Part shown: positions 1 through 64,000 of the stretch, piece after piece | Position numbering within the stretch: the stretch's first letter is position 1 | Layout of the letters: every line of letters starts with the position of its first letter | DNA from: a virus | Taxonomy: Duplodnaviria; Heunggongvirae; Uroviricota; Caudoviricetes | DNA: 64,000 nucleotides | IMG/VR virus record: IMGVR_UViG_2541047860_000002 | Reading direction: 5' to 3' (one strand) | The notes under the pieces: model-generated | What the model was told of the DNA's origin: nothing | Databases searched by the model: none | Seen by the model: only the letters and a program-made list of their open reading frames with translations | Program-made: the position numbers and the translations under genes

Positions 1-339
1 TTTGTTATTTTGCGGCAGGGATAATAGTTTCTGGAGTTTTAACTCTTTGTATCTTTCCATCCCGACGATGATTGCTGCTCTACCATCGGCATGACGGGTC
101 TTGAGAGTCACCTGGCTTGCTCCGGTGCCAGCGGAGATCGTTGGCGTAATTTCGTCTACCAGTACCTTAAATTTGCTTTTCCGCAGGGCTGCTATAGCTG
201 GAGGAATTTTTTGCTTTTGCTCCAATGCTGACGCGGGAAGGGGTTTTACTTCGTTAATAATGAGAGCACCGTCTTTCAGTATTGCAGTGAGCATTTGAGG
301 CTTGCTGGTGGTCAGGCTGAATATTGCGATCTTTTCCAT
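1..339 (-). CDS. hypothetical protein, 3' end beyond window start
   Basis: Minus-strand ORF from ATG at 337-339 preceded by GGAGGAAGG RBS; open to position 1; absent from the ORF track because it has no stop in the window. Confidence 0.4.
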   Translation of the reverse strand, partial: MEKIAIFSLTTSKPQMLTAILKDGALIINEVKPLPASALEQKQKIPPAIAALRKSKFKVLVDEITPTISAGTGASQVTLKTRHADGRAAIIVGMERYKELKLQKLLSLPQNNK

Positions 340-365
340 TGTCCTTCCTCCACGGATGACGGATA

Positions 366-390
366 CAAAAAAAGGCCGCACATGGCGGCC
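366..390 (-). terminator. rho-independent terminator-like hairpin
   Basis: GGCCGC-ACATG-GCGGCC stem-loop with an adjacent A-run on plus (T-run on minus). Confidence 0.45.
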
Positions 391-606
391 TGCTTTGGCG
401 TTATGACTCCCTACCGCGCTTCGGCTGAAAGTTAATCGTCAAAAGAACCTTCAACGGGAGCCGTTAGCGCGATGGATTATGTGCAGTTTGTGATTTCCAA
501 AATAGTGTCAACCACTTTTTGTGGATTTTATTTTTTGACAGAAATTTGGCCTAAATCATGTTGATTTGGCTGATTATTTTTATAACATAAAAGTCATTTT
601 GATTGC

Positions 607-1506
607 ATGAAGGACGGTGCAGTGAAGTTAAGGGTTTTAGGGACCGCGCTCGCGGCTAAGATGGTAAGGTATGGAGTTAATGAAATGTTTTTTATAAAAA
701 ATGGAAAAAGATTTTCCTCAACAATACTAGCTACTGTTGTTGCTCTTTTTGTCCCCACACTCACCTTTGCTTATGATTTTAGCAAAATTGACTGCAATTC
801 CCCTAAAACTAGGCAGATGTTAATCGATGATTATAATGAACTGCTGAAGGACGATCAGGAAGCAATTTCTGTAATCGATGCTTATAATCAGATCAATGAG
901 ATAAGAGAAAAAAATAAGCTCCAATGCCTGGGAACGTATGAATTCTCAGATGGAAGTGCGCTTAGGGTTAGATATAAGTTATATTTAAATAGCCTCGGCA
1001 CCCCCATATATGAATTTGCTCCAGTTGAGGAGTTAACGCAAGATGACGTAAGCGCATCTATCCAAAATATCCCTGCAACCACAGCGAGTAAGGCTGGAGG
1101 GAATGAAGAAACGTACTCCTGTAAAGTGGCTGTAACCTACAATGGAAAGCGCTCTAACTATATGGGGGATACTGGAGTCTGGGATCGTGTGATTACTGAC
1201 TATGGCACTTATTTCTCATGGGATTTGCCGCGCGGAAATCGAGGCAATAGTACAGGCCAGGATGCTTTTAGTGGCATGGACGAATCAAAGCCAGCATTAG
1301 AAAATAAGCTGGTGAGAAAGGAAGTCGAAAAAGATGGTAGCGTGGTTGATGAATTTAGGACTGATGTAAGTTATGGGGAAAAACAACCAGTTCATAAGTT
1401 TGTATATGCTCGTAGAATAAAACCTACAGGCATGAGAGAGTATTATGTTACGGATTTAACAGACAAGCGGGCGTTTATGTTTCTGAATTGTCAGAGAGAT
1501 TCGTGA
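607..1506 (+). CDS. hypothetical secreted protein (AT-rich cargo gene)
   Basis: 299-aa ORF; likely start at internal Met (about 661 or 685) giving a hydrophobic signal-peptide-like N-terminus; AT-rich codon usage unlike neighbours. Confidence 0.5.
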   Translation: MKDGAVKLRVLGTALAAKMVRYGVNEMFFIKNGKRFSSTILATVVALFVPTLTFAYDFSKIDCNSPKTRQMLIDDYNELLKDDQEAISVIDAYNQINEIREKNKLQCLGTYEFSDGSALRVRYKLYLNSLGTPIYEFAPVEELTQDDVSASIQNIPATTASKAGGNEETYSCKVAVTYNGKRSNYMGDTGVWDRVITDYGTYFSWDLPRGNRGNSTGQDAFSGMDESKPALENKLVRKEVEKDGSVVDEFRTDVSYGEKQPVHKFVYARRIKPTGMREYYVTDLTDKRAFMFLNCQRDS

Positions 1507-1546
1507 TTGACATAGCAGGCTTACTATTAAGCCTGCTTTTTGGCTA

Positions 1547-1906
1547 TTACTCGGTAATAGTTTTGCAGTTGTTTTGATTTAATGACAATCCTAGCTTGCT
1601 AGCAGCCAACTCATTTTCTGTGTGAGAACCAGCAAAAATGAAGCCTTGTTTTATCTTATTTACGGTGAAATATTTATTATACATGAACGCCCAGATAAAT
1701 GAGGCAATCCACGGGCCAATTCCGGCTGTGAGGAATGCCAGTATCAGCATCACTACGAATACCCCAATAAAAGTTATAAAGTCTTTCCTGAACAAAGCTG
1801 GAAAAGCACCAAACAAGAATGTAGTCCAGGAAAAACCATAAAAACCGGTGATTGATTCGCCAGTTTGAGGGTTTTCAAGTTTAATTTTAGTAGCCACGAT
1901 TATCAT
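1547..1906 (-). CDS. hypothetical membrane protein
   Basis: 119-aa ORF with several hydrophobic helices; AT-rich. Confidence 0.45.
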   Translation of the reverse strand: MIIVATKIKLENPQTGESITGFYGFSWTTFLFGAFPALFRKDFITFIGVFVVMLILAFLTAGIGPWIASFIWAFMYNKYFTVNKIKQGFIFAGSHTENELAASKLGLSLNQNNCKTITE

Positions 1907-2042
1907 CCTTTTACATAAAAAACATATAGTTATAGTGCTGTGTGAGATTCTAATGTTACTAATTTACACTTTGTAATGCAATTAAATAACTTTAGGCAGT
2001 GAAAGTAACTATTCGTGGCAGACTATCGTTAAGACCTTTCAA

Positions 2043-2327
2043 TTATGGTTGCTGTAAGTGGAGGGGAACAGCCTGTTCTATCATCTCGCGTATCAAGCCA
2101 ACTTCAAGTAGTTCCTCGGATTCCCAGTATCTGTTTGTCACCAGATCCAGGCTGGCTATGACCTTGTGCCGGTCATTCGGCATAGCCAATTTTTCTGCTA
2201 TAACCATCAGTGAAAACTCTTCATCCAGTAGAATTTGATACCAGTTTTTTGATAGTTCCACTTCCCTTATGAGACTGAAACGTCGCTGGATTGTGGCAGC
2301 AGAGTAAGTGAAATCTATTTTCTTCAT
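2043..2327 (-). CDS. hypothetical protein
   Basis: 94-aa ORF, AT-rich, no recognised motif. Confidence 0.35.
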   Translation of the reverse strand: MKKIDFTYSAATIQRRFSLIREVELSKNWYQILLDEEFSLMVIAEKLAMPNDRHKVIASLDLVTNRYWESEELLEVGLIREMIEQAVPLHLQQP

Positions 2328-2386
2328 CGTGCGGAGAATCCGGTTATTTAGTAGTTAAAGCCCCGGACAGGCCGGGGCAACAGTAA

Positions 2387-3328
2387 TTAACTAACAATCC
2401 AGTCCGTAGCAACAACATCCTCTGGAGCTAAATCAATCGCATGGATTTTCCCATCCCGGATAGTGCGCCAGTGCTTTCGTGATCCACCTTCGGGCCATAC
2501 CCATACACCTTCAGGCCAAGATGCTCGACGGCATACGATTGCATACCCTGTTTTAATCCTCTCTCTGGCGGTATGCAACGACAGGTTTGCCTTTGGACTT
2601 TCAGGCACAGGATGGTGGATTGCCTGAAACATCCCCATCTTTGGATGATACCAGCGTTTATTGCGTGGTTCTGCCTCCGACATCACCTGCTTAAAGGCTT
2701 TCCGGAAGGGGGCCAGAGCCACAATGGAGCGTCGCGCAAGCAAGCCATCGGGGGTCAAAAACTCATGTGTATCGGTGGGAATCCGGTAAGCGTTAACCAG
2801 GTTGCGGCATTTGGCTTCAGTCAGGCCGCATTTCGCCGCCAGCTGGCGGTAGCCAATGTAACCTTCCGGCATATTGCCTTTCTTGATTTGCTCGAGTGTT
2901 TCAGCAACCATCGATACTTGTGCTGATACCTCGGCTACCTGGGCATTTACGGCGTTGATCCGGCGTTCATGCTCAAGATGCATTTGCGCCATTTCAGCCA
3001 GGATTTCGGCTTTTGATTTTAACTGTACCCGGGCATTCTCCAGTTCGCGCCAGCGGTCCACTAGCCGGGCGGTAAATTCGGGAGAGAGCTGCGCGACGAC
3101 AACAATGCTGTCTCGTTTTCCTTGCTCGCCTTCGAAGACATAGACCGGATCTTTGACAACCTTCCCTAAGTTATTGATTCTTTCGACGAACTCATTTTGA
3201 GTTTCTCGGATGACACCGCTAGCCATCATATTGCGAATGGTACGTAAAACATTGCCGTGACGACTACCAACTAACTCTGCAATATCTAGGCTACTCATTG
3301 TCGCTTTTTGAGAGATGGACAGATTCAT
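2387..3328 (-). CDS. Rha-family phage antirepressor-like protein with C-terminal DUF2829-like W-rich extension
   Basis: 313 aa; N-terminal 235 aa is a paralogue of the ORF at 39966-40673; the extra C-terminal ~75 aa (W-x-G-W ... DL ... DWIV) is homologous to the separate ORF 39769-39969. Confidence 0.7.
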   Translation of the reverse strand: MNLSISQKATMSSLDIAELVGSRHGNVLRTIRNMMASGVIRETQNEFVERINNLGKVVKDPVYVFEGEQGKRDSIVVVAQLSPEFTARLVDRWRELENARVQLKSKAEILAEMAQMHLEHERRINAVNAQVAEVSAQVSMVAETLEQIKKGNMPEGYIGYRQLAAKCGLTEAKCRNLVNAYRIPTDTHEFLTPDGLLARRSIVALAPFRKAFKQVMSEAEPRNKRWYHPKMGMFQAIHHPVPESPKANLSLHTARERIKTGYAIVCRRASWPEGVWVWPEGGSRKHWRTIRDGKIHAIDLAPEDVVATDWIVS

Positions 3329-3543
3329 CAGTGCACCTCCACGCAGTTCATCGGCAGATTCCAGTAATTGAGGATCTCCATCGCATCAAGAGTGAAGCGA
3401 GCAGCAAAAATGCAGGGTTCTTCGGGAAGGTATGAGCGCGCCTCTGATTCGGTAGCAGCCATGACGCAGATATACAGGTGCTTTTGGCAGGAATAGAAAC
3501 GCCAGATAAATTCAGAATGAGTTGGGGTAGGGATAGTAGCCAT
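3328..3543 (-). CDS. small conserved prophage protein
   Basis: 71 aa; paralogue of ORF 40673-40897 (shared EFIWRF...QKH...AATE.EARS motif); start overlaps upstream gene stop. Confidence 0.5.
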   Translation of the reverse strand: MATIPTPTHSEFIWRFYSCQKHLYICVMAATESEARSYLPEEPCIFAARFTLDAMEILNYWNLPMNCVEVH

Positions 3544-3855
3544 ATTGGCAGCCTCCTTTTGCTAATTTAAGGAGCTACCGCGTGAGGTCTCAATCTCAAT
3601 GGCGGTAGCACTGGCTGGGTTGAGACTACCGGCGCAAAAGGGAACCGGCCTGCCTTTCGGCAGCCCAGCCAGCACTACCATTGATCTTGGAGCTATACGC
3701 TACGTATGGCTGTGCGATGGCATGACACAAAAAAAGACGCTTTCGGCGTCTGTGTCGCCTTTTGCATTATCCGGGGTCTCAATCCCGGCACCCGTTTTTC
3801 TAAGGTGCCGTAGAAATATACCCCACGATAATGCCAGGGCGCAACAGTCAGTATT

Positions 3856-4023
3856 TTATGCTTTGGCGGATTTTTTCCGGGCTTGCTTGCAGGCGTAGGC
3901 CATTGCTTTAGCTTTCACTTCATCCAGCTTCCCGGTGATCACTTCTTTTCCGAGAGTGACAAACCAGTCATAGCAACCGCCAGTAATGTTCTTGATTTGA
4001 AAGTTGAGGTAGCGAACAGTCAT
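3856..4023 (-). CDS. small hypothetical protein (55 aa)
   Basis: Hand-translated ORF below the 60-aa track cutoff, with a G-rich RBS-like stretch before the ATG. Confidence 0.25.
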   Translation of the reverse strand: MTVRYLNFQIKNITGGCYDWFVTLGKEVITGKLDEVKAKAMAYACKQARKKSAKA

Positions 4024-4344
4024 TTTGACACCCCCAGCGCGAGTAAAGAATGCAGATTATCGCGTGAGTGGTGGACGACGAGTGATGGGAAAAGACTGTA
4101 GTTGTTCATAGTGTAGTGACTCCTTGCTTTCGGAGCCGCCATCGACTGTTCCACGGTCTGGTGGCGGCGCAATAAAGGCTGGAACACCGTGAGTCAACGG
4201 GGGCTTTTCAGCCACCTATATTGCACCGCCATAGGTATGGCGGCGGCAATAATACGAAAAACTAAACAGTTTGTCTCAAAAAGTTGACCGGTGTGCCAAT
4301 CGGTAGTGAATGTACATCGGAGAAATTTTCAATTCAACTTAAAA

Positions 4345-4361
4345 TGTTAGAAAACTAATTT
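4345..4361 (+). promoter_or_regulatory. recurrent motif TGTTAGAAAACTAATTT (candidate operator/promoter element)
   Basis: Full 17-mer; overlaps the stop codon of the Ref-like gene. Confidence 0.4.
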
Positions 4362-4933
4362 ATCAATTCAATTGCCATCTGATACAACGCCATTTCATCG
4401 GCATTGTGCCGCATGAAATCTGCTTTTCCGCCTATTTTTCCATCAGCATGAACAGGGACCAGCCAGGGATATTGTTCTCGGACCTCGGCTGGCGCTGCGT
4501 ACTGGTGGTGCCATTTACACAAAGGGAGGACATATTTATGCGCGTTCTCTGCCGTTCTCCCGAAGATATGGTGCAGGGATACTACTGGGCTATGTTGCCC
4601 GTGAATATGGCAGGCAATGCAGGGGAGAGTACCGATAGCGGTCTGTATCCGGCGTTCATCGGCTGTGAGTGATCTGCCCTTCAGGCCGCGTGACGTGCGT
4701 GTTTTTTTGGACGGAGCGGATACAGCTTTCTCTTTTCTCCGCTGGTCATATTGCTTTGCTTTTTCAATTTTTTTTTGCCGATATTCAGGCGATGCGGCTT
4801 TTTCTCTCGCTCGCTGCTGCTGGCGTTGAGCTTGTTGAAGGCGCTTTGCCCTTTGTTCCTCTCGCCAGGCCGGGTCAGCCAATTTTTGCATGGCTTTTTG
4901 TCTCTGTTTCTCCCAGTAGCTCTGTTTCTGCAT
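4355..4933 (-). CDS. HNH-motif protein, Ref (recombination enhancement function)-like
   Basis: 192 aa; Cys/His motifs (CIAC ... HH ... CKWHH) and a C-terminal block resembling P1 Ref as I recall it; lysine/arginine-rich N-terminus. Confidence 0.55.
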   Translation of the reverse strand: MQKQSYWEKQRQKAMQKLADPAWREEQRAKRLQQAQRQQQRAREKAASPEYRQKKIEKAKQYDQRRKEKAVSAPSKKTRTSRGLKGRSLTADERRIQTAIGTLPCIACHIHGQHSPVVSLHHIFGRTAENAHKYVLPLCKWHHQYAAPAEVREQYPWLVPVHADGKIGGKADFMRHNADEMALYQMAIELIN

Positions 4934-4981
4934 GATGGCTGCCTCTTACTTTTCAGCGATTTTTCTATGATTGATCAAAAT

Positions 4982-4990
4982 TGTTAGATA
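4982..4990 (+). promoter_or_regulatory. recurrent motif variant TGTTAGATA
   Basis: Forms an inverted pair with the site at 5003-5011 in the divergent intergenic region. Confidence 0.35.
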
Positions 4991-5002
4991 TTCAAAATTG
5001 AT

Positions 5003-5011
5003 TTTCTAACA
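5003..5011 (-). promoter_or_regulatory. recurrent motif TTTCTAACA (reverse orientation)
   Basis: Partner of 4982-4990; about 195 bp upstream of the DUF4406 gene start. Confidence 0.4.
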
Positions 5012-5205
5012 CAAAACATTAATATCATTCCTGATAACTGTTTGGAGGACATGATGCTTATAGCTTTAAGTGCGATCCACCAGCCATCTGTGAATGAGAT
5101 TGGCCTGTTCTATGTGTTGTTTTTCGGGGCGTTGGCGCTACTTGAGCTTGGTATTGAGCTTTTCGCAGTGCTTATGTTTTGCGTCACGATTTTGGGGAAA
5201 TTTTG

Positions 5206-5829
5206 ATGGTGAAACGTGTTTTGAAAATTTACATCGCGGGGCCGATGACTGGTTATCCAGATTACAACCGTGCGGCGTTTAATGCGAAAGCGAGCGAGTT
5301 GATGGCTGAAGGGCATATCGTTCTGAATCCAGCGGTGTTACCTGGTGGCCTTTGCCAGAGTGAATACATGGATATTTGCCTGGCAATGGTGCGTTCTGCT
5401 GATGCGATCTATTTGCTCAATCAATGGGAAGAATCGGTTGGTGCTCGTGCAGAGCACGCGTTGGCTGAAAAGCTTGGGCTGACTGTAATTTATGAGTCAC
5501 CAACCAACATTGAATGCCAGGTTGCTACGCATATTTACCGGGAACTGGTCAATGCGTTACGTGATGTTGCTATTGAATGTCACGGCACGGATCAGCTTCG
5601 CGCTCGCTTAAGCCAAACCCTTTCCAGTTACCTGTCTTTGGCTGAAGGATACAACCTCCGACAGCGAAGAATGGTCAGATTAATCACGCGGTTATCTCAA
5701 TCCCTGGCAAATGCTGAACCAACTAATCCGCTACCTAATGACGCAATGAATTATCTGAAGTCATGCGGCGTTGTTTCTGAAGATGCAGTTCGTTTTGTGG
5801 AGTTTATGTCTCAGAGGATGTCGGCGTGA
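5206..5829 (+). CDS. DUF4406-like (nucleoside 2-deoxyribosyltransferase-like) domain protein
   Basis: N-terminal KIYIAGPMTGYPDYN motif typical of DUF4406; start taken at the internal ATG at 5206; C-terminal module shared with the ORF at 11567-12733. Confidence 0.55.
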   Translation: MVKRVLKIYIAGPMTGYPDYNRAAFNAKASELMAEGHIVLNPAVLPGGLCQSEYMDICLAMVRSADAIYLLNQWEESVGARAEHALAEKLGLTVIYESPTNIECQVATHIYRELVNALRDVAIECHGTDQLRARLSQTLSSYLSLAEGYNLRQRRMVRLITRLSQSLANAEPTNPLPNDAMNYLKSCGVVSEDAVRFVEFMSQRMSA

Positions 5830-6143
5830 GCTGGCGGGGATGGGGAAGGGCAGAAATCATGATACTCCGCCAGTGCGCCGGAACTATGACGGTCGAGAGT
5901 ATTGGGAAGCTGATCGGTCGTACCGGTGATGCCGTCAGGACTAAAGCGCGGGAGTTGGGGATCAGCATGATTCTGAAAGGAGACTTTCATCCGTCAGCCA
6001 AATACCGGCAGAGCGATATAGAACTGGCACGGCAGCTTCATCAGTGTGGTGTTCCCCGCCGTGAGATCGCGGAAAAACTCGAAATGCCCCTGGGCATGAT
6101 TAATCAGTACGTTTATTTCGAAAGGAGAGTGTATGAAGTCTGA
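5826..6143 (+). CDS. hypothetical protein
   Basis: 105-aa ORF in the plus-strand early-gene array; start uncertain. Confidence 0.4.
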   Translation: MSWRGWGRAEIMILRQCAGTMTVESIGKLIGRTGDAVRTKARELGISMILKGDFHPSAKYRQSDIELARQLHQCGVPRREIAEKLEMPLGMINQYVYFERRVYEV

Positions 6144-6642
6144 AGGTTTAACGCCCGCACAACTGGCAGAGCGTAACGCTGAGTATGTAACGGAAATTTC
6201 CCGACTTGAGCAAGAACGCTCGGCGCTGGCGGCGGAGAATGCGGGAATAAAGTCTGCAATTCCAGAATCACGGGATATTGAGGATGACAATGACAATATG
6301 GATGACGTATCTCTCGCGGAAGATTTCGGGTTCAATCATGCAATAGAACTGATGAGGAGACGGATTCCTGAAACTCCGGCCACCGACGCTTTCCTGGCTG
6401 AAGTACGTGCGGAGGCACGCAACGAGGGGATTAACTACACCGCAAGCCGTCTTGCTGCTGCGTTCAATCACGGATTTATCAATAAGTCTTTGCGTGAAGT
6501 TTTCGACGTTACACGCATGATTTTGTCAGCGAAAGAAGAGTTGGCTAATGAACCGCATCCGCTTGATGGCCTGTCCGGTGAATATGCGGAGAAATCCCTA
6601 GAAGAATGGGCGGAACAGATTCGCAAAGGAAGCAGCCAGTGA
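6133..6642 (+). CDS. hypothetical protein (acidic, coiled-coil)
   Basis: 169 aa; start preceded by AAAGGAGAGTGTATG cassette. Confidence 0.5.
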   Translation: MKSEGLTPAQLAERNAEYVTEISRLEQERSALAAENAGIKSAIPESRDIEDDNDNMDDVSLAEDFGFNHAIELMRRRIPETPATDAFLAEVRAEARNEGINYTASRLAAAFNHGFINKSLREVFDVTRMILSAKEELANEPHPLDGLSGEYAEKSLEEWAEQIRKGSSQ

Positions 6643-6914
6643 ATATCGACACCACGATAACGATCGATACGGCCCTAAATACCGGACTGGCACTTCTCGG
6701 TTGGCTTTACATCATGTCCAGTACATGGCGATGGCTGGGTTCCATTTTCCTAAAACAGTGGAAAAAACGGCGCAAACAGGAACTACGCCAGAAGGCATTA
6801 GAAGCGTTCTATGACGCATTTGAACTTAGCCGCATAGAACCAGGCACAACAGCCAGGATAGCGACAAAAGGCGACCTGATGATAGTGATGTTCAGACAGG
6901 AGAAAACAAAATGA
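6606..6914 (+). CDS. hypothetical protein
   Basis: 102-aa ORF overlapping neighbours in operon-like fashion. Confidence 0.35.
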   Translation: MGGTDSQRKQPVNIDTTITIDTALNTGLALLGWLYIMSSTWRWLGSIFLKQWKKRRKQELRQKALEAFYDAFELSRIEPGTTARIATKGDLMIVMFRQEKTK

Positions 6915-7135
6915 CAGAACAGACGATGACAAATCGCGAACTTGTTGATGCCGCGATTGAACTTGCTGGCGATTTTTATTCCATGATGGGTTACGAGCAT
7001 CGACCTGGTTTTAAGTATTGGGAGTCACCGCATCCGCAAGAACAACAGGTGTTTGAAATGGCTTGCCGTGCTTTTGAGTTTATTCGCGGTTCTGATGTGA
7101 TGGAGGCCGTTGCCGATTTGGAGGATGAAGAGTGA
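6911..7135 (+). CDS. hypothetical protein
   Basis: 74 aa, start overlaps upstream stop. Confidence 0.4.
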   Translation: MTEQTMTNRELVDAAIELAGDFYSMMGYEHRPGFKYWESPHPQEQQVFEMACRAFEFIRGSDVMEAVADLEDEE

Positions 7136-7443
7136 GCACAATTAAAGAAATGCCGGTAGAACGTGATGAATATGGCTGCTGGACACATCCGGAGTATGAA
7201 AAGTTTTGCGCAGGCCGTGAATATATTTCCACTGAGGAATTTGACGCCTGGATGAAGGGAAATAATCTTCAGTGGACTATTCGCAGTATGGATGAAGATG
7301 ATTTTGATCTGGACGCAGCTGGTCCCGATATTGCCGCCTGGGAACCGGAGCGACCAGAGGGTGAAGGCTGGTTTGTTGGCTCTATTCATGACACTGAAGA
7401 TGGTCCGGTTTGTATCTGGCTGCGTGAGAAGGTTGCCGCATGA
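7132..7443 (+). CDS. hypothetical protein
   Basis: 103 aa, translationally coupled to neighbours. Confidence 0.45.
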
Positions 7444-8132
7444 CACAGGCTATGCATGAAGTGAATTTATATAGCCGTATTGATGGTTCTGGCTACAGAA
7501 ACATATGGGTTGTTGGTGATCTGCATGGTTGCTACACCAGACTGATGTCCGAACTCCATCGTGTGGATTTTGACCCGGCGCAGGATTTACTGATATCGGT
7601 TGGCGACCTTATCGATCGCGGTACTGAAAATGTCGAATGTCTGGAACTATTGCAGATGCCCTGGTTCAGGGCAGTAATGGGGAACCATGAGCGGTTGATG
7701 CTTGATGCGTTAAGTCCTGATGGCAACGTGAATAACTGGCTAATGAATGGCGGACAATGGTTCTTCATGCTGGACACTGATCAGGAAATATTAGCCAAGG
7801 CGCTGGTGGAGCTGGTAAAGCGTCTGCCATATATCATTGAGTTGAACACCGGGCATGAAACTATCGTTATAGCCCATGCCGACTATCCAGGTGGAGAGTA
7901 CCAGTTCGGTAAGGATGTGTCGCTTTTTGATGTTGTCTGGTCGCGCAGTCGCGTCGGTGATTCGATAGATGGCATTGGTGGAGAAATCACAGGCGCAGAT
8001 CGCTTTATCTTTGGGCACACACCGGTACGAAGACCAAAAGCATACTGGAATCAGCACTACATAGACACGGGCGCGGTTTTTTGCGGAAATCTGACGCTAA
8101 TGCAGGTGAAGGGAGGGCAGCTTAAAGTCTGA
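7440..8132 (+). CDS. serine/threonine protein phosphatase (calcineurin-like, lambda PPase family)
   Basis: GDLHGC, GDLIDRG and GNHE metallophosphatase motifs. Confidence 0.9.
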
Positions 8133-8157
8133 TCAAATCATTTACGCACTCAAAATT

Positions 8158-8167
8158 TGTTAGAACA
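8158..8167 (+). promoter_or_regulatory. recurrent motif variant TGTTAGAACA
   Basis: Inverted pair with 8179-8187, 45-70 bp upstream of the 8230 gene. Confidence 0.4.
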
Positions 8168-8178
8168 TTGATTATAGT

Positions 8179-8187
8179 TTTCTAACA
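8179..8187 (-). promoter_or_regulatory. recurrent motif TTTCTAACA
   Basis: Partner of 8158-8167. Confidence 0.4.
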
Positions 8188-8229
8188 TATTATTTTACCG
8201 CTCGGAACAAAACAGAGTCGGTATACATT

Positions 8230-9225
8230 ATGAGTGCAATAATCACACCTCATTTCGTAAACGGAGCTGGTGTGGCTGTCTTTCCGGTAGACAAGCCCAC
8301 CAGTAACTACATTGGCGCAGGTCGCCGTTTCATTATCTCCCCACTTCCGCGTGAACAGGCTGAAAACACGCCAGATGGCGTAGTGGATCTGAATTATTCG
8401 CTGGTTGCCAACCAGTCTCTGAAACCGTTTTTTCAAAGCGAGCGCGTATTTAACGCGTTGGGCGGTGAAGATTCGCTTGTTCATTGGGTAAGTTCCAATA
8501 TCCACGATTGCCAGGCGCACGATAAGCGCGATTGCAGCCACCAGCTAACCACTCATTTCTATAACGGCTCTGCCGTTCGCCTGTGCTGGAAGCATGATGC
8601 GGAATACATGATGAAGGGGTACAGCAAGTTGGACGACCAGTTATCCCTGAATCGTGCCAACTGGGTTATGAACTGGGCTGCGAGCGAGTTAAAACTACCG
8701 CCAGAACGCGATCTGAGCATGGTTGAACTCACTTTTTGGGCCATTCGCCGGAATCTGAAAGATGAGCTACCAGATGAAGCCGGTCGCATTGCATTTTGTC
8801 AGCCAAAAACTGAAATCCCTACCGGTACGCTGAAAGAATCAGATATCACCTGGGAGCACAGTACCCGCGAGCTGGTGGACATAACCGCAGAGCAGATCGT
8901 CAACCTGTCTGTAGATGAGGATTCCGGCCTGCTTTATATGCGCCGACCAAAAGCGGTCCTCGGTAAAAGCCCGGCTTATCTCCGGTTTGTGGTTTCTCGT
9001 CCGTGCATCGGATGCGGTGGCAAAGTTAACCACCCGTTCATGTACCGCGCCCGCTCGTTAAACGAACACGACCGCTGGGCTGTTCCTCTTTGCGATGACT
9101 GCGCCAGAAGCGCAGAAAACGATGTCCGGGCATGGGAAAAAGCACATGGCATACGCCTTTACGTAGCCGCTAACCAGCTTTTTGACTTCGCCATCGAGCG
9201 CGGAGTGATCACTTTCAATAACTGA
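8230..9225 (+). CDS. hypothetical phage protein with C-terminal Cys/His-rich (HNH-like) motif
   Basis: 331 aa; C-terminal CIGCGG ... H ... NEHD ... CDDC pattern. Confidence 0.5.
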   Translation: MSAIITPHFVNGAGVAVFPVDKPTSNYIGAGRRFIISPLPREQAENTPDGVVDLNYSLVANQSLKPFFQSERVFNALGGEDSLVHWVSSNIHDCQAHDKRDCSHQLTTHFYNGSAVRLCWKHDAEYMMKGYSKLDDQLSLNRANWVMNWAASELKLPPERDLSMVELTFWAIRRNLKDELPDEAGRIAFCQPKTEIPTGTLKESDITWEHSTRELVDITAEQIVNLSVDEDSGLLYMRRPKAVLGKSPAYLRFVVSRPCIGCGGKVNHPFMYRARSLNEHDRWAVPLCDDCARSAENDVRAWEKAHGIRLYVAANQLFDFAIERGVITFNN

Positions 9226-9229
9226 TGAG

Positions 9230-9922
9230 GTGGATCAAAAAATGAAAGAACGCGGGATGATTTTTAACGATGAGATGGTCAGGGCCATCCTCGAAGGAAG
9301 GAAGACGCAGACTCGCCGACCTGTAAAAAATGTCAGGGCCGATAACTGCCTGGTTATCCGTAAACCGACAAAGAAACGCAATGGTGTCTATACCCACGTT
9401 ATGGATGCACCTGAACATGGTTTATGCCCGTTCGGTAACGTTGGTGATCGCATATGGGTCCGTGAGGCGTGGGCGATATTAGGCAATGAGGATGGTTGCA
9501 GTGTGGACTGGAACGACAACCTTTGTCGTGGCGATGAGAAGAACGCAGCAAGGATTTATCGGGCCAGTTGTGAGCAAAAGCCGGGTGATTACGGCTTGTG
9601 GTCGATACCCGATGATGCCGACTGGAAACCTCACACTGTGAATGAAAAATTTGATGGCGGGTGGCGTCCATCAATTCACATGCCGCGCTGGGCATCGCGC
9701 ATTTTGCTGGAAATTACCGACGTGCGTGTGGAACGGCTGCGTGATATGAGCGAGGCAGATGCTAAAGCAGAAGGCGCATCTCCGGCGATGTACAAAATTA
9801 CGCCGCCGGAAGCTGTTTATCGCGTTGGTTTTGGTGATATCTGGCGCAGTATTTACGGGCAGGATAACTGGCTATCTAACCCGTGGGTATGGGTAATCGA
9901 GTTTAAGCGCATTCAGGAATAA
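9230..9922 (+). CDS. conserved phage protein
   Basis: 230 aa; N-terminal FNDEMVRAILEGRKTQTRRP block that I recognise as a common phage signature but cannot assign. Confidence 0.5.
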   Translation: MDQKMKERGMIFNDEMVRAILEGRKTQTRRPVKNVRADNCLVIRKPTKKRNGVYTHVMDAPEHGLCPFGNVGDRIWVREAWAILGNEDGCSVDWNDNLCRGDEKNAARIYRASCEQKPGDYGLWSIPDDADWKPHTVNEKFDGGWRPSIHMPRWASRILLEITDVRVERLRDMSEADAKAEGASPAMYKITPPEAVYRVGFGDIWRSIYGQDNWLSNPWVWVIEFKRIQE

Positions 9923-10005
9923 ACCGTGAGTATGCATCAAATCGTCAGTTTTTCAGGTGGACGAGCATCGGCCTGTCTCGTTCATCTGTTCGAAGAGGTA
10001 GTGGC

Positions 10006-10209
10006 ATGACAATCGTAAAAACCCATACCGGCACCGTGATCACCAAAGACGGTCCGCAGGTAAAAAAACTGCACCAAACAGAGCGGATGTGGGTCGTCGG
10101 CAAAAATGAGTTTTACCACAAAGATACCGGACGCCGCCACTTTGCAGAAAATACGCGCCGTCGACTGCTGTTAGACACCATCAAGCCTATCGAGGTGAAG
10201 CATGTTTAA
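10006..10209 (+). CDS. hypothetical protein
   Basis: 67-aa ORF. Confidence 0.35.
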   Translation: MTIVKTHTGTVITKDGPQVKKLHQTERMWVVGKNEFYHKDTGRRHFAENTRRRLLLDTIKPIEVKHV

Positions 10210-10441
10210 ACAGAACGAAAAAGCTATCGCTCAAATTGCTGATTATATCCCGCGTGCGTGCCGGGGTATGCAGTTGCAGGAAGCCAAAGCGCGCCTGGAG
10301 AAAAAAATTGCGCTCTATATTGATGACGGCTGTGATGCTGCCGTTCTTAACGCGGCGTTCGCACCAGCTCTTAACAGTCATACTCGGGAGTCTTTTTTTT
10401 CGTGCATCGAAGCGCAACTCCGCAAAGGAGGCAACCAGTGA
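10202..10441 (+). CDS. hypothetical protein
   Basis: 79-aa ORF; stop overlaps next start (GTGA). Confidence 0.4.
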   Translation: MFKQNEKAIAQIADYIPRACRGMQLQEAKARLEKKIALYIDDGCDAAVLNAAFAPALNSHTRESFFSCIEAQLRKGGNQ

Positions 10442-11163
10442 GCCAGATTGATTATCAAAAGCTTCGTGAAATCGCTGAAAAAACAAAAATTGCCGGTGAA
10501 GCACCTGTAATGCCTTTCGATCAGCGAATTAATGCGCTTAACGATTTTATGAAGCACTTTTCGCCAGATATCGCGCTGGCATTGTTGGATGAACGGGAAA
10601 GAAACCAGCAATACATCAAACGCCGCGACCAGGAGAACGAGGATATTGCGCTTACGGTTGGGAGGCTGCGCGTTGAGCTGGAAGGCAAAGACAGCAAAAT
10701 AGCCAATCTTACCGCCGAACGCGATGCTCTTCGTGAAGGTGAGATGGGCGACGCTAGGCATAGCAACACACGGGCCGCAGCTGATATCTACTTCCAACTG
10801 GTCGAGGAATGCGAAATTCCTGCTGGCGGATCTCTGGTCGAGTACGTTGACGATATGCGCGAGAAGCTGGAAGCCGCAGAGAAGCGCATTGCAGAACTGG
10901 AAGCACGGGAAATAAAACCAGCCAAAGGCGAAGTTCTTGTCGTTGTCTCTGGTTTTACTGGTTGCGGGAAAAGCGCCATTGCCGGGGAAATAGAAATTGC
11001 GATGAAAGCTATTGGTGTGCCGGTTCAATGGACTAATGGCGATGCAGAAAAGCATATGACCGGCGCTGACTGGCTGACAGCGATTGAGATGTACAAACCA
11101 ACTGTGCGCATCGTGGAAGTTAATGTGCCACGCGCCGCTGGCATTCGCATCAAAGGAGAGTGA
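10438..11163 (+). CDS. Ea22-like coiled-coil protein
   Basis: GTG start after AAAGGAGG RBS; 241 aa with central coiled-coil heptads. Confidence 0.5.
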   Translation: MSQIDYQKLREIAEKTKIAGEAPVMPFDQRINALNDFMKHFSPDIALALLDERERNQQYIKRRDQENEDIALTVGRLRVELEGKDSKIANLTAERDALREGEMGDARHSNTRAAADIYFQLVEECEIPAGGSLVEYVDDMREKLEAAEKRIAELEAREIKPAKGEVLVVVSGFTGCGKSAIAGEIEIAMKAIGVPVQWTNGDAEKHMTGADWLTAIEMYKPTVRIVEVNVPRAAGIRIKGE

Positions 11164-11164
11164 T

Positions 11165-11359
11165 ATGGCAACCAACAACCGTAAAGCAAAGATTCTGTTA
11201 GTTCGTAGAAACGCTCCTGGCGTCTGGCAGTGGGTGAGACTCAGCAACCGACGGATGGGGTTGATGAAATATTACGGGATGATGGATTGTGGTTTTTGCA
11301 AAAAGCCCAGCGCGGCGCAAAACCGCTGGAAAAACCATTTGCGCACTAAAGGAGAGTGA
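11165..11359 (+). CDS. small hypothetical protein
   Basis: 64 aa from ATG preceded by the AAAGGAGAGTGAT cassette. Confidence 0.35.
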   Translation: MATNNRKAKILLVRRNAPGVWQWVRLSNRRMGLMKYYGMMDCGFCKKPSAAQNRWKNHLRTKGE

Positions 11360-11360
11360 T

Positions 11361-11570
11361 ATGGCTATTGCCGCAAGTTACACCATGCATCTCTATTGTG
11401 ACTGCCGCCAGTGTACGGAAGGTGTATATCCAGTGCCAGACTTCGGTGAGTATATCGGTACGTCATGGTCTGGTTGTGCAAAAGAGGCGCGCAAGGATGG
11501 CTGGCGCATAAGCAAAGACAAAACGCGTGCTTTTGCGCCCGGGCATAAAGTTTTGAGGATTAACAAATGA
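11361..11570 (+). CDS. small Cys-rich hypothetical protein
   Basis: 69 aa from ATG preceded by the same AAAGGAGAGTGAT cassette. Confidence 0.35.
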   Translation: MAIAASYTMHLYCDCRQCTEGVYPVPDFGEYIGTSWSGCAKEARKDGWRISKDKTRAFAPGHKVLRINK

Positions 11571-12733
11571 CCACTATTACCAAAGAGCGACTGCTGGCAA
11601 TCAAGCAGTGGCGCGAAACATACGGACCTGGTAGCAACGTTGTACTGCCAGCAGAAGAAGCGGAAGAACTGGCACGGATTGCTCTGGCAGCGCTGGAAGC
11701 TGAACCTGTTCTGTATCAGTCCTGCACTCGCCCCACTTGGAATAGCGGTGTTCCGTGGACGGAATGGAAAGAACGTAGTCGTGAGGGCTACGAAAACGAT
11801 TTGCGCTTTACAGACACGCCTGACCATGCCGGTTGGATAAACAAATGCCGAAAACAATATACCACTCCGCCAGTTCCGGTAATGCAGGCTGATGTCGCGC
11901 AAGCAATTGAAAACCTCAAGCAGAAGTTAGTGGAATGCAATCGCTATAACTACTGCGCAGATGCCGTTAAAGGTGTTGAGGATGCCAGCCGCGTCTTGGC
12001 ACTCCAAAATCAAAATATGTCAGCGCCGATAACGCCGGAGGCTATTGAAAACGCAATTGAATACATCCGCAGTATCGCTTTTCACATCAATGAAGACGAT
12101 TACCACGGCAAACATATTGCGTATTTCATGCGACAAGCATTGGCCTGGCTGGAAGGGCATTCATGCAGCAACGATAGACTGGGTAAAGCCGATAATCAAC
12201 CAGTACGCGGCAACCAGGCTGCCGAATCCAATCGCGGTAATGAGTGGACCGGCAATCCTGATATTGATAACGCCATCATCATGCTCGATCGCATAGATAC
12301 TCTGGAAAATTGCGATGATGACCGTATTGAGGCTGTTAAGGCCGTTTTGCGTAGACTGGCTGGCAACTATCCGGATATTCCGGATAGTTCGGTGCCAGCG
12401 CCAGGAAAGGGCGTCACCGGTGAACGTATCCGAATTAAGCCGCATGTTTATCGCGAACTGGTTAACCGTCTCCACGATACAGCGATCAAGTGTGCTGGCA
12501 CCCAGCAATTACGAGAAAGAATTAGCCGTGTTTTAGGCGACGTTATTACGCCAGATCATCATAAACAAGCCGAGAAAAGTGGCTTGGAAAGGTGTCACCT
12601 TGAGGCGGCATTAAACATTAAGCCGGGGCATACACTTGGCATTATTGATGCACTATTGGTTCATAAGATGGCCAGGGCTTTATTGCCGCTGGTGGCTGAA
12701 AAGCATGAGGTGGACCATGCCAACGAAAGCTGA
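11567..12733 (+). CDS. hypothetical protein
   Basis: 388 aa; C-terminal YRELVN.L.D.AI.C.GT.QLR.R module shared with the ORF at 5206-5829. Confidence 0.5.
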   Translation: MTTITKERLLAIKQWRETYGPGSNVVLPAEEAEELARIALAALEAEPVLYQSCTRPTWNSGVPWTEWKERSREGYENDLRFTDTPDHAGWINKCRKQYTTPPVPVMQADVAQAIENLKQKLVECNRYNYCADAVKGVEDASRVLALQNQNMSAPITPEAIENAIEYIRSIAFHINEDDYHGKHIAYFMRQALAWLEGHSCSNDRLGKADNQPVRGNQAAESNRGNEWTGNPDIDNAIIMLDRIDTLENCDDDRIEAVKAVLRRLAGNYPDIPDSSVPAPGKGVTGERIRIKPHVYRELVNRLHDTAIKCAGTQQLRERISRVLGDVITPDHHKQAEKSGLERCHLEAALNIKPGHTLGIIDALLVHKMARALLPLVAEKHEVDHANES

Positions 12734-13001
12734 ATTACAGGTGCGCGTAGATGAGCTTGAAAAAGAGAACGCGAGCCTCAAAAAAATGCTGTCGCGGGCG
12801 GAAAGGGAATTATCAGGCAAATTATTGCCAGAAGAACTGCCACCAGCAGATATACCTGATCGAGTGTCCTGGTGGATGAAGTATTTCCGTGCACCGTGGG
12901 AGGCGTTTTGGTGCTACCACCATCGCAGATGGTGTGATGAACTTGATAGCAGTTTTCCCTACTTTGCGGAAGGGAACACCTGCCCTCAATGCAGGGGATA
13001 G
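12717..13001 (+). CDS. hypothetical coiled-coil protein
   Basis: Internal ATG of track ORF 12636-13001. Confidence 0.35.
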   Translation: MPTKAELQVRVDELEKENASLKKMLSRAERELSGKLLPEELPPADIPDRVSWWMKYFRAPWEAFWCYHHRRWCDELDSSFPYFAEGNTCPQCRG

Positions 13002-13336
13002 CATTTGACGAAATCGATCACCCTATCCTGAACTTCAGAAAGAAGGTCTTTTTCACGCGCCAGGACGTCAGGATATTGACGTTCTGGCCTTACCAGATGC
13101 CGGAGCTTCCCATTAAGCAGAATGGCCTCAGAAAACACTTTTACGCTGTGCTTTATCCCCTCTGTTTCACTTTTCAGCGTCAAAATAAAGCGCAATTGCT
13201 TATTAGCCTGATTCAGATTCAATACACGAATTTGCAGTTCGTCTATGCTGTTTCGCAATGGGATTGATGCCACCACACTGGTGCAGTCTCTGATTGTCTG
13301 AATTGAACGGCTAACATTGAGAACGTTGTTGTGCAT
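12986..13336 (-). CDS. hypothetical protein
   Basis: 116-aa AT-rich ORF divergent from the humD-like gene. Confidence 0.4.
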   Translation of the reverse strand: MHNNVLNVSRSIQTIRDCTSVVASIPLRNSIDELQIRVLNLNQANKQLRFILTLKSETEGIKHSVKVFSEAILLNGKLRHLVRPERQYPDVLAREKDLLSEVQDRVIDFVKCYPLH

Positions 13337-13488
13337 GTGCCCGATCCACTAACTCCTGGAGGTTTCTTGTGTCAGATCGAAATATAGCAGCTAAAAGCCA
13401 GGAAGAGCGAGACAAGGTGAACGTAGACCTTGCCGCCAGCGGTGTTGCTTACAAACCCCGCTTTCACAAACTATGCCTTTTCAATGTA

Positions 13489-13508
13489 TACTGTATGAAT
13501 AAACAGTA
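13489..13508. promoter_or_regulatory. LexA box (SOS operator)
   Basis: TACTGTATGAATAAACAGTA matches CTGT-N8-ACAG; about 20 bp upstream of the humD-like start. Confidence 0.7.
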
Positions 13509-13526
13509 TCATTGAGGTAAAACGCT

Positions 13527-13916
13527 ATGGGCTTCCCTTCTCCTGCGGCGGATTATGTTGAAAGCCGAATTTCTCTTGATCAACAACTAATCAGGCATCC
13601 ATCAGCAACCTACTTCATGCGGGCAGCTGATAGCCATCACCGTGAGGGAATATTGCAGGGTGCTTTGCTGGTGGTTGATTCTTCGCTTACTCCAGTTGAT
13701 GGTTCGCTGCTTGTGTGCGCTATGGAGGGTGAATATCGCATAAAGAGATACAGGAAGTATCCGCGCCAGCACCTGGAGGATTTAAGCACCGGGAAGAAAG
13801 AGGCGTTACCAGTAGATGACGATGGATACACGGGCAGTAATGCTGTTTTTGGTGTGATCACCCACATTATCAATGACGCCAGGGGCGGTGAATTTGATGA
13901 TAGTCCTGCTATATGA
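13527..13916 (+). CDS. humD: UmuD-prime homologue (HumD-like)
   Basis: 129 aa starting directly at the GFPSPAADYVE motif, i.e. the post-cleavage form of UmuD; Ser and Lys dyad positions look conserved; LexA box upstream; no umuC-like gene follows. Confidence 0.75.
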   Translation: MGFPSPAADYVESRISLDQQLIRHPSATYFMRAADSHHREGILQGALLVVDSSLTPVDGSLLVCAMEGEYRIKRYRKYPRQHLEDLSTGKKEALPVDDDGYTGSNAVFGVITHIINDARGGEFDDSPAI

Positions 13917-14050
13917 TTTGTTTTCAGAGAAACCATAGAGAGGCATGACTGGATCTATATCGCCCTGGCCATTTAAATGATTCCTCCCATTAGACGCGGT
14001 TACTCACTTGAAGATAAGATGAGGTTATAATTCTCTTTTTAGGTACGCGA

Positions 14051-14473
14051 ATGAGTTCGTCTGCTTTTGTCACTGTTGTCACTGGAGTAAGCGTTTTTGT
14101 CCTAGGTCGACTCATCATCAAGGGGGTTGAGTCTTACATTTCATTCAAGGAACAGTTGGGGGAAATATCGCATCTGTTATTGTCTAACCAAGCAAAGCTA
14201 TCGAATCCCCGCTCTGACTTAAAACAAGAAATCATCCATGATTTGAAAGATGCGGCAGCACAGTTACGGGTGAAGTACGAACTATTACCTTTCTATATCA
14301 AAATGTTACACATCGGTTTTCGCCTTGTTCCATCAGAAACTGAAATTCGTAAAGCGGCGCAAGAATTGAATCTGATAGCCTCGATACATGACGGTAAAAC
14401 CGGAGAGCTGCCATATGAGCACATAGCCAAGATTGGATTACTGCTCAGAATTCCAACCACTTATTCTGCTTAA
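14051..14473 (+). CDS. hypothetical membrane-anchored protein
   Basis: 140 aa with a single N-terminal hydrophobic helix; AT-rich. Confidence 0.45.
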   Translation: MSSSAFVTVVTGVSVFVLGRLIIKGVESYISFKEQLGEISHLLLSNQAKLSNPRSDLKQEIIHDLKDAAAQLRVKYELLPFYIKMLHIGFRLVPSETEIRKAAQELNLIASIHDGKTGELPYEHIAKIGLLLRIPTTYSA

Positions 14474-14575
14474 TCCCAGCAATTGCAAGACTGCATCTCG
14501 AGGATTTAAGGCACCAAGAAGTGGTATTCAGCATCATTAAAACCTATAATTGCGTACACATAACGAGCACACGAG

Positions 14576-14803
14576 GTGTTTATGCAATCCATTAACTTCC
14601 GTACCGCGCGCGGCAACCTTTCTGAAGTGCTCAACAATGTTGAAGCCGGGGAAGAGGTTGAAATCACCCGCAGAGGCCGTGAGCCAGCAGTAATTGTTAG
14701 CAAGGCTACTTTTGAAGCCTACAAAAAAGCGGCGCTGGATGCCGAATTTGCATCCCTGTTTGACACCCTGGACTCCACCAACAAGGAACTGGTTAACCGA
14801 TAA
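14576..14803 (+). CDS. phd: Phd antitoxin (Phd/YefM family)
   Basis: Sequence matches P1 Phd as I recall it; true start probably the ATG at 14582; stop overlaps the doc start. Confidence 0.9.
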
Positions 14804-15183
14804 TGAGGCATATATCACCGGAAGAACTTATTGCGCTTCATGATGCGAATATAAGCCGCTACGGTGGCCTGCCGGGAATGTCAGATCCGGGTAGGGCAGA
14901 GGCCATTATCGGGAGAGTTCAGGCCAGAGTTGCCTACGAAGAGATCAGCGACCTTTTCGAAGTCTCCGCCACCTACCTGGTGGCTACAGCGAGAGGGCAT
15001 ATATTCAATGATGCCAATAAGCGTACCGCGCTAAACAGTGCGCTGCTATTTCTACGCCGTAACGGGGTGCAGGTATTTGATTCACCTGAACTGGCAGACC
15101 TTACTGTAGGCGCTGCGACTGGCGAGATATCTGTATCTTCTGTCGCCGACACGTTACGTAGATTGTATGGTTCTGCGGAGTAG
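14803..15183 (+). CDS. doc: Doc toxin (Fic-fold kinase)
   Basis: 126 aa matching P1 Doc as I recall it; immediately downstream of phd. Confidence 0.9.
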
Positions 15184-15187
15184 ATTA

Positions 15188-15385
15188 ATGGCACGTAAAT
15201 ACAACAAGTTGTCCCGTGAAGCGTTAAAGATGCTTCTTGATGGCGTGAGTCGCCGCGAGGTAAAGCAATACCTGGTTGGTAAGCAAATTGGTGCCAGGAC
15301 CGCTATTGCTGTGTTATGCCGTCAGGAAATGGTTGTGCTTAAACAGAGAATGCTTGGTAGCAGACAAAGTGCTTCCAGTATTTGA
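15188..15385 (+). CDS. small hypothetical protein
   Basis: Internal ATG of track ORF 15167-15385; basic 65-aa product. Confidence 0.3.
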   Translation: MARKYNKLSREALKMLLDGVSRREVKQYLVGKQIGARTAIAVLCRQEMVVLKQRMLGSRQSASSI

Positions 15386-15390
15386 AAAGA

Positions 15391-15417
15391 AGCCCGCCAT
15401 ACCAAGCGGGCTTTTTG
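15391..15417. terminator. bidirectional rho-independent terminator
   Basis: AGCCCGC-CATACCAA-GCGGGCT hairpin followed by a T-run, between convergent genes. Confidence 0.6.
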
Positions 15418-16194
15418 TTATTTCACCTCTTCTGCCGCTGTATCATTGGACTGTTCTTCTTTGGCCCGTTCTGCAATCGCCGCACGGCATTTCGCCCTGG
15501 CTGTAGCGATTGCTTCTGCTCGCACATCGTCTGGAATCGTTGACGTGATATACATATCCAGTTCTTCGGCACGGAATACTGTTTGGTCCAGATATTCGCG
15601 TAGCATCCAAGTAAATTCGAAATCACACGCGATAATCTCTGCGCTACCTTCTGCACCATTTGGGAAATGAATAAATGCCTGTTTAGCCAAACCGATAACA
15701 CGACATGCGGTTGCCAAAACAGCGACAACCAGGTTTACATTTTCACACGCTACGGGCTGATTAACGCCGGAGATTACTCCATTTAACTGTCGGTTATATG
15801 GAAGGTAGTTTGAGATGCGTTCTACGCGCCATGTGCCAGTCAGGCTGCCATTCTTAAAGATAATTGGTGTAACGGATAGCCCAAGCTCGCGTATAAGTCG
15901 TTGCGCTATAGCAGGATCATTAAACATGTCTAATGCTACACATTCGAAAGACTGTGCAAGGGTAAACAGTTCTTCCAGAGAGTAGTCTTTGCCCCTGGCG
16001 GTGATGTAACGATGAACGCCGCTTTCTGCATCGCTCCATATAGCTACGCCATGCTCTTCATTCAGCTCTTCATTAAAGCCGAGATACGTCATGATAGTAC
16101 GTTCAATCGTGTCAAACGGCAGTGACATGTCGGCGTTAACAGCCACCAGCAGGCCATTACGCAAGCGGTATTGAATTGCTTTAGTATTTTCCAC
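15418..16194 (-). CDS. hypothetical protein
   Basis: 258 aa, no recognised motif; first gene-distal member of the minus-strand operon ending at 18201. Confidence 0.5.
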   Translation of the reverse strand: MENTKAIQYRLRNGLLVAVNADMSLPFDTIERTIMTYLGFNEELNEEHGVAIWSDAESGVHRYITARGKDYSLEELFTLAQSFECVALDMFNDPAIAQRLIRELGLSVTPIIFKNGSLTGTWRVERISNYLPYNRQLNGVISGVNQPVACENVNLVVAVLATACRVIGLAKQAFIHFPNGAEGSAEIIACDFEFTWMLREYLDQTVFRAEELDMYITSTIPDDVRAEAIATARAKCRAAIAERAKEEQSNDTAAEEVK

Positions 16195-16200
16195 GTTAAA

Positions 16201-16878
16201 TCACTCCACTACAAACCAGTCACATGCCAGTAAGTCGCCTACAGAAGGAACCCACGGAACAACTACACCTTGTGCATTTTTTAAGGCGAAATAAGCACCA
16301 TACGGAACGAGGTCGCCGGGGAAATATCCCTTAATGGCTTCCATTCGTGCCGGGTACTGTCCTTCAGGAACCAGCCAGCAGAATTGGTTTTCGCCGTTCC
16401 ACCCGCGTCGAGCAACTTTCTTGCCATCCTTCAGCCACATCAGCGCGTCAGAAAAGTCGGCTGCTTCAAGGTCGATTTCTTCTTGCTGGGTGGTGATGCC
16501 ACCAGCAGAAATAGTTACGCTCCCGGTAAGATTAATCATCACGCCGTTGTCATCCGTAATGATGACCGTGGTTCCATTTTTGGAGGCGTCGTTAACCAGG
16601 CCATAGCGTTCCTCAAATGGTTTCTCCGGGGCATAGAACAGATAACCGTTTTCATAAACGATCAGATACCCGCCAGTTTTTGGTCGGTGTTTTTGTAAAA
16701 ACATTGCGTCAACACAAACTGTTGCCCCTTTTGGTTCAACGAGTTCGATGCAGCCCCAAAGTGGGGCATCAGTTACTCCGAAAATAACAACATTTTTGAT
16801 TTTCGATGCACTAACGTTTTTGTGAGCTTTGTATTTGGGAAGGAACTTAAAAAGCTCTTTCGTTGCCATGTTATTCAT
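16201..16878 (-). CDS. two-domain protein with C-terminal DUF2829 (Tad2-like) domain
   Basis: 225 aa; C-terminus FSDALMWLKDGKKVARRGWNG ... PWVPSVGDLLACDWFVVE matches the DUF2829 signature; N-terminal ~140 aa unassigned. Confidence 0.6.
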   Translation of the reverse strand: MNNMATKELFKFLPKYKAHKNVSASKIKNVVIFGVTDAPLWGCIELVEPKGATVCVDAMFLQKHRPKTGGYLIVYENGYLFYAPEKPFEERYGLVNDASKNGTTVIITDDNGVMINLTGSVTISAGGITTQQEEIDLEAADFSDALMWLKDGKKVARRGWNGENQFCWLVPEGQYPARMEAIKGYFPGDLVPYGAYFALKNAQGVVVPWVPSVGDLLACDWFVVE

Positions 16879-16892
16879 AGTCTTTTCTCTGC

Positions 16893-17387
16893 TTATAACT
16901 TTTCGTACTGAAGCGGTGAACGCTTAATTTCAAAGTGGCCTTCCGATGTGCTACCAAAGCCACCAGCACCACGTTCCGTTTCGTTGAGTTCCTCAACCTC
17001 GACTAGTGAGACTTGTTCAACTCGTTCAAAAATTCCTTGCATGACAGCCATTCCAGGCTTGAGACAAACGCCTTCCCCGCCGGGATCAGTAATCAGTTTT
17101 GCCATGATTTCGCCGCGATAATCGGAGTCGATAATTCCTACGCAGTTAGCCAGGCGAGTATGTTTTTTGCAGCCCAATCCGGATCGCGGATAGAGTTTCA
17201 GACACCAGCCGGGCGGGATCTCCATAGCCAGTCCGGTATACACCCACCAGCTTGAGGAAATTGCACCATTGCTATCGACGCATGGTTTTATTTCAACAGC
17301 CTCAAAATCCATCGCCGCCGATCCGGAGGTGGCATAAGCTGGAAGTTTTGCTGCCGGATGTAGGCGTTTCACTTTTACGTAAATCAT
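16893..17387 (-). CDS. dut: dUTP diphosphatase
   Basis: 164 aa with trimeric dUTPase motifs (AMDF, GIIDSDYRGE, RG.GGFGSTS). Confidence 0.9.
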   Translation of the reverse strand: MIYVKVKRLHPAAKLPAYATSGSAAMDFEAVEIKPCVDSNGAISSSWWVYTGLAMEIPPGWCLKLYPRSGLGCKKHTRLANCVGIIDSDYRGEIMAKLITDPGGEGVCLKPGMAVMQGIFERVEQVSLVEVEELNETERGAGGFGSTSEGHFEIKRSPLQYEKL

Positions 17388-17860
17388 TGTTTTTTAGCTC
17401 TCTGCGTGAAGGTGTAAACCCGACGTTTGATATGTGGAACGGTAGGAACAGGAAGACAGGAACTTTCAATAACTCCTTGCTCCTCCAGCGATCGCACCGC
17501 CCGCAAGAACTGCGACGTGTCGCCGCCAAACTGGCGGGCATAGGTGCTGCCGTTATGAAGTATTTGAGCTATTACCCGAGCTTTTGTCTGGCTGTCACGA
17601 TATGCGAATAGCCGCACGGCCTCTTCTGGCGCAATCGCTAACTGATAGCCTTTCCCGGCACGGTGTCGAATGAATCCATGCGCCAGTAGGTTTTTGAGTT
17701 CGTTACGAGTGCGAACAGATCCGTAATCCAGGAAGTGTGGATTGATAACGACTGGCTTAAACCATTCCGTAGGTGCTTTAGCTAATAGAGCTAACAGCTT
17801 CCCGGATAATTCTGGATAGGAAGACGGGTAACAATTCAGAGATGTGTAATAAGTTTTCAC
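17384..17860 (-). CDS. hypothetical protein
   Basis: 158 aa, translationally coupled to dut. Confidence 0.45.
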   Translation of the reverse strand: MKTYYTSLNCYPSSYPELSGKLLALLAKAPTEWFKPVVINPHFLDYGSVRTRNELKNLLAHGFIRHRAGKGYQLAIAPEEAVRLFAYRDSQTKARVIAQILHNGSTYARQFGGDTSQFLRAVRSLEEQGVIESSCLPVPTVPHIKRRVYTFTQRAKKQ

Positions 17861-18201
17861 CGACGCCCCCTTGCAGGATAGCGACCTGCATTAGTATCCG
17901 GTGCAATAAAGCCGGTAGTGGGGCGAGTGAAAGCGAGATTAATCTTCTCGACCATAGTGCGATAATTTTCCTGATAGTGGGCCAGGAGTTTTTCGGCGGC
18001 AATGATGGTTACTTTCCGGACGTAGCTTTCTGCTTCCTCCAGATTTCGCCAGTTTTTTTCGAGGGTAAACACAGGGACGGCCTCAAGCCCGGTCATGATG
18101 CCGAACACAACGACAGCATGACTGTTCTTAACACCAGCGGCGAAGGTTACGGTGTAACCATCCACCTTAAAGCGTCTTGATTCCGTGATTTGACTCTGCA
18201 A
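17857..18201 (-). CDS. hypothetical protein
   Basis: 114 aa; first gene of the minus-strand operon; recurrent motif about 60 bp upstream. Confidence 0.4.
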   Translation of the reverse strand: MQSQITESRRFKVDGYTVTFAAGVKNSHAVVVFGIMTGLEAVPVFTLEKNWRNLEEAESYVRKVTIIAAEKLLAHYQENYRTMVEKINLAFTRPTTGFIAPDTNAGRYPARGRR

Positions 18202-18259
18202 AGCACCCTCCGAAATAGGCGAGGGTACTTTACAGCAAAGATAACAATCTAAAAAGATG

Positions 18260-18276
18260 TGTTAGAAATTTAATTT
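18260..18276 (+). promoter_or_regulatory. recurrent motif TGTTAGAAATTTAATTT
   Basis: Overlaps the stop codon of the recombinase gene; reads TTTCTAACA toward the 17857-18201 operon on the minus strand. Confidence 0.4.
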
Positions 18277-19303
18277 ATGAATCCATCAGGCGGCTATTAG
18301 CCCCCACAGACACGCCGCCACGGCGCAGATACCGCATAAGTGTTTCCGGTTTCTTCCAGGTTCCTTCCTGCATGATCTCCACCATAGACACCTGCTTTTC
18401 TGCCATATCGATAGCAGCCCCGACACGAGCACTATGCCCGGTCCACGTCCGGTATCTCCCCTTGTTTGGAGTGGCATCTCTTTTATTCAGCAACACCCAG
18501 GCGTCACTAAATATTTTCTCCATTGCAGGTGCAGTAAGGGGCGTTGTCGTAATCCTGGCCTTATTGCTACGGTGTATCGGCGGGAACAGCACCGCGTCAG
18601 GATGTTCACGAAGCCCGGAAACATCCAGCCAGTCATTCAGCACAGCAGTAGTGCGACGGGAAAGCACCTTATCAAGCCCGGCGGCGGTCGTTATTGTCTT
18701 CGTGTGTGAAATATGTAGCGTGACAGTGTCACCTGTTTGGTCCAGATCTCCTACACGAATACGCGAGATTTCAGACATGCGCATCAGCGTATTGTATGCA
18801 ACAAAGAGAAAAGCCCGGTTGCGCAGGTCCACCAGCCGTTCTGACCTGGACAACAGGACGTCGAGCAGTTTCAGATCGTCCCACCGCAGCGGTATAGCCT
18901 GGCCTGTTCGTTCGCCTTTTTCCGTTGCCGCTTCACGCCGGATGCGCCGCATAGCCAGAGAAACACTTTTATCATCCGAAAGTGGCGGAAGGCCACAATG
19001 CGAAAGCAGCATGTTCAGCATGGCGTAGTGCTTATCAATGGTGGTCGAAGCCAGATCAGCATCATGCAGCTGAAGAAAATACTCGCGGGCCATCTCTGGA
19101 GAGATCGGGAACCAGGCGAGCTGGCGAGCGTGACACCATCTCGCCCAGGAGTGAAACACTAACCGGAGATCGCGCAAAGTATTAGGCGCGTAAGCCCCCT
19201 GGTCATTCATGAACCGCATAAAGTTTTCTGCGGCCTCCTGGTACTCTTTGCCAATGTTGCGCAGAAAACCACTGGAGCTGCCAGAGATAATTAATTCACT
19301 CAT
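18275..19303 (-). CDS. dre: Cre-family tyrosine site-specific recombinase, Dre-like
   Basis: 342 aa colinear with Cre, including the catalytic region (HSARVGAA ... Y near C-terminus); adjacent 32-bp site matches the rox site I recall for Dre of phage D6. Confidence 0.85.
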   Translation of the reverse strand: MSELIISGSSSGFLRNIGKEYQEAAENFMRFMNDQGAYAPNTLRDLRLVFHSWARWCHARQLAWFPISPEMAREYFLQLHDADLASTTIDKHYAMLNMLLSHCGLPPLSDDKSVSLAMRRIRREAATEKGERTGQAIPLRWDDLKLLDVLLSRSERLVDLRNRAFLFVAYNTLMRMSEISRIRVGDLDQTGDTVTLHISHTKTITTAAGLDKVLSRRTTAVLNDWLDVSGLREHPDAVLFPPIHRSNKARITTTPLTAPAMEKIFSDAWVLLNKRDATPNKGRYRTWTGHSARVGAAIDMAEKQVSMVEIMQEGTWKKPETLMRYLRRGGVSVGANSRLMDS

Positions 19304-19455
19304 GAAACTATTTAACCTCTATATACAGATGACGCTACGCGAAAAATATAAAAATGACAGGGTAGCTATAAGTTAATTTTCAAGATTCAAACCTTTGATT
19401 CGAGGCACGTATTTTCAGTGATGTCAACACTGATCATCCACCCATGATTATAGCT

Positions 19456-19487
19456 TAACTTTAAATAATGCCAATTATTTAAAGTTA
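19456..19487. other. rox-like recombination target site (14-4-14 inverted repeat)
   Basis: TAACTTTAAATAAT-GCCA-ATTATTTAAAGTTA, perfect 14-bp arms, about 150 bp upstream of the recombinase start. Confidence 0.8.
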
Positions 19488-19669
19488 TAAAGTGCCAATT
19501 TTTTTTAATCCATCATAGATTGATGATGACCAGTAACACGTTGCCTTCATGGTCTTTAATTTGCGAAGTGTGGTTTCTACGGTTGGTTTTCTAAAATTGA
19601 TGACAAAAAATCACAGTTCGATCCTTTACTCACTCTGTTATTCGACATAAATTTGTCATAGTAATTTTA

Positions 19670-19686
19670 TGTTAGAAAACTAAATC
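19670..19686 (+). promoter_or_regulatory. recurrent motif TGTTAGAAAACTAAATC
   Basis: Ends 11 bp before the ATG of the 345-aa gene. Confidence 0.45.
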
Positions 19687-19697
19687 GAGTAGGAATA

Positions 19698-20735
19698 ATG
19701 AGTAAGAAGTCGATCGAGAAAGAGTACAAACGGTTCCTGCAAACCGCTGAACGGTGGAAAGAGCTGGTGGTCGCAAACTCTGTTTTCCATGATACCAGTT
19801 ATGCTGGCGAGGAATTCCGCCATGTTGCATTAACGCATGACCAAAACATATTAGAAGAAGCTGAAAAATGTCTTGCTGAATGGAAAGCCTTCGTTGACAT
19901 GTGCCGCGATTCCGACGGCAAAGCGTCGAACATTGTTGAGTCTGTATATTCTCCGATCCCATTCATCATTGAGGACACCAATCAAAGCACGCATGTTGTT
20001 GTGCAAAGCGCTACAACAACACGTACATTTACACGTGAACAATTGCTCAAAAAATACGACAAAATCATAAAGAAAAGCCTGAAAAATAGGGTTTTTTCTC
20101 AAATCGTAGGCGCTCTTGAAGAAGAACAGCGCTTCTTTGAAGCTGAGCCTGAAGGCGAGATCTACCGGGCGCGTAAAGAGGCATATACAGATGTTGTGCT
20201 GACAACAAATATCGAAGGCAGCAATGCCCTTTCTCGCTTTAGAGTTGGCGCACATGGCGCATTGGTTTTCGCAAGACTACCGAAGACAACGATCCCCGTT
20301 GTCAATAATGTTGGTGAACGCCGGAGCATTACAATTTATTCTGGCGTCGAATCGGTACCTTGCAGCCTTCTCGGCGATTTTAACTTATATCGTGTTCGTG
20401 ACCTGGAAAAACACCAGCCAAGCTACGTTGCGAAGTCGTACATCTTAAGGAACATCGATATTCGCAATGAAAGCCTTAAGCAGAAATCCGCTAAGATGCT
20501 GGAGGATGCCGATCCGGCTATTCGCCATATCATTGAGCGTAAGATACGTACATCACGTGAAGCAATGGCAAGGCTGGATAAAATGGATCTGGAATTGTTA
20601 GACGTAATGATGGCCTCTGGAGACGACCTGACCGGCATTAAACTGAATGAAGCTCGTAAAAAATACGGCAAAGCAATCGAAGAACGTTACGGATACACAT
20701 TCCCCCAAACGCAGTACGCCGCGAAGCTCTGGTAA
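19698..20735 (+). CDS. hypothetical protein; positional candidate for the immunity repressor
   Basis: 345 aa, no recognised motif; lies between the rox site and pacB where P1-type phages carry c1; recurrent motif directly upstream. Confidence 0.45.
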   Translation: MSKKSIEKEYKRFLQTAERWKELVVANSVFHDTSYAGEEFRHVALTHDQNILEEAEKCLAEWKAFVDMCRDSDGKASNIVESVYSPIPFIIEDTNQSTHVVVQSATTTRTFTREQLLKKYDKIIKKSLKNRVFSQIVGALEEEQRFFEAEPEGEIYRARKEAYTDVVLTTNIEGSNALSRFRVGAHGALVFARLPKTTIPVVNNVGERRSITIYSGVESVPCSLLGDFNLYRVRDLEKHQPSYVAKSYILRNIDIRNESLKQKSAKMLEDADPAIRHIIERKIRTSREAMARLDKMDLELLDVMMASGDDLTGIKLNEARKKYGKAIEERYGYTFPQTQYAAKLW

Positions 20736-20744
20736 TCACAACCG

Positions 20745-20767
20745 GCCCCGCATCGCGGGGCTTTATA
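20745..20767. terminator. bidirectional rho-independent terminator
   Basis: GCCCCGC-ATC-GCGGGGC hairpin plus T-run between convergent genes. Confidence 0.55.
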
Positions 20768-22271
20768 TATCCAGATCAGGCATTTCGATATCCGCCAGAA
20801 CCTGATCTCGGAAAGTTGCCATTTCGGCACCAATATCTTCATTAGCAGGCACATAGTCCACCAGCATAGTGAAGCAGTAGGTATCCCATCGGTCAGGCGA
20901 TTTGATGTTTAGCTTTTGCCGCATGTGCTCTTTGCGCATCATCGCCATTTTCCCTTCTTCATTCAGTAAAAAGGGGATTTTTGACGCTTGCTCTGCCGTT
21001 TTAGGGTCACTGTCTATCCGCATACGCCCTGACTTTATGGCATCACGCGCCATAATATTTGCGTAGGCACGCTGATTAACAAATCGCTCCCTGTCTTTGT
21101 TCGCAAACATGGGTTTTCCCCACCGAATACGTACCGGGTTCGCACCACGACGCACCAACTGCGCACACGTATCAGAACCAAAACCATCAGCATCAACCGC
21201 GATTGTTATATTCGGGTATTTTTCCGGCGTACATTCGTTATATATGAAGTCAGCAAAGGCCAATGGGTCCATAGTGCCAGGCATCTCCATTACCTTAAAG
21301 TTAACAACGCGACGCTTATCCCTGTGACCAGATACCTTGCAGATGTTGAGGACCGACTTATCTCGCCCATTACCAACGTCAGCCGTTGCCACCCATCCCC
21401 AGTTTTTCTCCAACAACACCTTGCGGCGAGCAGCGCGATCGCATTCATCACGACCAAGCAAATAGCCGTTAATTTCTCGTGGGAACTGACCAAGCACCTT
21501 GACCATGTACTCAATAGAATCGCGCCCGCCATATTCCAGAAGCTTCTGCTTGATGAATTGTGGTGTGACGAACGGTGATTCTTCCGAGTTAAGAACAATT
21601 GCTGTCCAGATCCCTTTCGGGTTGTCTGGGGTTTTTGCTTGAGAATGGTGCGAATCGTAGAAATAACCACTTGGCCTTGTTGGCTGGGATAGCATCAACA
21701 TCCGGTTATCTTCTTCAGTAAGAGCACCGGTCATTACGCCGATCGCCTTATCAGATATACCAGATGCTTCGTCCAGAATTAGAAGCAAATGTGCCGCGTG
21801 TTCCCCCGCCAGCGCTTCTTCGTTGCCGAGTCGATAACCTTTGCAGAGAACTTCCCAAATCCCCTTACGGGAGCGCTCATAAAACATGGTGTCAGAGAGG
21901 ACAAAATAGGTCTGCAACCACCCATGACGCTTAACTGCATTCGCCCAATACTGTTTAACGTATTTGAATACGCCTGTTTTTACCTGGCCTATCTTGTTAG
22001 CAACAATGATGACACGGGCATCGGGGAACAGGATCATAAAAATCAACAGCAACATCGCGGTAAGGGACGACTTCCCCGTTCCGTGTCCGGACGTGACGGT
22101 CGTCCTACTCCCCGTTTCCTGCACTGACTGAATGATCTGCTGCTGCTGGTGGGAGGGGAACATCCCAAAAATATCGACAACAGCCTGGGTAAAGTTGTAG
22201 CGGTATTTGATTACCATATCGCGCCAGCGTGGATCGCTGGTGACGCATTTAATCTTGCGCCCGCCAGCCAT
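20763..22271 (-). CDS. pacB: terminase large subunit (PacB-like)
   Basis: 502 aa with Walker A (SGHGTGKS) and a C-terminal nuclease-like region; immediately downstream of the pacA-like gene. Confidence 0.75.
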   Translation of the reverse strand: MAGGRKIKCVTSDPRWRDMVIKYRYNFTQAVVDIFGMFPSHQQQQIIQSVQETGSRTTVTSGHGTGKSSLTAMLLLIFMILFPDARVIIVANKIGQVKTGVFKYVKQYWANAVKRHGWLQTYFVLSDTMFYERSRKGIWEVLCKGYRLGNEEALAGEHAAHLLLILDEASGISDKAIGVMTGALTEEDNRMLMLSQPTRPSGYFYDSHHSQAKTPDNPKGIWTAIVLNSEESPFVTPQFIKQKLLEYGGRDSIEYMVKVLGQFPREINGYLLGRDECDRAARRKVLLEKNWGWVATADVGNGRDKSVLNICKVSGHRDKRRVVNFKVMEMPGTMDPLAFADFIYNECTPEKYPNITIAVDADGFGSDTCAQLVRRGANPVRIRWGKPMFANKDRERFVNQRAYANIMARDAIKSGRMRIDSDPKTAEQASKIPFLLNEEGKMAMMRKEHMRQKLNIKSPDRWDTYCFTMLVDYVPANEDIGAEMATFRDQVLADIEMPDLDI

Positions 22272-23635
22272 TAATCATCCTCCGGCGGTTCTATCGCGAT
22301 ATCATCATCTCCGGCGTCATACCCTGCATCAGATGCATCATAATCACCGTAAATTTCAGCCGTTGCCGAAGGGTCAATATCCAGCTCTTCGTCGTTGGCC
22401 TCGAATTCTCCAGCTTTACGCTCGCCATTGCGGTCGTAATCTCCGCACCCCAATTCTTCAACAATGGTTGCCACATCCGCCCGGCGCTCTGCCAGCCATT
22501 GCGGATGGTTAGCCTGAAGCGTTGCAAACTCCCTTGCCTCTTTGTCCAGCTGTTCATCATCAACATCATTGACGTCAGAAACAGGTGGTTCGAGAAGAGT
22601 GATAGCTTTCGCCGCGCGCGCCGCGAGGATAGCCGGGACGCTGACCCCCTGGCGCTCGATGTATTCAGCAACACCGATATCATCCAGTTCCTCGCGCTCA
22701 CGCATACGTATAGCGGCGGCGATAACTCTGGCAGCGCGTGCGTCAGCGCCAATGCGATATTCAATCTCTTTGCCACGCTGTTCGGCCTGTAGGCGTGCTA
22801 ATTCGAGTTTTTCTCTGGCCTCAGCCTCTTTGAATGCTTGCTGGCGAGCGCTCTGACGAAGCTTTTCATCCCCCTGTCGCAGCTTTTGTTCGGACTGATA
22901 TATAGCTGCCAACCTACTGATAAAATCATTCATGTAGTAGGCCGCGTCACTGATTAGACCGAGAAGGCGCTGCCCAGGGTGCATTCCTTCTGGCTCTTTA
23001 TCGCCCAAGGCGTCTATTTCCGCCTGTAGACGTTCGGCCTCCTGATCAACAATGCTTTGATACTGAAGTGCGCGCTCTTGCGCCATTTGAATTGCTAACC
23101 GCAGGTGTTCTTCTGCGCCGTTCTTCATCATGTCGCGAGCCACATTCGTAGTGGGCAATGTGGCACGTTGCACAGCACCGCCAGGGATCATTGCTGAAGA
23201 TCCCTCAATTTTTGGGGCGCTTTTATCTTCTTCGGGGATCATTTTCGCCATTTTTTCGCGCAATGATCTCCTGACAGATTCTTTTATCTCATTGTTATTA
23301 TTTGCATTATTTTCATGATCCGAAGTTTTCTTTCTCGGCATACTTCGGAAAGAACCTGCGCCCTGCGAATTGTCAATTTCTGTAAATTTTGTTTTTTCTG
23401 CACCCTCTTCCAGCTTTTTTGTTGCTCTTCCCGCCCGTTTTTTTTCAGGTGATTTGGTGCTTTTTTTTGTTGTCTTTACCTGCGACCGCACCTCATTTTT
23501 TTTCATATTGAGATGCTTTCTGGCTGTATTGAAGCTAAGGCCATGCTCCTCACAGTATTCCTTTACAGTGATCCCTTTTTCTTCACGCAACGCTATAAAG
23601 CGGGCGCGGTGCTCCTCCCAATTAACCAGACTCAT
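22271..23635 (-). CDS. pacA: terminase small/pac-recognition subunit (PacA-like)
   Basis: 454 aa with N-terminal HTH-like segment and acidic C-terminus; start overlaps upstream gene; carries a GATC cluster (candidate pac site). Confidence 0.6.
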   Translation of the reverse strand: MSLVNWEEHRARFIALREEKGITVKEYCEEHGLSFNTARKHLNMKKNEVRSQVKTTKKSTKSPEKKRAGRATKKLEEGAEKTKFTEIDNSQGAGSFRSMPRKKTSDHENNANNNNEIKESVRRSLREKMAKMIPEEDKSAPKIEGSSAMIPGGAVQRATLPTTNVARDMMKNGAEEHLRLAIQMAQERALQYQSIVDQEAERLQAEIDALGDKEPEGMHPGQRLLGLISDAAYYMNDFISRLAAIYQSEQKLRQGDEKLRQSARQQAFKEAEAREKLELARLQAEQRGKEIEYRIGADARAARVIAAAIRMREREELDDIGVAEYIERQGVSVPAILAARAAKAITLLEPPVSDVNDVDDEQLDKEAREFATLQANHPQWLAERRADVATIVEELGCGDYDRNGERKAGEFEANDEELDIDPSATAEIYGDYDASDAGYDAGDDDIAIEPPEDD

Positions 23636-24024
23636 AAAGCAACACCACGCTTTTTAACGGCGGCATTCCACAGCTTATTCGCCATGTCCACCAGCTCTCG
23701 TTGCTCTTTTCGCGCCTGTTCGACTGATTTCCTGCTACAGTTTTTAACCAGTAAGCTACCGTATTCAGGCGTGCGCCCGCGCACCTTGAACTGATATCCG
23801 TTCAGACCATGTAGCCAGTATTTTCGTGGATACACACGATCATCCAGCTCACAGATTGCCCTGCTTGAACGAACAAAATGACGAATGATGTTAGTTACAC
23901 TTACTCGTGAAACATGGAGATGAGGGTATTTTTCTTTGGCGAGAGTGGTAATTTCAGTGACTGTCAGATAGCAGTCAGCCCTGATCATGATATCCGCAAT
24001 TTCTGCGCTGCTGATTTGTTCCAT
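23632..24024 (-). CDS. putative transcriptional regulator (possible late-gene activator, by position)
   Basis: 130 aa directly upstream of and coupled to pacA, where P1 carries lpa; HTH-like stretch; assignment positional only. Confidence 0.35.
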   Translation of the reverse strand: MEQISSAEIADIMIRADCYLTVTEITTLAKEKYPHLHVSRVSVTNIIRHFVRSSRAICELDDRVYPRKYWLHGLNGYQFKVRGRTPEYGSLLVKNCSRKSVEQARKEQRELVDMANKLWNAAVKKRGVAL

Positions 24025-24132
24025 TAATCCCCCGGGCAGGAAATGACCGAGGGGATGATAATGAGAATGTTAAAACTGTATAGACTGGTAAAAAGATGAT
24101 TATATTAGAAAATTAATATTAAATACCTAACG

Positions 24133-24525
24133 CTACCAGCGAGACAAACGAACAACATGTTTCACTTTTGCGATCCACTTTCCGCGATAACTATTGATTA
24201 CGGCCTGTGCCAGCTTCAAATTGGCTTCAAAATCAGCCTTACTACCATCAGACTCCACCAGCATTCCTCCATCTATTTCTGGTAAACATAGATAATCCTG
24301 CTCAACCTGCAGCGGCATTGATGGCTCTCTGAATGGCGTTACTTGCTCTGCTTTCCAGCGAAATCTAACCCTCATCCCCCTGGTGGTCATTACTAGATAG
24401 CCTGTTATAGTGCTTTTATGGCCCACATCAGTACGCGTGGCATTGCATGACACGATCTTACAGTTAGCGATAGACCACTCCATATTGGTGGCCTGTTGAG
24501 TGCTTAATTTGGTAGTCCCGTACAT
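24133..24525 (-). CDS. hypothetical protein
   Basis: 130-aa ORF. Confidence 0.4.
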   Translation of the reverse strand: MYGTTKLSTQQATNMEWSIANCKIVSCNATRTDVGHKSTITGYLVMTTRGMRVRFRWKAEQVTPFREPSMPLQVEQDYLCLPEIDGGMLVESDGSKADFEANLKLAQAVINSYRGKWIAKVKHVVRLSRW

Positions 24526-25100
24526 CAGAAAGCCTCCCAGTCAGTCGCGATAATATCCACACCAGTTGCAAACCAGTCTGTCTGCGCCTGTAAATCCCCA
24601 TTCATCATTACCAGGCGAGGCATCACCATCACATCGCACCCTTCCACAATATCGAATGCCTCTTCCGGCAAGAATTCGAAGAGCTTTTCTTTGCTGCCAA
24701 TGCTGCCACGGAACATCGATATATAGCTCCCTTTAGGCCATGATGTCCGCCGGGCATCAAGCCCTTTCATCATCCAGTAAAAAGCCGAGGAAAAAGGGAT
24801 ATTCTTTTTGCCAATGATTACATTATTCGCTTCTGTGTACTTCAGGAACTTAACTAACCTTACCATTGACTCGGATAACGCAACGTATGGCTCATGATTG
24901 ATTGCTGACACGCTTACACCGTGCAATCCAACGCTTACCACTGTCATATCGCCGCTCTGTGCGGTTTCGATATTGACGCCTTTGCGAACTAATGAGGCGT
25001 AAAGTTCCTCTCGCTTTTGGGTCCAGCGTTCCCGCTTCCCTATGAAGTCACTCAAAATGAGATCTTCTTCTGCATATGCGTTATCGTTCGCCATTAACAT
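24525..25100 (-). CDS. two-domain protein with C-terminal DUF2829-like domain
   Basis: 191 aa; C-terminus FYWMMKGLDARRTSWPKGSYI ... TDWFATGVDIIATDWEAF fits the W-rich DUF2829 pattern. Confidence 0.5.
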   Translation of the reverse strand: MLMANDNAYAEEDLILSDFIGKRERWTQKREELYASLVRKGVNIETAQSGDMTVVSVGLHGVSVSAINHEPYVALSESMVRLVKFLKYTEANNVIIGKKNIPFSSAFYWMMKGLDARRTSWPKGSYISMFRGSIGSKEKLFEFLPEEAFDIVEGCDVMVMPRLVMMNGDLQAQTDWFATGVDIIATDWEAF

Positions 25101-25554
25101 AACGTCTCCTTTTTTACACGCGCGACTATCCCCCGGAAGTGCCGGTAGTGATGTCGTAAATTCGTATTAATTAAGGGGTACAGCCTGAGCGGCTATATGA
25201 TGAATTGAAAGGAGTTGTGGCGGTGGTGCCTCCACCTGCCAGGTTAGCCACTCCTGGCGACGTCACTTATCAGAACGTAGTGAATAAAAATGGCTTCGTC
25301 ACGAGCGCATAGCCGCAATTACCACAACGGAAACGGCGCTCACGCTAATTAAACGCCTTTTCCTGTTGTGCGCCGTGCTCTTCCGGCTGTCACACCGAAT
25401 CGCCAGGATGGTGAGTCCTCGGTCCGCCACTGTTATCGGGGCTTGCACATTCCGGCTACCTGGTCCGTTTGCCTGAGCAAGAGTCAAAGATACCCCTTTA
25501 ACGTCACCAGACCGCTAACGACGCATGTGCCAGACGCCGTGTTACAACCAAATA

Positions 25555-25630
25555 TGGTGGCCCCTACCGGACTTGAACCGGTGACCGTGCGATTATGAGT
25601 CGCCAGCTCTAACCACTGAGCTAAAGGGCC
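25555..25630 (-). tRNA. tRNA-Ile2-like (anticodon CAT; could be read as Met)
   Basis: 76-nt cloverleaf with CCA end; near-identical to the E. coli ileX-type sequence as recalled. Confidence 0.8.
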
Positions 25631-25784
25631 AGATTACTGTTAATTCCGCTTACGCTTTTTGCCAGGACCGCGTAAGGCTTTTGCTGCTTGCTCGACCCCA
25701 TATGCAACCACCAGCAGAAATAAAAATGTCCACCAAGGGTTCTTGTCGGCAAACGTCCAAAATTCCATCATGTTATCTATTTGG

Positions 25785-26612
25785 TTATTTCACCGGAACA
25801 AACGGAACAGCGGTATTACTGGTCATATACTGCGGTAGCGTTCCGTTCCATTTGTTGATCGCTTCCAACTCCATAACGCCGGGGTTCTGGCGCAGAGCCT
25901 CACCGCGTAAACGAATGGCATCAGCTTCAGCCTGGGCTTTTGTGCGAATGGCATCGGCCTGTCCAGCAGCTTCTGCGCGCAGCATGTTGGCTTCTGCTTC
26001 GCGTTGCTTGACTTCCTGCTCGCGTTGCAGAGTTTTCTGGTTCGCCGTGACTTTGGCATTAATGCTGTCGATAACGGTTGGCGGGTACTCCGGCTTGCCC
26101 ACATATGAGAGGCTCATTACCTGAATACCGATGGGCGTCATTTCTTCCTGAATGTCTTTAAGGGCTGCATCAAGCAATTCAGATTTGCCACCGTCGATAA
26201 ATTTGTCGGTGGTCATTTTGCTGGCTAACCGGTTCAGAGCATCTGCAACCTTCTGGCGTAGATCGGTATCAGTAATATCATCTACACCTTTGCGATAGGT
26301 CTGAAATACCGTTGTGACTTTTGCTGGATCAACCTTGTAGGCTACGCCGATGTGGTAACCAATGGTTGTTCCGTCGCTCATCTGGAAGCTGAACGGCTCA
26401 TCGTATGTCTTCATTTGCTTAAAGGTCGGGAAGATATAAACTTCAGTATTCAAGCCTGTCCAGTAGCGACCAACGCCAACTACTTCACCGATACCTTTAT
26501 CATCCCCCAGCTTATTTACTTTGATCCCTACGTTACCTGGCTCTACCCGATCGCATCCGGTCAGACATAAAGAACCAAAAATAATCGCTGCACTAATCAA
26601 CGTTTTTTTCAT
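25785..26612 (-). CDS. SPFH/band-7 domain lipoprotein
   Basis: 275 aa; lipobox LCLTGC after signal peptide; prohibitin-like core and C-terminal coiled coil. Confidence 0.7.
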   Translation of the reverse strand: MKKTLISAAIIFGSLCLTGCDRVEPGNVGIKVNKLGDDKGIGEVVGVGRYWTGLNTEVYIFPTFKQMKTYDEPFSFQMSDGTTIGYHIGVAYKVDPAKVTTVFQTYRKGVDDITDTDLRQKVADALNRLASKMTTDKFIDGGKSELLDAALKDIQEEMTPIGIQVMSLSYVGKPEYPPTVIDSINAKVTANQKTLQREQEVKQREAEANMLRAEAAGQADAIRTKAQAEADAIRLRGEALRQNPGVMELEAINKWNGTLPQYMTSNTAVPFVPVK

Positions 26613-26829
26613 TAATCAATTTCCTGGTTTTTTCACGAAAAAAGACTACTGCAAAAGCCGGGTAAATGAGCGCGAGAAGGACTCCCAACAATACAAGTAT
26701 TGTGCTGTCAGATGAGATCATATTTGGCAAAAGCCAAACATACAGAACCAGTGACACAATCAAACAGAGGACGACATAAATATATAACCGCACCCATAGC
26801 GTTCGACATTTGTTCGGATTGTTCTGCAT
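26593..26829 (-). CDS. small membrane protein
   Basis: 78 aa with two hydrophobic helices; overlaps the lipoprotein gene start. Confidence 0.4.
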   Translation of the reverse strand: MQNNPNKCRTLWVRLYIYVVLCLIVSLVLYVWLLPNMISSDSTILVLLGVLLALIYPAFAVVFFREKTRKLINEKNVD

Positions 26830-27092
26830 CCTCTCACTCCATTATTTACCGAATAAAAAAGCTGCGGTGCCTGGTGCCTCCAGGTGACGTTAACCAGTTA
26901 ACAATTAACGCCGGGATGTTTGACTTAACCACTAAGGAGGATTGTTTTAACTGTTCCGCGTGCGCTTAGCCGCATTCACCGCAATGGTAAGAGCACTTGG
27001 CTGGCTGGGCGGCGATGACGCCTGTACGCATTTGGTGATCCGGTTCTGCTTCCGGCATTCGCTTAATTAGCCAAATACTCTTAACGTTGCAC

Positions 27093-27179
27093 TGGCGGAG
27101 AGTAATGGAATCGAACCATCATCGCTTGCGCAATGGGACGGTTTTCAAGACCGCTTGAGCACCATGCTCCCTACTCTCC
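27093..27179 (-). tRNA. tRNA-Ser-like (anticodon TGA), type II
   Basis: 87 nt; 7-bp acceptor stem, CTTGAAA anticodon loop, long variable arm, CCA end; fold checked by eye only. Confidence 0.55.
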
Positions 27180-27581
27180 AGTGATTGTGATGGTCGGTGC
27201 TGAACTCCGACACAGGGTTGTAGCAAGCCCCGCAAAGCGCGCACTACTGTAGTTGCGGCACATCAGCCTGTGCATTCACCACAATGTTGAGAACACTGGT
27301 TGTCACGCTGCAACGCAACATTTATTCATAGATTGGGATATGACCCCGTTACGCCAGTGTTCTCAACGTTGTGGTGCCGGTTACGGTTCCGGCCAGGCCT
27401 CTTCCTCAACGGGGTGTTCTCCATACGGACTACCGTTTATTGGTCGTTCCTGCGGTTTATGTTGTGAAGCCAGATGCTTATCTTCTGGTTGCTTCAAAGA
27501 GCTGCACTTCATCACAACGGTAAGAGCACTCGATGCATTTAAGCCAAGCCCCATAAGGGAGAATGCCCTTACCTGTTGTGT

Positions 27582-27657
27582 TGGTGCCGGTTAACGGACT
27601 CGAACCGCTGACATCCTGCTTACAAGGCAGGCGCTCTACCAACTGAGCTAAACCGGC
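27582..27657 (-). tRNA. tRNA-Thr (anticodon TGT)
   Basis: 76 nt, canonical D and T arms, CCA end. Confidence 0.8.
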
Positions 27658-27661
27658 AATT

Positions 27662-27748
27662 TGGTGGGGAGTGATGGAGTCGAACCACCCGAGTCGCAAT
27701 GACAGTAGATTTACAGTCTACCCCGCTACCCCTACGGACTAACTCCCC
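27662..27748 (-). tRNA. tRNA-Tyr (anticodon GTA), type II
   Basis: 87 nt with long variable arm, CTGTAAA anticodon loop, CCA end. Confidence 0.7.
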
Positions 27749-27753
27749 TAAAT

Positions 27754-27830
27754 TGGCGATGGTGGGTGGATTCGAACCACCGACCGACAGCTTAGAAGGC
27801 TGCTGCTCTATCCTACTGAGCTACACCATC
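27754..27830 (-). tRNA. tRNA-Arg (anticodon TCT)
   Basis: 77 nt, CTTCTAA anticodon loop, GGTTCGAATCC T-arm, CCA end. Confidence 0.8.
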
Positions 27831-28897
27831 ACTTGCCGGGTACGTCTCCGGCGAGGGCTTCCACCTCCGTATGCTTTTCGGCGCACCGCGCCCTGGCTGC
27901 AATTCGGTAACAGGGGATGCACAACCCTGGCTTCCAGCGTGATTAGCGCCTTCAGCATGACGGGATATACCCGTAGTAGGATGTTATCCCAGAAAGCCAT
28001 TAATCAATGGCTGTTACGCGGGAGGGACGTAACAGGTAAGGGCGCTGACCAGAAAGACCTGACCCTTCTCATTCATCTGGTTAATCACACCAGCGCCCTT
28101 GCCTGTTATGCCTCCCCGTTCCCTAATACACAGACGGGGACACTCTGCGGTCGATTTTTTGACGGGGGACGACTCATACCCCGTGGCGTCTGGCTTCTTA
28201 GGCCGCTACCATCATCAGATCATCGTTTGCATTTACTTTAATGGTCGGTTTCTAAACCGCCGCAAAGTCGCTAACCATGACGAAAACCCTAAAAAAGCCC
28301 ACCCGAAGATGGGCAAATACGCTACATCTCACACAAGAAAGAAGCCGACTGCCTGAGCTGGATTCACTTTCAAATGCCCGCAGAAAGGGATCACAAGTCG
28401 GCTTCTTTCTTGATGCGGCACTCTCTCCGCCCGTCACCGCTCTGTCTCGGTTGTCGCGTTTGCCACGCCAGCCGTAACGAGGTTTAAAGTCTTTACACGT
28501 TTCCATCACTCGACTGCCGTCTGTGGCTGTTCGTTGCAGCGGGGGTGCCTCCCCCTGGGGATATCCCCGGCCTTACCCCATTCTTTCAAGACACAATGCA
28601 AGGCCACATCCGCATAGGTGCATTACCGCAACATTAAGGAGACTCAGGGCAAAAGGTAACCGCCACAAAAATCCCTATGCCTCCTTAATGTTGAAGATGT
28701 GCATTGATGATTAGATGCAGCATGTACCGTTACTCTCTGCCGGACCATCATCAATGAACACCTTAAAAAGACCTTCCGTGGCTCAACATGTATTGTCGTT
28801 TACTCCGCAAAGTGCTCTCTCTGAAACCACTTTCCGCACTAAACCTGCTGAACTTTGGCCTGCACGGTGCCAAAGCGTGCTCTTGCATTACCATCCT

Positions 28898-28906
28898 TTT
28901 CTAACA
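28898..28906 (-). promoter_or_regulatory. recurrent motif TTTCTAACA
   Basis: In the ORF-free region upstream (minus strand) of the tRNA cluster. Confidence 0.35.
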
Positions 28907-29053
28907 CTTTAATTTGTTAAATGCTGGTGGGCGAACAATAACCAATAAGTGACTATCAAGCCCAGCAAGCGAAACGTGGGTACTGCCCACCAGCAAGGAA
29001 AATTCTATGTTAAGTTATCTCCACAATCAATACATTCGAATTGTGATTTTAGA

Positions 29054-29062
29054 TTTCTAACA
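29054..29062 (-). promoter_or_regulatory. recurrent motif TTTCTAACA
   Basis: 3 bp before the stop of the 407-aa gene; oriented toward the tRNA cluster. Confidence 0.35.
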
Positions 29063-29064
29063 CA

Positions 29065-30288
29065 TTATTTCCCATAAAGATCTTCTACACCCCCATTCTT
29101 CTTATCCCATTCGTTCGCCCATACCCGGCAAGCGTCAATGATTTCCTGACGACGATCTCCTTGCATGAACGGGATGCTTTCATGGAAACAGCTTGGAATG
29201 CAGGCCACACTGAATACAGTATCAAACTCCGTCTGCTTGATTGCCTCCAGCGTCTCCGGACGCATTTTTAATTCATCGATTGGCGCATCCTTAGAGTCCA
29301 TAATCCGGCGATATAAGCGCGGAAAATCCGTCTCCAGGTACGCCATAATTTTATCTGCGAGACATTCGTCTATGTCGGTATTCCAGTCCTTTTCGAAGCC
29401 CGGCAGGCGATAGTAAAGCGGCGTTCCCCATACCGATGGGATCACATCCATCGTTAACAGGCGATTGGTTCTGATTTGTTGATGGTAATTAGCCGTCAAC
29501 AGTGCTTCGCCACGCTGCCCTGTTTCCGCAACCAGGCCGTGCGGATACTCATGGATGTAGGCAATGGCATCCCTTCCATCATACATGAGTGGAAATGTCT
29601 CTGGTCTTTGTCCCATGCCACAAGCACGGTTCAGATCGTGACCAAGCTGTGAGCACTCTCGCTTTAATGTTTCGATAATGCTCTGCGCTGTAGCCAACTT
29701 TTTACGCAGTGTGACGCCTTCGCCTTGATAATCAATGCATTGCTGATTGAGCTTGGTTAAACGCTCTTTTAGTTCCCTGCGCTCTCTTTTCAGCGTGCGG
29801 TTATCCTTCTCCGCAACATCCAGCCGCTTTGTCAGGCTTGGCGGATAGTCTTTTTTGTAACGGTTCAAATCGGCTTCGGCAGATTTACGCAGTGTATTTG
29901 CCTGTTCAAGACGCGCTTCCAGATTGCCGATCTCATTACGCATATTCGCGGCAAATTGATTAACTGCATCACCTAGGCTTTCAACTGTCGCTGATACGCC
30001 TGTGACTTGTGAAAAACGGATCAAGCCATCATTAACGGCTTGTTGGTATTCCTCAAACTGATCCACCAGCTTATTGTAATCAACTGCCCCATCATCAAGC
30101 AGCTTGTTGATTTCCGCCACCAGGTTATCTGTAGTGGCAATGACACTCTCGTGCAGTCGCTTTGACAGGTCATCACCCGGATTCCGTTTCTGTATAAGAG
30201 CGATTTGTGTGCGCAGCGTTTCAATTGCTGTCGAGATAATTTCCAGATTAGAAGTATCAGTGTGTTGACTCATTGCTGTTCCCGTCAC
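29065..30288 (-). CDS. hypothetical coiled-coil protein
   Basis: 407 aa; N-terminal ~230 aa heptad-rich, C-terminal globular part with conserved Cys/His; probable start at the internal ATG (30273). Confidence 0.5.
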   Translation of the reverse strand: MTGTAMSQHTDTSNLEIISTAIETLRTQIALIQKRNPGDDLSKRLHESVIATTDNLVAEINKLLDDGAVDYNKLVDQFEEYQQAVNDGLIRFSQVTGVSATVESLGDAVNQFAANMRNEIGNLEARLEQANTLRKSAEADLNRYKKDYPPSLTKRLDVAEKDNRTLKRERRELKERLTKLNQQCIDYQGEGVTLRKKLATAQSIIETLKRECSQLGHDLNRACGMGQRPETFPLMYDGRDAIAYIHEYPHGLVAETGQRGEALLTANYHQQIRTNRLLTMDVIPSVWGTPLYYRLPGFEKDWNTDIDECLADKIMAYLETDFPRLYRRIMDSKDAPIDELKMRPETLEAIKQTEFDTVFSVACIPSCFHESIPFMQGDRRQEIIDACRVWANEWDKKNGGVEDLYGK

Positions 30289-30294
30289 TTTGTT

Positions 30295-30311
30295 AAATTA
30301 GTTTTCTAACA
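30295..30311 (-). promoter_or_regulatory. recurrent motif TGTTAGAAAACTAATTT (minus strand)
   Basis: Full 17-mer about 20 bp upstream of the probable start of the 407-aa gene. Confidence 0.45.
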
Positions 30312-30386
30312 TATTTTATTAGTTTGATGACGGTATCGGAAGATGCAATAAACAAAAAACCCGCTAATTGGCTGGTTTTTATGCAA

Positions 30387-30701
30387 TTACTGTGTTGCAG
30401 CCTGATAAATAAGATACGCGATAAATACAGGTACGATGGCCCATTGCAGCAATGAAAGTAGCCTCATTACTGTTATTGGGGTAACTCCATCCACGTATTG
30501 TTTCTCTGACATTTTCCCTAACCAACTAACCGACAACAGTGCCGAGTTTTCCCCCAATTCCAGCTCTCTGAGAGCTTCACGGATTAACGGCGCTGTCACA
30601 GCCTTAACCGGCGTGCTCAACGTGATACTCCGCGTCCTCCCCGCATCGTCAGCGAACGCCAGACTCACATGATATTTTTTGCTCAATGCACAAACTCCCA
30701 A
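30387..30701 (-). CDS. hypothetical protein with C-terminal membrane helix
   Basis: 104-aa ORF. Confidence 0.4.
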   Translation of the reverse strand: MGVCALSKKYHVSLAFADDAGRTRSITLSTPVKAVTAPLIREALRELELGENSALLSVSWLGKMSEKQYVDGVTPITVMRLLSLLQWAIVPVFIAYLIYQAATQ

Positions 30702-30897
30702 TCATCAGCGCTTGCACTTTCCGGGGTTATGTGAACCTTATCGCCAGTAACAATATTGCGAGCTTCAAAACTTCCATTGATACGTTTCGAGATCTCAATA
30801 CATAGAGCCTGCTGCCATGAGCGACGACGAGCGATAGCATTAGTTCCTGCAGGGATAAGTTCTGCCACGTTAAGTAAACGCAAAACGATTTCTCCGT

Positions 30898-31393
30898 TTA
30901 ATCAAGACAAACATACTCCGTGATAGCTTTTATGGCTTCAGCGGCACTGCGCGCCTCAAAGCAGTAGTAACCGGCTTCAGTGAGGCGGGTCATCCAGACG
31001 AGTTGTTCGGGAGTCAGGCGATTTCTCCCATGTTTCATCTCAATGCGCATTCCGTGGTATCCCCCCACAAGCAAGGTCTATAGAAAGATCGGGATATCCC
31101 TTCTTTTGGCCCTCTGCCACCATTTTTATTGCCGTCCTTATGCCTCGCAGGCCACCGTTTGGAGTGGCGTGAGTATGCTCATACACATAACGCATATTGC
31201 GATACAACCAGTCCAGGACGCGAACCTGCTCGTAATGCTCATGGTTCCTTTTGATTAGATCTGGGTTTTTCTCCAGTTCTCTAAGAGCTGCGGCATGTGG
31301 GGATGTTTCAGAATATTCACTGCGACGCCTTCTCTTTCGCGCTATTTTTCTAACACACATATTGATAGTAAATATGCGAAATAATAACAACAA
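30898..31393 (-). pseudogene. VRR-NUC domain nuclease, frameshifted at a C6/G6 homopolymer
   Basis: N-terminal frame (track ORF 31040-31393) carries the conserved NGG and PDL motifs then stops; the C-terminal E-x-K and LTPEQ motifs continue in another frame to 30898; a 5-nt tract would restore one ORF. Confidence 0.55.
31347..31355 (-). promoter_or_regulatory. recurrent motif TTTCTAACA
   Basis: Lies within the first codons of the VRR-NUC reading frame. Confidence 0.3.
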
Positions 31394-31529
31394 CGTTAGA
31401 TTTATAAAACAAGAGAGATACTACTCAAGGATGGTCTATATGCAACAGGTCGGATTTGCTTTTAGAGTAAAGAGTGACCTTAATCAACAAGGAGGGTAAA
31501 TCGCATGGCATTTACCCAACCTGTTATTT

Positions 31530-31790
31530 TTAAAGGGTTATTTTATCCTGTTCGGATAATTCTTTGATTGTCTTGTCGATTGCGATCAACCAACCTTCAT
31601 AGGTTAAATCATCAACAAGTTCTACCAACTTATCATCGGTGTGAGGAAAGTATACCCAGCTCCAGTTCGCGGGGTTTTCTGCTTTTCGCAGCGTAAAAAC
31701 CTTCTTGTATCGGTGGAACTCAAGGACATACCCCTTCGATATGGAATATTCCTTTAGGTCTTCGACCGTAAACCTACGATTCTTTCGCAT
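31530..31790 (-). CDS. hypothetical protein
   Basis: 86-aa ORF downstream of the DarB-like gene. Confidence 0.4.
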   Translation of the reverse strand: MRKNRRFTVEDLKEYSISKGYVLEFHRYKKVFTLRKAENPANWSWVYFPHTDDKLVELVDDLTYEGWLIAIDKTIKELSEQDKITL

Positions 31791-31792
31791 GG

Positions 31793-32227
31793 CTACCCCA
31801 TGATTCGATATTTCTCTATAGACTCGTCGTAACTTGTGTACACGTATGGCTCTGTATCATCGGCATAAGGTGCGACTTCCAGAGCATGAACAGGATTGTA
31901 TACCGCGTCATTTTCCAGGCGATCGCTCGAATACAGATGCCCAGCCAAAACCGTAAGCGCCGGGCGACTCATTTTGTAGATCTCTGCCACATCACTATCT
32001 ACAACTTGTCCAAATGATATGTCGCCGCGCTCCAGCAATAACGTTTTAAGCGCAGGCCACCACGGCCCATAAAGGTGATAAAGCTGTGGATCTCGTTTCA
32101 GCCTTTCCACCATGCCATTCAGATATGCATCCAGAAACGCCTCTTCACTCCTGCCATTGAGCGCCTGCGGCAAAATGTCCTCAAGGTAGGATTCCGTCGG
32201 TTTTACAGTGTCAATTAGTGTCGTCAT
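31793..32227 (-). CDS. hypothetical protein
   Basis: 144-aa acidic ORF immediately after the DarB-like gene terminator. Confidence 0.45.
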   Translation of the reverse strand: MTTLIDTVKPTESYLEDILPQALNGRSEEAFLDAYLNGMVERLKRDPQLYHLYGPWWPALKTLLLERGDISFGQVVDSDVAEIYKMSRPALTVLAGHLYSSDRLENDAVYNPVHALEVAPYADDTEPYVYTSYDESIEKYRIMG

Positions 32228-32263
32228 TCAAATTCGGCCCCGGTTGGGGCCGCTCCTTATCTG

Positions 32264-35200
32264 TTAAGCCGCATCGGCGATTATTTTACGCAGTTCATCT
32301 ACCGAGTAACGCGTAGATACCATCCACGCCGGACGGTCAAAGTCCACATCCGCGACAGGATTCACTTCAAAATTCCAGAAACGCCCGCCAATCTTCTTAA
32401 TCGCGTCTTTGGCGTTCCGTATTGTCGAGGAACCTGGTTGGTCGGCAATGAGATAAACCGCGCCAACGTCCTCGCTGACGCTCCACCAGCGCCCGCGAAC
32501 ACGCGCCTTAGCGCGAATAGGCTTATCATTAACCACAATGATATAGTCATCATTTGCCGCTTCATCAGCTCTGGCTTCAGCCACTGCCGCCTGCTCTTCT
32601 CTTTTGCTTTCAGCCTGCTCAAGCCTTTCCGCGATCTCTGATTCAGTGGCCCCGCCGTTTTTCAGCGATACATAGTCCTGCCACGTTGCCGATTTGAGCG
32701 TATCCGGCAACTCATTCACATAGTCGCCATCTTTCAACTCACGGGCGCGGCGGGTAGCCATTTCTACCAGGCGATTAACAGAAACAGCATCAGCAAAATC
32801 GTCCTTACTAATGTGTTTTTCATCAAATGCATTGATGACAGCCCCCACCTTAATCCACTGTGCTGCCGGTGATTCCAGGGGGTTATCAGCCTGGACAATG
32901 GCGAGTTTCGCTCCATCTACCCCATTATTCGCCAACTGTTCCAGCGCCGCCCATCCATCTGCATCACTGAGTGATTTATATTGCTCAAACAATGCATCGC
33001 GCCAGGCCACCAGCGCAGAACGTGTTTTTTCGATCTTCGCCTTAATTTTCGCGATCTTGACCTGATTAAACATCCGTTCAATATCATCGATATTGCTAAA
33101 GGCTTTCATCCTGCCCTGGAATAAACGGTATGCCAGCACGGTCCTCCAGAATGATTCCAGACCTTCTCCGGACGGTTTACGGAACAAGCTAAGAATATCT
33201 TCAGAAGTGACTTTATTAAGCGAACGACCTGACAGACCACGCCCAGCCATCCAGTTTTCGAACTCCTTGGCAACATCATCCATCGTTGCCTGTGCGCCCC
33301 ATGCCTGCATTCCCTGGATGTAATCATACCCATACAATGCCTGGAGGAATCCCTCTCCGTCCACGATATTCAGCGGGTTATCACTGGCTTGTATTTTTGC
33401 CACTTCACGCTTCAGCGCCTCGTCGTTGCCATCAGGATATATCCATCGTTCAGGTGCTATATCCGATGCTCGCCCGATTTTTTGGCCTATCACGCCATCA
33501 TAGGTCGATGACAGCGCGATCTGCCCATCATCTGTGCGATAGGCCCAGTATTTAATAGCTGATCCACCGCCCCATGCATTACCAGGTTTACCAGCAATAA
33601 CATTCATTACCCCATTGCGAATAGCATCATAGAACTGATCGCGAGTAAGTATTGTTGATAGCTGGTGGCACTGAACACCACGCGCAGCCGTTGCGCGCGA
33701 TTCAGCAACCCCCTCTTCAAAAGTTACCGCTTCAATCACAGAGTCAAACGGCAATGTAACGATTGACCCCGGTGATCGAGCGTAACGACTTGCTCTATCC
33801 AGCCAGGCGATACGACAGATGTATTGTGCTTTTTCACCGTCAATTTTTTCCACCCGGACAATCGCTGTTGTTTCGCGATCATCAATGACTGCACGGTAAT
33901 AACTACCTTTATGCAACAGGATATTCTTGTCAGTGCGCATATATTCCTGTGGGTTCTGAATAACATCGATACTGATATCCAGCACACCAGACTTAATAGC
34001 GCGCTCCACATCACCACGAGAGCGTTTCATTATGGTATCCGCGTCTTTTGCCCTGGTGATCGCAAACCGCAGCACCCGCGCACGTTTTCTGTAGCTACTC
34101 AACTGCTCAAGCGCGTATTTTTGCCCATTCCTGTTCGTACCCGCTTTTATCAGGTCGTCAAGATTGCGCTGGTAATACTCTATCTGTTCCATCGCGCTTT
34201 TCAGTTCTGTCTCCATCATGCCGATATCTTTTCCGGCGGCGTTTGCCGCTTTCAGGTAGATATCGAGAGCATTGTTGGCCTCGCGCTGTGCTTTCAGTTT
34301 CAGACGTTCTTCACGCTCTTGCGCCTGGCGAGCCATGATTGCGCGGCGTTCTTCCGGGTTTGCCGCCAGCATAATGGCGCGTTCATCAGCATCATCCACA
34401 TCACCATTGGCGATCTCTGACATGTCGGAGGTCATCACCATCTTGATCCAGTCTTTCTTACGTTTCAGCGTATCCAGACGGAAGTCGTCGAATGTGCCTT
34501 TGCCACAATAGTAGTGAACATTGACCTTCTCTTGCGGTGAACCTACGCGCGCACCGCGCCCATTTCGTTGGTCGATACTGGCTGGTGTCCAGGGTAGTGT
34601 CAGGTGGTGGATATCGGTTGTCCCGATGTGCAGGTTAATACCTACTTCAGCCTTCTTGTTACAGATTATGATGCGCGTGCGACCTTCGTTATAGTCGGCG
34701 GCAATACCTTCCATGCCCTCAAGGCCAGCATCATTTTTAGCTGAGAGATAATCCTCATATTGGGCAAGTTTGCTGTAGTAGGTTTCCCATGCCCCTTCTT
34801 TGTATTCACCGTTTTTGTTTGGAGTAGGTTCGGTCGGCTTATTCACCTTCTTCAGCTTGATGCCGCCAGCCTGGCTAACTGTCGTCGCATTGATAATGCC
34901 AATCTCCTGCTCCGGCATTTGCAGTGCACTGGCGATAATACGGCGCAGCTTCTGGTGCTGGGCTTTTTCATCAATAAAGACGATCTGCTTACCGTTCTTC
35001 AGACCTTCACGAAGATTTTCGATCAGCGCGGCATACTTCGGCGGGATGGGGTGCGATACCTGCTGCATATCAATACCGGCAGCCGCAATGGCCTTCAGTA
35101 TTTCAGCTTCCAGTTCAATGCTGGCACGTATTTCAACATGCGTCGGATGTTCACTAAAAGCGGTCTTCACTACCTTGCTGGTACGCGTACTGACCAGCCC

Positions 35201-38200
35201 GCCAGCGCCGTCTTCCTCGGCCTCATCAACATCATCTGCCACTTTACCACCAGCTACTTTTGGCAAGGCATCAGCAATAGCTTTTACCTGGTCTGCAAGC
35301 TCAACGGGGAACTGGAATGTAATCGCACTGGCATACAGATCCGGGTCTATAGCAACCTTGTCCATGTCACGGATGATGGAGAAGATGAAATCATCCGGTT
35401 TGTCGTTAGTGATATGCCCGTTTTCATCGACTGTCAGCTCATCATTGCGACTTAACTCCTGAGCACGCTTACGAAGTTCTTCATAAGCAGACTCCTGCTC
35501 CCCTGTCATCGGGATCTGCAAGGTGTTCTCGATGATGTCGGGAATTTTAACCGTCGCTCCGACATCTGCGGCAGTCTTCAGAGTGGTCCAACGATGGAAA
35601 ATACCACGCAGGCCATCAAGGTTCTGGAAGCCCACCAGCCCCTGCTTCTCTTCCACTTCCCCGGAAATTTTCTGGACCTGAACTGTGGCTGTTTTGCCAA
35701 ACACACGAACGAAATCATCAGGCGTAATGATGCCCATGCGCATCCACTCTTCCTGCGGAATGACAGTAGACAGCATGTTGAAGGCATCAATCGGACTGTT
35801 CACCAGCGGAGTTGCCGTCAGCATGACTACACCACGTCCGTTGTTGCGTTTCATCATGTACGCAGCTTTTACAGCCATGTCGCGGGCCATCTTGGATACT
35901 GCCGGGTTAGGCAAATATGCCAGTTGTCCCGCTTCACGCCCGGCATTAAAGGAGTTGCGGTAGTTATGCCCCTCGTCGGCAATCACGCTATCGAAGTTCA
36001 TATCCTCAAAGTACGGGATATTCTGCTTCTTCGTTGTACCGGTATTCGCGGCCTGATCCTTAATCTTGTTCTTCTTCTGTGCATCACGGTGTTTGCCAGA
36101 CGCCAGGTCAAGACGCCCCATTTCCACAGCATTAAAGACAGCTTGCTGTGAGTTCTCCTCGATGGTTTTTTCTCGTAGCGGGATAGACGCGAATTGTTCT
36201 TTTGTCATGATGACCGTTCGCCAATTTGACGACGGGATCATGTTCATGCGCTGAACGATAACGGCGCTGGCGGACTCTTTCACAACATTTCTGGTAAGAG
36301 GCTGCCCGTTACTGTCGAGGCGTGGTTCGCCATTTTCATCAAGCACCGGCGCGGTCAGAATATTTCCGCTGTCATCACGAACTTCATCCAAACCGATAAA
36401 CATCATATTGGCGAAGGCATCAGCACTGTAGAAACTCTGTGCCTCGTGATACCAGTTCTGATAAACCGCCTTCGGAACAACAATACACGTGCGTTTAGTG
36501 CGACCTGTTTCGAAGTTATACGCCTCAAGCGCAAGCGCGGTCGTGGTTTTACCCAGCCCGGTACCAAATCCCATGATGCCGCGCCCATCTTCTGACAAGC
36601 GACGAACTTCTTCATTTTGATAAGTCAGAGGAATGCGCTTTCCACTAATCCCTTCCAGGCCAAGCGGTGCGTTAGAGTGCGTGAACGGAATGAAGCCATT
36701 GAATGCGTCGTTATAGTCACGGGCTATCTGATCCGCCTGCGGGTGGGTGCGTAACCAGTCGTTAAAGCTAACTTCCAGTTGAGCAATTTTATCCAGGTAC
36801 TCGTTAGCGTTCTGCCCACGCGGTTTAACACCGTTCAGGTAGTTTTCTAACTGGTTCAGGAAGCCGTCTTTATTGTTGGCCTTCTTGAACTCATTCCCGT
36901 TTTTGCCGTTTACGGTTCGTAGCTGATAGCCGGTAAATACCCCGTCCTTACCTTCGTAATCGTCCGGAGATACCAGAATGCCATCGACGACCTTCAGATC
37001 AGGTTCAGTGTACTTAAACTCGTCATAGCCCTGCTCTGCCAGGAACTCTTTTATCAAGCGGCGATCCAGCCAGCGGGCATTCAGATTAACGGTGACTTTA
37101 TTTAGTGGCGTGAAAATGCGTTTCTCTTCGATTTTCGCCAACTGACGCTCAAAGTTCGCTTTCTGCTCACCTGTTGACGCATCACGCCAGCCCACCAGCA
37201 ATGCTGTTTTGGTTGCAATATCGCCGCTGGTGGCGCGGTCCATCGGCAGCAGGCAGCCATACCCATCAATAGCGATATCATCAAATTTCGCTAGGTATTC
37301 AAGGGCCGCGTCGTCGTCCTCTGGCAATTCACCAGCAAACGCCTCACGAAAGTCGCCCAGCGTTATAGGATTAAGGGCTACATCACTGAAAAGATGTGCT
37401 ATCACTTGTTCAGGACGTGTAAAGTCAATACCGGCAGCACCATCCGTTACATCAAGTCGCCCTGCCAGAAGGTCAGAAGTGGAACCATCCTGTTTCACAT
37501 TGCCAGTGAACGTCATCCAGTTTTTAGCGCCAGCTTCAGCAAGCCCATTCAGCTTAATCGCGTGCGGTGGTCCATACTTCGCAACTTCTGCTGCCGCCAG
37601 GCGGGATGCATCTGCCAGTTTGTCATCAACGTTCACCCCCAGGTTACGCAAATCAAGTGCCTTGTTGATCAACTGCCCTATCAGCGCACCGCGCATAACG
37701 CGCTCTCTGTCTTTTTCTCGCTGCTTGCCAGCAAAGCGAATCATTGCTGCCACTTCATCACTGACAACCGATGGATAGTCGGACGCGATCGCCGATATCT
37801 GGTCCCATGACAAAGCCAGAATCCCGTTTGTTGACTGGAACGCGATCTGCAGATCGCCAAACGTCGAAACACCATATCGACTTACATCAAGCGCGGAGGA
37901 TTTGGTTGTCGTGTCCTTAACCCATTTCAGGCCATCAAACTCATGCCAGATACCGCCTACAAGGCGTTTATCGCCCACTTTCGCGCCCTGCCATGCCTGA
38001 GTAGTTACGCCGAGCAAATCCCAATTGATGCGACTATCAAAGCGACGAGATAGCGCGGTTTTCATCGACTCATTGGATACACGGCCGTCTTTTTTCACCA
38101 CTAGGGTATTGCGGAAGCTGGTACGTTCCATGTCGCCGTAAACAAACCGCTTCCCTTCGGTTGTAAACCATTTTCCTTTGAGGAAGGTATCCCAAAGGAC

Positions 38201-39100
38201 GTTTGCCGATTTGAGCGTGGCATCATCCGTGTCGGGGATCATCTCCAGGAAGGTTTCCGGGTGTTTACGCAATACCCATACGTCCACCACGGTATCTGTA
38301 CCGGATTCGCTGAACGTACCAGAAGGCATACGATGTGCGGCCAAAAATTCCGCTTTACGGCTGACTTTATCGCGCAATTTTTTGTATTTCGTACCATCGG
38401 TCATGCCATTCGGCACCACCAATACGATAAGCCCACCAGGCTTAACCTTGTCGATCGTGCGCAACACAAAATAATTGCCAACGTTCTTCTCGTTTGCATA
38501 TGCCGGATCAAGCCCGGCAACGCCGGAACGCCCTTCACCAAACGGTACGTTACCAACAGCGTGGTCATACATTGCATCTTTCGCCGCCAGCGCCTCAAAC
38601 GCCCCGATATTCACATCGTCTTCCGGGTGCAAAAGCTGGTTTATTCGACCAGAAATCGGAGACAGTTCGGCGCTGGTCATTATCATGCCCTGCCGTTTTG
38701 TCTCCTGGAAAATACCTGTGCCCGCTGATGGTTCCAGTACGTGCCCGCCATCAATACCGTAGTCAGCAAACAGATCCCATATACCTTCAGCCATAAACTG
38801 TGGCGTGTAGTATTCGTATTGGCTGCCCTCACCATCTGTCAGGCCGCCTTCACCGGTATACCCGGCAAGAATCTGACGTTGTTCGTCAGTTAATTTCGCC
38901 CCATCGAAGCCGGGCGGAAGGGAATTAAGAAGATTTACTGCGGCGTTGTTTGCTGCACGGCGTGTTTTCTGAATACTGACGCCATCGGCTTTCCTGACGC
39001 CAAAGGTCGCAACAGCACGTAATTTATGCAACCGACTAACAATTTCAATCAGTTCGCCTAAGCTGGAGGCTTCACTGATTGAATGAAGTAATTTGTCCAA
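32264..39100 (-). CDS. darB: DarB-like anti-restriction protein (N6-adenine methyltransferase plus DEAH helicase)
   Basis: 2278 aa; methyltransferase motifs (EPSAGTG, NVPFG), Walker A GFGTGLGKT, DEGH box; size and architecture match P1 DarB as recalled. Confidence 0.85.
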   Translation of the reverse strand: MDKLLHSISEASSLGELIEIVSRLHKLRAVATFGVRKADGVSIQKTRRAANNAAVNLLNSLPPGFDGAKLTDEQRQILAGYTGEGGLTDGEGSQYEYYTPQFMAEGIWDLFADYGIDGGHVLEPSAGTGIFQETKRQGMIMTSAELSPISGRINQLLHPEDDVNIGAFEALAAKDAMYDHAVGNVPFGEGRSGVAGLDPAYANEKNVGNYFVLRTIDKVKPGGLIVLVVPNGMTDGTKYKKLRDKVSRKAEFLAAHRMPSGTFSESGTDTVVDVWVLRKHPETFLEMIPDTDDATLKSANVLWDTFLKGKWFTTEGKRFVYGDMERTSFRNTLVVKKDGRVSNESMKTALSRRFDSRINWDLLGVTTQAWQGAKVGDKRLVGGIWHEFDGLKWVKDTTTKSSALDVSRYGVSTFGDLQIAFQSTNGILALSWDQISAIASDYPSVVSDEVAAMIRFAGKQREKDRERVMRGALIGQLINKALDLRNLGVNVDDKLADASRLAAAEVAKYGPPHAIKLNGLAEAGAKNWMTFTGNVKQDGSTSDLLAGRLDVTDGAAGIDFTRPEQVIAHLFSDVALNPITLGDFREAFAGELPEDDDAALEYLAKFDDIAIDGYGCLLPMDRATSGDIATKTALLVGWRDASTGEQKANFERQLAKIEEKRIFTPLNKVTVNLNARWLDRRLIKEFLAEQGYDEFKYTEPDLKVVDGILVSPDDYEGKDGVFTGYQLRTVNGKNGNEFKKANNKDGFLNQLENYLNGVKPRGQNANEYLDKIAQLEVSFNDWLRTHPQADQIARDYNDAFNGFIPFTHSNAPLGLEGISGKRIPLTYQNEEVRRLSEDGRGIMGFGTGLGKTTTALALEAYNFETGRTKRTCIVVPKAVYQNWYHEAQSFYSADAFANMMFIGLDEVRDDSGNILTAPVLDENGEPRLDSNGQPLTRNVVKESASAVIVQRMNMIPSSNWRTVIMTKEQFASIPLREKTIEENSQQAVFNAVEMGRLDLASGKHRDAQKKNKIKDQAANTGTTKKQNIPYFEDMNFDSVIADEGHNYRNSFNAGREAGQLAYLPNPAVSKMARDMAVKAAYMMKRNNGRGVVMLTATPLVNSPIDAFNMLSTVIPQEEWMRMGIITPDDFVRVFGKTATVQVQKISGEVEEKQGLVGFQNLDGLRGIFHRWTTLKTAADVGATVKIPDIIENTLQIPMTGEQESAYEELRKRAQELSRNDELTVDENGHITNDKPDDFIFSIIRDMDKVAIDPDLYASAITFQFPVELADQVKAIADALPKVAGGKVADDVDEAEEDGAGGLVSTRTSKVVKTAFSEHPTHVEIRASIELEAEILKAIAAAGIDMQQVSHPIPPKYAALIENLREGLKNGKQIVFIDEKAQHQKLRRIIASALQMPEQEIGIINATTVSQAGGIKLKKVNKPTEPTPNKNGEYKEGAWETYYSKLAQYEDYLSAKNDAGLEGMEGIAADYNEGRTRIIICNKKAEVGINLHIGTTDIHHLTLPWTPASIDQRNGRGARVGSPQEKVNVHYYCGKGTFDDFRLDTLKRKKDWIKMVMTSDMSEIANGDVDDADERAIMLAANPEERRAIMARQAQEREERLKLKAQREANNALDIYLKAANAAGKDIGMMETELKSAMEQIEYYQRNLDDLIKAGTNRNGQKYALEQLSSYRKRARVLRFAITRAKDADTIMKRSRGDVERAIKSGVLDISIDVIQNPQEYMRTDKNILLHKGSYYRAVIDDRETTAIVRVEKIDGEKAQYICRIAWLDRASRYARSPGSIVTLPFDSVIEAVTFEEGVAESRATAARGVQCHQLSTILTRDQFYDAIRNGVMNVIAGKPGNAWGGGSAIKYWAYRTDDGQIALSSTYDGVIGQKIGRASDIAPERWIYPDGNDEALKREVAKIQASDNPLNIVDGEGFLQALYGYDYIQGMQAWGAQATMDDVAKEFENWMAGRGLSGRSLNKVTSEDILSLFRKPSGEGLESFWRTVLAYRLFQGRMKAFSNIDDIERMFNQVKIAKIKAKIEKTRSALVAWRDALFEQYKSLSDADGWAALEQLANNGVDGAKLAIVQADNPLESPAAQWIKVGAVINAFDEKHISKDDFADAVSVNRLVEMATRRARELKDGDYVNELPDTLKSATWQDYVSLKNGGATESEIAERLEQAESKREEQAAVAEARADEAANDDYIIVVNDKPIRAKARVRGRWWSVSEDVGAVYLIADQPGSSTIRNAKDAIKKIGGRFWNFEVNPVADVDFDRPAWMVSTRYSVDELRKIIADAA

Positions 39101-39250
39101 AGGATTTCCCCCTCTAAACCGTAAAAATTCCGCTATGCGGTACGGTTGAGAGGGTATGGAGAATGTTATTTTCAGGGGGACGATACTACCGTCAAAATCA
39201 CATACTCCCCATAGTTTGCCTACTTATTAACCCATGACCGGGAGAAAAAT

Positions 39251-39736
39251 ATGGCAAACATTGAACCTCGCTGGCTAATTGAAGCCCGTAAGCACATTGG
39301 CCTGACTGAAATAAAAGGCGCTAAACACAACCCTGAAATCGTTCAGTTCTGGCGCGACATCAAGCGCGGCGGAATTAAAGACGATGAAACGCCGTGGTGC
39401 GCAGCATTTGTCGGTGCAATGCTGGAACGTGTAGGCATCCGCTCAACAAGATTTGAGTCGGCAAAATCCTATCTGGATTGGGGCGAGAAATTAGATACAC
39501 CGGCATACGGATGTATCGTTGTATTTACCCGCGTAGGCGGTGGGCACGTAGGCTTCGTTGTCGGACGCCGCGCCAATGGCGATCTGCTTGTCTTGGGTGG
39601 GAACCAGGGGGATGCGGTTAATATTCGCGCATTCCCAACATCAAGAGTGTCAGGCTATCGCTGGCCTGCTGGCGAACCACGCAATACCGCTCTGTTACCA
39701 GTCGGAGACGCAGCAACCTCAACTAATGAGGCATGA
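39251..39736 (+). CDS. putative cell-wall hydrolase-like phage protein
   Basis: 161 aa with a conserved Cys (WCAAFV) and His (GGGHVGFVV) suggestive of a CHAP/NlpC-P60-type fold; assignment tentative. Confidence 0.4.
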   Translation: MANIEPRWLIEARKHIGLTEIKGAKHNPEIVQFWRDIKRGGIKDDETPWCAAFVGAMLERVGIRSTRFESAKSYLDWGEKLDTPAYGCIVVFTRVGGGHVGFVVGRRANGDLLVLGGNQGDAVNIRAFPTSRVSGYRWPAGEPRNTALLPVGDAATSTNEA

Positions 39737-39741
39737 AAAAA

Positions 39742-39760
39742 GCCCCGGCCAGGCCGGGGC
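39742..39760 (-). terminator. rho-independent terminator
   Basis: GCCCCGGCC-A-GGCCGGGGC hairpin with T-run on the minus strand. Confidence 0.55.
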
Positions 39761-39768
39761 ATCACGCT

Positions 39769-39969
39769 TCAAGTCACGATCCAATCATTACCGACAATAT
39801 CAGCCGTCGATAAATCAACTTCCCGGATCTGGAGTCCATTAATACAAAACCATCCGGTAGTAGAGTAATTATCAGGCCAGGCCCATACACCAACACTCCA
39901 TGCTTTACGGCGGCACACTTCAGCCTGTCCTTCCCTGATTTTTTTTACCGCCTGCATGATGTCCATCAC
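39769..39969 (-). CDS. stand-alone DUF2829-like W-rich protein
   Basis: 66 aa homologous to the C-terminal extension of the 2387-3328 protein; start overlaps the stop of the upstream Rha-like gene. Confidence 0.5.
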   Translation of the reverse strand: MMDIMQAVKKIREGQAEVCRRKAWSVGVWAWPDNYSTTGWFCINGLQIREVDLSTADIVGNDWIVT

Positions 39970-40673
39970 TCACCTCCCCAACCGATCACCTGGAATTGCC
40001 CCATTTTTGGGTGATACCAACGTTTTCCTCGGTGTTCAGCCTCCGACATCATCCGGTTAAAAGCATTCATGAAGGGAGATAAGGCGACGATGGAACGACG
40101 CGACAATACCCCCTCTGGAGTTAAAAACTCATGTGTATCTGTGGGAATCCGGTAAGCGTTGACAAGGTTGCGGCATTTGGCTTCGGTCAGGCCGCATTTC
40201 GCCGCCAGCTGGCGGTAGCCAATGTAACCTTCCGGCATGTTGCCCTTCTTGATTTGCTCGACGGTTTCTACCACCTGGCTAACCTTTGACTCAACAACAT
40301 GAAGCCGCTTTTGCTGCTGAACTGCATTTGCAGCCATTGCGGCGATCATCTCTATTTCGGTCAACGGCTGGCGTACTTGTTCTTCCAGTTCGCGCCAGCG
40401 GTCCACCAGCCGGGCGGTGAATTCCGGAGAGAGCTGCGCAACGACAATGATACTGTCACGCTTGCCTTGTTCGCCTTCGAAGACGTAGTGTGAATTTTTA
40501 ACTTTAAATCCTAAGTTATTGATATTTTCGGAAACCTCCATTGGAGGAAGTGGAATAACACCTGATTTACTCAAGCGTTCAATAGTGCGTTTAACGTTAT
40601 CCGGGCGACTTCCCACCAGCTCCGCGATCTCAATGCTGGTCATTGATGGCTTTTCAAGAATGCAGATTTCCAT
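39966..40673 (-). CDS. Rha-family phage antirepressor-like protein
   Basis: 235 aa; paralogue of the N-terminal part of 2387-3328 with long stretches of near-identical DNA. Confidence 0.7.
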   Translation of the reverse strand: MEICILEKPSMTSIEIAELVGSRPDNVKRTIERLSKSGVIPLPPMEVSENINNLGFKVKNSHYVFEGEQGKRDSIIVVAQLSPEFTARLVDRWRELEEQVRQPLTEIEMIAAMAANAVQQQKRLHVVESKVSQVVETVEQIKKGNMPEGYIGYRQLAAKCGLTEAKCRNLVNAYRIPTDTHEFLTPEGVLSRRSIVALSPFMNAFNRMMSEAEHRGKRWYHPKMGQFQVIGWGGE

Positions 40674-40897
40674 CAGTGTGCCTCCGCAATTCCGGGATTG
40701 GTAATATTGCGATACCAGGGATTAGTGTTTGGTTGTGGGGAAGTAGAGAAACGACCAGTAAGAACACCATACTGATCAGGGATCAGAGAACGGGCTTCTT
40801 TTTCGGTTGCGGCAATTGCGAAGTGATCGCAGTGTTTTTGCAGGGAGTGGAAACGCCAGATGAATTCTGGACGTGAGCAAGGATTGGCATTAACCAT
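40673..40897 (-). CDS. small conserved prophage protein
   Basis: 74 aa; paralogue of 3328-3543. Confidence 0.5.
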   Translation of the reverse strand: MVNANPCSRPEFIWRFHSLQKHCDHFAIAATEKEARSLIPDQYGVLTGRFSTSPQPNTNPWYRNITNPGIAEAH

Positions 40898-41248
40898 AGT
40901 TACGGCCTCACTAACAGGTTTAACAACCTGCTACCCGCTGTCAAACAGGTGGCAGGACGTGACAGGGTTGACAGACTGGCGTTAGTGAAACCAGCAGGCC
41001 GAAGCCTCCCCATCACGCCCCACCATAATTCGGGCGTAACGCGGTTTACGGACACAAAAATACCGCAATATCGGAAATCTGCGGTTGTCCGCACTAACAT
41101 TCAGGCTGTCAAACCTGGTCGCAGAATTTGCTACGACGGCATGAATATAAGCCTGAAAACATGGAAGATCAACTAAAAAATTTCAGCAATGGATGACTTC
41201 AGTCGATGATGCAGATCATACATTCCGATTTAGAAACAGCAAATTAAT

Positions 41249-41257
41249 TTTCTAACA
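41249..41257 (-). promoter_or_regulatory. recurrent motif TTTCTAACA
   Basis: Intergenic, upstream (minus strand) of the antirepressor cassette. Confidence 0.35.
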
Positions 41258-41311
41258 CAAATCATCGAGCGAGCATTTTCCGATCATTGGGATGCTTTGT
41301 AGACACACAGG

Positions 41312-42274
41312 TCATCCCCTAAATCCCGCAGGGATTGACCAATCCTCCCGGTCAAATTCAGACCGATAGCCACGTTGTTTCATCAGGTCAAAGGCTTCAC
41401 CAATGGTTACACACCCCTGGGAGCCAGAATAATCCATTGAGAAATCCAGGGCACTGGATTGTTTAGGCTTATTCACTGCGGTAGCGGCACTACGTATCCA
41501 TGCAAATTTTTTTGCCAGCTTTTCAGCGGTACGATACAGAGCCTGCCGTTTTGCGTGCCCCTCGTCTGAACGACGCTTTGCAGCTCTCGCTTTTGCCGCC
41601 GCCAGGCAGTGGTTGGTATGTTCTTCCCTGATTACTGTTTTTTTATCCAGTCCCCCATTATCCGCTTGAGTACTATCTGCTGGTGAAGCCTTTGGCTGAA
41701 CCGCGCATGATCTTTCTCTTCTTTTGGCTATAGAGTGACTCTTATTTTCTATTGGCTGTTCATTTTGAACATGGGGGGACTTGTTCAATTTGAACAGGGG
41801 GTTCCCAGTTTCAAAAAAATAACGTACCTTTGAAATCAATTGCTTAACCAGCTTTGTGGCGTTGGCAAATTTGATGCCCTGCTTACCCCCTATCTCCATT
41901 GCTACATGAATGAAGTGGAGAAATTGTGTCGTAAACCGATATACGTTACACACCTGGGCATTGTTATTCGCTACCTGATGTTGCTTAACAAGCATTCCGC
42001 ACTTCGTCGCTTCAGCAAATGCCCGGCGCACAGTAGAAATGCTGCGTCCTGTAATCTCGGACATATCAGCATATGAGCGACGGATCATGTATTCATCGGT
42101 AGACCCTGCCAGGTTGGCGAACTCGGCAATAATGGCGCTATGTGAAGGGGAAAGAAGACCGCTATGACGAGCAAAAAAACTCAACTGATGACCTTTGATT
42201 TTTTTGTGGTATTCAGTGTTGTTTTTATACTCAGAAGTGTTGAAAGTTACTGAAACTGAATTTAAAATACTCAC
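41312..42274 (-). CDS. HTH-containing protein, possibly RepL-like replication initiator
   Basis: 320 aa with an HTH segment (ADMSEITGRSISTVRRAFAEATKCGML) resembling RepL-family initiators; recurrent motif upstream. Confidence 0.4.
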   Translation of the reverse strand: MSILNSVSVTFNTSEYKNNTEYHKKIKGHQLSFFARHSGLLSPSHSAIIAEFANLAGSTDEYMIRRSYADMSEITGRSISTVRRAFAEATKCGMLVKQHQVANNNAQVCNVYRFTTQFLHFIHVAMEIGGKQGIKFANATKLVKQLISKVRYFFETGNPLFKLNKSPHVQNEQPIENKSHSIAKRRERSCAVQPKASPADSTQADNGGLDKKTVIREEHTNHCLAAAKARAAKRRSDEGHAKRQALYRTAEKLAKKFAWIRSAATAVNKPKQSSALDFSMDYSGSQGCVTIGEAFDLMKQRGYRSEFDREDWSIPAGFRG

Positions 42275-42447
42275 CAGATAGTTCCGTGAAAAAATCTATC
42301 TACCGTATAAATCTATGGCAGTGGATTTATACACCCAAAAAGCCGCTTCTCAGCGGCTTTTGCTTTTTTGGCAGTCGCTACCGGAGCAGTGACCGCGATC
42401 CTACTCGATCCCATCCACCAGGATCAACAGTGTATATAAATACACTA

Positions 42448-42464
42448 TGTTAGAAATTTAACTT
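42448..42464 (+). promoter_or_regulatory. recurrent motif TGTTAGAAATTTAACTT
   Basis: Preceded by a 16-bp near-palindrome GTGTATATAAATACAC; about 170 bp upstream of the 41312-42274 gene on the minus strand. Confidence 0.4.
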
Positions 42465-42474
42465 AACAAGGCGG

Positions 42475-43473
42475 TTACCCCCTTCTAGAAACGAAGAGTA
42501 ACGGGGTGGTGTTTTTGTTCTCCTTCGGTGATAACTCTGGTTCTTTCTTGCCTGATACCGGTAAGCCATAAGTAGCATTTGCCCCAAGAGATTCAAGCAT
42601 CGCAGCCACTATGCGGGCATCATCTTCAGACTGCATACGGCAGAGCGCCCGGCGCTGTTCTGCGCTGATAAAAACAGGCATTTCCTGGATAGCGTCACGC
42701 AAAATCCGGCGGCATTGCTTTGCATTTTCCCCCTGGCTTTCCATCATCGCTGTTTGAGCGCGCAGCTTATCTCGAAGCTGTATGTTTTCCACTTCAAGGA
42801 GCATCAATTCTGATTCCAGGGCTTCACGATGTGCAGATTCGAGCATGGCTTGCTGATTTTTCATTGCTGAAAAGTGGTGAACCAGATCCGTAGCAGCGTT
42901 ATCGGTAAAACCTTGTTCGATAAGTGCTGCATGAATAGCCGCATCGCGCTCTTCTGCTGATTCAAGCATCAGGCTTTTCTTGTCGAGGCTGATATAGTTA
43001 GGCACAGTTACGTAATCAAAGCCGTGGAAAGACTTTACCAGGGATACCGATGAATCTGGACCAGATGTAGCCCACGACCAACCACCAGCACCAGAATTAA
43101 TCATGCCCTGAACAATACGCCCGGTGTCTGTATCCAGTATTTCCTGCGTATGCGTAACAATGCCGTTGTCGTCAATCGAAATGTCGATAGTCCTGTTTGA
43201 CGGCACGTTCTCCAATACAACAGGCTTCCCATCTACCATCACAACAGAGACTTCCGGCAAGTTCAGGCTTTTCGTTTTGTTATAGTGCATCGCCCGGCGA
43301 CCATGACCGTAATAACCATACATCTCACCCAGCGCGATACGCTCTTTTGTTTCTGGCGAGTTGAATGTGTCTCGTACCGACTGAATGACATAATTTCGGT
43401 TGTTCTGCGGTGTGTGTTTGCGGATTTTCTCCACCAGGGAGAAGCGATCCGTAACAGTATTCAGTGATTGCAT
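42475..43473 (-). CDS. phage morphogenesis protein (possible head protease/scaffold)
   Basis: 332 aa directly downstream of the putative portal gene; C-terminal coiled coil; assignment positional. Confidence 0.35.
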   Translation of the reverse strand: MQSLNTVTDRFSLVEKIRKHTPQNNRNYVIQSVRDTFNSPETKERIALGEMYGYYGHGRRAMHYNKTKSLNLPEVSVVMVDGKPVVLENVPSNRTIDISIDDNGIVTHTQEILDTDTGRIVQGMINSGAGGWSWATSGPDSSVSLVKSFHGFDYVTVPNYISLDKKSLMLESAEERDAAIHAALIEQGFTDNAATDLVHHFSAMKNQQAMLESAHREALESELMLLEVENIQLRDKLRAQTAMMESQGENAKQCRRILRDAIQEMPVFISAEQRRALCRMQSEDDARIVAAMLESLGANATYGLPVSGKKEPELSPKENKNTTPLLFVSRRG

Positions 43474-43486
43474 TATTTCCCTCCGG

Positions 43487-45169
43487 TTAATTGCTCATCA
43501 CAAATTTTGCAAAGTTTATTAACTGTTCTGGCGTCCAGTTTTCCGGATCGTCACCGGACGACAACGGCGCGGATTCGTACATACCATGCTCGTTGTTTTG
43601 CTCTGATTCATTCGCCTTAAACTCTTTGATCATGGTGTTGAGAGTGTCATCGTCGATGTGCAACTGCTCAGTGAACAGATAACGCATAAACGCGTCACTA
43701 CCAGCCAGTTTCGGGTTGTTCTGGATCTGGTCCATAATTTGGGAGATGACAGCAACAAAGTTGGCGCGTGCATCCAGTTCTCGGTTTTCCTCTTCCTGGA
43801 TAGCAGTGTTCATTGAGTTGAATTGCACGTCATAAGGGCGGTTTGTTTCGGTGTAAACCTTGCCGTATTTATAAGCGAGGTGAATGTCCAGAAGCCGATA
43901 AATAGTTCGCTGGGCGGCCTGTCTGATCCAGTTCGCACGCAATGCAGCCTGGATAGCAGTTTGCTGCCAGCCGCCTTCTCCAAGCCCTCCGCTCATCTGA
44001 TCAGCCCAGCCAAGCATTGTTGCGTCAATGCCGAGGCTTGCAGCAAGCTGCCGGAGGTGAAACATAACGTCTTCGATACCACTGATATCTGCGGGTATGG
44101 ATTGCGTATCAATGGTGATGCCGTTCTTCCCGTCTCCCATAACAGGTATCAGATGGTTAAGCACAGTCGGAATAGCGTTGGCATTAATCGACCTTTGCGC
44201 CACCAGGTCACTATGACGCTTCAATGCCTGGCTGACGCCACGCGTATAGTTCGCCGCATTAACCGGGTCCAGTGTGTTCGTCGTAAGAGCAATCAGGCGG
44301 TCAATTTTGGCTGCATTATTTCGCGTTGATTTCAGCGCGGCGAGCGCAGCACATAAATTCAGGTAAGGTTCATAGCTGTATTCAAGGAATGAAGTTCCGT
44401 AATTCTGCGTCTCCATTAACGGCTTATCAGCCTGCTCACTTAACAGTGAGTACCCTTTTGTGCCGTAGCTGACCGGAATAACTTTATGCTGCGGCGTCCA
44501 ATAGGGATTTTTCATGGAAACCAGATTCCACGGTTCGGTTATTACTCTGCGCAAACTATGCGTATCCAGGATGTAATCACCACTGAAACCTACCAGCTGG
44601 CTACCACGATAAAACTCCTGGACGAAGTGTGGCAGAGTGTAATAACTGGACTCAATGCCTGTTATCCCCCTGCCCTGTTCAGCATAAGGGCGGACATAAG
44701 ACACCCCAAAGATAGCCATAATCATGGCCCATGAAGGAAGTCCGTCATTAATCATCGCCCCCAAATCAGCGGTTAACTCTTCACATCTACTTACTGCCTC
44801 GGCATCGGAACCATCCTTTGGCGAAAGGATGAATGCTTGTCCGGTTTTTTTTGAAGGCGCAAGCGCATGTGCAATGTGAATGTTTAAAGCCGTCGAGATA
44901 GTCGGGCTTTTAGCCATCGTTTCCAGGATGTTGTACTTTTGCAGGCGCTCGCCGGGCAGTTCAGCGGATAAAGAAATTGAATCTGCTGCACTCGTCATGC
45001 CATCGCTATTGCTCCCCAGGATGCCTGGACGTAAAGCAGACAGGCCGGAACGAGCAACGACACTATGTCCGCTCGTAAAAACGACCGGATCGGCGGGCGT
45101 AACATCACCACCGTTGAAGGCTTTCTTCAATGCTGACAGAAAGCCTTTGTTTTTGTCTTTCGTTGCCAT
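43487..45169 (-). CDS. phage structural protein, possible portal
   Basis: 560 aa; size and position between accessory virion genes and head-processing gene; no motif confirmed. Confidence 0.4.
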   Translation of the reverse strand: MATKDKNKGFLSALKKAFNGGDVTPADPVVFTSGHSVVARSGLSALRPGILGSNSDGMTSAADSISLSAELPGERLQKYNILETMAKSPTISTALNIHIAHALAPSKKTGQAFILSPKDGSDAEAVSRCEELTADLGAMINDGLPSWAMIMAIFGVSYVRPYAEQGRGITGIESSYYTLPHFVQEFYRGSQLVGFSGDYILDTHSLRRVITEPWNLVSMKNPYWTPQHKVIPVSYGTKGYSLLSEQADKPLMETQNYGTSFLEYSYEPYLNLCAALAALKSTRNNAAKIDRLIALTTNTLDPVNAANYTRGVSQALKRHSDLVAQRSINANAIPTVLNHLIPVMGDGKNGITIDTQSIPADISGIEDVMFHLRQLAASLGIDATMLGWADQMSGGLGEGGWQQTAIQAALRANWIRQAAQRTIYRLLDIHLAYKYGKVYTETNRPYDVQFNSMNTAIQEEENRELDARANFVAVISQIMDQIQNNPKLAGSDAFMRYLFTEQLHIDDDTLNTMIKEFKANESEQNNEHGMYESAPLSSGDDPENWTPEQLINFAKFVMSN

Positions 45170-45233
45170 GAATCACCGCAAATTGTTTCCAGTTTTGCGG
45201 CAGCATAATCAGTATGTGATTTCAGCGGTTGGT

Positions 45234-46631
45234 TTAGTTTTCCGTACGGCAATTATTTAGAACTGTAGAATTTTCAAACATAGCAAAGTTCAGACCTTTC
45301 CCTTCGCCAAATTCACCCTCAATTTCATCAGATACAGCAGACAAAATACAACGCAGATCAACATCGCCACCGCCGAACATATCGCCCAATGCCTGTTGTT
45401 TATGAGTCAGCTCGTCGTTGATTTTTTGCGCCATTTTTTTGAATGCTGCCCCCATACGCTTCGCACTGCGATTATTTGCTACGATGAATAGCGCCAATGC
45501 CTCAGCTTCCGGTGTACTGTCGCCGAATAACCCCCTTTGGGCGATCACTTCTTCAACGGCCTGACCGTTGTCTTTGGCTTCACGTACAAGATTAATTGCT
45601 TCCTGGAGTGCTGCTATCGCCTGTGTATCCAGGCCATTAACCTGCTCTATACCGTCCACTAAGCCTGTTACTGCGTCATGGTGAGCGTCGCCAGACAGCG
45701 ACTGCATTTGCGCAAAATCGCTGGCTGCCGTATTTAATGCGGTCAGGATATTACGCATTTCCGGATCTGGCTCTTCCGACACCAGCCGAACAAGCCTTTC
45801 ATCCTTGTACGCTTTGGCAAAAATTGCATTCTGGATGCGATCGATAAGCTGTTTCGTGGGACGCCCATCGGCAGTAAGCAAGCCTGCCGTCGCTGTATCG
45901 CCAATTTCGCACAAAAACGCACGAATAAACGCATCATTGGACCGCGCCAGCAGATTTCCATCATCTGAAGGATTAAATAGCGCCATGACGCTCTCAGTGA
46001 GAAATTGCGCATCCGCATACGCTTTTTCACTTGCTGCCATCTCTTGCAGATCGCTAATGTTTGAATCGCGGGCAAATTGAGCGCGGTCTACATCTGTGAG
46101 TCTTTCTCGCACCAGTACGGGCATAGACATTTGCGAAATTTCGTCAGGATTCAGACCAAACTCTTTCGCATGGTCGATCAGGTACTGGCGATACTCATCC
46201 GCCTGTCCTTGCTCATAGGCACGCCAGATACCCATACTCCTTCCGTTGCCGGATTCAACAACGTTGTCCGGACCAACTATCGGCGCTCCGTGGCTGCTCA
46301 TACCGGAATCCGTTAATTGTGCCGGGCGTAAATTGGAGGCAATACGGTTAACCTGGAGTTTGCTGGATAGCCGGGTACGATCTCGTGGTTGGAGTTCTTC
46401 CGGGAAGGCCGGGTTAATCGTACCGTCAAGGTTGTTCGAAATGATCAGACTGCTGGCATCAACGACCTTAAAAGCCGTCTTTACCTCTGCACCTTTGCTG
46501 GTGACTACGTAGCTACTTCGCCCCAAGCGTGTTTCTTTCCTCTCTAATGAAGAAACCAGAGCAATGACGCTGTTAATATCTGTGGCCCCGGAAAGCGCAG
46601 AAGTAACTGATTTGTTCAAAATACACTCCAA
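45234..46631 (-). CDS. ParB N-terminal domain-like protein
   Basis: 465 aa with ESGNGRSMG resembling the ParB/Srx nuclease-fold motif. Confidence 0.45.
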   Translation of the reverse strand: MECILNKSVTSALSGATDINSVIALVSSLERKETRLGRSSYVVTSKGAEVKTAFKVVDASSLIISNNLDGTINPAFPEELQPRDRTRLSSKLQVNRIASNLRPAQLTDSGMSSHGAPIVGPDNVVESGNGRSMGIWRAYEQGQADEYRQYLIDHAKEFGLNPDEISQMSMPVLVRERLTDVDRAQFARDSNISDLQEMAASEKAYADAQFLTESVMALFNPSDDGNLLARSNDAFIRAFLCEIGDTATAGLLTADGRPTKQLIDRIQNAIFAKAYKDERLVRLVSEEPDPEMRNILTALNTAASDFAQMQSLSGDAHHDAVTGLVDGIEQVNGLDTQAIAALQEAINLVREAKDNGQAVEEVIAQRGLFGDSTPEAEALALFIVANNRSAKRMGAAFKKMAQKINDELTHKQQALGDMFGGGDVDLRCILSAVSDEIEGEFGEGKGLNFAMFENSTVLNNCRTEN

Positions 46632-46713
46632 CTATAGAGAAAGCTGTGAGTGTAAAAAGTGTGTGATTTATGTGAGAACAGATAAGTAAAAGGGGCATTT
46701 CAGCCCCTTTTGA

Positions 46714-47082
46714 TTACCCGGCATAACCGTTAGCTTTCACCCAGCTTATGGTCTGCTCTTTAGCCTGCTCCAACGTAAGGAACTCGCCAACATAGTTTGA
46801 GATCCCACGCAGCGCATCAATAAATTCCATTTGTGTGGACTTTGTGAACACACCGCCCAGGAAGTCAGTCACTATCTTAGGGACTTCATCTACAACAGGA
46901 TCAGCCTGTTGTTGCGGTTCCGCTGCCGGTTGCGCGGCAGTCCCCAGGCCCAATTTCAGCATCACATCAACAATCTGCTTACCAATGGTGACGCGTTGCA
47001 ATACTGGCGCAGTTTTCTGCGCCTGCATTAGATCTGATAGCTCTTTACCTAATTTCAGGCGGTCTAAAACAGAGATGGTCAT
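46714..47082 (-). CDS. hypothetical protein
   Basis: 122 aa, translationally coupled to the upstream 660-aa gene. Confidence 0.4.
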   Translation of the reverse strand: MTISVLDRLKLGKELSDLMQAQKTAPVLQRVTIGKQIVDVMLKLGLGTAAQPAAEPQQQADPVVDEVPKIVTDFLGGVFTKSTQMEFIDALRGISNYVGEFLTLEQAKEQTISWVKANGYAG

Positions 47083-49064
47083 TAAACACCTCCCTGCTGA
47101 ATTTCAGCCAGAATATTGATCAGGTAGTCAACTGCTGCACCCACAGTGGCTTCGTTCTCGTCGTATCGACCTGCACTGATTAGAGCGTTTGCTGCTTCCT
47201 GCACATGATCAAGTTCAGCACTGATGACCGTCAGATCGCGGGATGTAAACTGCTCCGGCACGGATTTCAGGTACTCCAGCGCTTTATCTGCTTCCTGATC
47301 AGCTTCACTTGCTGATTCACCCGCTTCTTCTGGCTCCGACTCCTGTTCTGGTGCTGGTTGTGGTTGTGGTTGTGGTTGTGGTTGTGATTCTGGCTCAACC
47401 ACATGCTCTGTTTTTACTTCGCTTGAATGATTTTGAAGGGCGTTATACACGTCCATAATGAAAAGGTTCTCCCCATCACTAAGTGGATACGCCACGTTTG
47501 GAAACGCTTTGCGGAAAAGAATTTTCACTTGCGCCTTGAATGTTTTCAGGTCACTGCCAAACAGGTCCACATAGCCATCAATATGTTTCGACATGCTGGA
47601 CGCAACCAATTGGCCTGCAAAATCTTTCAGCTCATCTTCATCAGGAAGATAAAGCAACTCGTACTGGCTGACTTCTTCATCTGTCAGTTTACGGTCATAC
47701 GTAATGATACCGTGACGAGCATATTCGTAATACTGATCAGCCTGGTCAGGACGATCAAGCACGGCTTTATTTCCATCCGGAACAGCACCAACACCAGCTG
47801 GGCGAGATTGAAGTGCATAGTGGTATTTACCTACATCTTGGCTCTCTGGTTGTAATACTGGGTTCGTTTCGGGGTCTGTCTGTGGTGGCTCGGAGTCTTC
47901 CAACTGGCCTGGTAACACATCAACTTTATATTTATTTGCGTTATGCTCTCGGTAGGCTTTAAGTAATTTGGTTGCAGCATCTGCCAAACTGCCTCCTTTG
48001 ACAGCACTGGCATCAATACTGAATTTACCTTCAGGTGCTACTATCGTAACGAAATTGTCACTGCCGGACGTGACATAATTAACTTCAGCGCCATTATCCA
48101 GCACTGTTTTTCCGTCAATGGCAAGATTATGTTTTACATGTCGCAGCTGGTCACTAAACGCTCGTTCTTTCGTTTTTTCACCTTTAGCAGACAACAATTT
48201 ATCGCGTTTTGCTTGTAATTCCGCGTTGATGGCTTTCTGGGCATCAAGTTTTTTTTGCATCTCCGTAAGAGCAGCACGCTTTTCAGTCAGCCCACGTTGC
48301 GCAACGTCCACCTGATCAATCATTATTGACCGTTCTTCTGCCAGTTTATCTGCTTCATTGAGATAACTCTCAATATCTGCCTTCATTTTGTCCTGGCGCT
48401 CTTTTGCTTTCTTAAATTTTTCGCTGTTACGCTCAATCAAATTAGATAGCGCCTGACATACTTGGCTTAAAGAAACATCTCTCCCACCAATCGGGGCGAC
48501 AACGTGAGTTACGTTACGCTTATTAAGTAAAAACTGAAATGCAACAAGCTCGTCGTTACTCTTTATTTTTGCCCCATCAGCTGTTGGAGAGTGGAAAATT
48601 ATGCTTGTGCTCTGCCCGTCAGTAAGCGGTATCTGCGCGGTCAAAACAGGGATATTAGCTACCCGACGTACACGACCGATAATTGCACCACCAATACAAT
48701 TACGTCCATTTTCATCGGTCCCAGCTTCATCAGTCCCTGCCATAATATTCGTACCATTCAGGCCACGATTCAGCGCACGGACGAAAGCTCGCATTGTTTG
48801 AGCTAACCGAATTCTGGTTGTAGTTATGGACTCAAACATAGCTTCGTCAGACACAACCAGAATTTCATTGCCCATATAGGCAAGCTCAATATCTTCTAAG
48901 GTCGCCGCCTCAAAAATCAGGTCATCTTCGCTTAATTCTTCTGAAGACCAGCGACTTGGCATATAGCCGGGGATCGTATCAGCAAAAGTAGACTGAATAT
49001 TAATTCGTAAAGGATTGTTAATCATGCTCATCCTCCAGGCGCGCGATTTCTTCTTTAAGAGCAC
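47082..49064 (-). CDS. large virion-associated coiled-coil protein (possibly DarA-like)
   Basis: 660 aa with central coiled coil and a (QP)5 repeat; follows the holin-like pair as darA does in P1; assignment positional. Confidence 0.45.
   Translation of the reverse strand: MLLKKKSRAWRMSMINNPLRINIQSTFADTIPGYMPSRWSSEELSEDDLIFEAATLEDIELAYMGNEILVVSDEAMFESITTTRIRLAQTMRAFVRALNRGLNGTNIMAGTDEAGTDENGRNCIGGAIIGRVRRVANIPVLTAQIPLTDGQSTSIIFHSPTADGAKIKSNDELVAFQFLLNKRNVTHVVAPIGGRDVSLSQVCQALSNLIERNSEKFKKAKERQDKMKADIESYLNEADKLAEERSIMIDQVDVAQRGLTEKRAALTEMQKKLDAQKAINAELQAKRDKLLSAKGEKTKERAFSDQLRHVKHNLAIDGKTVLDNGAEVNYVTSGSDNFVTIVAPEGKFSIDASAVKGGSLADAATKLLKAYREHNANKYKVDVLPGQLEDSEPPQTDPETNPVLQPESQDVGKYHYALQSRPAGVGAVPDGNKAVLDRPDQADQYYEYARHGIITYDRKLTDEEVSQYELLYLPDEDELKDFAGQLVASSMSKHIDGYVDLFGSDLKTFKAQVKILFRKAFPNVAYPLSDGENLFIMDVYNALQNHSSEVKTEHVVEPESQPQPQPQPQPAPEQESEPEEAGESASEADQEADKALEYLKSVPEQFTSRDLTVISAELDHVQEAANALISAGRYDENEATVGAAVDYLINILAEIQQGGV
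47356..47385. repeat. hexanucleotide tandem repeat (TGGTTG)x5
   Basis: Five perfect copies encoding (QP)5 on the minus strand within the 660-aa gene. Confidence 0.9.
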
Positions 49065-49653
49065 GTGTCTTAGCTACTTCCTGAGACAAGGCAGCTTTAA
49101 CGTTACCCGTATCTTGCATTACTTTGTCTGACTTGCTCTGGAGTTTAGACAGTTTGTCGTTAGCATTAGCGATATCTTCACGGAGTGCATCACGTGATTC
49201 TTTCGCTTCAGCTAATTTCTGAGCGTTAGATTTAACTCCCTGCCGCTTCTTATTTCCGTCATCAATATTTTTTGCTGCACGAGCAAGTTTTCGAGCTAAT
49301 GACTTCTGGAAAGAAGTTGCTCCGCGATTAAATAAAGCCGCAAGAGATTGCCCCAAAGCCGACATTGTTTTTACTGGCTTGAACGGTACTGTTTTACCAT
49401 TCAGTTTGATCCCAGATATATCACCGGTATCGTTAACCTGAACTTCCATTGTCTGTTCATCAATACCAATAAGAGTAAACGTGCGCGTCATGATCCCATC
49501 TTTCTTCCTGCCATTACTTACAGGGATCACCCTCGCTATCTTGTAACCACCTTTGCTGATTTCTTTGACGAGTTTTGCCAGCCCCTTTTCGTTTAATTCA
49601 GCATAATTAAGAAGAACATAATTATTCTTATTTGACATCCCAGTCTCCTTCAC
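49018..49653 (-). CDS. hypothetical coiled-coil protein
   Basis: 211-aa ORF; probable start at an internal Met (about 49638). Confidence 0.4.
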   Translation of the reverse strand: MKETGMSNKNNYVLLNYAELNEKGLAKLVKEISKGGYKIARVIPVSNGRKKDGIMTRTFTLIGIDEQTMEVQVNDTGDISGIKLNGKTVPFKPVKTMSALGQSLAALFNRGATSFQKSLARKLARAAKNIDDGNKKRQGVKSNAQKLAEAKESRDALREDIANANDKLSKLQSKSDKVMQDTGNVKAALSQEVAKTRALKEEIARLEDEHD

Positions 49654-50074
49654 GCTTTTCGATCGTAAACTGGCGCTCTATGCAGTCATTGATAGGGAAA
49701 ATGCGATAAAGCGGATTCAGTCGGCAGTTACCGTTAGTCAATGTGACTTTCAGATCCCACTTCGTTGGCTCAAGATATTTCGTATCGATGAGCAAATACT
49801 CTTCTCTCTCACCGCGTTTTGAGGCGTCAACTGGTCGCGTTTTCCCTGAAATAACCACAGATGGATTTTTCAGGTCTTGCAACCAATATTCGATTTGAGC
49901 ATTGCTGACCCAGCTTCGCTTAACACGTAGCGAAACAGGAAATGCTATAGCGGATTCTTTCACTACAGCGTCACCAATACTCAAAATCTCAACACTCTTG
50001 CGACGAAAAATGAAACGGTCAATGATGGCAACAAATGCCATGATAAAAATGAAATAATTTCCAAAGTTACCCAT
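49628..50074 (-). CDS. membrane-anchored protein (possible antiholin, LydB-like by position)
   Basis: 148 aa with N-terminal hydrophobic helix, immediately after the holin-like gene. Confidence 0.35.
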   Translation of the reverse strand: MGNFGNYFIFIMAFVAIIDRFIFRRKSVEILSIGDAVVKESAIAFPVSLRVKRSWVSNAQIEYWLQDLKNPSVVISGKTRPVDASKRGEREEYLLIDTKYLEPTKWDLKVTLTNGNCRLNPLYRIFPINDCIERQFTIEKREGDWDVK

Positions 50075-50400
50075 TATTTCTCTCCACCTTTTCCCCCATT
50101 CGCTATTACGCTTAAGAGATTCAAGACGTTACTAGCTCTGGACTTCAAGCCCTGTAAAATTTCACTACCGTTGTTACTGGCAATCAGAACAACGCAGAAA
50201 ATGATACCTTCAGGCCATTCTTGGCTAACCGCCACCCCATACCCCGCAAGCCCGGCTGTTACCGCAGTAAACAATTCACTCGCAAGATTGAGCAGGGACG
50301 CAGAAATGCGCCCGTCTCTAACTCCGAGAAGGAATACGCCGGTTCCACTTAGTAGGGATGTTATGACTACTACAGCCAGATTTTCATAATCTGCAAACAT
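50074..50400 (-). CDS. holin-like membrane protein (LydA-like by size and position)
   Basis: 108 aa with hydrophobic segments and a charged C-terminus. Confidence 0.4.
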   Translation of the reverse strand: MFADYENLAVVVITSLLSGTGVFLLGVRDGRISASLLNLASELFTAVTAGLAGYGVAVSQEWPEGIIFCVVLIASNNGSEILQGLKSRASNVLNLLSVIANGGKGGEK

Positions 50401-50506
50401 ACCCCTCCAGAAATAACATCTAATGCGCCACTAACTTAGTCAGTTTGTTATTTCCTTACAGGACATCTTCTAAAATCTCCCCCCTTAACATACAAGGGGG
50501 GGACAT

Positions 50507-51067
50507 ATGCTTATTGGATACATTCGCGTATCAACTAATGACCAAAACACCGCTTTACAACGAAACGCCCTTGAAAGCGCAGGATGTGAGCTAATTTTTG
50601 AGGATAAGGCGAGCGGCAAAAAGGCTGAACGCCCAGGGTTAAAAAAGGTTCTCCGTATGCTTTCCAGAGGTGACACCCTAGTCGTATGGAAGTTAGATCG
50701 TCTTGGGCGCAGCATGCGTCACTTAGTTGTGCTGGTGGAAGAGCTGCGTGACAGAGGCATTAACTTCCGGAGTCTCACTGACTCCATCGACACCAGTACA
50801 CCAATGGGGCGCTTTTTCTTTCACGTAATGGGGGCGCTGGCAGAAATGGAACGTGAGCTTATCGTTGAACGTACACGCGCTGGACTTGATGCAGCTCGCG
50901 CAGAAGGTCGTATAGGTGGGCGTCGGCCTAAATACCAAGAAGAAACATGGCAGCAAATGCGGCGATTGCTCGAGAAGGGCATCCCCCGTAAGCAGGTTGC
51001 AATCATCTATGATGTGGCTGTTTCCACGCTTTATAAGAAGTTTCCGGCGTCATCATTTCAATCCTAA
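50507..51067 (+). CDS. serine DNA invertase (Cin/Gin/Hin/Pin family), copy 1
   Basis: 186 aa; N-terminal MLIGYIRVSTNDQ catalytic-serine motif and C-terminal HTH; 3' end runs into the left cix-like site. Confidence 0.9.
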   Translation: MLIGYIRVSTNDQNTALQRNALESAGCELIFEDKASGKKAERPGLKKVLRMLSRGDTLVVWKLDRLGRSMRHLVVLVEELRDRGINFRSLTDSIDTSTPMGRFFFHVMGALAEMERELIVERTRAGLDAARAEGRIGGRRPKYQEETWQQMRRLLEKGIPRKQVAIIYDVAVSTLYKKFPASSFQS

Positions 51068-51084
51068 ACCTTGGTTTAAGAGAA
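51059..51084. other. cix/gix-like inversion crossover site (left)
   Basis: CAATCCTAAACC-TT-GGTTTAAGAGAA, 12-2-12 imperfect inverted repeat. Confidence 0.55.
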
Positions 51085-51114
51085 CTCGGTACCAGTGGTG
51101 AAAAGATCCCCCTG

Positions 51115-52650
51115 TTGAGCACGGCTAACACATGGAGTGCGCGCCAGACTTTCAACGGCGGGATCACCGGGGCGCTGACAGGGAACGCCGATACCGCGAC
51201 GAAATTGAAAACAGCCAGAAACATTAATGGCGTCAGGTTCGATGGTTCGGCTGACATTAATATCAATACTCTGGTATCACGCGGTCGAGTAACTGCTCTG
51301 GCGTCGAATGCGCAGGGGACATCCGGGATTCAGCTGTATGAGGCATACAACAATGGCTACCCTTCCCCCTATGGCAATGTGCTTCACCTTAAAGGTGCCA
51401 CCGCTGCTGGCGAAGGTGAGTTATTCATTGGCTGGAGTGGCACGAGCGGTGACCATGCGCCCGTACATATCCGTTCGCGGCGGGATACTGATTCTGCCAA
51501 CTGGTCTGAATGGGCGCAGGTCTATACGTCAAAAGATTCCGTTCCCGGCGTTAATACCAAAGGGAATCAGGACACCTCTGGTAATGCGGCTACAGCGACC
51601 AAATTGCAGACAGCACGTACTATTAACGGTGTCTCGTTTGATGGTTCTAAAAACATTGAGCTAACAGCGGAAGATTTAAATCTTGAGCAAACCGTAGAAT
51701 TAGCCGCTGGATCATTGCAGAAAAACCAGAACGGCGCAGATATTCCAAACAAAGATAAATTTACGCAAACAATAGGTGCTTGCCGCTCTTTTCATGGTGC
51801 TATTAGCACAGGTGCAGGAAACTGGACGACGGCACAATTGATTGAATGGCTGGATTCTCAAGGGGCATTCAATCACCCATACTGGATGTGCAAATGTTCA
51901 TGGTCATACGGCAATAATAAAATTATTACCGATACTGGCTGTGGAACTATTCATCTTGCAGGTTGCGTTATTGAGGTTATGGGTAATAAAGGTGCCATGA
52001 CTATCCGTGTAACCACCCCGAGCACTTCCAGAGGTGGCGGAACTACTAATGCACAATTTACTTATATAAACCATGGCGCAGATTACGCACCAGGCTGGCG
52101 GCGTGACTACAGTACCAAAAATCAGCAGCCTGCATTTGCTTTAGGGCAGACAGGAAGCACTGTTGGAAATGACAAAGCTGTTGGATGGAACTCAATTAGT
52201 GGCGTTTATAATGCGACTATTGGTGGAGCATCAACATTGATTCTTCACTTTAATATGAATGCGGGGAGTTGCCCTGCTGTACAGTTCCGTGTGAATTACA
52301 GGAACGGTGGTATTTTTTATCGTTCAGCGCGTGATGGTTACGGATTCGAAGCTGACTGGTCAGAATTTTACACCACAACACGCAAGCCATCAGCAGGAGA
52401 TGTTGGTGCATATACCAAAGCGGAGGCGGACTCCCGTTATGTACGTGATATCCGACTTGGTGGCGCATCATCATACAAACCAGCAAATAATGGCACAACA
52501 TGGACACATCAGGCTCCATCTGGTTGCGCATATACCGGAATAATTGTTCAGGATACAGGCTCAAACTCTGCCGATAATATTGGTGGTGTTTATTACAGAC
52601 CAATTCAAAAAAATATTAATGGCACATGGTATAACGTATCGAGTATTTGA
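51115..52650 (+). CDS. tail fibre variable C-terminal segment (Sv-like), no constant part attached
   Basis: 511 aa from a TTG; frame is open back through the cix site to a stop at about 51034 with no ATG. Confidence 0.65.
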   Translation: MSTANTWSARQTFNGGITGALTGNADTATKLKTARNINGVRFDGSADININTLVSRGRVTALASNAQGTSGIQLYEAYNNGYPSPYGNVLHLKGATAAGEGELFIGWSGTSGDHAPVHIRSRRDTDSANWSEWAQVYTSKDSVPGVNTKGNQDTSGNAATATKLQTARTINGVSFDGSKNIELTAEDLNLEQTVELAAGSLQKNQNGADIPNKDKFTQTIGACRSFHGAISTGAGNWTTAQLIEWLDSQGAFNHPYWMCKCSWSYGNNKIITDTGCGTIHLAGCVIEVMGNKGAMTIRVTTPSTSRGGGTTNAQFTYINHGADYAPGWRRDYSTKNQQPAFALGQTGSTVGNDKAVGWNSISGVYNATIGGASTLILHFNMNAGSCPAVQFRVNYRNGGIFYRSARDGYGFEADWSEFYTTTRKPSAGDVGAYTKAEADSRYVRDIRLGGASSYKPANNGTTWTHQAPSGCAYTGIIVQDTGSNSADNIGGVYYRPIQKNINGTWYNVSSI

Positions 52651-53186
52651 TTATGATGCATTTAAAAAACATAAAGCCAGGCAATCCAAAAACCGAAGAG
52701 CAATATCTTTTAACTAAAAACTCAGGCGTCGTCTGGTTATGGACCGAAGATGGTAAGAACTGGTATGAGGAACAAAAGAACTTTCAGGAAGACACCATAA
52801 AGATTGCATATGATGAAAATAATGTTATATGCGACGTGCAAAAGGATGTGACTGCAATTTGCCCGGAGGGAAAAAGTGTCGTTGAGGTTCCTGATATTAC
52901 AGCAAATCGCCGGGCTGATATTTCGGGTAAATGGATGTTCAAAGATGGCGTAGTGATAAAGCGAACTTATACCGAGGAAGAGCAGAGGCAACAAGCGGAA
53001 AATGAAAAGCAAAGCCTGCTACAGCTCGTCAGGGATAAAACACAGCTATGGGACTCACAGTTACGGCTGGGTATCATTTCCGACGAGAATAAACAAAAAT
53101 TAACCGAGTGGATGCTCTATGCGCAGAAGGTCGAATCCACAGACACCTCCAGCCTGCCAGTAACATTTCCCGAACAACCAGAATGA
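52647..53186 (+). CDS. tail fibre assembly protein
   Basis: 179 aa; paralogue of the convergent ORF 53215-53742. Confidence 0.75.
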   Translation: MIMMHLKNIKPGNPKTEEQYLLTKNSGVVWLWTEDGKNWYEEQKNFQEDTIKIAYDENNVICDVQKDVTAICPEGKSVVEVPDITANRRADISGKWMFKDGVVIKRTYTEEEQRQQAENEKQSLLQLVRDKTQLWDSQLRLGIISDENKQKLTEWMLYAQKVESTDTSSLPVTFPEQPE

Positions 53187-53214
53187 GAGAAGGCCCGATA
53201 TCGGGCCTTAATTT

Positions 53215-53742
53215 TTATTCAGGCTTTTGTGGCCATTCAGGATTTGCCGTATCCACACGGCTGACCAGAACACTGTAGCGTTCCCATGACTCCAGTCGTG
53301 CGCGTTCCTCATCCGTCGCCATATTCAGCCTGACAGCGCGTTCCAGTGGCTGAATAACGCTTTCTGCTTCGGAAAGTAACGCGGCCTTTTGTGATTCGGC
53401 CTGTTGTTGCTGTTCATCTGCCGTATAAATCCGTTTAACCACAGCTCCGTCCTTAAACATCCACTTCCCTGAATCATCGGCACGACGATTGGCTGTTATG
53501 TCGGGAACCTCAACGACGCTAAAACCTTCAGGGTTAAGCGTGGAGGCATCTTTGGTGATGGCGACAATAATATTATTTTCATCGTAAACAATCTTTATGG
53601 TGTCTGGCTGAAAGTTTTTCACTTCCTCATACCAGTTTTTTTCGTCCTCAGAGTAAAGCCAGATGACTCCGTGCTTCTTTGTTAACTCATACTGATCCAG
53701 TGTTTTAGCATTACCCGCTTTTATGTTCTTTAAGTGCATCAT
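53215..53742 (-). CDS. tail fibre assembly protein (alternative)
   Basis: 175 aa, mirror-image partner of 52647-53186. Confidence 0.75.
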
Positions 53743-53743
53743 A

Positions 53744-54754
53744 TTAAACGCTCGCTACATTATACCAGGTGCCATTTATATACTTTTGAACGGGTCTGTA
53801 ATAAACGCCCGCTATATTATCGGCAGAGTTGGACCCTGTATCCTGAACATTAATACCAGACAATACATGACCTGACGGGCACTGGAAATTCCATGTTTGC
53901 CAGTTGTTTACTCCATAATATTGCTGTGAACCAAGTCGAACATCTTTCACATAACGGGAATCAAAGTTACCGTAATCCGAGGGATTAACACGCCCTGTAA
54001 TATTTATGGTTTTATTACTTTGAATGCTGCCGGAGACAAAGCGCATAACATGGACGTTATTAGCATAAACGTCCAGATTACCGTCGCCATTTTGTTTAAA
54101 GCCCGTGTCATTATCACCCAAAACAATCGAGTTACCGCCAAGAGCACTGGATGTTCCGATACCCAATGCACCATTCAATTGACCGCCAGATAATGACAAC
54201 GCCCCAACCTCAGCAGCAGTCGGTTTAATGTGCGAACTGTAAATTACATATACAGTTCCATCTGTCAGGCCTGTTGGTTTATTCGCTGTATAAGTTGGTG
54301 ATGTATGAATTTGTACAGTTGCATCCTTTGTATAATCCCACTGGATATTAACACCTGTGGCGTAATTACCTATTTTTACATAAATGTCATAGGTATCACC
54401 GGATGTATTCACCCATGCAAAATTAGTAAATCCAACCGAGGTCCGTCGCCATAATGCACCAGTAAGACCTTTTGGATTTCCATTTCCCGCACGAAGAACA
54501 AGTTCAGATATACCAGCCTGCATAGGGGAGTTAACATTATATCCAGCACCACCAATCAGACTTATGTAAACCACGGAACTGGCTTGTGGCATTGTTACAG
54601 TTGCCAGTTTGAACCATCCAGCACCACCACTAAAAGACATGGTTGTTGAATTTGTTGTGCCGATATTACGCAGGAATAGTTTTTTATCGGGAATATCTGC
54701 GCCGTTCTGGTTTTTCTGTAATGCGCCAGAAGCCTGATTTACCGTTTCCTGCAA
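53744..54754 (-). CDS. tail fibre variable C-terminal segment (alternative), no constant part attached
   Basis: 336 aa from a TTG inside the right cix site; a stop lies 3 codons upstream; shares the [12 protein letters not shown] block with the other variable segment. Confidence 0.65.
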
Positions 54755-54771
54755 ACCGAGGTTTTAGATAA
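54746..54771. other. cix/gix-like inversion crossover site (right)
   Basis: TTCCTGCAAACC-GA-GGTTTTAGATAA, close to the Mu gix sequence as recalled. Confidence 0.7.
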
Positions 54772-54825
54772 TGGCCGTTTCTGACCTGCATGGCATGATT
54801 TACGCTTTTGGACGGGAGATTCAGC

Positions 54826-55413
54826 GTGCTGATTGGCTATGTAAGGGTATCAACAAATGACCAGAATACAGACCTGCAACGAAACGCTCTTGTTTGTGCA
54901 GGATGTGAACAAATATTTGAAGATAAATTAAGCGGGACAAAGACAGACCGACCGGGATTAAAACGCGCTTTAAAGCGCCTTCAAAAAGGTGACACGCTGG
55001 TTGTCTGGAAACTGGATCGCCTCGGGCGAAGCATGAAACATCTGATTTCTCTCGTCGGGGAACTACGGGAGCGAGGGATTAATTTTCGCAGTCTGACCGA
55101 CAGCATAGATACATCTTCTCCAATGGGACGTTTTTTCTTCCACGTGATGGGTGCCCTGGCTGAAATGGAACGTGAATTAATTGTTGAACGTACACTGGCC
55201 GGACTGGCAGCAGCGCGCGCACGGGGGCGCACAGGCGGACGTCGCCCGAAGCTGACAAAAGAACAGCATGAGCAAATAGCAAGGCTGATTAAAAACGGTC
55301 ACGACAGAAAACAACTGGCAATAATTTACGGCATTGGTACATCGACGATTTATCGTTACCACCCCGCAGGAGAATCAAGCGGAACAATAGAGAAGAGTCA
55401 GAAAACAAAATAA
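54826..55413 (+). CDS. serine DNA invertase (Pin/Gin-like), copy 2
   Basis: Probable GTG start giving (M)LIGYVRVSTNDQ; catalytic-serine and HTH regions conserved; the track ORF starts at an upstream TTG (54808). Confidence 0.9.
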   Translation: MLIGYVRVSTNDQNTDLQRNALVCAGCEQIFEDKLSGTKTDRPGLKRALKRLQKGDTLVVWKLDRLGRSMKHLISLVGELRERGINFRSLTDSIDTSSPMGRFFFHVMGALAEMERELIVERTLAGLAAARARGRTGGRRPKLTKEQHEQIARLIKNGHDRKQLAIIYGIGTSTIYRYHPAGESSGTIEKSQKTK

Positions 55414-55441
55414 CCGCTAATCTGACCATTAGCGGTTTTTG
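55412..55441. terminator. bidirectional rho-independent terminator
   Basis: AACCGCTAAT-CTGACC-ATTAGCGGTT hairpin plus T-run between convergent genes. Confidence 0.65.
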
Positions 55442-55448
55442 TGTTAAA

Positions 55449-55943
55449 TCAGAACAGCCCTTTAACTGAACTGGCCGCGCTGTTAAGAGATGATGTCACC
55501 TTATCTTTGAAGCCGGACAGCATATCGCTGAACGATGAGGATTGCAGGCGCTCCCGCAAATCCTCATCACAGCGTTCAAGGGTCAGTGAAAATTCTATCT
55601 TTTTCGCCTTACCGTAGCGATCAAACTCGGAACGGGTCGTATTCGTTCCGGTCAGGACATACATGCCGTAAATCTGCCCGACGCCATCAATCAAAGGCCA
55701 GGGTCGTCCTGTATACGCCTGCGTGGTCAGCAGCGACAGCGACACTTCGCCACCTGTAATTTCAGGATAAAGCACACCAGAAAGAACGATGCGATCATCA
55801 CCTGCACCGATATACTGCCAGCTTGCTGAACGGTTAACGCGTTCATTTTTCACATGCCGCCAGCTTTTGTTTTGCTGTAACTGCTGATGCGGCAGCGTGC
55901 GCAGCTCAAAAACAAACATGCCGTAGATCATCATCATGGCCAT
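55449..55943 (-). CDS. P2 gpU-like tail protein
   Basis: 164 aa with the WQY.GAGDD ... LSG.LYPE.TGG block I associate with P2 gpU. Confidence 0.75.
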   Translation of the reverse strand: MAMMMIYGMFVFELRTLPHQQLQQNKSWRHVKNERVNRSASWQYIGAGDDRIVLSGVLYPEITGGEVSLSLLTTQAYTGRPWPLIDGVGQIYGMYVLTGTNTTRSEFDRYGKAKKIEFSLTLERCDEDLRERLQSSSFSDMLSGFKDKVTSSLNSAASSVKGLF

Positions 55944-55949
55944 GACTCC

Positions 55950-58757
55950 TCAATCTTTATCGTAAAAACTGCCACGCCCGGCACGGGCGCGCCGTTCCAT
56001 TTCTGCCCTGACCATTTCACCGACCAGTTTCGCCAGTTCGCGGGGATTCTGTGTAACAACGTTATGCAGATGAACATGAATTTCACCGCCAAATCCGGAG
56101 GCAACAGGCTCCCGGTTACGGGAAGTTGCAGGAACTGATGCCACTGGCGATCGTATGGCCTCCGCCACCGGGCGGGAGCTGGCCGCAACAACAGGGACCA
56201 GCGCCGGAGGCAGCGGAGCCGGAACCACGGGTGTGATATTAATTGCGGGGGCAGGCTTACTGACCTGCGCAATCTTCCGCTCCTGCCACTCCCCACGAAC
56301 AGCAAGTGCGCGGGGCAGGTTCTTAAAGACAATATCGCCGGGGCCAATGCGTTTTTTCGTCTCATCAACCAGCTTACCTGTGTTATCAGCAATTTTGCTG
56401 AGTCTGCGTAGCGTCCCGGTATTGCTGTCTGTGAGCGGTTTGTTGTCTTTGGGTTTATCACCTCCGGTGCCATTGCCATTTTCCACAGGCTTCGGCGGAT
56501 TGATTTTCGCCAGGTCCCCCTGAAGCAAGGCAACCTTGTCCTGAAGAATGGCCGCACGCTGTGCGTCTTCGATTTTCTTGCGCGCCCTTTCCGCTTCATC
56601 CGGAAGGACGCCAAGTTTTTCAAGTATCCACGCCAGCGTATCCAGTAGCATTTTTGCAGGTGTCAGAACAAGTTGTAACGCACCGCCAAGAACGTTACCG
56701 AATATCTCGCCAGCACTGGTACATTTATCCAGAGTTTCCTTGCTGGATTCCATCGGTGACAGCAGCGATTTAAACCAGTTAAACACCTGGCTGATCCCGC
56801 TTCCGATTGCGTCAAAAACAGGACCAAACCGTTCAAAGGTTTCGCGCAACGGGGTCAGCCTTTCCATAATCCCGCTGAACACCCCGGCAAAAAATGCCCT
56901 GATGGGATCCCAGTATTTCCAGATAAGAACGGCAGCTCCGGCAAGCGCAGCCACGATAAGACCAACCGGACTGAACAACGCCCCGATGGCGCCTCCCAGT
57001 AAAGAAACGGAACCCGTCACCATTCCCCACAGCGCAGGCAACGCCCTGACGACATTCATTGACCGGGTAAGAATGTCAAAACCAAGACGCAGGGTGGCCA
57101 GCTTCCCGTAAAGCACCCCAATAACCAGCGACAACGAGCCAATCGTTGCAGTCATTGCCAACAACGCACCGCCTGCTATCAGTAGCTGGCGCGTCAGTAC
57201 CGGATGGGCCTGCGCCAGCGAGGTGATTTTTTCAAGCACCCGCGTGAGCCACTGCGTGACAGAACGCAGCGGACCGTCAACCAGATCACTGATGCGAATA
57301 CGAAGACCTTCCCATGCGCTGTCGAGATTTTTCAGGTCCCCATCAAGATTATCGGCCATTACTTTTGCAACGCGATCGGACTCTCCCCTTGCCCCCTGCA
57401 ATTCTCTGGTCAGTTTTTGCAGCTCTCCTGAACCAGCCGCCGCAACAAGCGTCTGCAAACCAACGAACGCCTCTTCTCCGGCGATGTCCTTGAAGAAGGA
57501 AACCTGGTCCACCTGTCCGTATTTTTGTGTCGCCTTATAGAGATCAAGCAGCACATCCTCCATCGGGCGCATTTTGCCTCTGGCGTCAGCAACTGACACC
57601 CCCAGCTCTTTCAGTGCATCAGCCGCAGCTTTTGGCGGTGATGCAAGGCGGGACAGACTTGCGCGCATGGCCGTACCAGCATCGCTTCCACGAAGACCAT
57701 TATTGGCAAGCATCCCGGCCATAGCTGCCGCTTCTTCAAGACTGATACCAAGTTTTGCGGCAACCGGACCGGTATACTTCATGGTTTCGCCCAGCGCGCG
57801 TAAATCAGTATTGGTCCGGGTGAATGCCGCTGTCAGCGTATCGCCAACCCGGTCCATTTGATCGGCTGTCAGGTTGAACTGTGTGAGGATATTGGAGCCT
57901 ATATCAGCCGTCTCGCCGAGTTCGACGCCACCTGCCAGCGCCATATTAAGAACACCGGGCAATGCGGCCTGAATGGCCTGCGGAGTAAAACCAGCCATTG
58001 CCAGAAAGCTCTGCCCACTGGCGGCATCACTCGCAGTAAACTGTGTTTCAGAGCCAAGTTTTAACGCCTGCTCACGCAGCGCCTTAAACTGCGGGCTGTT
58101 TTTGTCGATTCGCGTCAGCGCCTGAACGCGGGACATCTCTTTGCCGAACCCGATCGCGGGCTGCAAAAAACGCCCGGCAGCATAGCCGCCCGCCGCTGCC
58201 GCACCAATTGCCAGCGCACCACCTGTTTTCAGTTTTCCCGCGGTTTCCTGCGCGCGCGAATACCGCTCACGCGCCCGCGTTACACGCGCAAGCGCCTGCC
58301 GTTCGCGTTCAAGCTGGTTGTTGTACTGTTCGGTGCGTCTGATGGCCTGCTGGATGGTGTTATCGCTGCCTGTCAGGGAAATGCCGTGGCGTTTCAGTTC
58401 TCCGCCAATCTCCCGCATTTTCTGAATTTCCCGTGTGCGCGATTCATTCAGGCGTTCAAGCCGGGTGCTTAACTGCTGCATCAGCTTTTGTTGTTTTTCG
58501 CTGAGCACTGTACCCGTGCGTTGTAACTGATTAAGGGCGTTAAGCTGGCGTCGTGCTTTCACGATGCCCGCATCCGCTTTACTGACAGCGTCACGGGCGC
58601 GCTCAAATGAACGCGCCTGACGCTCGAGATTTTTGATCGCCCCCTGCGTTCGCTGGATGGAGTCACCAAACTGCCCCATCAGGCGGCGGGCGTTTTCGGC
58701 AGGCCGGGTCAGCCTGTCAACGGCGCTGAAAGCGACCCGGATATCAAGAGTCTTCAT
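55950..58757 (-). CDS. tail tape measure protein
   Basis: 935 aa, coiled-coil N-terminus, Gly/Ala-rich hydrophobic core; directly after the E/E-prime chaperone genes. Confidence 0.85.
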   Translation of the reverse strand: MKTLDIRVAFSAVDRLTRPAENARRLMGQFGDSIQRTQGAIKNLERQARSFERARDAVSKADAGIVKARRQLNALNQLQRTGTVLSEKQQKLMQQLSTRLERLNESRTREIQKMREIGGELKRHGISLTGSDNTIQQAIRRTEQYNNQLERERQALARVTRARERYSRAQETAGKLKTGGALAIGAAAAGGYAAGRFLQPAIGFGKEMSRVQALTRIDKNSPQFKALREQALKLGSETQFTASDAASGQSFLAMAGFTPQAIQAALPGVLNMALAGGVELGETADIGSNILTQFNLTADQMDRVGDTLTAAFTRTNTDLRALGETMKYTGPVAAKLGISLEEAAAMAGMLANNGLRGSDAGTAMRASLSRLASPPKAAADALKELGVSVADARGKMRPMEDVLLDLYKATQKYGQVDQVSFFKDIAGEEAFVGLQTLVAAAGSGELQKLTRELQGARGESDRVAKVMADNLDGDLKNLDSAWEGLRIRISDLVDGPLRSVTQWLTRVLEKITSLAQAHPVLTRQLLIAGGALLAMTATIGSLSLVIGVLYGKLATLRLGFDILTRSMNVVRALPALWGMVTGSVSLLGGAIGALFSPVGLIVAALAGAAVLIWKYWDPIRAFFAGVFSGIMERLTPLRETFERFGPVFDAIGSGISQVFNWFKSLLSPMESSKETLDKCTSAGEIFGNVLGGALQLVLTPAKMLLDTLAWILEKLGVLPDEAERARKKIEDAQRAAILQDKVALLQGDLAKINPPKPVENGNGTGGDKPKDNKPLTDSNTGTLRRLSKIADNTGKLVDETKKRIGPGDIVFKNLPRALAVRGEWQERKIAQVSKPAPAINITPVVPAPLPPALVPVVAASSRPVAEAIRSPVASVPATSRNREPVASGFGGEIHVHLHNVVTQNPRELAKLVGEMVRAEMERRARAGRGSFYDKD

Positions 58758-59282
58758 TATCTACATTCCCGCTGCGAAGTGCCGCCCGCTCACGCCAGCT
58801 AACCACTTCGCCGGGCGTCATCATGAAGATTTCGGCGGGCGACCAGTTAAAAATGGCGGCGATATCTGCCACCAGATCTTCGATGTGCTCAAAGCACACC
58901 AGGGTGATTACGCTGCCGTCTCCTGCACGCTCTTCGCGCCAGAGTCTGGCTCGCTCATAAAATTTACAGCCACAGCGCACAACTGAATAAAATCGCGTGA
59001 CGACATTTTTTTAATCATCACTTCATCCAGTCGTGGCGAGGTCACGCGAGGCAACAGCGTGAACATGGTATCCGCTTTCAGATTCAGCACATCAGACAGC
59101 GACAGACCACGCAGGGATCCAGCCTGTTCAATAGCCCCGGTGATCTCCACATACGTGATTTTTTCGCCACCACGCTCAATTGGTCGGGTCAGTTTTACGC
59201 CACGTTCGACAGCCATATCCTCACCTGCCGTCACATCATCCGCCACGGTGTTATTCCGGGTTTCAGTATCGATGTCTTTCAT
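58744..59282 (-). CDS. tail assembly chaperone E plus E-prime fusion via -1 programmed frameshift
   Basis: gpE ORF is 58908-59282 (124 aa); the -1 frame is open from the A7 tract at 59006-59012 to 58744 and overlaps the tape measure start. Confidence 0.65.
59006..59012 (-). other. slippery heptanucleotide (AAAAAAA on mRNA) for the E/E-prime -1 frameshift
   Basis: Covers Lys91-Lys92 of gpE; shifting back one nt continues into the E-prime frame. Confidence 0.6.
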
Positions 59283-59337
59283 CAGTTGTCTCCTTTTCAG
59301 TCAGAGGCGACGCACTGCGCCGCCTGCATATTACTTA

Positions 59338-59850
59338 TCAGCCAAGCCCGAGCGCGGAACGGATGCGATCGGGCACAATGTCCTTGCCGTCCTTCCGGTA
59401 AATGAAGTTCAGCAGGTCAATCTCCCACAACGGGCGATCGTTAACACTCAGCTTGTAGTAGGTGTTTTTAATGGCGTAAGTGTGTGATGTGGCTTCGCCC
59501 TGTTTGGCTTCCCCCATATCAATTTCCGTCACACGTCCGCGCATTTCGACTTCATACAGGTCGCTTTCTGCATCGGTGTAGTATTCACCCGCAAAACGCA
59601 GCAGCGTGCCGTCAATCGTGCCGCCATACTTAAGGAACAGCTCACGAACTGCGCCCCCCATGACAAAGCTCGCATCAAGCGCGGAGTCGTCCAGACCGAG
59701 ATCAATACTTACCGCACCCATCATGCCACCACCCCGGTAGCTGTCGGTTTTGCGCGTCAGCTTAGGCAGAGTGACGGACGTCACCTTACCCACTTCGTTT
59801 TCACCATCCACAAACAGCGTAAAAAAGCGAAGATGTTTTGGTACAGCCAT
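59338..59850 (-). CDS. tail tube protein (P2 FII-like)
   Basis: 170 aa directly downstream of and coupled to the sheath gene. Confidence 0.8.
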   Translation of the reverse strand: MAVPKHLRFFTLFVDGENEVGKVTSVTLPKLTRKTDSYRGGGMMGAVSIDLGLDDSALDASFVMGGAVRELFLKYGGTIDGTLLRFAGEYYTDAESDLYEVEMRGRVTEIDMGEAKQGEATSHTYAIKNTYYKLSVNDRPLWEIDLLNFIYRKDGKDIVPDRIRSALGLG

Positions 59851-61034
59851 CAGGCACCTCCCAGCACCGCAAATGCGGGACCAAAGAATTCATCAGTAAA
59901 CGACTGGTAAAGCTCCATGTCTTCCAGCGGGGGAACAGGCGTATATTTGTAGCGAATACGCACGCGCCCCTGACGTAAATTCGTGGTGCCGTTATCCACC
60001 ACGTCATACCAGCACGACGCCCCAATCAGTTTCCCGGCAGTAACCAGTGAATCCAGTTTTGCCCTGATGGCACTGATAACATCTTTCACGTTCGCAGGCG
60101 TCAGTGGACTGTCGATGGTTTCAAACTGCGCTTCCGCAATTGAATCAGCCAGCACCTGTGCGGTTCGGGTATACACCTCAAAGATGTAGGCGTTCGTTTC
60201 CGGTGTGCGGTTGCCCCAGAAGCGGAACCCATTGCGACGAATAATGGTCGTGATTTCTTTGTTGTTGAGGCTGTTGGCATCGCTGTCTTCGGCCTGCAAC
60301 GACCAGAACACATGCCTCGACATCCCCAGCACATTTTTAACCGGAACGTTGGACAGTGATTTGTGCCAGCCCTGCTCATGGTCAATGTACGCACGAAGGC
60401 CGCACGCATAGGCAGGCGCGGGGAACGTTTCGTTTTTGCCACTTTTCGGGTTGTAGGCAATGAAGTCCGGCCATAAGAGCATCACCTCACGTTCGTTGAA
60501 TTTCTGGCGGTAGGTAATCGCCTCAGCCATCGTGTTACAGCCGTAACATGAGGCATACACAAACGCGCGCAGTTTACCTGCAATCACGCACAGGGATTTT
60601 GTTACAGCCTCCGTGTCCAGCTCCGGCGCGGCCAGAATACGCGGACGGTATCCGATGCTTTCATCCTGCTCTGCAACAAGCAGCGCATACATCCCCGTAT
60701 AGCTGCCGTCAGATTCAGAGCCACCGATAACCAGTTGATCCTGCGTCTTTCCGTCTTCTTCTTTGTGTTCAGCCACGCGAACGACGATCACCTTTGTGCT
60801 CACCTGGTCTGCGATGGCCTTAAGCGCACGATAAAGCGTCCCCGTTGTCCCGCATTTTCCCAGCACGTCATTGACGCGGGTCAGCAGTGTGGGCTTGTTC
60901 AGCGGGAACAGCTCTGCGTCCGCATCATCCGCCGTTGCCACGATACCGATAACACTGGAGTCAACATCATTAATCGCTGTTACCAGGTCGGTACTTTCCG
61001 TGACACGGGCACCATGAAAACGAGTTTCACTCAT
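59850..61034 (-). CDS. tail sheath protein (P2 FI-like)
   Basis: 394 aa, contractile-sheath size; first gene of the FI-FII-E-T-U block. Confidence 0.85.
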   Translation of the reverse strand: MSETRFHGARVTESTDLVTAINDVDSSVIGIVATADDADAELFPLNKPTLLTRVNDVLGKCGTTGTLYRALKAIADQVSTKVIVVRVAEHKEEDGKTQDQLVIGGSESDGSYTGMYALLVAEQDESIGYRPRILAAPELDTEAVTKSLCVIAGKLRAFVYASCYGCNTMAEAITYRQKFNEREVMLLWPDFIAYNPKSGKNETFPAPAYACGLRAYIDHEQGWHKSLSNVPVKNVLGMSRHVFWSLQAEDSDANSLNNKEITTIIRRNGFRFWGNRTPETNAYIFEVYTRTAQVLADSIAEAQFETIDSPLTPANVKDVISAIRAKLDSLVTAGKLIGASCWYDVVDNGTTNLRQGRVRIRYKYTPVPPLEDMELYQSFTDEFFGPAFAVLGGA

Positions 61035-61191
61035 AGCTTCAGCCCCTTGTATCCGTTAAATGATTCGGCAACAATCATCACCCACCACGCGCGTAATCTC
61101 ACCCCTGCGCCGTTCTCCCGCCACGGCGACAACAAAAAGCAGTAACCCCCTCCGCACGCACATGCGACCATGCCGCACAGGGAGGGAACAG

Positions 61192-62301
61192 ATGACCGAC
61201 ACCACCATGCAATTGCTCAGTCAGGGCACAGACCCCGTGAAAATGCCGGATTTTGATATTCTCGCGGAGGGTAAAACGTTGTCAGGCGTGGCAGAGCGCC
61301 TGATGAGCCTGTCACTGACCGACAACCGGGGATTTGAAGCGGACCAGCTCACCATCACGCTGGATGATGCGGATGGTCAGTTGCAGCTACCGCCACGGGG
61401 CGCGCGCCTGACGGTTCTCATTGGCTGGAAAGGAGAACCGCTGACAGAAAAAGGCACTTACATTGTTGATGAAATCGCTCACGAAGGACCGCCGGACAGG
61501 CTGACTGTTTCAGCCAGAAGCGCAGATTTTCGGGATGAATTTAACGTTAAACGTGAGGTGTCCTGGCATGATGTGACCGTTGAGCGTGTGGTATCCGCCA
61601 TCGCTCATCGGTATGGTCTGAAACCGCAAATCAGCGAAATGCTGATGGATATCGAAATCGACCACGCCGACCAGACCGAAGAAAGCGACATGTCCTTCCT
61701 TACGCGCATGGCGGAAATGCTGGGCGCAATCACCACGGTAAAAAGCGGTAATCTGTTATTCATCATGCCCGGCGGTGGCGTGAACGCGCAGGGCCAGCCG
61801 TTGCCATCGTTTGCCATCACACGCAGCAGCGGCGATCGCCATCAGTTCCGCATTGCTGACCGCGAGGCGTATACGGGTGTACGCGCCTACTGGCTTGATC
61901 TTAATTACGGGAAAAAGAAAAAAGTCAGCGTGAAACGCCGCAAACCGCCAAAACCCAAAAAGGAGAAAAGCAGCAGCCGCGAAGGTGACTATATGGAAGG
62001 TGCGGAAGGCAACGTATTTGTGTTACGCAAGACTTATCAGAACGAGCAGGCAGCAAGACGCGCAGCGGCGGCAAAATGGCAGCAGCTACAACGCGGAGCC
62101 GCATCATTTTCCATCACGCTGGCACGTGGACGCGCAGAACTCTACCCCGAAATGCATGGCACGGTAACAGGATTTAAAAGCGAGATTGATAATCAGGACT
62201 GGATTATTGCAAAAGCCGAGCACACCATTGATAACAGCGGCTTTACCACGCAGCTTGAGCTTGAGGCAAAAATCCCGGAATGGATAGCGGAAACAAAGTG
62301 A
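61192..62301 (+). CDS. P2 gpD-like tail protein
   Basis: Start at the internal ATG of track ORF 61060-62301; contains LTDNRGFEADQL characteristic of gpD; followed by ogr. Confidence 0.75.
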   Translation: MTDTTMQLLSQGTDPVKMPDFDILAEGKTLSGVAERLMSLSLTDNRGFEADQLTITLDDADGQLQLPPRGARLTVLIGWKGEPLTEKGTYIVDEIAHEGPPDRLTVSARSADFRDEFNVKREVSWHDVTVERVVSAIAHRYGLKPQISEMLMDIEIDHADQTEESDMSFLTRMAEMLGAITTVKSGNLLFIMPGGGVNAQGQPLPSFAITRSSGDRHQFRIADREAYTGVRAYWLDLNYGKKKKVSVKRRKPPKPKKEKSSSREGDYMEGAEGNVFVLRKTYQNEQAARRAAAAKWQQLQRGAASFSITLARGRAELYPEMHGTVTGFKSEIDNQDWIIAKAEHTIDNSGFTTQLELEAKIPEWIAETK

Positions 62302-62343
62302 GCAACTTAGAATAGCGGCAGCACCACGTTAAGGGAGGTCGCT

Positions 62344-62604
62344 ATGTTCCGTTGTCCGCTTTGTGGCGCATCTGCCCGTATCCGCACCAGTCGTCCGGAA
62401 AATGATTCAAACACCGTGCGGCAAAAGTATTACCAGTGTAACAACCTGGAATGCGGCGTATGCTTCTCAACACTGGAAGCTTTCCATAAATTCACATCGA
62501 AACACGCCTCCGGCGTTCACTCATCAGAAGGTATCCCGTGGCATGAGCTGCCAGCTTCACACAGGGGAAACAATCAGATGAGTTTGCCTTTACCTCAGAA
62601 TTAA
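62344..62604 (+). CDS. ogr: Ogr/Delta-family zinc-finger late transcription activator
   Basis: N-terminal MFRCPLCG ... YYQCNNLECG four-Cys pattern as in P2 Ogr. Confidence 0.75.
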   Translation: MFRCPLCGASARIRTSRPENDSNTVRQKYYQCNNLECGVCFSTLEAFHKFTSKHASGVHSSEGIPWHELPASHRGNNQMSLPLPQN

Positions 62605-62793
62605 CAGGCAGAATTGCCGGAGTAACAAAAAAGCGATAGATTACGTGCGGGTGCCTTTCGGCTGATGGTCGGAGGGAATACCCGAAGGCCAGATGTGGAA
62701 AGGCCCCGGAAAACATTTCTGTTTAACCGAGGCCCTAACCCGTCAACCTAGCAAGTGATAGGTTAGCGCCTCTCCAACAAAGGAGCAAGCGCT

Positions 62794-62934
62794 ATGTCGC
62801 AAAAATCGCTTACGGCCATCACGTTCTGCGTGACGGTAATCCTCATCATCTGGATGCTGCACGGTTCGCTGTGTGAAATACGGATGAGCTTCTGGGGAGC
62901 GGAGTTTGCGGCGTTCTTACAGTGTAAGCAGTAA
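62794..62934 (+). CDS. Hok/Gef-family type I toxin-like peptide
   Basis: 46-aa ORF below the track cutoff with one membrane helix and the LCEIR hallmark; upstream leader carries a small overlapping ORF. Confidence 0.6.
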   Translation: MSQKSLTAITFCVTVILIIWMLHGSLCEIRMSFWGAEFAAFLQCKQ

Positions 62935-63123
62935 GGAAACCGCGACGGGGAGGCAACTCCCCGTCAATCGGTTGCTAGGGTAAGGCCGATAAGGCACCCT
63001 ATCTCATAGGCATGAATAACAACCCCGCAGCGTAAAAACTGCGGGGTTTCTTTTTGGAACTCTCACTAGCTAGTGAGCCGTTAACTGCACATAATGCTCG
63101 CACAACAAATCAGTTAAAAGAGA

Positions 63124-63519
63124 TTACTCAGCATTCTCCTGCTTCCATTGCCGGATCATTTCATCGGTAACATCACTTTCATAACATACCACGTCATACC
63201 CGCCAGTACGGCTATATGCACTGCGTCCACCACATCTACTACCATTCCTTGCATGATTATACGGACACGCACAATTGCCTGGATAAGATTCAATGGATTC
63301 TTTAATTATTTCTTTCTTGATCTGAGCATCTGACTTTCCTGTTGCTGCATACCCACTAAAAGATACCAAACAAAGGCAGATTGCCATTAATAAACCACAT
63401 CGCATACCGATACACTCTATTACTAACCAATCATAGCCCACATCATAAAATCGAGATGAGGAGTACAACACCTTTAACAAGAAGGTGCCATCACGATAAT
63501 ATGCCGTGCAATTCATCAA
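63124..63519 (-). CDS. small secreted Cys-rich protein
   Basis: Likely start at an internal Met giving a signal peptide and a ~70-aa mature part with 6 Cys. Confidence 0.4.
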   Translation of the reverse strand: MMNCTAYYRDGTFLLKVLYSSSRFYDVGYDWLVIECIGMRCGLLMAICLCLVSFSGYAATGKSDAQIKKEIIKESIESYPGNCACPYNHARNGSRCGGRSAYSRTGGYDVVCYESDVTDEMIRQWKQENAE

Positions 63520-63945
63520 AAAAAAGATCTATATCAAAGAGATAGAGTTATTATCAGTGCTGCAGACATCAGCATTCGAGGCAGCAGAAAGACAGTAAAT
63601 CTAACGAATTTGTCTTTTTCTCAGGATGTTGTCAGATTAAAAAAGATAGAGTAGCGCAGACACCTTTTGGTGGATGGTAGGAGGAAAAATGAAGTTGAGT
63701 GGGAAGATCCCAGAAAAAACTTTGGTTTAACCAAGGCCCTAGTTCAATATGCGAAATGCAGATGAGTTGCAAGAGAGTTTTGCTTCACCCTTAGAGTTTA
63801 AACAGACGTGTACTATTATTATTTCTGCATATCGCCACACCATCGCCACTTTACCGCCATTTAACAAAATACAAATACAAAAAAACCACCCGAAGGTGGT
63901 TTCACGACACTGCTTATTGCTTTGATTTTATTCTTATCTTTCCCA

Positions 63946-64000
63946 TGGTACCCGGAGCGGGACTTGAACCCGCACAGCGCGAACGCCGAGGGATTTTAAA
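63946..64000 (-). tRNA. tRNA-Leu (anticodon TAA), 3' portion only
   Basis: CCA end, acceptor, T-arm and anticodon region readable on the minus strand; truncated by the window end. Confidence 0.7.

Follow-up and report, generated by a model that had tools for sequence, protein, structure and literature searches.

A gene-free, highly folded region upstream of the tRNA genes

The region described here spans positions 27831 to 29060 of a 64,000-nucleotide stretch of viral DNA (IMG/VR record IMGVR_UViG_2541047860_000002), which we refer to as the window. By sequence identity (99.9% to an E. coli plasmid and 95.8% to phage D6), the element carrying the region is a D6-like phage-plasmid of the P1 family. 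With all five tRNA genes of the cluster on the minus strand, transcription would reach the region before the genes, so the region lies upstream of them, as was originally proposed. The genes for tRNA-Arg(tct), tRNA-Tyr(gta), and tRNA-Thr(tgt), called by ARAGORN and Rfam at 27582 to 27830 on the minus strand, are predicted to be co-transcribed. The claim that the region lacks a credible open reading frame also holds. The longest ORF on either strand encodes 85 amino acids, and the four longest yield no meaningful match in Pfam and NCBIfam, where the sole hit was to a Pfam zinc-finger (E = 0.12, far below threshold). Moreover, the candidate ORFs are broken by stops or by frame-breaking indels in close relatives. 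Judged by these features, the region is a gene-free, highly folded leader ahead of the tRNA genes, and one that presumably is transcribed.

The leader is composed of two halves. The first (28318 to 29064) is specific to the D6 lineage and includes a promoter, two C1-operator-like sites, and the template for a very structured RNA of ∼700 nt. The second (27831 to 28290) is common to P1 and carries the tmRNA-like module described below. Positions 27831 to 28317 of the window are ∼89 to 91% identical to P1-family phage records and 88.7% identical to NC_005856, the P1 reference. The P1 counterpart sits between the C1-controlled Pban/Op72 and trnA-trnT-...-ban, and this ban-operon leader shares its terminator, tag module, and tRNA junction with the window. 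The ∼170-nt promoter-proximal leader of P1 is replaced in the window by the unrelated one of ∼700 nt.

The stems, the palindrome, and the two recurrent-motif sites on which the original prediction was based are all present. The 17-bp stem (arms 28334 to 28350 and 28396 to 28412) is 100% complementary, encloses a 45-nt loop, and forms a minus-strand RNA hairpin (28334 to 28412) directly upstream of the terminator that is maintained in one relative by two compensatory double substitutions. A stem reported as 10 bp likewise exists, but its size was understated: its arms, 28629 to 28649 and 28673 to 28693, are 21 nt long and 86% complementary, with a 13-bp perfect core. The palindrome GGGGATATCCCC is located at 28557 to 28568. 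Three further inverted repeats were found at 28021 to 28047/28091 to 28117 (27 nt), 28691 to 28711/28747 to 28767 (21 nt), and 28922 to 28932/28985 to 28995 (11 bp, perfect). Minus-strand RNAs corresponding to both halves fold more stably than dinucleotide-shuffled controls, with z = −3.6 for 27831 to 28293 (0/100 shuffles as good) and z = −6.2 for 28291 to 28996 (0/20 as good).

Signals for transcription and its control

A sigma-70-like promoter, TTGATT-17-TAGAAT, is present at 29002 to 29030 on the minus strand, where it is predicted to drive the leader and the tRNA operon. It is the sole promoter-like match within 27000 to 30500. Among relatives with 83 to 93% identity, both hexamers are kept while the spacer is variable. 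The recurrent motif TTTCTAACAYWTTAWTT occurs at 7 sites in the window versus 0.7 expected, and two of these sites are located in the region, as had been noted, both on the plus strand. One (O1; TTTCTAACACATTATTT, 29054 to 29070) overlaps the stop codon of a pmgS-like gene ∼24 bp upstream of the −35 hexamer, and its GTGTTAGAAAT portion is kept in all D6-lineage relatives. The other (O2; TTTCTAACACTTTAATT, 28898 to 28914) falls, in the lineage represented by L072 and L005, inside the spacer of a promoter-like sequence (CTAACA-17-TATAAT). When one window site was aligned by hand with the P1 C1 operator ATTGCTCTAATAAATTT, 12 of the 17 positions were equal; no exact match to the P1 operator consensus was found. 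We infer that O1 and O2 are candidate repressor operators.

The predicted transcript begins with a stem-loop (28922 to 28995, minus strand) whose 11-bp perfect stem pairs 28985 to 28995 with 28922 to 28932. The sequences GCTGGTGG and CCACCAGC are kept even where the interior sequence of relatives is unrelated. Farther downstream, a terminator scan identified GCCCATCTTCGGGTGGGC and the T-run behind it (28291 to 28314, minus strand) as an intrinsic terminator or attenuator, which forms the border between the D6-specific and P1-shared parts. This terminator is conserved in P1, where an annotated "dicF-like region" (NC_005856, 68791 to 68892) lies upstream of it and ends on it. The P1 annotation names only that stretch; the tmRNA-like module downstream is unannotated. 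The DicF covariance model of Rfam gave no match, with E-value limits of 10 for P1 and 1 for the window. Because the terminator is directly upstream of the module and no internal promoter for the module was found in the window, expression of the module would depend on read-through.

A near-invariant structured block in the D6-specific half

The D6-specific half includes a structured block (28530 to 28767, minus strand), as indicated by its inverted repeats, its near-invariance, and the fold z-score of −6.2. It comprises hairpins formed by 28747 to 28767 with 28691 to 28711 and by 28673 to 28693 with 28629 to 28649, together with the palindrome GGGGATATCCCC and the hairpin GGGGGAGGCACCCCC (28541 to 28555). 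The ∼190 nt from 28530 to 28720 are nearly invariant in seven relatives, whereas the flanks there differ by 10 to 17%.

One alternative reading is that 28318 to 29064 hides a small-protein gene, for example a type-I-toxin-like peptide of 31 amino acids (28573 to 28668) whose Shine–Dalgarno (SD) sequence is sequestered by the 28629 to 28693 hairpin. In favor of this reading, an SD-like AAGGAGG is located in a hairpin arm 11 to 12 nt ahead of a TTG start, the predicted peptide is hydrophobic, the block is nearly invariant, and a TGT/TGC difference is synonymous in that frame. We nevertheless consider such a gene improbable, given that the peptide has no family match in Pfam or NCBIfam and that one relative has a 2-nt insertion and an in-frame stop. 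The near-invariance of the block also leaves almost no substitutions for a coding test.

An RNA module that resembles the message portion of tmRNA

Positions 28100 to 28290, read on the minus strand, contain the features that the original prediction overlooked: a tag frame, a pseudoknot, and an arm antisense to tmRNA. On the basis of its sequence and structure, this module represents a previously undescribed, putative tmRNA-derived RNA that resembles the message part of tmRNA, without the tRNA-like domain. A tmRNA-like resume context (GACCAUUAAAGUAAAU, 28231 to 28246) precedes the frame GCA AAC GAU GAU CUG AUG AUG GUA GCG GCC UAA (28198 to 28230), which encodes ANDDLMMVAA followed by a stop. 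The frame has no start codon, and there is a TAG 7 codons upstream. As in tmRNA, it begins at a GCA alanine codon that is preceded by A-rich sequence, AUA occupying −6 to −4, and it ends with an Ala-rich hydrophobic C-terminus and a stop. The tag, AND[DEN]xxxx[AV]A with 10 residues, is close to the E. coli tmRNA tag ANDENYALAA.

Variation among relatives is of the kind expected for a coding sequence. Across 72 loci the tag occurs in 26 nucleotide versions encoding 15 peptides, all 10 codons long, with UAA, UGA, and UAG all used as stops. Third codon positions vary most, the remaining two frames are closed, and the tag chemistry is kept (AND[DEN]..., hydrophobic residues at 6 to 8, and a C-terminal AA or VA).

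The structures that follow the frame also match those of tmRNA, wherein the stop codon resides in a hairpin (H5) and H-type pseudoknots with A-rich linkers are directly downstream. In the module, an H5-like hairpin (28184 to 28211, minus strand) has the stop codon within or close to its loop, above an outer UGG/CCA helix and an inner GGC/GCC helix. Pairing in the outer helix is 94.9% across the family, with exchange between GC (22) and AU (13). Directly downstream is an H-type pseudoknot, PKa (28150 to 28184, minus strand). Its stem 1 pairs ACGGGG (28179 to 28184) with CCCCGU (28162 to 28167), its stem 2 pairs the loop sequence GUCG (28170 to 28173) with CGAC (28150 to 28153), and the linker between the stems is A-rich. 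Among 36 sequences, three of the five pairs of stem 1 exhibit double changes and all four pairs of stem 2 covary, with 97.9% of stem 2 cells paired. The covariation score for the whole structure in this set is 0.315, compared with 0.150 in shuffles (0/500) and 0.05 to 0.115 when the pairing partners are slid. Thus, the H5-like hairpin and the downstream pseudoknot are both backed by compensatory changes. A hairpin termed H6 (28113 to 28140, minus strand; UCCCCGU/ACGGGGA) carries the loop CUGUGUAUUAGGGA, which is the P1-type version of the family loop GUGUGAUUAAUAA; all four of its stem pairs covary and the loop is conserved. A PK1-like pseudoknot within the module (CUUUG:CAAAG) also was considered and was rejected: only 79.8% of it is paired, its registers are inconsistent, and a single double change was seen. 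The antisense arm accounts better for this segment.

Established tmRNA finders do not call the module. At default thresholds, ARAGORN reported no tmRNA in the window, in P1, or at any family locus; relaxed thresholds produced dozens of spurious "tmRNAs" that we discarded as noise. The Rfam search suggested with the original prediction did recover the tRNAs, and the module gave only a partial, sub-threshold match: 28198 to 28246, encompassing the tag frame and resume context, scored 24.1 bits against tmRNA_permuted (E = 0.0067 in a 651-nt search; the gathering score is 47), and beta_tmRNA scored 11.8 bits. When P1, the window, and six relatives, lambdoid or lytic, were scanned with Rfam, the remaining hits were only tRNAs and sub-threshold noise (miRNA-like matches on hairpins, STnc240, MicA, and YrlA on tRNAs). 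The whole leader exhibits no nucleotide homology to E. coli ssrA beyond short motifs.

Unlike tmRNA, the module has no acceptor stem, T arm, G3:U70 pair, or CCA. Therefore, it cannot be alanylated or bind SmpB and EF-Tu in the manner of tmRNA. No T-loop-like GGTTCRA was found between the terminator and tRNA-Arg. Near-consensus promoters in SUSP1 (TTGACA-17-TATAGT) and in L110 stop 7 to 10 nt before UAGUUUUCGU, too close for a 5′ acceptor strand to be accommodated, and in SUSP1 the entire unit fits between two tRNAs. In a hand search for a tRNA-like domain, a T arm was sought in the terminator hairpin, an acceptor piece in the P1 CUGGG..CCCAG hairpin together with ACAAACCACC, a 5′ acceptor strand in GGGUUUU, and a domain in cis in the downstream tRNA; each candidate fails on complementarity or conservation.

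Three further elements are predicted on the minus strand toward the tRNAs. A long imperfect hairpin with 27-nt arms (28021 to 28117) has at its tip a second hairpin, CUGG-UGUGAUUAA-CCAG. Inspection of the alignment of the window, P1, and L005 revealed compensatory U-A to C-G and G-C to G-U changes, and the G-U pairs work solely in minus-strand RNA. This hairpin probably is a double-strand-specific processing site, perhaps for RNase III. A pseudoknot-like element, PKb (CAGGG..UGCA..CCCUG-UUACCGAAU-UGCA; 27895 to 27930), whose architecture was deduced by eye, appears to repeat the design of PKa and its A-rich linker; the window, D6, and P1 are 100% identical here, leaving no variation for covariation analysis. 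Finally, the 3′ end of the leader (27831 to 27864) has a terminal CCGG..CCGG hairpin (27836 to 27851) and the sequence GUGGAAGCCCU (27854 to 27864), which is identical to ssrA nucleotides 202 to 212. The junction with tRNA-Arg (27830/27831) presumably is cut by RNase P, as general tRNA biology would suggest.

The module begins with an arm complementary to host tmRNA

Where tmRNA has the 5′ half of its tRNA-like domain and PK1, the module has ∼50 nt that are collinearly complementary to E. coli tmRNA nucleotides 54 to 106, which comprise the 3′ half of PK1, the resume codon, and codons 2 to 6. This arm (GGGUUUUCGUCAUGGUUAGCGACUUUGCGGCGGUUUAGAAACCGACCA, 28242 to 28289, minus strand) was evaluated with RNAduplex, using E. 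coli K-12 ssrA as the partner in all computations. The window arm is predicted to form 38 pairs with nucleotides 56 to 106 at −49.2 kcal/mol, and none of 100 shuffled sequences did as well. Family arms form 38 to 43 predicted pairs at −41 to −49 kcal/mol (z = −3.9 to −5.2; 0/100 shuffles as good). RNAduplex permits large loops and its background is high, and the window arm is G-rich: a 38-nt version of this arm gave −36.1 kcal/mol and was equalled by 3/200 shuffles and 6/176 background windows. For most family members, 0 to 2 of 200 shuffles were as good as the shorter arm, and the shorter arms of L017 and EC1-UPM were equalled by none of the 176 background windows. The pairing energies of SUSP1, L021, and L049 are not significant. 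In the diverged SUSP1 and L021, the nucleotides predicted to pair are in part different ones, yet the host segment that they target is unchanged.

In 35 of the 36 members, the longest stretch perfectly complementary to ssrA is (UA)GUUUUCGU(C), opposite nucleotides 96 to 106. Because the family members are related, this constant target site represents one evolutionary observation rather than 36. By inspection, the arm matches AGUCGC and GACGAAAAC of the host and not AAAUGC and GAUGAUCUG of the module itself. It starts at the predicted 5′ end of the transcript in SUSP1 and L110. Such extended complementarity, located at an accessible predicted end and conserved in homologues, is characteristic of trans-acting antisense RNAs. 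Nucleotides 50 to 124 of ssrA differ little or not at all in most of the sampled enterobacterial prophage-flank contigs. A comparison of part B with ssrA gave only chance-level 8- to 9-mers. In a Klebsiella plasmid, the arm has been lost to an IS insertion, yet the tag and the pseudoknot are retained.

Distribution of the module

The suggestion that the region might be a noncoding RNA locus gains support from the wide occurrence of the module, which was found in 752 phage records, including P1, HK620, and Felix-O1-like, Vi1-like, and N4-like phages. The annotation at the module in those records is either absent or "hypothetical protein". The window has a single copy (nhmmer E = 3e-44), and a genome scan found the module in only 4 species representatives. 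A second viral scan (…GAYAA) returned mostly environmental permuted tmRNAs. The module and many permuted tmRNAs, including ones that ARAGORN called on viral contigs from the environment, have an identical resume region, UAAAUGCAAACGA, and the true permuted tmRNAs in the family scan were readily called by ARAGORN.

A possible mechanism and its alternatives

Bacteria rely mainly on tmRNA to rescue ribosomes, and tmRNA also is known to be a determinant of how phages develop. The anatomy of the region, its conservation and covariation, the coding-like variation of the tag, the complementarity of the arm, and the promoters of relatives at the arm start were each computed directly. Given these features, we lean toward a model wherein the region is a repressor-controlled leader of a tRNA operon whose tmRNA-derived RNA blocks, and possibly replaces, the message of host tmRNA. 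The "structured leader" portion of this model, which was anticipated by the original prediction, is supported by the conserved promoter, the intrinsic terminator, the strong excess folding, and the covariation.

In this model, transcription would start at the 29002 to 29030 promoter, flanked by the two C1-operator-like sites, cross the lineage-specific folded RNA of ∼700 nt, and reach the terminator or attenuator at 28291 to 28314. Read-through would then enter the ∼460-nt segment shared with P1 and continue into the tRNAs, whose processing would release the segment. From its 5′ end, this segment would present the antisense arm, an A-rich linker of ∼10 nt with AUA at −6 to −4, GCA and the 10-codon frame resembling a degradation tag, the stop-codon hairpin, and the H-type pseudoknot. 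The arm could pair with host tmRNA nucleotides ∼54 to 106 and unfold PK1, and by covering the host resume codon and the first codons it would shut off the host message. The dependence on read-through and the Klebsiella plasmid that lacks the arm count against this model.

Whether the phage tag would then be used is the most tentative part of the model. The intermolecular helix may occupy the usual place of PK1, and the phage linker and resume codon would emerge from it at the native distance; therefore, once a stalled ribosome has been rescued by SmpB and the host tRNA-like domain, it could continue on the phage tag. With the phage RNA docked by ∼40 bp on host tmRNA, rescued ribosomes would append ANDDLMMVAA or ANDEQFLAVA in place of ANDENYALAA. 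We regard this replacement of the message as possible, though we would not count on it, and we know of no mechanism that loads the message of a second RNA onto the ribosome through tmRNA.

A simpler arrangement, requiring no such loading mechanism, would be that the module is purely an antisense inhibitor or sponge that inactivates or destabilizes host tmRNA and whose tag is never translated. The frame and pseudoknot would then persist by binding factors of tmRNA (S1, RNase R, or the ribosome). The antisense arm itself fits such a role, and there are precedents both in synthetic anti-tmRNA oligonucleotides (PMC3384345) and in the TLD-only tmRNA of DS6A reported as an inhibitor of host tmRNA (PMC4131195). 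Left unexplained, however, are the constant 10 codons of the frame and its three interchangeable stops, the third-position variability and tag-like chemistry, and the conserved AUA at −6 to −4 before GCA. We therefore view pure inhibition as rather unlikely.

In our view, the module is highly unlikely to belong to a split (two-piece) phage tmRNA as its coding piece, with a tRNA-like cassette or an adjacent tRNA in the array as the acceptor piece. The UAAAUGCAAACGA sequence common to the module and permuted tmRNAs is consistent with this possibility, as is the fact that tRNA-like "T-cassettes" and a GGGGCUUGGCUU-containing cassette accompany the module in many arrays. However, no acceptor strands complementary to the module were found: the cassettes provide neither a G3:U70 acceptor stem nor a strand that could pair with GGGGCUU, the one match to a T arm with AAGYYCC behind it was unrelated, and the acceptor-like stem of the T-cassette, by inspection, has U3:G70. 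The cassettes also are not constant partners of the module (SUSP1, HK620, and the window), the sequence upstream of the module differs between the P1, D6, and lambdoid types, and the arm matches host tmRNA rather than any phage sequence.

Still less should the region be taken as an ordinary structured leader that serves attenuation or processing by RNases III, P, or E, wherein the tmRNA-like stretch is the decaying relic of a phage tmRNA. Long imperfect hairpins beside tRNAs and modules, the terminator inside the leader, and the IS insertion in the module that one lineage tolerates would all be compatible with a relic. A decaying sequence would not have survived in 752 phage genomes spanning unrelated morphotypes while retaining its 10-codon frame intact, the covariation of its pseudoknot stems, and a near-consensus promoter of its own. 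The proposal that the region is origin-like, which rested on the absence of genes and the inverted repeats, is almost certainly wrong: as had already been observed, the region has no DnaA box or iteron, a search of it found no tandem repeat and no AT-rich unwinding stretch (GC is 0.45 to 0.58 except at the promoter), and its P1 counterpart is the transcribed leader of the C1-controlled ban/tRNA operon and not oriR, which is elsewhere, or oriL.

Relation to known RNAs

The phage-borne relatives of tmRNA that we found described are complete tmRNAs or a TLD-only fragment, and the message-only form is new among them. The fragment, from mycobacteriophage DS6A (PMC4131195, PMC11915505), is like the module a truncated tmRNA derivative carried by a phage and thought to disturb host trans-translation. 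The two are mirror images: the DS6A RNA keeps only the tRNA-like domain and would titrate SmpB, whereas the module keeps only the message and pseudoknot part and adds the antisense arm. If our preferred model is correct, the module would represent a new viral route to control of host translation quality control. It also would account for a conserved block of model phages that has long gone unannotated, in the P1 ban leader, the HK620 late leader, and the tRNA arrays of Felix-O1-like and Vi1-like phages, and an entire class of tmRNA derivatives would have been missed by current tmRNA finders. If message replacement also occurs, host and virus would together form a hybrid two-piece tmRNA, phage-specific tags should be present on host and phage proteins, and hundreds of enterobacterial phages would reprogram the fate of proteins from stalled ribosomes.

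The arm has a man-made equivalent in the anti-ssrA oligonucleotides of ribosome display and cell-free translation, which are antisense to the tag-coding region of tmRNA, and the module can be viewed as their natural counterpart. The classic oligonucleotide includes GTAGTTTTCGTCGTTTGCGACTA, almost the sequence of the phage arm. Such oligonucleotides block tagging and release and suppress trans-translation in vitro (PMC3384345). Unlike the module, these are man-made DNAs to which no surrogate message is attached.

Acting by base pairing with a host regulatory RNA, as is predicted for the module, has parallels among phage RNAs. AgvB and AsxR of EHEC prophages are prophage-encoded anti-sRNAs, or RNA sponges, and sponges of this type bind Hfq-dependent sRNAs via short seeds. 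The module differs in that its target is tmRNA, its predicted pairing extends over ∼40 bp, and it mimics the downstream half of the RNA that it targets.

Genomic setting of the leader

The gene-free region ahead of the tRNA genes is real and constitutes a structured operon leader. By its similarities, the window is a D6-like phage-plasmid and belongs to the P1 family. Positions 27400 to 29400 share 95.8% identity with Escherichia phage D6 across 97% of their length, and 27831 to 29064 are 99.9% identical to one E. coli plasmid and match 619 plasmids in all, 106 of them over at least 80% of the region. The five tRNA genes called by ARAGORN in the window are all on the minus strand (tRNA-Arg, tRNA-Tyr, and tRNA-Thr within 27582–27830, tRNA-Ser at 27093–27179, and tRNA-Met at 25555–25630). 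Because these genes and a pmgS-like gene from the ORF calls, which ends at 29065, share that strand, the region sits between pmgS and the tRNAs and is transcriptionally upstream of the latter. Its P1 counterpart is the leader of the ban operon, which begins with Pban and its bivalent C1 operator, Op72, and continues with a “dicF-like region,” trnA, trnT, tciABC, trnI, and ban.

The original prediction described a region without a credible ORF, and none longer than 85 aa is present. Searches of the four longest against Pfam and NCBIfam returned nothing meaningful (the sole match, a Pfam zinc finger with E = 0.12, is far below threshold), and in relatives the ORF candidates are interrupted by in-frame stops and thrown out of frame by indels of lengths not divisible by three. 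The suggestion of a structured leader is borne out by compensatory stem changes and by minus-strand RNA folds far better than those of shuffled sequences (z = −3.6 for 27831–28293; z = −6.2 for 28291–28996).

The leader is divided into two halves. Positions 27831 to 28317 are the only part common to P1-type elements (about 89–91% identity; 78% in a Klebsiella IncY plasmid), and 28318 to 29064 was found in the D6 lineage only. At their boundary, a terminator scan identifies a minus-strand intrinsic terminator (GCCCATCTTCGGGTGGGC, then a T-run; 28291–28314) that is also kept in P1.

A tmRNA-related tag frame shared by many phages

The alternative suggestion of a noncoding RNA locus also held, as the P1-shared half encodes a tmRNA-derived RNA that is widespread, unannotated, and equipped with an anti-tmRNA arm. 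The minus strand from 28246 to 28198 reads GACCAUUAAAGUAAAU followed by GCA AAC GAU GAU CUG AUG AUG GUA GCG GCC UAA, a frame that lacks a start codon, has an in-frame UAG seven codons upstream, and encodes ANDDLMMVAA plus a stop, as compared with ANDENYALAA for the E. coli SsrA tag. The Rfam search that had been proposed gave a match only below threshold, in which the permuted-tmRNA model aligns with exactly the tag stretch (24.1 bits, E = 0.0067 in a 651-nt search). The window, D6, P1, and two plasmids show no variation in this segment, and the Klebsiella plasmid departs from them by a single synonymous change (GTA to GTT). Six family tag peptides, including ANDDLMMVAA, have no occurrence in the searchable literature. 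In the Klebsiella pneumoniae plasmid (NZ_MH781719), a tnpB (IS200/IS605-type) insertion at 2876–4233 separates the conserved terminator from the tag frame and removes the antisense arm; no tRNAs follow that leader, and the rest of the module is kept at 78% identity.

The module is a member of a large, unrecognised family. An IMG/VR scan with UAAAUGCAAACGAUGA, by which the family was found, yielded two classes: permuted tmRNAs called by ARAGORN, and a family, including the window, that ARAGORN does not call. With one lambdoid member as the query, blastn located the module in 752 phage records (Salmonella 272, Escherichia 218, Klebsiella 110, Erwinia 38, and others), where its site is annotated “none” or “hypothetical protein.” Carriers include HK620, Felix-O1-like (SUSP1), Vi1-like (Det7), and N4-like (EC1-UPM) phages, siphoviruses, and P1/P7. 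The module is located in the late leader of HK620, from pR′-qut to tR′; between tRNA-Ile and tRNA-Arg in SUSP1, downstream of a TTGACA-17-TATAGT promoter; and downstream of TTGACA-17-TAGATT in contigs of the L110 type.

Over 72 loci, the tag frame occurs in 26 nucleotide versions encoding 15 peptides (for example ANDDVVLMAA, ANDDLMLMAA, ANDEQFLAVA, ANDNAFLAVA, and ANEEMYLAVA), always of exactly 10 codons, with a stop at a fixed position for which UAA, UGA, and UAG are all used. Variability is greatest at third codon positions, of which 7 of 10 vary (mean 2.8 states), compared with 4 of 10 second positions (mean 1.5 states), and nearly every version keeps both alternative frames closed. Fixed length, interchangeable stops, third-position variation, and closed alternative frames together form the signature of a translated tag. 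On many environmental viral contigs from IMG/VR, ARAGORN calls permuted (two-piece) tmRNAs, whose tags include ANDDSFTPMALAA, ANDERFALAA, and ANDNFA…ALAA. These and the enterobacterial phage module have the resume region UAAAUGCAAACGA in common, which hints at a common phage-borne ancestry.

Covariation supports a folded module

The structure was evaluated with a seven-helix model, including a pseudoknot, on an alignment of 36 sequences (A3). The model pairs 87.9% of cells versus 78.4% in shuffles (0/500 as high), and its covariation score is 0.315 versus 0.150 in shuffles (0/500) and 0.05–0.115 with partners slid. Double changes affect three of five pairs in stem 1 of the pseudoknot, and all four pairs of stem 2 covary (CCGA:UCGG, CCAG:CUGG, CUAG:CUAG, GUCG:CGAC; 97.9% paired). 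In the window, the minus-strand elements H5, PKa, and H6 occupy 28184–28211, 28150–28184, and 28113–28140, respectively. The outer H5 helix exchanges GC in 22 sequences for AU in 13, and the H6 stem covaries while its loop, GUGUGAUUAAUAA, is kept.

Downstream of the module, the P1-type leader, which ends at the junction to tRNA-Arg, contains a long minus-strand hairpin (28021–28117), whose compensatory and G-U changes, by inspection of the alignment, fit a minus-strand RNA only. It also contains a second pseudoknot-like element (27895–27930, minus strand) and an 11-mer identical to ssrA nucleotides 202 to 212. The conserved hairpin-loop motif UGAUUAA occurs twice in the window leader (28113–28140 and about 28072–28090, minus strand) and is complementary to UUAAUCA at E. 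coli ssrA nucleotides 236 to 242 in the PK3 region; this could be a second kissing contact with tmRNA or a chance 7-mer.

An arm complementary to host tmRNA

Perfect complementarity to E. coli K-12 ssrA, the pairing partner in all duplex tests, extends furthest in the most conserved motif of the module, (UA)GUUUUCGU(C). In 35 of 36 members this motif pairs with ssrA nucleotides 96 to 106 (GACGAAAACUA), which are host tag codons 3 to 6. With RNAduplex, arms of 36 to 38 nt are collinear with ssrA nucleotides 68 to 106 (−32 to −38 kcal/mol; 0–2 of 200 shuffles as good for most members), and full arms of about 50 nt reach nucleotides 54 to 106 with 38 to 43 pairs (−41 to −49 kcal/mol, z = −3.9 to −5.2). 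The full arm of the window forms 38 pairs at −49.2 kcal/mol (0/100 shuffles as good). The RNAduplex background is high: among 176 control windows of 363 nt each, none matched the IMG/VR contig L017 or EC1-UPM, and six matched the shorter arm of the window.

The target comprises the 3′ half of PK1, the A-rich linker, the resume codon, and codons 2 to 6. The arm is host-directed rather than self-directed: it fits the host AGUC/GC and GACGAAAAC, not the module’s own AAAU/GC and GAUGAUCUG. The diverged arms of SUSP1 and contig L021 address the same host segment with partly other nucleotides (e.g., CUAUUUU:AAAAUAG and GCGGCU..UUUUUA:UAAAAAGCCGC), and their duplex energies alone are not significant. 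As family members are related, conservation of the target site amounts to a single event. Among about 110 sampled enterobacterial prophage-flank contigs, 50 have an identical sequence at host ssrA nucleotides 50 to 124, and most have a nearly identical one.

The module lacks a tRNA-like domain

ARAGORN and Rfam gave no tRNA-like domain, and manual searches found no acceptor or T-arm partners of the module. The sequence upstream differs from lineage to lineage; the first conserved nucleotides of SUSP1 and L110 lie 7 to 10 nt past the end of a strong promoter, and two tRNAs of SUSP1 enclose the entire unit and one cassette within 280 nt. Exhaustive tmRNA surveys of RefSeq phages report ssrA only in mycobacteriophages, Bacillus phage G, and DS6A, the latter with the tRNA-like domain only (PMC4131195; PMC11915505).

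A long-stem cassette at 27513–27580 of the window (minus strand; CACAACAGGTAAGGGCATTC ... GAGTGCTCTTACCGTTGTG) encloses UAUGGGGCUUGGCUUAAAUGCA, which looks like a tmRNA 5′ end (GGGGCU..GGCUU) joined to a resume context. This cassette recurs in 15 fetched loci, directly upstream of the tag module in L108, L014, and L015 and downstream in SUSP1. The same long stems hold tRNA-like “T-cassettes” in P1 (L002, about 5960–6200, minus strand), L017, L056, L119, and L021, each of which combines a canonical GGTTCGAATCC T arm with an acceptor-like stem of 7 bp and an additional hairpin. None is called as a tRNA by ARAGORN; the acceptor-like stem covaries between P1 and lambdoid copies, with U3:G70 kept.

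Proposed action of the module

Positions −6 to −4 matter for resume-codon selection in tmRNA. In the module, the arm is followed by about 10 A-rich nucleotides, with AUA kept at −6 to −4, and then by the GCA codon. We propose that the arm pairs with host tmRNA such that the intermolecular helix takes the place of PK1, and the phage resume codon would emerge about as far from this helix as the native codon does from PK1. On this geometry, the phage RNA would block the host message and, in a second step, the ribosome might be handed the phage-encoded tag, creating a hybrid two-piece tmRNA. Synthetic anti-tmRNA oligonucleotides provide a precedent for blocking (PMC3384345). The weakest step is message replacement, for which we know of no precedent.

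Our computational results make it very probable that the module is a functional tmRNA-related structured RNA, and somewhat favor an action on host trans-translation by pairing with tmRNA; actual use of the phage tag is a more doubtful proposition. The closest rival, a less probable one, is a pure antisense inhibitor, to which the oligonucleotide precedent applies equally and which leaves the translated-tag signature unexplained. It is unlikely that the module supplies the coding half of a split phage tmRNA, a reading that suits the resume region shared with permuted tmRNAs and is at odds with the missing tRNA-like domain and the host-directed arm. A decaying relic inside an ordinary processing leader, also unlikely, would suit the terminator within the leader and the insertion in the Klebsiella plasmid, and the covarying pseudoknot and uniform 10-codon frame speak against it. 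In the window, the module sits behind the terminator with no promoter of its own and therefore needs read-through, which ban expression implies for P1 as well.

The D6-specific half

In an alignment of seven relatives (83–99% identity), the hexamers TTGATT and TAGAAT/TAAAAT are kept around a variable 17-nt spacer; TTGATT-17-TAGAAT is the sole promoter-like match in the 3.5 kb scanned. The D6-specific RNA is about 700 nt long and ends at the terminator. Its 5′ stem-loop keeps its arms around an interior that is unrelated among relatives, and a nearly invariant block of about 190 nt (28530–28720) contains two long hairpins and a palindrome. The previously noted 17-bp stem is perfect (arms at 28334–28350 and 28396–28412) and is kept in the relative L004 through two compensatory double changes, and the palindrome lies at 28557–28568. 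The stem placed near 28630–28690 exists, with 21-nt arms (28629–28649 and 28673–28693) instead of the 10 bp described. Three more inverted repeats are present in the region.

Both predicted recurrent-motif sites were recovered (28898–28914 and 29054–29070). The motif GTGTTAGAAAT occurs seven times in the window versus 0.7 expected, and its two copies in the D6 half are kept among the aligned relatives. A hand alignment of one window site equals the P1 C1 operator at 12 of 17 positions, from which we infer that these may be D6-type C1 operators. The other five copies (TTTCTAACAYWTTAWTT) are at 4337–4353, 8153–8195, 18252–18268, 30303–30319, and 31347–31363, where the copy at 8179–8195 and a related 17-mer at 8153–8169 form an inverted pair. 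Such scattered copies with one inverted pair resemble the layout of mono- and bivalent C1 operators in P1.

A further rival places a hidden small toxin gene in this half. A 31-aa hydrophobic ORF (MWRLPFALSLLNVAVMHLCGCGLALCLERMG; 28573–28668, minus strand), whose SD-like AAGGAGG is buried in the 5′ arm of the 28629–28693 hairpin, has a layout reminiscent of a type I toxin and is a possible gene; no protein family matches it, and relative L114 has a disrupted version. The region is not a replication origin, a role once suggested for it, because neither DnaA boxes (already noted as absent, like iterons) nor tandem repeats nor an AT-rich unwinding element was found there.

Mosaicism in the downstream operon

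At 27662–27830 (minus strand), tRNA-Tyr(gta) and tRNA-Arg(tct) replace the single tRNA-Asn of D6 and P1. The pair is about 84% identical to Tyr/Arg pairs in rV5-like lytic phages, a likeness that suggests a tRNA-cassette swap between unrelated phages. A 275-aa ORF with a lipoprotein-type signal (…LTGC; 25785–26612, minus strand) stands in place of tciA and tciB of D6/P1 and is a further mosaic replacement inside this tRNA/ban-type operon. The tRNA-Ser(tga) of ARAGORN (27093–27179, minus strand) is a tRNA-Sec in Rfam at 44.6 bits, just below the 47-bit threshold, and tRNAscan-SE failed to assign an amino acid to its counterpart in the D6 record. The spacer downstream of it has a subthreshold match to the Salmonella sRNA family STnc100 (26863–26983, minus strand; 39.4 bits, gathering score 47, E = 4e-6). 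In the D6 record (NC_050154, 5650–6355), the tRNA genes are annotated on the strand opposite to the ARAGORN calls and the P1 annotation, which is probably an annotation error.

What the first reader, a model, noticed from the sequence alone, without database searches (positions are those of the whole stretch)
29065..30311. Stand-alone 407-aa coiled-coil protein with its own motif-marked promoter
The N-terminal half is heptad-rich and the C-terminal half has conserved Cys/His; the full 17-bp motif sits about 20 bp upstream of the probable start and a second copy sits at the 3' end. No family recognised.
Basis: seen in the sequence. Interest (0 to 1): 0.45.

Follow-up and report, generated by a model that had tools for sequence, protein, structure and literature searches.

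The report
PmgS gene of D6-like phage-plasmid
The flagged gene is the already catalogued but functionally unknown "PmgS" protein of a D6/P1-type phage-plasmid, apparently switched off by the prophage repressor through the 17-bp motif, and it is very unlikely to be the capsid scaffold that one database record calls it.

Summary
The ORF, its heptad-rich N-terminal half and both motif copies are real. The window is a D6-like P1-family phage-plasmid, 96-99% identical to Escherichia phage D6. The ORF is D6 orf9, a member of the PmgS family (PHROG 1660, E=1e-146; 21% identity over the full length to P1 PmgS). So "no family recognised" is wrong, although the family's function is unknown. The probable start is ATG 30273 (402 aa), not GTG 30288 (407 aa).

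The 17-bp motif TGTTAGAAAWCTAAWWT is not special to this gene. It sits where P1 has C1-repressor operators (c1, lpa, repL, icd/ant, ref, hrdC-dmt and others). A different box, AAATCACA-N7-TAnnnT, marks the structural and lysis operons and is absent here. The motif is therefore most likely the operator of the D6-type C1 repressor. The second copy belongs to the downstream tRNA-tci unit.

P1 pmgS is dispensable and is not listed among virion proteins, so a scaffold role is unlikely. Best guess: a repressor-controlled accessory adaptor for DNA or transcription machinery. This is ordinary and already known as a gene.

The parts
29065..30273 (-). pmgS-like CDS, 402 aa from ATG 30273 with stop at 29065-29067. 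An alternative in-frame GTG at 30288 would give 407 aa.
   Evidence: (PHROG 1660, E 1.4e-146). dN/dS is 0.045 against the 88%-identity lineage.
29623..30273 (-). Residues 1-217: coiled-coil / long-helix region, with the family-conserved motifs D65-Y66-N67-x-L69...E74 and P144.
   Evidence: The matches to SMC, myosin, Rad50 and DivIVA models are compositional only.
29284..29622 (-). Residues 218-330: alpha/beta domain with no convincing fold match. Family-conserved residues are G219, H264, R268, W282, P285, W297, P318 and R323.
29068..29283 (-). Residues 331-402: helix-hairpin-helix domain of the RNAP alpha-CTD / RAD51 N-terminal type. In this clade the hairpin is degenerate: PFMQG replaces the family's K-G-h-G.
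30295..30311 (-). 17-bp motif TGTTAGAAAACTAATTT, 21 nt upstream of the ATG. Inferred operator of the D6-type C1 repressor, overlapping the pmgS promoter region.
   Evidence: It is perfectly conserved in the 88% lineage while the flanks diverge. P1 has C1 operators OpmgRa/b ahead of pmgR-pmgS.
30354..30380 (-). Hairpin followed by a T-run, 7 nt after the pmgR stop; a probable intrinsic terminator that makes pmgS its own unit. The stem carries one mismatch in this window and is perfect (CCCGC/GCGGG) in D6 and in the 88% lineage.
   Evidence: (-13.3 kcal/mol, z -1.84). The consensus terminator scan did not call it.
29046..29062 (-). Second copy of the 17-bp motif (TGTTAGAAATCTAAAAT), starting 3 nt after the pmgS stop. 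It belongs to the downstream unit (tRNA cluster, then tciA/B), not to pmgS.
   Evidence: In P1 the operator Obanab heads the dicF-like/tRNA/tci/ban unit.
29002..29030 (-). Sigma-70-like promoter TTGATT-N17-TAGAAT of the downstream unit, 15 nt below the second motif copy. It is conserved in the 88% lineage.

Best explanation
This is the PmgS orthologue of a D6-like, P1-family phage-plasmid. It is a conserved, non-virion accessory gene transcribed as its own unit.

The 17-bp motif in front of it is most likely the operator of this element's C1 prophage repressor. The gene would then be silent in the plasmid-prophage state and switched on when C1 is inactivated. It would not wait for the Lpa-dependent late programme. 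This step is inferred from positional homology with P1 operators and from the absence of the late box.

The protein is an acidic, elongated molecule. It has about 217 residues of coiled coil, which presumably drives oligomerisation. These carry a compact alpha/beta domain of unknown fold and a C-terminal helix-hairpin-helix domain of the RNAP alpha-CTD / RAD51-N type (shown at the level of profile and predicted structure).

The most likely mode of action is inferred and of low certainty. It would act as a coiled-coil adaptor whose C-terminal module docks onto DNA or onto a DNA-bound machine (RNA polymerase, or replication/recombination/methylation proteins) during early lytic development. It would help fitness without being required for making plaques. 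It is not the capsid scaffold.
For: Identity:
- The window is 96-99% identical to phage D6.
- The protein matches PHROG 1660 over its full length at E 1.4e-146.
- It aligns end to end with P1 PmgS.
- The synteny darB...pmgR-pmgS...lpa-pacAB-c1 is kept in distant P1-like contigs.

Real, constrained gene:
- dN/dS is 0.045 overall and 0.007 in the HhH domain.
- pmgS is among the 21 most conserved genes of 77 P1-like elements (PMC9603915).

Operator:
- The motif occurs 15 times against 0.6 expected.
- In D6 and the window it lies upstream of c1, lpa, repL, icd/ant, ref (an inverted pair), hrdC-dmt (an inverted pair), pmgS and the tRNA-tci unit.
- These are the places where P1 has Oc1, OpmgR, Odmt and Oban and, from my recollection of the P1 literature rather than from regions I fetched, also Olpa, OkilA/repL, Oc4 and Oref.
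- Like P1's operator it is 17 bp and asymmetric, and it occurs in either orientation.
- The window's C1 is only 21% identical to P1 C1, so a different operator sequence is expected.
- A separate box, AAATCACA-N7-TAnnnT, marks prt, gene 23, R, pmgB/sit, gene 7, ddrB, mat and the lysozyme gene. It resembles P1 LP26 (AAATGACTA-N4-TAGAAT) and is absent before pmgS.
- Lpa itself is well conserved.

Structure:
- The models have pLDDT 87 (whole protein) and 92.8 (C-terminal half).
- The family profile matches the RAD51 N-domain at 6e-6 and alpha-CTD at 1.5e-5.
- hhalign against E. coli alpha-CTD gives E 1.9e-4.
- HHH_5 or RNA_pol_A_CTD Pfam hits occur in 12 and 8 of 54 relatives.

Not a scaffold:
- The P1 pmgS in-frame deletion is not among the five essential knock-outs. 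The other 24 showed no plaquing or antirestriction defect (PMC9024508).
- CRISPRi gives EOP 1.2 (PMC10695390).
- Only PmgC and PmgG among the Pmg proteins were found in virions.
- P1's scaffold is proposed to be the capsid protein's own N-terminal domain.
- The gene is not next to the portal, protease or capsid genes.
- In non-P1 phages it sits among early, replication or methylase genes.
Against: - No experiment exists on the D6-type C1 protein or its operator. The assignment is by analogy with P1.
- No sigma-70 promoter of good consensus is detectable at the upstream copy.
- A C1 operator does not exclude a morphogenetic role. P1 pmgR shares the C1-controlled promoter with pmgS and is needed for head completion. 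D6 gene 23 also has a motif copy nearby.
- In this clade the HhH hairpin has lost the G-h-G signature, the alpha-CTD DNA-contact positions R265/N268 are Glu here, and the domain is net acidic. Direct DNA binding is therefore doubtful for this particular protein.
- The middle domain gives no functional clue.
- Dispensability was shown for P1 PmgS (21% identical) under laboratory conditions, not for the D6-type protein.
Confidence: 0.55

Rival explanations
1. It is the prohead scaffolding protein or another head-morphogenesis factor, as GenBank MF356679 ('putative prohead scaffolding protein') and PHROG 1660 ('head morphogenesis') label it.
For: The annotation labels say so. The protein is acidic and largely alpha-helical and elongated, like known scaffolds. 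Its neighbour pmgR is needed for head completion in P1. Scaffolds are absent from mature virions, so absence from the P1 proteome is not decisive.
Against: P1 pmgS is dispensable by in-frame deletion and by CRISPRi, whereas scaffolds are essential. P1's scaffold is proposed to be the cleaved 120-residue N-terminus of gp23. The gene has no late-promoter box. It is far from the portal, protease and capsid genes. It has a conserved beta-containing domain and an HhH domain. Homologues in other phages lie among early and methylase genes or next to an integrase. It matches no known scaffold family or structure.
Confidence: 0.1
2. The 17-bp motif is the element's late (Lpa-dependent) promoter, making this a late gene with a dedicated late promoter.
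For: The motif ends in a -10-like TAAWWT, and both copies around the gene are on the gene's strand. One copy lies upstream of capsid gene 23 in D6.
Against: Copies sit directly upstream of c1, lpa, repL, icd/ant, ref and hrdC-dmt. These are early or immunity genes that carry C1 operators in P1. The motif occurs in either orientation relative to the gene it precedes, and as overlapping inverted pairs. A different box resembling P1 late promoters marks the structural and lysis operons.
Confidence: 0.07
3. PmgS is an RNA polymerase alpha-CTD mimic or decoy on a coiled-coil stalk. It would retune host or phage transcription after derepression, for example by competing for alpha-CTD partners or by working with Lpa.
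For: The best structural match of the C-terminal domain is alpha-CTD. NusA acidic-repeat domains, which bind alpha-CTD, are also hit. The domain is acidic and lacks the DNA-contact residues. In one lineage pmgS lies immediately upstream of lpa. The HhH domain is under very strong constraint.
Against: The similarity is generic for small (HhH)2 domains, and RAD51-N scores equally well. Sequence identity is 13-15%. Adjacency to lpa is not general. There is no experimental hint of it.
Confidence: 0.12
4. It is a DivIVA-like membrane or division-site protein, as PGAP names it in several plasmid records, or an SMC/Rad50-like protein.
For: Some plasmid records carry the label 'DivIVA domain-containing protein'. 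There are weak hits to DivIVA, SMC, Rad50 and JetC models.
Against: All hits fall in the coiled coil and lie far below the curated cut-offs (DivIVA 20.4 against 28 bits; SMC 25.8 against 567 bits). There is no ATPase head, and the conserved C-terminal domains are unrelated.
Confidence: 0.03

Closest known systems
P1 PmgS (P1_gp093; PHROG 1660) and D6 orf9
   Same: D6 orf9 is 99.5% identical. P1 PmgS aligns end to end (21% identity, E 3e-13), with the same coiled coil, globular domain and C-terminal HhH-like layout. Both lie next to pmgR. P1 has C1 operators (OpmgRa/b) ahead of pmgR-pmgS.
   Different: In P1, pmgS is co-transcribed with pmgR. Here a hairpin plus T-run and a separate operator copy split them. 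The operator sequence differs completely from P1's ATTGCTCTAATAAATTT.
RNA polymerase alpha C-terminal domain / RAD51 N-terminal domain / NusA AR domains (small (HhH)2 folds; Pfam PF03118, PF14520)
   Different: This protein itself has no Pfam HhH hit. Its hairpin is PFMQG, the R265/N268 equivalents are Glu, and the domain is acidic. It is attached to a coiled coil and an unknown domain, not to an RNAP or recombinase core.
Phage scaffolding proteins (e.g. P22 gp8, phi29 gp7, lambda Nu3) - comparison from general knowledge
   Same: Both are elongated, acidic and helix-rich.
   Different: Scaffolds are essential, expressed late and encoded beside the portal, protease and capsid genes. The P1 orthologue here is dispensable, the gene lacks the late box and lies elsewhere, and the protein carries conserved globular domains.
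P1 C1 repressor operators (17-bp asymmetric sites, Op/O series)
   Same: Same length, asymmetry, copy number, variable orientation, occurrence as overlapping inverted pairs, and location before the same set of genes.
   Different: The sequence differs, and the cognate repressor is only 21% identical to P1 C1. Binding is untested.

Membership tests
PmgS family (PHROG 1660) | Full-length match to the family HMM | tested here: met
   E 1.4e-146, residues 1-401 against profile positions 1-404 of 405.
PmgS family (PHROG 1660) | End-to-end alignment with the name-giving protein, P1 PmgS | tested here: met
   BLASTP over residues 11-395 against 17-415, 21% identity, E 3e-13.
PmgS family (PHROG 1660) | P1-type gene neighbourhood (pmgR upstream; lpa-pacAB-c1 downstream) | tested here: met
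   PmgR homology was confirmed.
Phage capsid scaffolding proteins | Encoded in the head module beside the portal, protease or major capsid gene | tested here: not met
   Portal and protease are about 12 kb away and the capsid gene is about 40 kb away, with immunity, replication and dar genes in between.
Phage capsid scaffolding proteins | Required for production of infectious particles | tested here: not met
   This rests on literature for the P1 orthologue only. The deletion is not among the five essential knock-outs, and CRISPRi gives EOP 1.2. It has not been tested for the D6-type protein.
Phage capsid scaffolding proteins | Late (Lpa-dependent) expression signal | tested here: not met
   The late-type box AAATCACA-N7-TAnnnT is present before the structural operons and absent before pmgS.
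Phage capsid scaffolding proteins | Sequence or fold match to a characterised scaffold | tested here: not met
Helix-hairpin-helix domain (alpha-CTD / RAD51-N type) | Fold of two HhH-like helix pairs | tested here: met
Helix-hairpin-helix domain (alpha-CTD / RAD51-N type) | G-h-G hairpin and basic DNA-contact residues | tested here: not met
   The hairpin here is PFMQG and the R265/N268 equivalents are E340/E343. The signature is present in 34 of 54 relatives.
Helix-hairpin-helix domain (alpha-CTD / RAD51-N type) | DNA or partner-protein binding | not testable with these tools
   This needs EMSA or pull-down experiments.
DivIVA (PF05103) | Score above Pfam's gathering threshold | tested here: not met
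   20.4 bits against a cut-off of 28, and the match covers the coiled-coil segment only.
C1-repressor operator (P1 type) | 17-bp asymmetric site repeated before the immunity and early operons that carry operators in P1 | tested here: met
C1-repressor operator (P1 type) | Bound by the cognate C1 protein, with repression of the adjacent promoter | not testable with these tools
   There are no data for D6-type C1, and the D6 genome paper could not be read.
Cys/His metal-binding domain | Set of at least 3-4 Cys/His conserved across the family | tested here: not met
   Only H264 (45/54) and C382 (28/54) recur.

The most novel reading that the evidence does not exclude
PmgS proteins are a phage and phage-plasmid family of coiled-coil-mounted alpha-CTD-like modules that act on the host transcription or DNA-methylation/recombination machinery straight after repressor loss. 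In the D6/P1 clade the HhH domain has turned acidic and lost its DNA-contact signature, so there it could be an RNA polymerase alpha-CTD decoy. In canonical G-h-G members, which are translationally coupled to Dam methylases, it could be a DNA-tethering partner of the methylase.
Probability: 0.1. Interest if true: 0.55.

Novelty: already known. Interest (0 to 1): 0.2.

Why it matters
As a gene, this adds nothing new. It is 99.5% identical to an annotated gene of phage D6 and belongs to the P1 PmgS family. Three points are useful.

1. The 'scaffold / head morphogenesis' and 'DivIVA' labels that circulate for this family are unsupported and probably wrong.
2. The family has a recognisable alpha-CTD/RAD51-N-like C-terminal domain. 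That gives a testable handle on one of the most conserved yet dispensable genes of P1-like phage-plasmids.
3. The 17-bp motif gives a working map of the D6-type C1 regulon, and the AAATCACA box gives a map of its late promoters. Both help in reading the many D6-like plasmids found in E. coli and Salmonella.

Tried and rejected
- Pfam, NCBIfam and PADLOC scans of the protein gave only sub-threshold coiled-coil matches (ERM, DivIVA, SMC, Rad50, JetC, LmuB). I rejected these as compositional.
- Foldseek of the whole model against the PDB, and of the C-terminal model against BFVD, gave nothing at E <= 0.001. The afdb50 library was unavailable.
- tblastn against phage genomes did not recover P1 pmgS at E 1e-5. 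Pairwise BLASTP and the PHROG profile were needed to link the two.
- I looked for a P1-type late box (AAATGACTA) in the window and found only scattered one-mismatch hits. A de novo k-mer search then found AAATCACA instead.
- The AAATCACA overlap with the 3' motif copy is not conserved in the 88% lineage, so it is probably coincidental.
- An attempt to find the equivalent operator in distant P1-like contigs L006 and L007 was too noisy to interpret.
- An Rfam search of the 1.2-kb leader below the gene found no DicF-like or other family above threshold.
- The D6 genome paper (Gilcrease & Casjens 2018) and the P1 genome paper (Lobocka 2004) are not held and could not be read.
- The P1 transcriptome papers give no early/late class for pmgS.
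Full report
WHAT THE WINDOW IS. A megablast of 28900-30500 finds Escherichia phage D6 at 99.0% identity and 111 non-mobilizable E. coli, Salmonella and Shigella plasmids of about 90 kb. The whole window is collinear with D6 at 96-99% identity, and window position 19472 corresponds to D6 position 1. D6 is a P1-like plasmid prophage. Its record annotates c1, pacAB, lpa, tciAB, tRNAs, 'PmgS-like' (orf9), pmgR, pmgM, ulx, darB, ant/icd, repL, pro and prt in the same order as the window.

THE OBSERVATION. The ORF is real. It lies on the minus strand at 29065..30288 and gives 407 aa if the GTG is used. The in-frame ATG at 30273 (402 aa) is the more likely start. It is preceded by a conserved GGGAAC. 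The GTG is not conserved in an 88%-identity lineage. PGAP aa, and the identical database cluster is 402 aa with 922 members.

The N-terminal half has a significant heptad signal: 0.427 against 0.276 +/- 0.033 in shuffles, with 0 of 300 shuffles reaching the observed value. The C-terminal half has none. AlphaFold2 (54-sequence alignment, mean pLDDT 87) predicts four long helices up to residue 217.

The 17-bp motif TGTTAGAAAWCTAAWWT occurs exactly at 30311->30295, 21 nt before the ATG, and at 29062->29046, starting 3 nt after the stop. Both copies are on the gene's strand. Its 14-bp core occurs 15 times in the window against 0.61 expected.

They are not conserved across the family, where only H264 (45/54) and C382 (28/54) persist.

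WHAT THE GENE IS. The protein matches PHROG 1660 ('PmgS-like head morphogenesis') over its full length at E 1.4e-146, as does P1 PmgS. The two proteins align end to end at 21% identity, E 3e-13. A profile search of 1.84 billion representatives finds only 87 clusters, nearly all 350-470 aa and matched over the full length. PmgS is therefore a small family with a fixed architecture.

The gene is under strong purifying selection. Against the 88% lineage, dN/dS is 0.045 overall, 0.08 in the coiled coil, 0.03 in the middle domain and 0.007 in the C-terminal domain. pmgS is among the 21 most conserved genes in 77 P1-like phage-plasmids (PMC9603915).

WHAT THE MOTIF IS. It is not specific to this gene. 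Taking the window and the complete D6 genome together, copies with up to 3 mismatches lie at these places:
- 11 nt upstream of the c1 start;
- about 80 bp upstream of lpa;
- upstream of repL;
- upstream of icd/ant;
- as an overlapping inverted pair in the ref/orf88 divergent region;
- as an inverted pair upstream of hrdC-dmt;
- between ppp and the pdcB-like gene;
- between cre and orf117;
- in the gene 23/orf52 divergent region;
- before pmgS;
- before the tRNA-tci unit.

The P1 regions I fetched place C1-repressor operators before dmt, ban (the unit that starts with a dicF-like region and tRNAs and includes tciABC), gene 26, ppp, pmgR-pmgS (OpmgRa/b, 'controls expression of pmgR and pmgS'), pmgT, and c1/coi. 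Operators before lpa, kilA-repL, c4-icd-ant and ref are from my recollection of the P1 literature, since I did not fetch those regions. P1 operators are 17 bp, asymmetric (ATTGCTCTAATAAATTT), occur in either orientation, and sometimes form overlapping inverted pairs. This motif behaves in exactly the same way.

The window's C1 is only 21% identical to P1 C1, so a different operator sequence is expected.

A second, unrelated box marks the structural and lysis operons. AAATCACA-N7-TAnnnT lies upstream of prt, ddrB, the lysozyme gene, mat, R, pmgB/sit, gene 23 and gene 7. It resembles the annotated P1 late promoter LP26, AAATGACTA-N4-TAGAAT, and Lpa is well conserved (E 5e-57). This box is absent upstream of pmgS.

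I therefore read the 17-bp motif as the operator of the D6-type C1 repressor, not as a late promoter. This is inferred and has not been shown by binding data.

In the 88% lineage the block ACTAATAAAATATGTTAGAAAACTAATTT is perfectly conserved while both flanks diverge. No good sigma-70 consensus is detectable there. Candidate -10 hexamers (TAAAAT, TAATTT) lie just upstream of the operator or inside it.

A hairpin plus T-run at 30354-30380, 7 nt after the pmgR stop, separates pmgS from pmgR. The stem is perfect in D6 and in the 88% lineage and has one mismatch here. The 'stand-alone' description therefore holds.

The 3' copy of the motif sits 15 nt above a conserved TTGATT-N17-TAGAAT promoter. 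That promoter points at the tRNA cluster, which is on the minus strand, and then at tciA/B. It is the counterpart of P1 Oban, not part of pmgS.

THE PROTEIN. A model of residues 215-402 is very confident (pLDDT 92.8, pTM 0.87).

The last roughly 60 residues form a helix-hairpin-helix domain. Four lines of evidence support this:
- The family profile hits the RAD51 N-terminal domain (6e-6) and RNAP alpha-CTD (1.5e-5) among PDB sequences.
- hhalign against E. coli alpha-CTD gives E 1.9e-4.
- Twelve and eight of 54 relatives hit Pfam HHH_5 and RNA_pol_A_CTD respectively.

Thirty-four of 54 relatives keep a canonical K-G-h-G hairpin. The D6 and P1 clades have lost it: the sequence here is PFMQG. 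The positions equivalent to the alpha-CTD DNA contacts R265/N268 are Glu here, and the domain is net -4.

The middle domain (218-330) consists of four strands plus two helices, with conserved G219, H264, R268, W282, P285, W297, P318 and R323. It has no convincing structural neighbour. The whole protein is acidic at net -12, against a family mean of -11.

GENOMIC CONTEXT ELSEWHERE. Distant P1-like contigs keep the order darB ... small genes ... pmgS ... lpa-pacAB-c1. In one lineage pmgS lies immediately upstream of lpa.

Outside P1-like elements the gene lies in early or accessory regions:
- In Vibrio phage douglas 12A4 it heads an operon with a DNA methyltransferase, opposite Ant, methylase and DnaC-like genes.
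- In an integrated prophage it is followed by a 74-aa protein, a Dam methylase and the integrase.
- In another contig it follows a 575-aa DNA methylase.
- In a 65-kb plasmid-like contig it lies near replication and ParA genes.

The small proteins downstream in two of these contexts are homologous to each other (E 3e-9). None of these contexts is a head module.

FUNCTIONAL EVIDENCE FROM P1. An in-frame pmgS deletion was made. Only the pmgA, B, C, G and R knock-outs were essential. The other 24 knock-outs had no plaquing or antirestriction defect (PMC9024508). CRISPRi knock-down of pmgS gave EOP 1.2 and was classed non-essential (PMC10695390).

Only PmgC and PmgG among the Pmg proteins were detected in virions. 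The authors state that no scaffold has been identified in P1, and they propose that the cleaved N-terminal 120 residues of the capsid protein serve that role. The 'pmg' name itself only means 'putative morphogenetic function'.

INTERPRETATION. Three things are shown: family membership, architecture, and the statistics and placement of the motif. Two are inferred: that the motif is the C1 operator, and that the gene is expressed on derepression without Lpa.

The mechanism is inferred with low certainty. I propose that the protein is a coiled-coil adaptor whose C-terminal alpha-CTD/RAD51-N-like module docks on DNA or on a DNA-bound machine early in lytic growth.

The scaffold reading is unlikely at about 0.1, though not excluded. 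Three caveats keep it open. P1 pmgR shares the C1-controlled promoter with pmgS and acts in head completion. Scaffolds are absent from mature virions, so the proteome result is not decisive. The dispensability data come from a protein only 21% identical.

The PGAP 'DivIVA' label rests on a sub-threshold coiled-coil match of 20.4 bits against a cut-off of 28.

VERDICT. This is an already known and annotated gene of unknown function. The claim that no family is recognised, the implied gene-specific promoter mark, and the conserved Cys/His do not hold. Interest is low at 0.2. The modest gains are a corrected annotation, a domain assignment that can be tested, and working maps of the D6-type C1 operators and late promoters.

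Noticed in passing
window 496-489(-), 39195-39202(+), 45222-45215(-), 46669-46662(-); D6 38135, 45511, 54144, 67413 (all -): The box AAATCACA-N7-TAnnnT lies upstream of mat, the lysozyme gene (orf16), prt and ddrB, and in D6 also upstream of R, pmgB/sit, gene 23 and gene 7. It is a candidate Lpa-dependent late promoter and resembles P1 LP26 (AAATGACTA-N4-TAGAAT).
   Followed up: partly
window 4345, 4982/5011, 8187, 18260, 19670, 24103, 41257, 42448: The other copies of the 17-bp motif outline a putative D6-type C1 regulon: c1, lpa, repL, icd/ant, a ref/orf88 inverted pair, ppp/pdcB, cre/orf117 and the 3' end of ref. D6 also has an inverted pair before hrdC-dmt and a copy before gene 23.
   Followed up: partly
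window 25555-27830 (-): The tRNA cluster holds Met, Ser(UGA; scores 44.6 bits on the tRNA-Sec model, below its cut-off of 47), Thr, Tyr and Arg. This differs from D6's annotated Ser/Thr/Asn set. Window 25772-27752 matches D6 poorly or not at all, so the tRNA cargo is a variable cassette.
   Followed up: no
window 27831-29045 (-): About 1.2 kb between the second operator/promoter and the first tRNA has no convincing ORF. It is well conserved in the part compared with the 88% lineage (window 28600-29064). No Rfam family reaches threshold; the only hit is a weak permuted-tmRNA-like match at 28198-28371, E 0.06. It may be a long leader or an uncharacterised RNA, in the position of P1's dicF-like region.
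   Followed up: partly
window 26863-26983 (-): There is a match to the gammaproteobacterial sRNA STnc100 (39.4 bits, E 4e-6, below the gathering score of 47) just downstream of the tRNA cluster.
   Followed up: no
L005 6401-8362; L011 7001-8837; L013 1187-4514: Outside P1-like elements, PmgS-like genes abut or overlap Dam or other DNA methyltransferase genes. In L005 and L011 the cluster also includes a small 68-74 aa protein, and these two small proteins are homologous to each other (E 3e-9). This is a recurrent PmgS-methylase linkage of unknown meaning.
   Followed up: partly
window 30354-30380 (-): The hairpin between pmgR and pmgS has a C-to-A change that breaks one stem pair. D6 and the 88% lineage both keep the perfect CCCGC/GCGGG stem. 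This could allow more read-through from pmgR in this plasmid.
   Followed up: no
window 32264-39100 (-): A 2278-aa DarB-like methyltransferase/helicase ORF lies about 2 kb upstream on the same strand. A DarB-like giant gene also precedes pmgS in distant P1-like contigs (L006-L009).
   Followed up: no

Follow-up and report, generated by a model that had tools for sequence, protein, structure and literature searches.

We identified in the analyzed stretch of 64,000 nucleotides (hereafter the window) a frameshifted gene of the VRR-NUC nuclease family, which is very probably a genuine, inherited loss-of-function allele of a PmgM-type nuclease undergoing ordinary decay in a D6-like phage-plasmid of E. 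coli. The gene is broken by one extra base in a G homopolymer. The first-pass annotation, made from this DNA alone, had placed the break at the plus-strand C6 tract at 31061-31066, and the sequence, the translations and a Pfam search with the repaired protein bear this out.

The minus strand around the tract reads GGA TAT CCC GAT CTT TCT ATA GAC CTT GCT TGT GGG GGG ATA CCA CGG AAT GCG CAT TGA. The N-terminal frame, read from TTG 31393 or ATG 31360, encodes ...GYPDLSIDLACGG followed by IPRNAH and a TGA stop (31042-31040); six sense codons thus lie beyond both GGG codons, and not two codons past the tract as had been proposed. Past G6 the remainder of the protein, YHGMRIEMKHGRNRLTPEQLVWM...VCLD, lies in the +1 frame, which reads YHGMRIEMKHGRNRLTPEQ...VCLD down to a TAA stop (30900-30898). 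The translations therefore confirm the earlier claim that the Glu-x-Lys and C-terminal motifs continue in another frame as far as 30898. Deletion of one G in silico produces a single ORF of 164 codons (from TTG 31393) or 153 codons (from ATG 31360), and the prediction that a tract of five would give one intact protein also holds: the G5 repair yields a protein of 153-164 aa that passes the VRR_NUC threshold. In the intact gene, the G run supplies the two glycine codons of ACGGYHG, which lie between the Pro-Asp and Glu-x-Lys motifs. A complete E-PD-ExK set with its Gln is not present on any single polypeptide of the window, as the G6 frameshift parts E-PD from ExK-Q, and because the active-site motifs are split in this way the locus is a pseudogene of the VRR-NUC family and not a functional member. 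Runs of G or C are common in the window (5 of at least six bases and 60 of at least five); the tract is notable because nearly all relatives have G5 and an intact gene, not because of the run itself.

Table 1. Positions of the disrupted nuclease gene, its parts and its neighbors in the window
Feature	Position	Strand	Basis or remark
darB-like gene, 2278 aa, intact	32264-39100	minus	ORF list, annotation transfer
ulx-like gene	31793-32227	minus	ORF list, annotation transfer
orf13	31530-31790	minus	ORF list, annotation transfer
Terminator-like hairpin GGGTAAA...TTTACCC	31494-31517	minus	between orf13 and nuclease gene
Sigma-70-like promoter match, TTTATA-16-TATTAT with TG	31381-31408	minus	consensus match only
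Disrupted pmgM-like VRR-NUC gene	30898-31393	minus	maximum span, TTG 31393 to TAA 30898
Candidate start codons of nuclease gene	TTG 31393, ATG 31360, TTG 31207	minus	ORF list and translations
A5 run near 5' end of nuclease gene	31345-31349	minus	A4, A5 or inferred A6 among relatives
N-terminal fragment	31040-31360	minus	106 aa counted from ATG 31360
First catalytic Glu region, EHYEQ	GAG 31238-31240 / 31229-31231	minus	N-terminal fragment
Pro-Asp, CCC GAT	31088-31093	minus	N-terminal fragment
C-terminal ORF, open frame	from TTG 31074	minus	ORF list
G6 homopolymer (plus-strand C6)	31061-31066	minus	+1 insertion relative to G5 of intact relatives
C-terminal fragment, +1 frame	30898-31050	minus	50 aa from ATG 31050
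Glu-x-Lys	GAG 31039-31041, AAA 31033-31035	minus	C-terminal fragment
Conserved Gln	CAA 31003-31005	minus	C-terminal fragment
orf11	30683-30883	minus	ORF list, annotation transfer
pmgR-like gene	30387-30701	minus	ORF list, annotation transfer
pmgS-like gene	29065-30288	minus	ORF list, annotation transfer

The family assignment was supported by several comparisons. The repaired protein scores 26.4 bits against Pfam VRR_NUC (PF08774; cut-off 23.8), and both fragments fall under that cut-off, the C-terminal one with 17.5 bits and the N-terminal one with no score. A tblastn search of phage P1 (AF234172) matched PmgM at 57% identity over residues 18-152 (88% of the query), which together with the alignment identifies the gene as an ortholog of P1 pmgM. 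The repaired protein is also 99% identical to phage D6 orf12, which is annotated as 'similar to P1 gene pmgM' over the same span as the window gene. Its PHROG matches are 2363 (E=1e-48) and 5702 ('Holliday junction resolvase'), and a match to PDB 4QBL (E=1e-13) aligns GYPDL...YHGxRIExK, with GYPDLSIDLACGGYHGMRIEMK of the repaired protein opposite GYPDLIIDIARGAYHGLRIEIK of the structure.

Stand-alone VRR-Nuc proteins of phages and bacteria are dimers that cleave four-way junctions, with an E-PD-ExK active site stabilized by a conserved Gln; this dimeric activity is known for psNUC, stNUC and saNUC only (PMC4103454). PmgM gave its name to one VRR-Nuc subfamily (Iyer et al. 2006, cited in PMC9635880), and the searchable literature yielded no experimental work on PmgM function in P1 or D6. 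Homology makes a dimeric resolvase of Holliday junctions or branched DNA the most likely identity of the intact protein. The structurally characterized comparator is psNUC, a Psychrobacter VRR-Nuc (PDB 4QBL; Pennell et al. 2014, PMC4103454), which shares the catalytic core GYPDL...YHGxRIExK...Q and cleaves four-way junctions symmetrically as a dimer. It is ~40% identical to the window protein; the window allele cannot make the full domain, and the activity of the D6 and P1 proteins is predicted. P1 PmgM (AAQ14056.1) has the same E-PD-ExK-Q layout and late-gene context, but it is longer (192 aa) and reads GGN ATT TAT CAC (Gly-Ile) at the frameshift site, so the G run is not a conserved feature of the family. 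The nearest relatives, with 99-100% nucleotide identity, are intact: phage D6 orf12 (D6_12, ASR76323.1) is the same gene in the same position but has G5, and the gene for a 'VRR-NUC domain-containing protein' in pRHB39-C21_3 is identical to that of the window except for its tract, which is also G5.

The element that carries the gene is a D6-like, P1-related phage-plasmid, and the best matches of the window are ~90-kb non-mobilizable plasmids of E. coli, Salmonella and Shigella, plus phage D6. On the minus strand the gene order is darB - ulx - orf13 - pmgM - orf11 - pmgR - pmgS, as in D6-like relatives. The nuclease gene had been described as lying in the DarB operon. It is indeed downstream of darB, on the same strand as the darB/ulx group and adjacent to it, but in the reference phage P1 it belongs to a different late operon (pmgL-pmgV), where pmgM (78850-79428) follows pmgL and its promoter LPpmgL, beside gene 26 and not beside darB. 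The 136-nt gap after orf13 contains both the terminator-like hairpin, which is invariant in 22 sequences and has a weak T tract, and the promoter-like site, which lies immediately before the 5' end of the nuclease gene or overlaps it; both are consensus matches only. Orf13 has no similarity to PmgL that would indicate a conserved pmgL-pmgM unit, and comparison with P1 LPpmgL gave no convincing match to a P1-type Lpa late promoter upstream of the nuclease gene. Given the signals in the gap, the different location in P1 and the dissimilarity of orf13 and PmgL, membership in the DarB operon is unproven and no link to DarB is implied.

Other features of the element were noted in passing. At position 30373 the window alone has A on the minus strand, whereas all 20 other sequences covering the site have C; the substitution disrupts the stem of a terminator-like hairpin, AAAAACCCGCC-AATTA-GCGGGTTTTTT, after the pmgR-like gene. 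Positions 52000-64000 are not D6-like and match the tail module of a P2-like prophage (tape measure, sheath, tube and gpD), which resides on the chromosome in 202 complete E. coli genomes (coverage of 80% or more, ~93% identity) and also occurs in two small 'plasmid' records, CP054252 and CP054244. The junction lies within ~51061-53971, in an invertible tail-fibre segment that is common to both elements and is inverted relative to CP057047; it stems from either chimeric assembly of the contig or genuine recombination or integration. A TnpB gene (insQ, of the RNA-guided endonuclease family) lies between the ddrA-like and ddrB-like genes of p13ZX28-90 and p1_000837 (3667-4875 and 3666-4874 of the retrieved stretches, respectively) and is absent from the window and D6.

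Tract length was compared across related elements, as the first-pass annotation had suggested, and nearly all have G5. In PLSDB, 98 of 99 plasmids were not identical to an 80-nt probe and all 59 listed span 79 bases (G5), the sole G6 exception being CP042632.1. All 78 plasmids from complete E. coli genomes have G5, as do all 15 IMG/VR contigs and all 8 metagenome contigs recovered with a pattern permitting G4-G10; a search of GTDB species-representative contigs for a tract of any length returned 0 matches and is uninformative. Taken together, at least 98% of the ~200 sequences sampled without bias, which come from E. coli, Salmonella, Shigella, viromes and metagenomes, have G5; this is a rough estimate given that the collections overlap, and broken alleles (including G6 and G4) make up ~1% of these collections.

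The A run near the 5' end of the gene also varies. It is A4 in Salmonella pMFDS1011659, Shigella STLIN_12 and two IMG/VR contigs, and 15 of the top 60 PLSDB matches are 899 and not 900 bases long, the same length as pMFDS1011659 and STLIN_12; A6 is implied by a database protein that starts with MLEKIARK. A4 closes the long N-terminal frame with an in-frame TAG just before IARKRRRR, so either the true start is further downstream or the A4 plasmids make an N-terminally truncated protein. Start choices in databases give nuclease proteins of 98, 102, 125, 152 and 163-165 aa.

Exact look-ups that used the two fragment proteins of the window as queries recovered the G6 allele elsewhere. In NCBI, ENA and Logan, 114 contigs have a gene call for the 50-aa C-terminal product, and the 106-aa N-terminal product with its IPRNAH tail occurs on three (GCA_907175305 and two Logan assemblies). 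Exact G6 occurs in assemblies GCA_009332055, GCA_016555485, GCA_011803325, GCA_907175305, GCA_032369795 and GCA_048144435 and in Logan assemblies of runs SRR5759647, SRR13156631 and ERR2138297. Counting the three Logan assemblies of raw runs, no fewer than nine other independent assemblies thus carry the allele, and six share the exact gene haplotype of the window. Homologs that are split as well, which the first-pass annotation had regarded as the mark of a stable pseudogene, are essentially what was found.

A 1.6-kb alignment of 22 sequences resolves five gene haplotypes with G6, and for two of them an exact twin with G5 exists. The first (H1) comprises the window, GCA_016555485, GCA_907175305, GCA_032369795, SRR13156631, ERR2138297 and GCA_048144435, the last placed separately from the alignment, and has pRHB39 as its G5 twin. 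GCA_009332055 and SRR5759647 form H2, and GCA_011803325 (H3) is H2 plus two SNPs. CP042632 (H4) has D6 as its G5 twin, and CP042620 (H5) has TGC plus G6 on a divergent background; both come from error-rich records and may be artefacts. The reliable haplotypes would correspond to two or three origins of G6 (H1 and H2/H3), on at least two reliable backgrounds, and short-patch recombination could lower the number. The SNPs that distinguish H1 from H2/H3 flank the tract, at 75 nt on the downstream side and 293 nt on the upstream side, which makes two slippage events more parsimonious than a very short recombination patch.

Many lesions other than G6 were recovered. Specifically, we identified a G4 allele (GCA_034326805), a GGA to TGA change in the tract that creates a stop (TGT GGG TGA; GCA_032412665), three different 1-base deletions (GCA_045883065, GCA_054252235 and GCA_053726075), an 11-base deletion (GCA_050107055) and an Asp-to-Ala change of the catalytic GYPDL to GYPAL in an intact ORF (GCA_048653105). 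In GCA_021699765 the ORF is also intact and GGYHG is changed to GGCHG at a conserved position; this allele and the GYPAL allele may be naturally catalytically dead or weakened. Among the truly broken loci sampled, G6 accounts for 9 of 15 and G4 for 1 of 15, making the G run the main hotspot within a sample that was chosen for truncated gene calls and carries no information on frequency. We infer that, relative to other positions in this gene, the run is a slippage hotspot.

Gene calls in public records proved an uneven guide to the state of the locus. The 46-aa calls were rejected as a proxy for a broken gene, since the ORF is intact in 5 of 10 sampled loci, where the 46-aa 'hypothetical protein' called inside the intact nuclease ORF is an annotation artefact. 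Contig counts of 98-aa 'VRR-NUC' clusters were rejected as a denominator of intact alleles because the clusters represent a different sublineage (ARGGYHG...NLD). The typo 'norphogenetic' in the P1 pmgM note (AF234172.1) recurs in the product names of other records, and the 90%-identity cluster of the 50-aa and 46-aa fragments includes a 726-aa Aspergillus protein with a 6-phosphofructo-2-kinase domain, presumably a clustering artefact.

The first-pass annotation had offered three explanations for the split, of which inactivating mutation is supported, sequencing error is all but excluded for the window and phase variation as a regulated switch is unsupported. Codon differences between divergent G5 lineages are 9-10 synonymous versus 2-3 non-synonymous, which suggests that the intact gene is maintained by purifying selection. 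Apart from the tract, the H1 alleles match their G5 twin pRHB39 completely and carry no secondary mutations, so the pseudogene appears to be young.

An alternative is that loss is positively selected because the nuclease is costly or toxic while the element is a plasmid-prophage, or is attacked by a host system, and the element is being domesticated to a plasmid. That 20 sampled loci yielded nine or more distinct lesions, inactivating or in the active site, in a gene of ~0.5 kb would fit this idea, and decay of phage-plasmids into plasmids has already been described (PMC10879196). However, the loci were picked for truncated gene calls, so that the lesion count is a biased rate; broken alleles stay at ~1% while intact alleles appear to be under purifying selection; and the rest of the window's lytic module looks intact. 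We consider selected loss unlikely.

Homopolymer contingency loci are classically known from phase-variable genes of Neisseria, Haemophilus and Campylobacter, and their tracts are typically at least 7-8 bases long. The window gene resembles them in having a frameshift in a coding G/C homopolymer with +1 and -1 variants in the population, several of the backgrounds with G6 have G5 twins that are otherwise identical, and the A run shows that a second homopolymer in the gene is polymorphic. Slipped-strand phase variation, with the nuclease ON at G5 and OFF at G4 or G6 and possibly with a contribution of the 5' A run, is nevertheless very improbable. The functional run is only 5 bases (6 in the broken allele), far shorter than known contingency tracts and one of the 60 G/C runs of this length or more in the window; a single length dominates among the unbiased relatives; the P1 ortholog has GGN ATT in place of a run; and the unrelated knock-outs include irreversible lesions (stop codon, deletions and an active-site substitution). 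A long tract, common length variation and conservation of the tract in orthologs, three features by which contingency loci are recognized, are absent. In the form of a low-rate ON/OFF switch of a Holliday-junction-resolving nuclease, based on the G5 run and perhaps the A run, the idea is still quite improbable; if true, a phage-plasmid lineage would hedge lytic competence against cheaper or safer carriage as a plasmid. In a weaker version of the switch reading, convergent loss of PmgM may have been positively selected as an early step from phage-plasmid to plasmid.

The extra G could also be a homopolymer miscall from sequencing or assembly, in which case the gene would really be intact. Consistent with this, ~99% of relatives have G5, and the only complete plasmid with TGT plus G6, CP042632.1, is visibly error-rich, with 57 CDS versus ~110 and several other homopolymer differences. 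The window also has two further +1 homopolymer differences, at 41175 and 50496 (relative to 4-10 relatives). Against a miscall, six further independent assemblies or runs, among them Logan contigs built from reads, carry the identical allele on the identical SNP haplotype. Over 11 kb (window positions 30374-41360), the 91-kb contig of GCA_907175305 shows 3 SNPs and 0 indels relative to the window, so both G6 and the A6 at 41175 are shared. Of the window, ~45 kb could be aligned to CP057047; this portion contains no further indel that disrupts a gene, and darB is intact. An error in this tract is therefore highly unlikely. These comparisons are of assembled sequences, and the source isolate could still hold a mixture of G5 and G6.

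The homopolymer differences of the window at 39175, 41175 and 50496 were checked in up to 10 relatives. That at 39175 is not private to the window. At 41175, which is intergenic, the window has A6 versus A5 in 10 of 10 relatives, and A6 is also present in GCA_907175305; at 50496, also intergenic, it has G7 versus G6 in close relatives, and this position is outside the GCA_907175305 flank that was compared. We rejected the idea that the window is error-rich, given that the 39175 difference is not private and the 41175 A6 is common to GCA_907175305. Judged from these alignments, the 41175 A6 and the G6 are lineage markers and not miscalls. Records CP042632.1, CP042620.1, CP058777.1 and NZ_CP127300.1 do look rich in homopolymer errors. 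Such D6-like records have 57 or 78 CDS versus ~106-112 in relatives (125 features in phage D6) and several run-length differences within ~100 bases, and darB appears as two CDS in pAPEC201603. The frameshifts of these complete-plasmid records should not be counted as biology.

That the split gene is still active, through programmed +1 frameshifting, transcriptional slippage or a two-piece enzyme, is scarcely credible: a P-site tRNA-Gly that sits on the first GGG could slip one base downstream in G6 and still pair perfectly, which would restore the wild-type sequence, and the C-terminal fragment has its own ATG after the G-rich run, but relatives use one continuous frame with no conserved slippery signal, neither fragment reaches the Pfam threshold and the active site is divided between the two.

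Returning to ordinary decay, we envisage the following course of events. Replication slippage would have added one G to the G5 run, and the resulting frameshift between Pro-Asp and Glu-x-Lys would leave neither fragment able to form an active nuclease. The intact enzyme may be used in lytic replication, recombination or packaging. If it is not needed for plasmid maintenance, broken alleles could persist in plasmid-carrying lineages; the nuclease would then be important for the lytic cycle and horizontal spread and not for vertical inheritance of the plasmid. On reliable backgrounds, the +1 event probably occurred two or more times, and a -1 (G4) allele exists too. Knock-outs that are rare, young and recurrent fit a lytic-cycle gene in which recurrent mutation is balanced by selection.

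Both the family and the type of element are already known, and this is a real but ordinary pseudogene allele, whose importance is largely confined to annotation. The appropriate label for the locus is a frameshifted PmgM-type VRR-NUC pseudogene and not two small 'hypothetical' or 'norphogenetic' proteins, and its G6 tract should not be 'corrected' as an assembly error. Together, G6 and the 41175 A6 provide a usable lineage marker for a subgroup of D6-like plasmids. The natural G6, G4, stop-codon and Asp-to-Ala alleles are ready-made mutants for studies of PmgM. Overall, the locus is a small, clean example of how the lytic genes of a plasmid-prophage would decay at short homopolymers under vertical inheritance.
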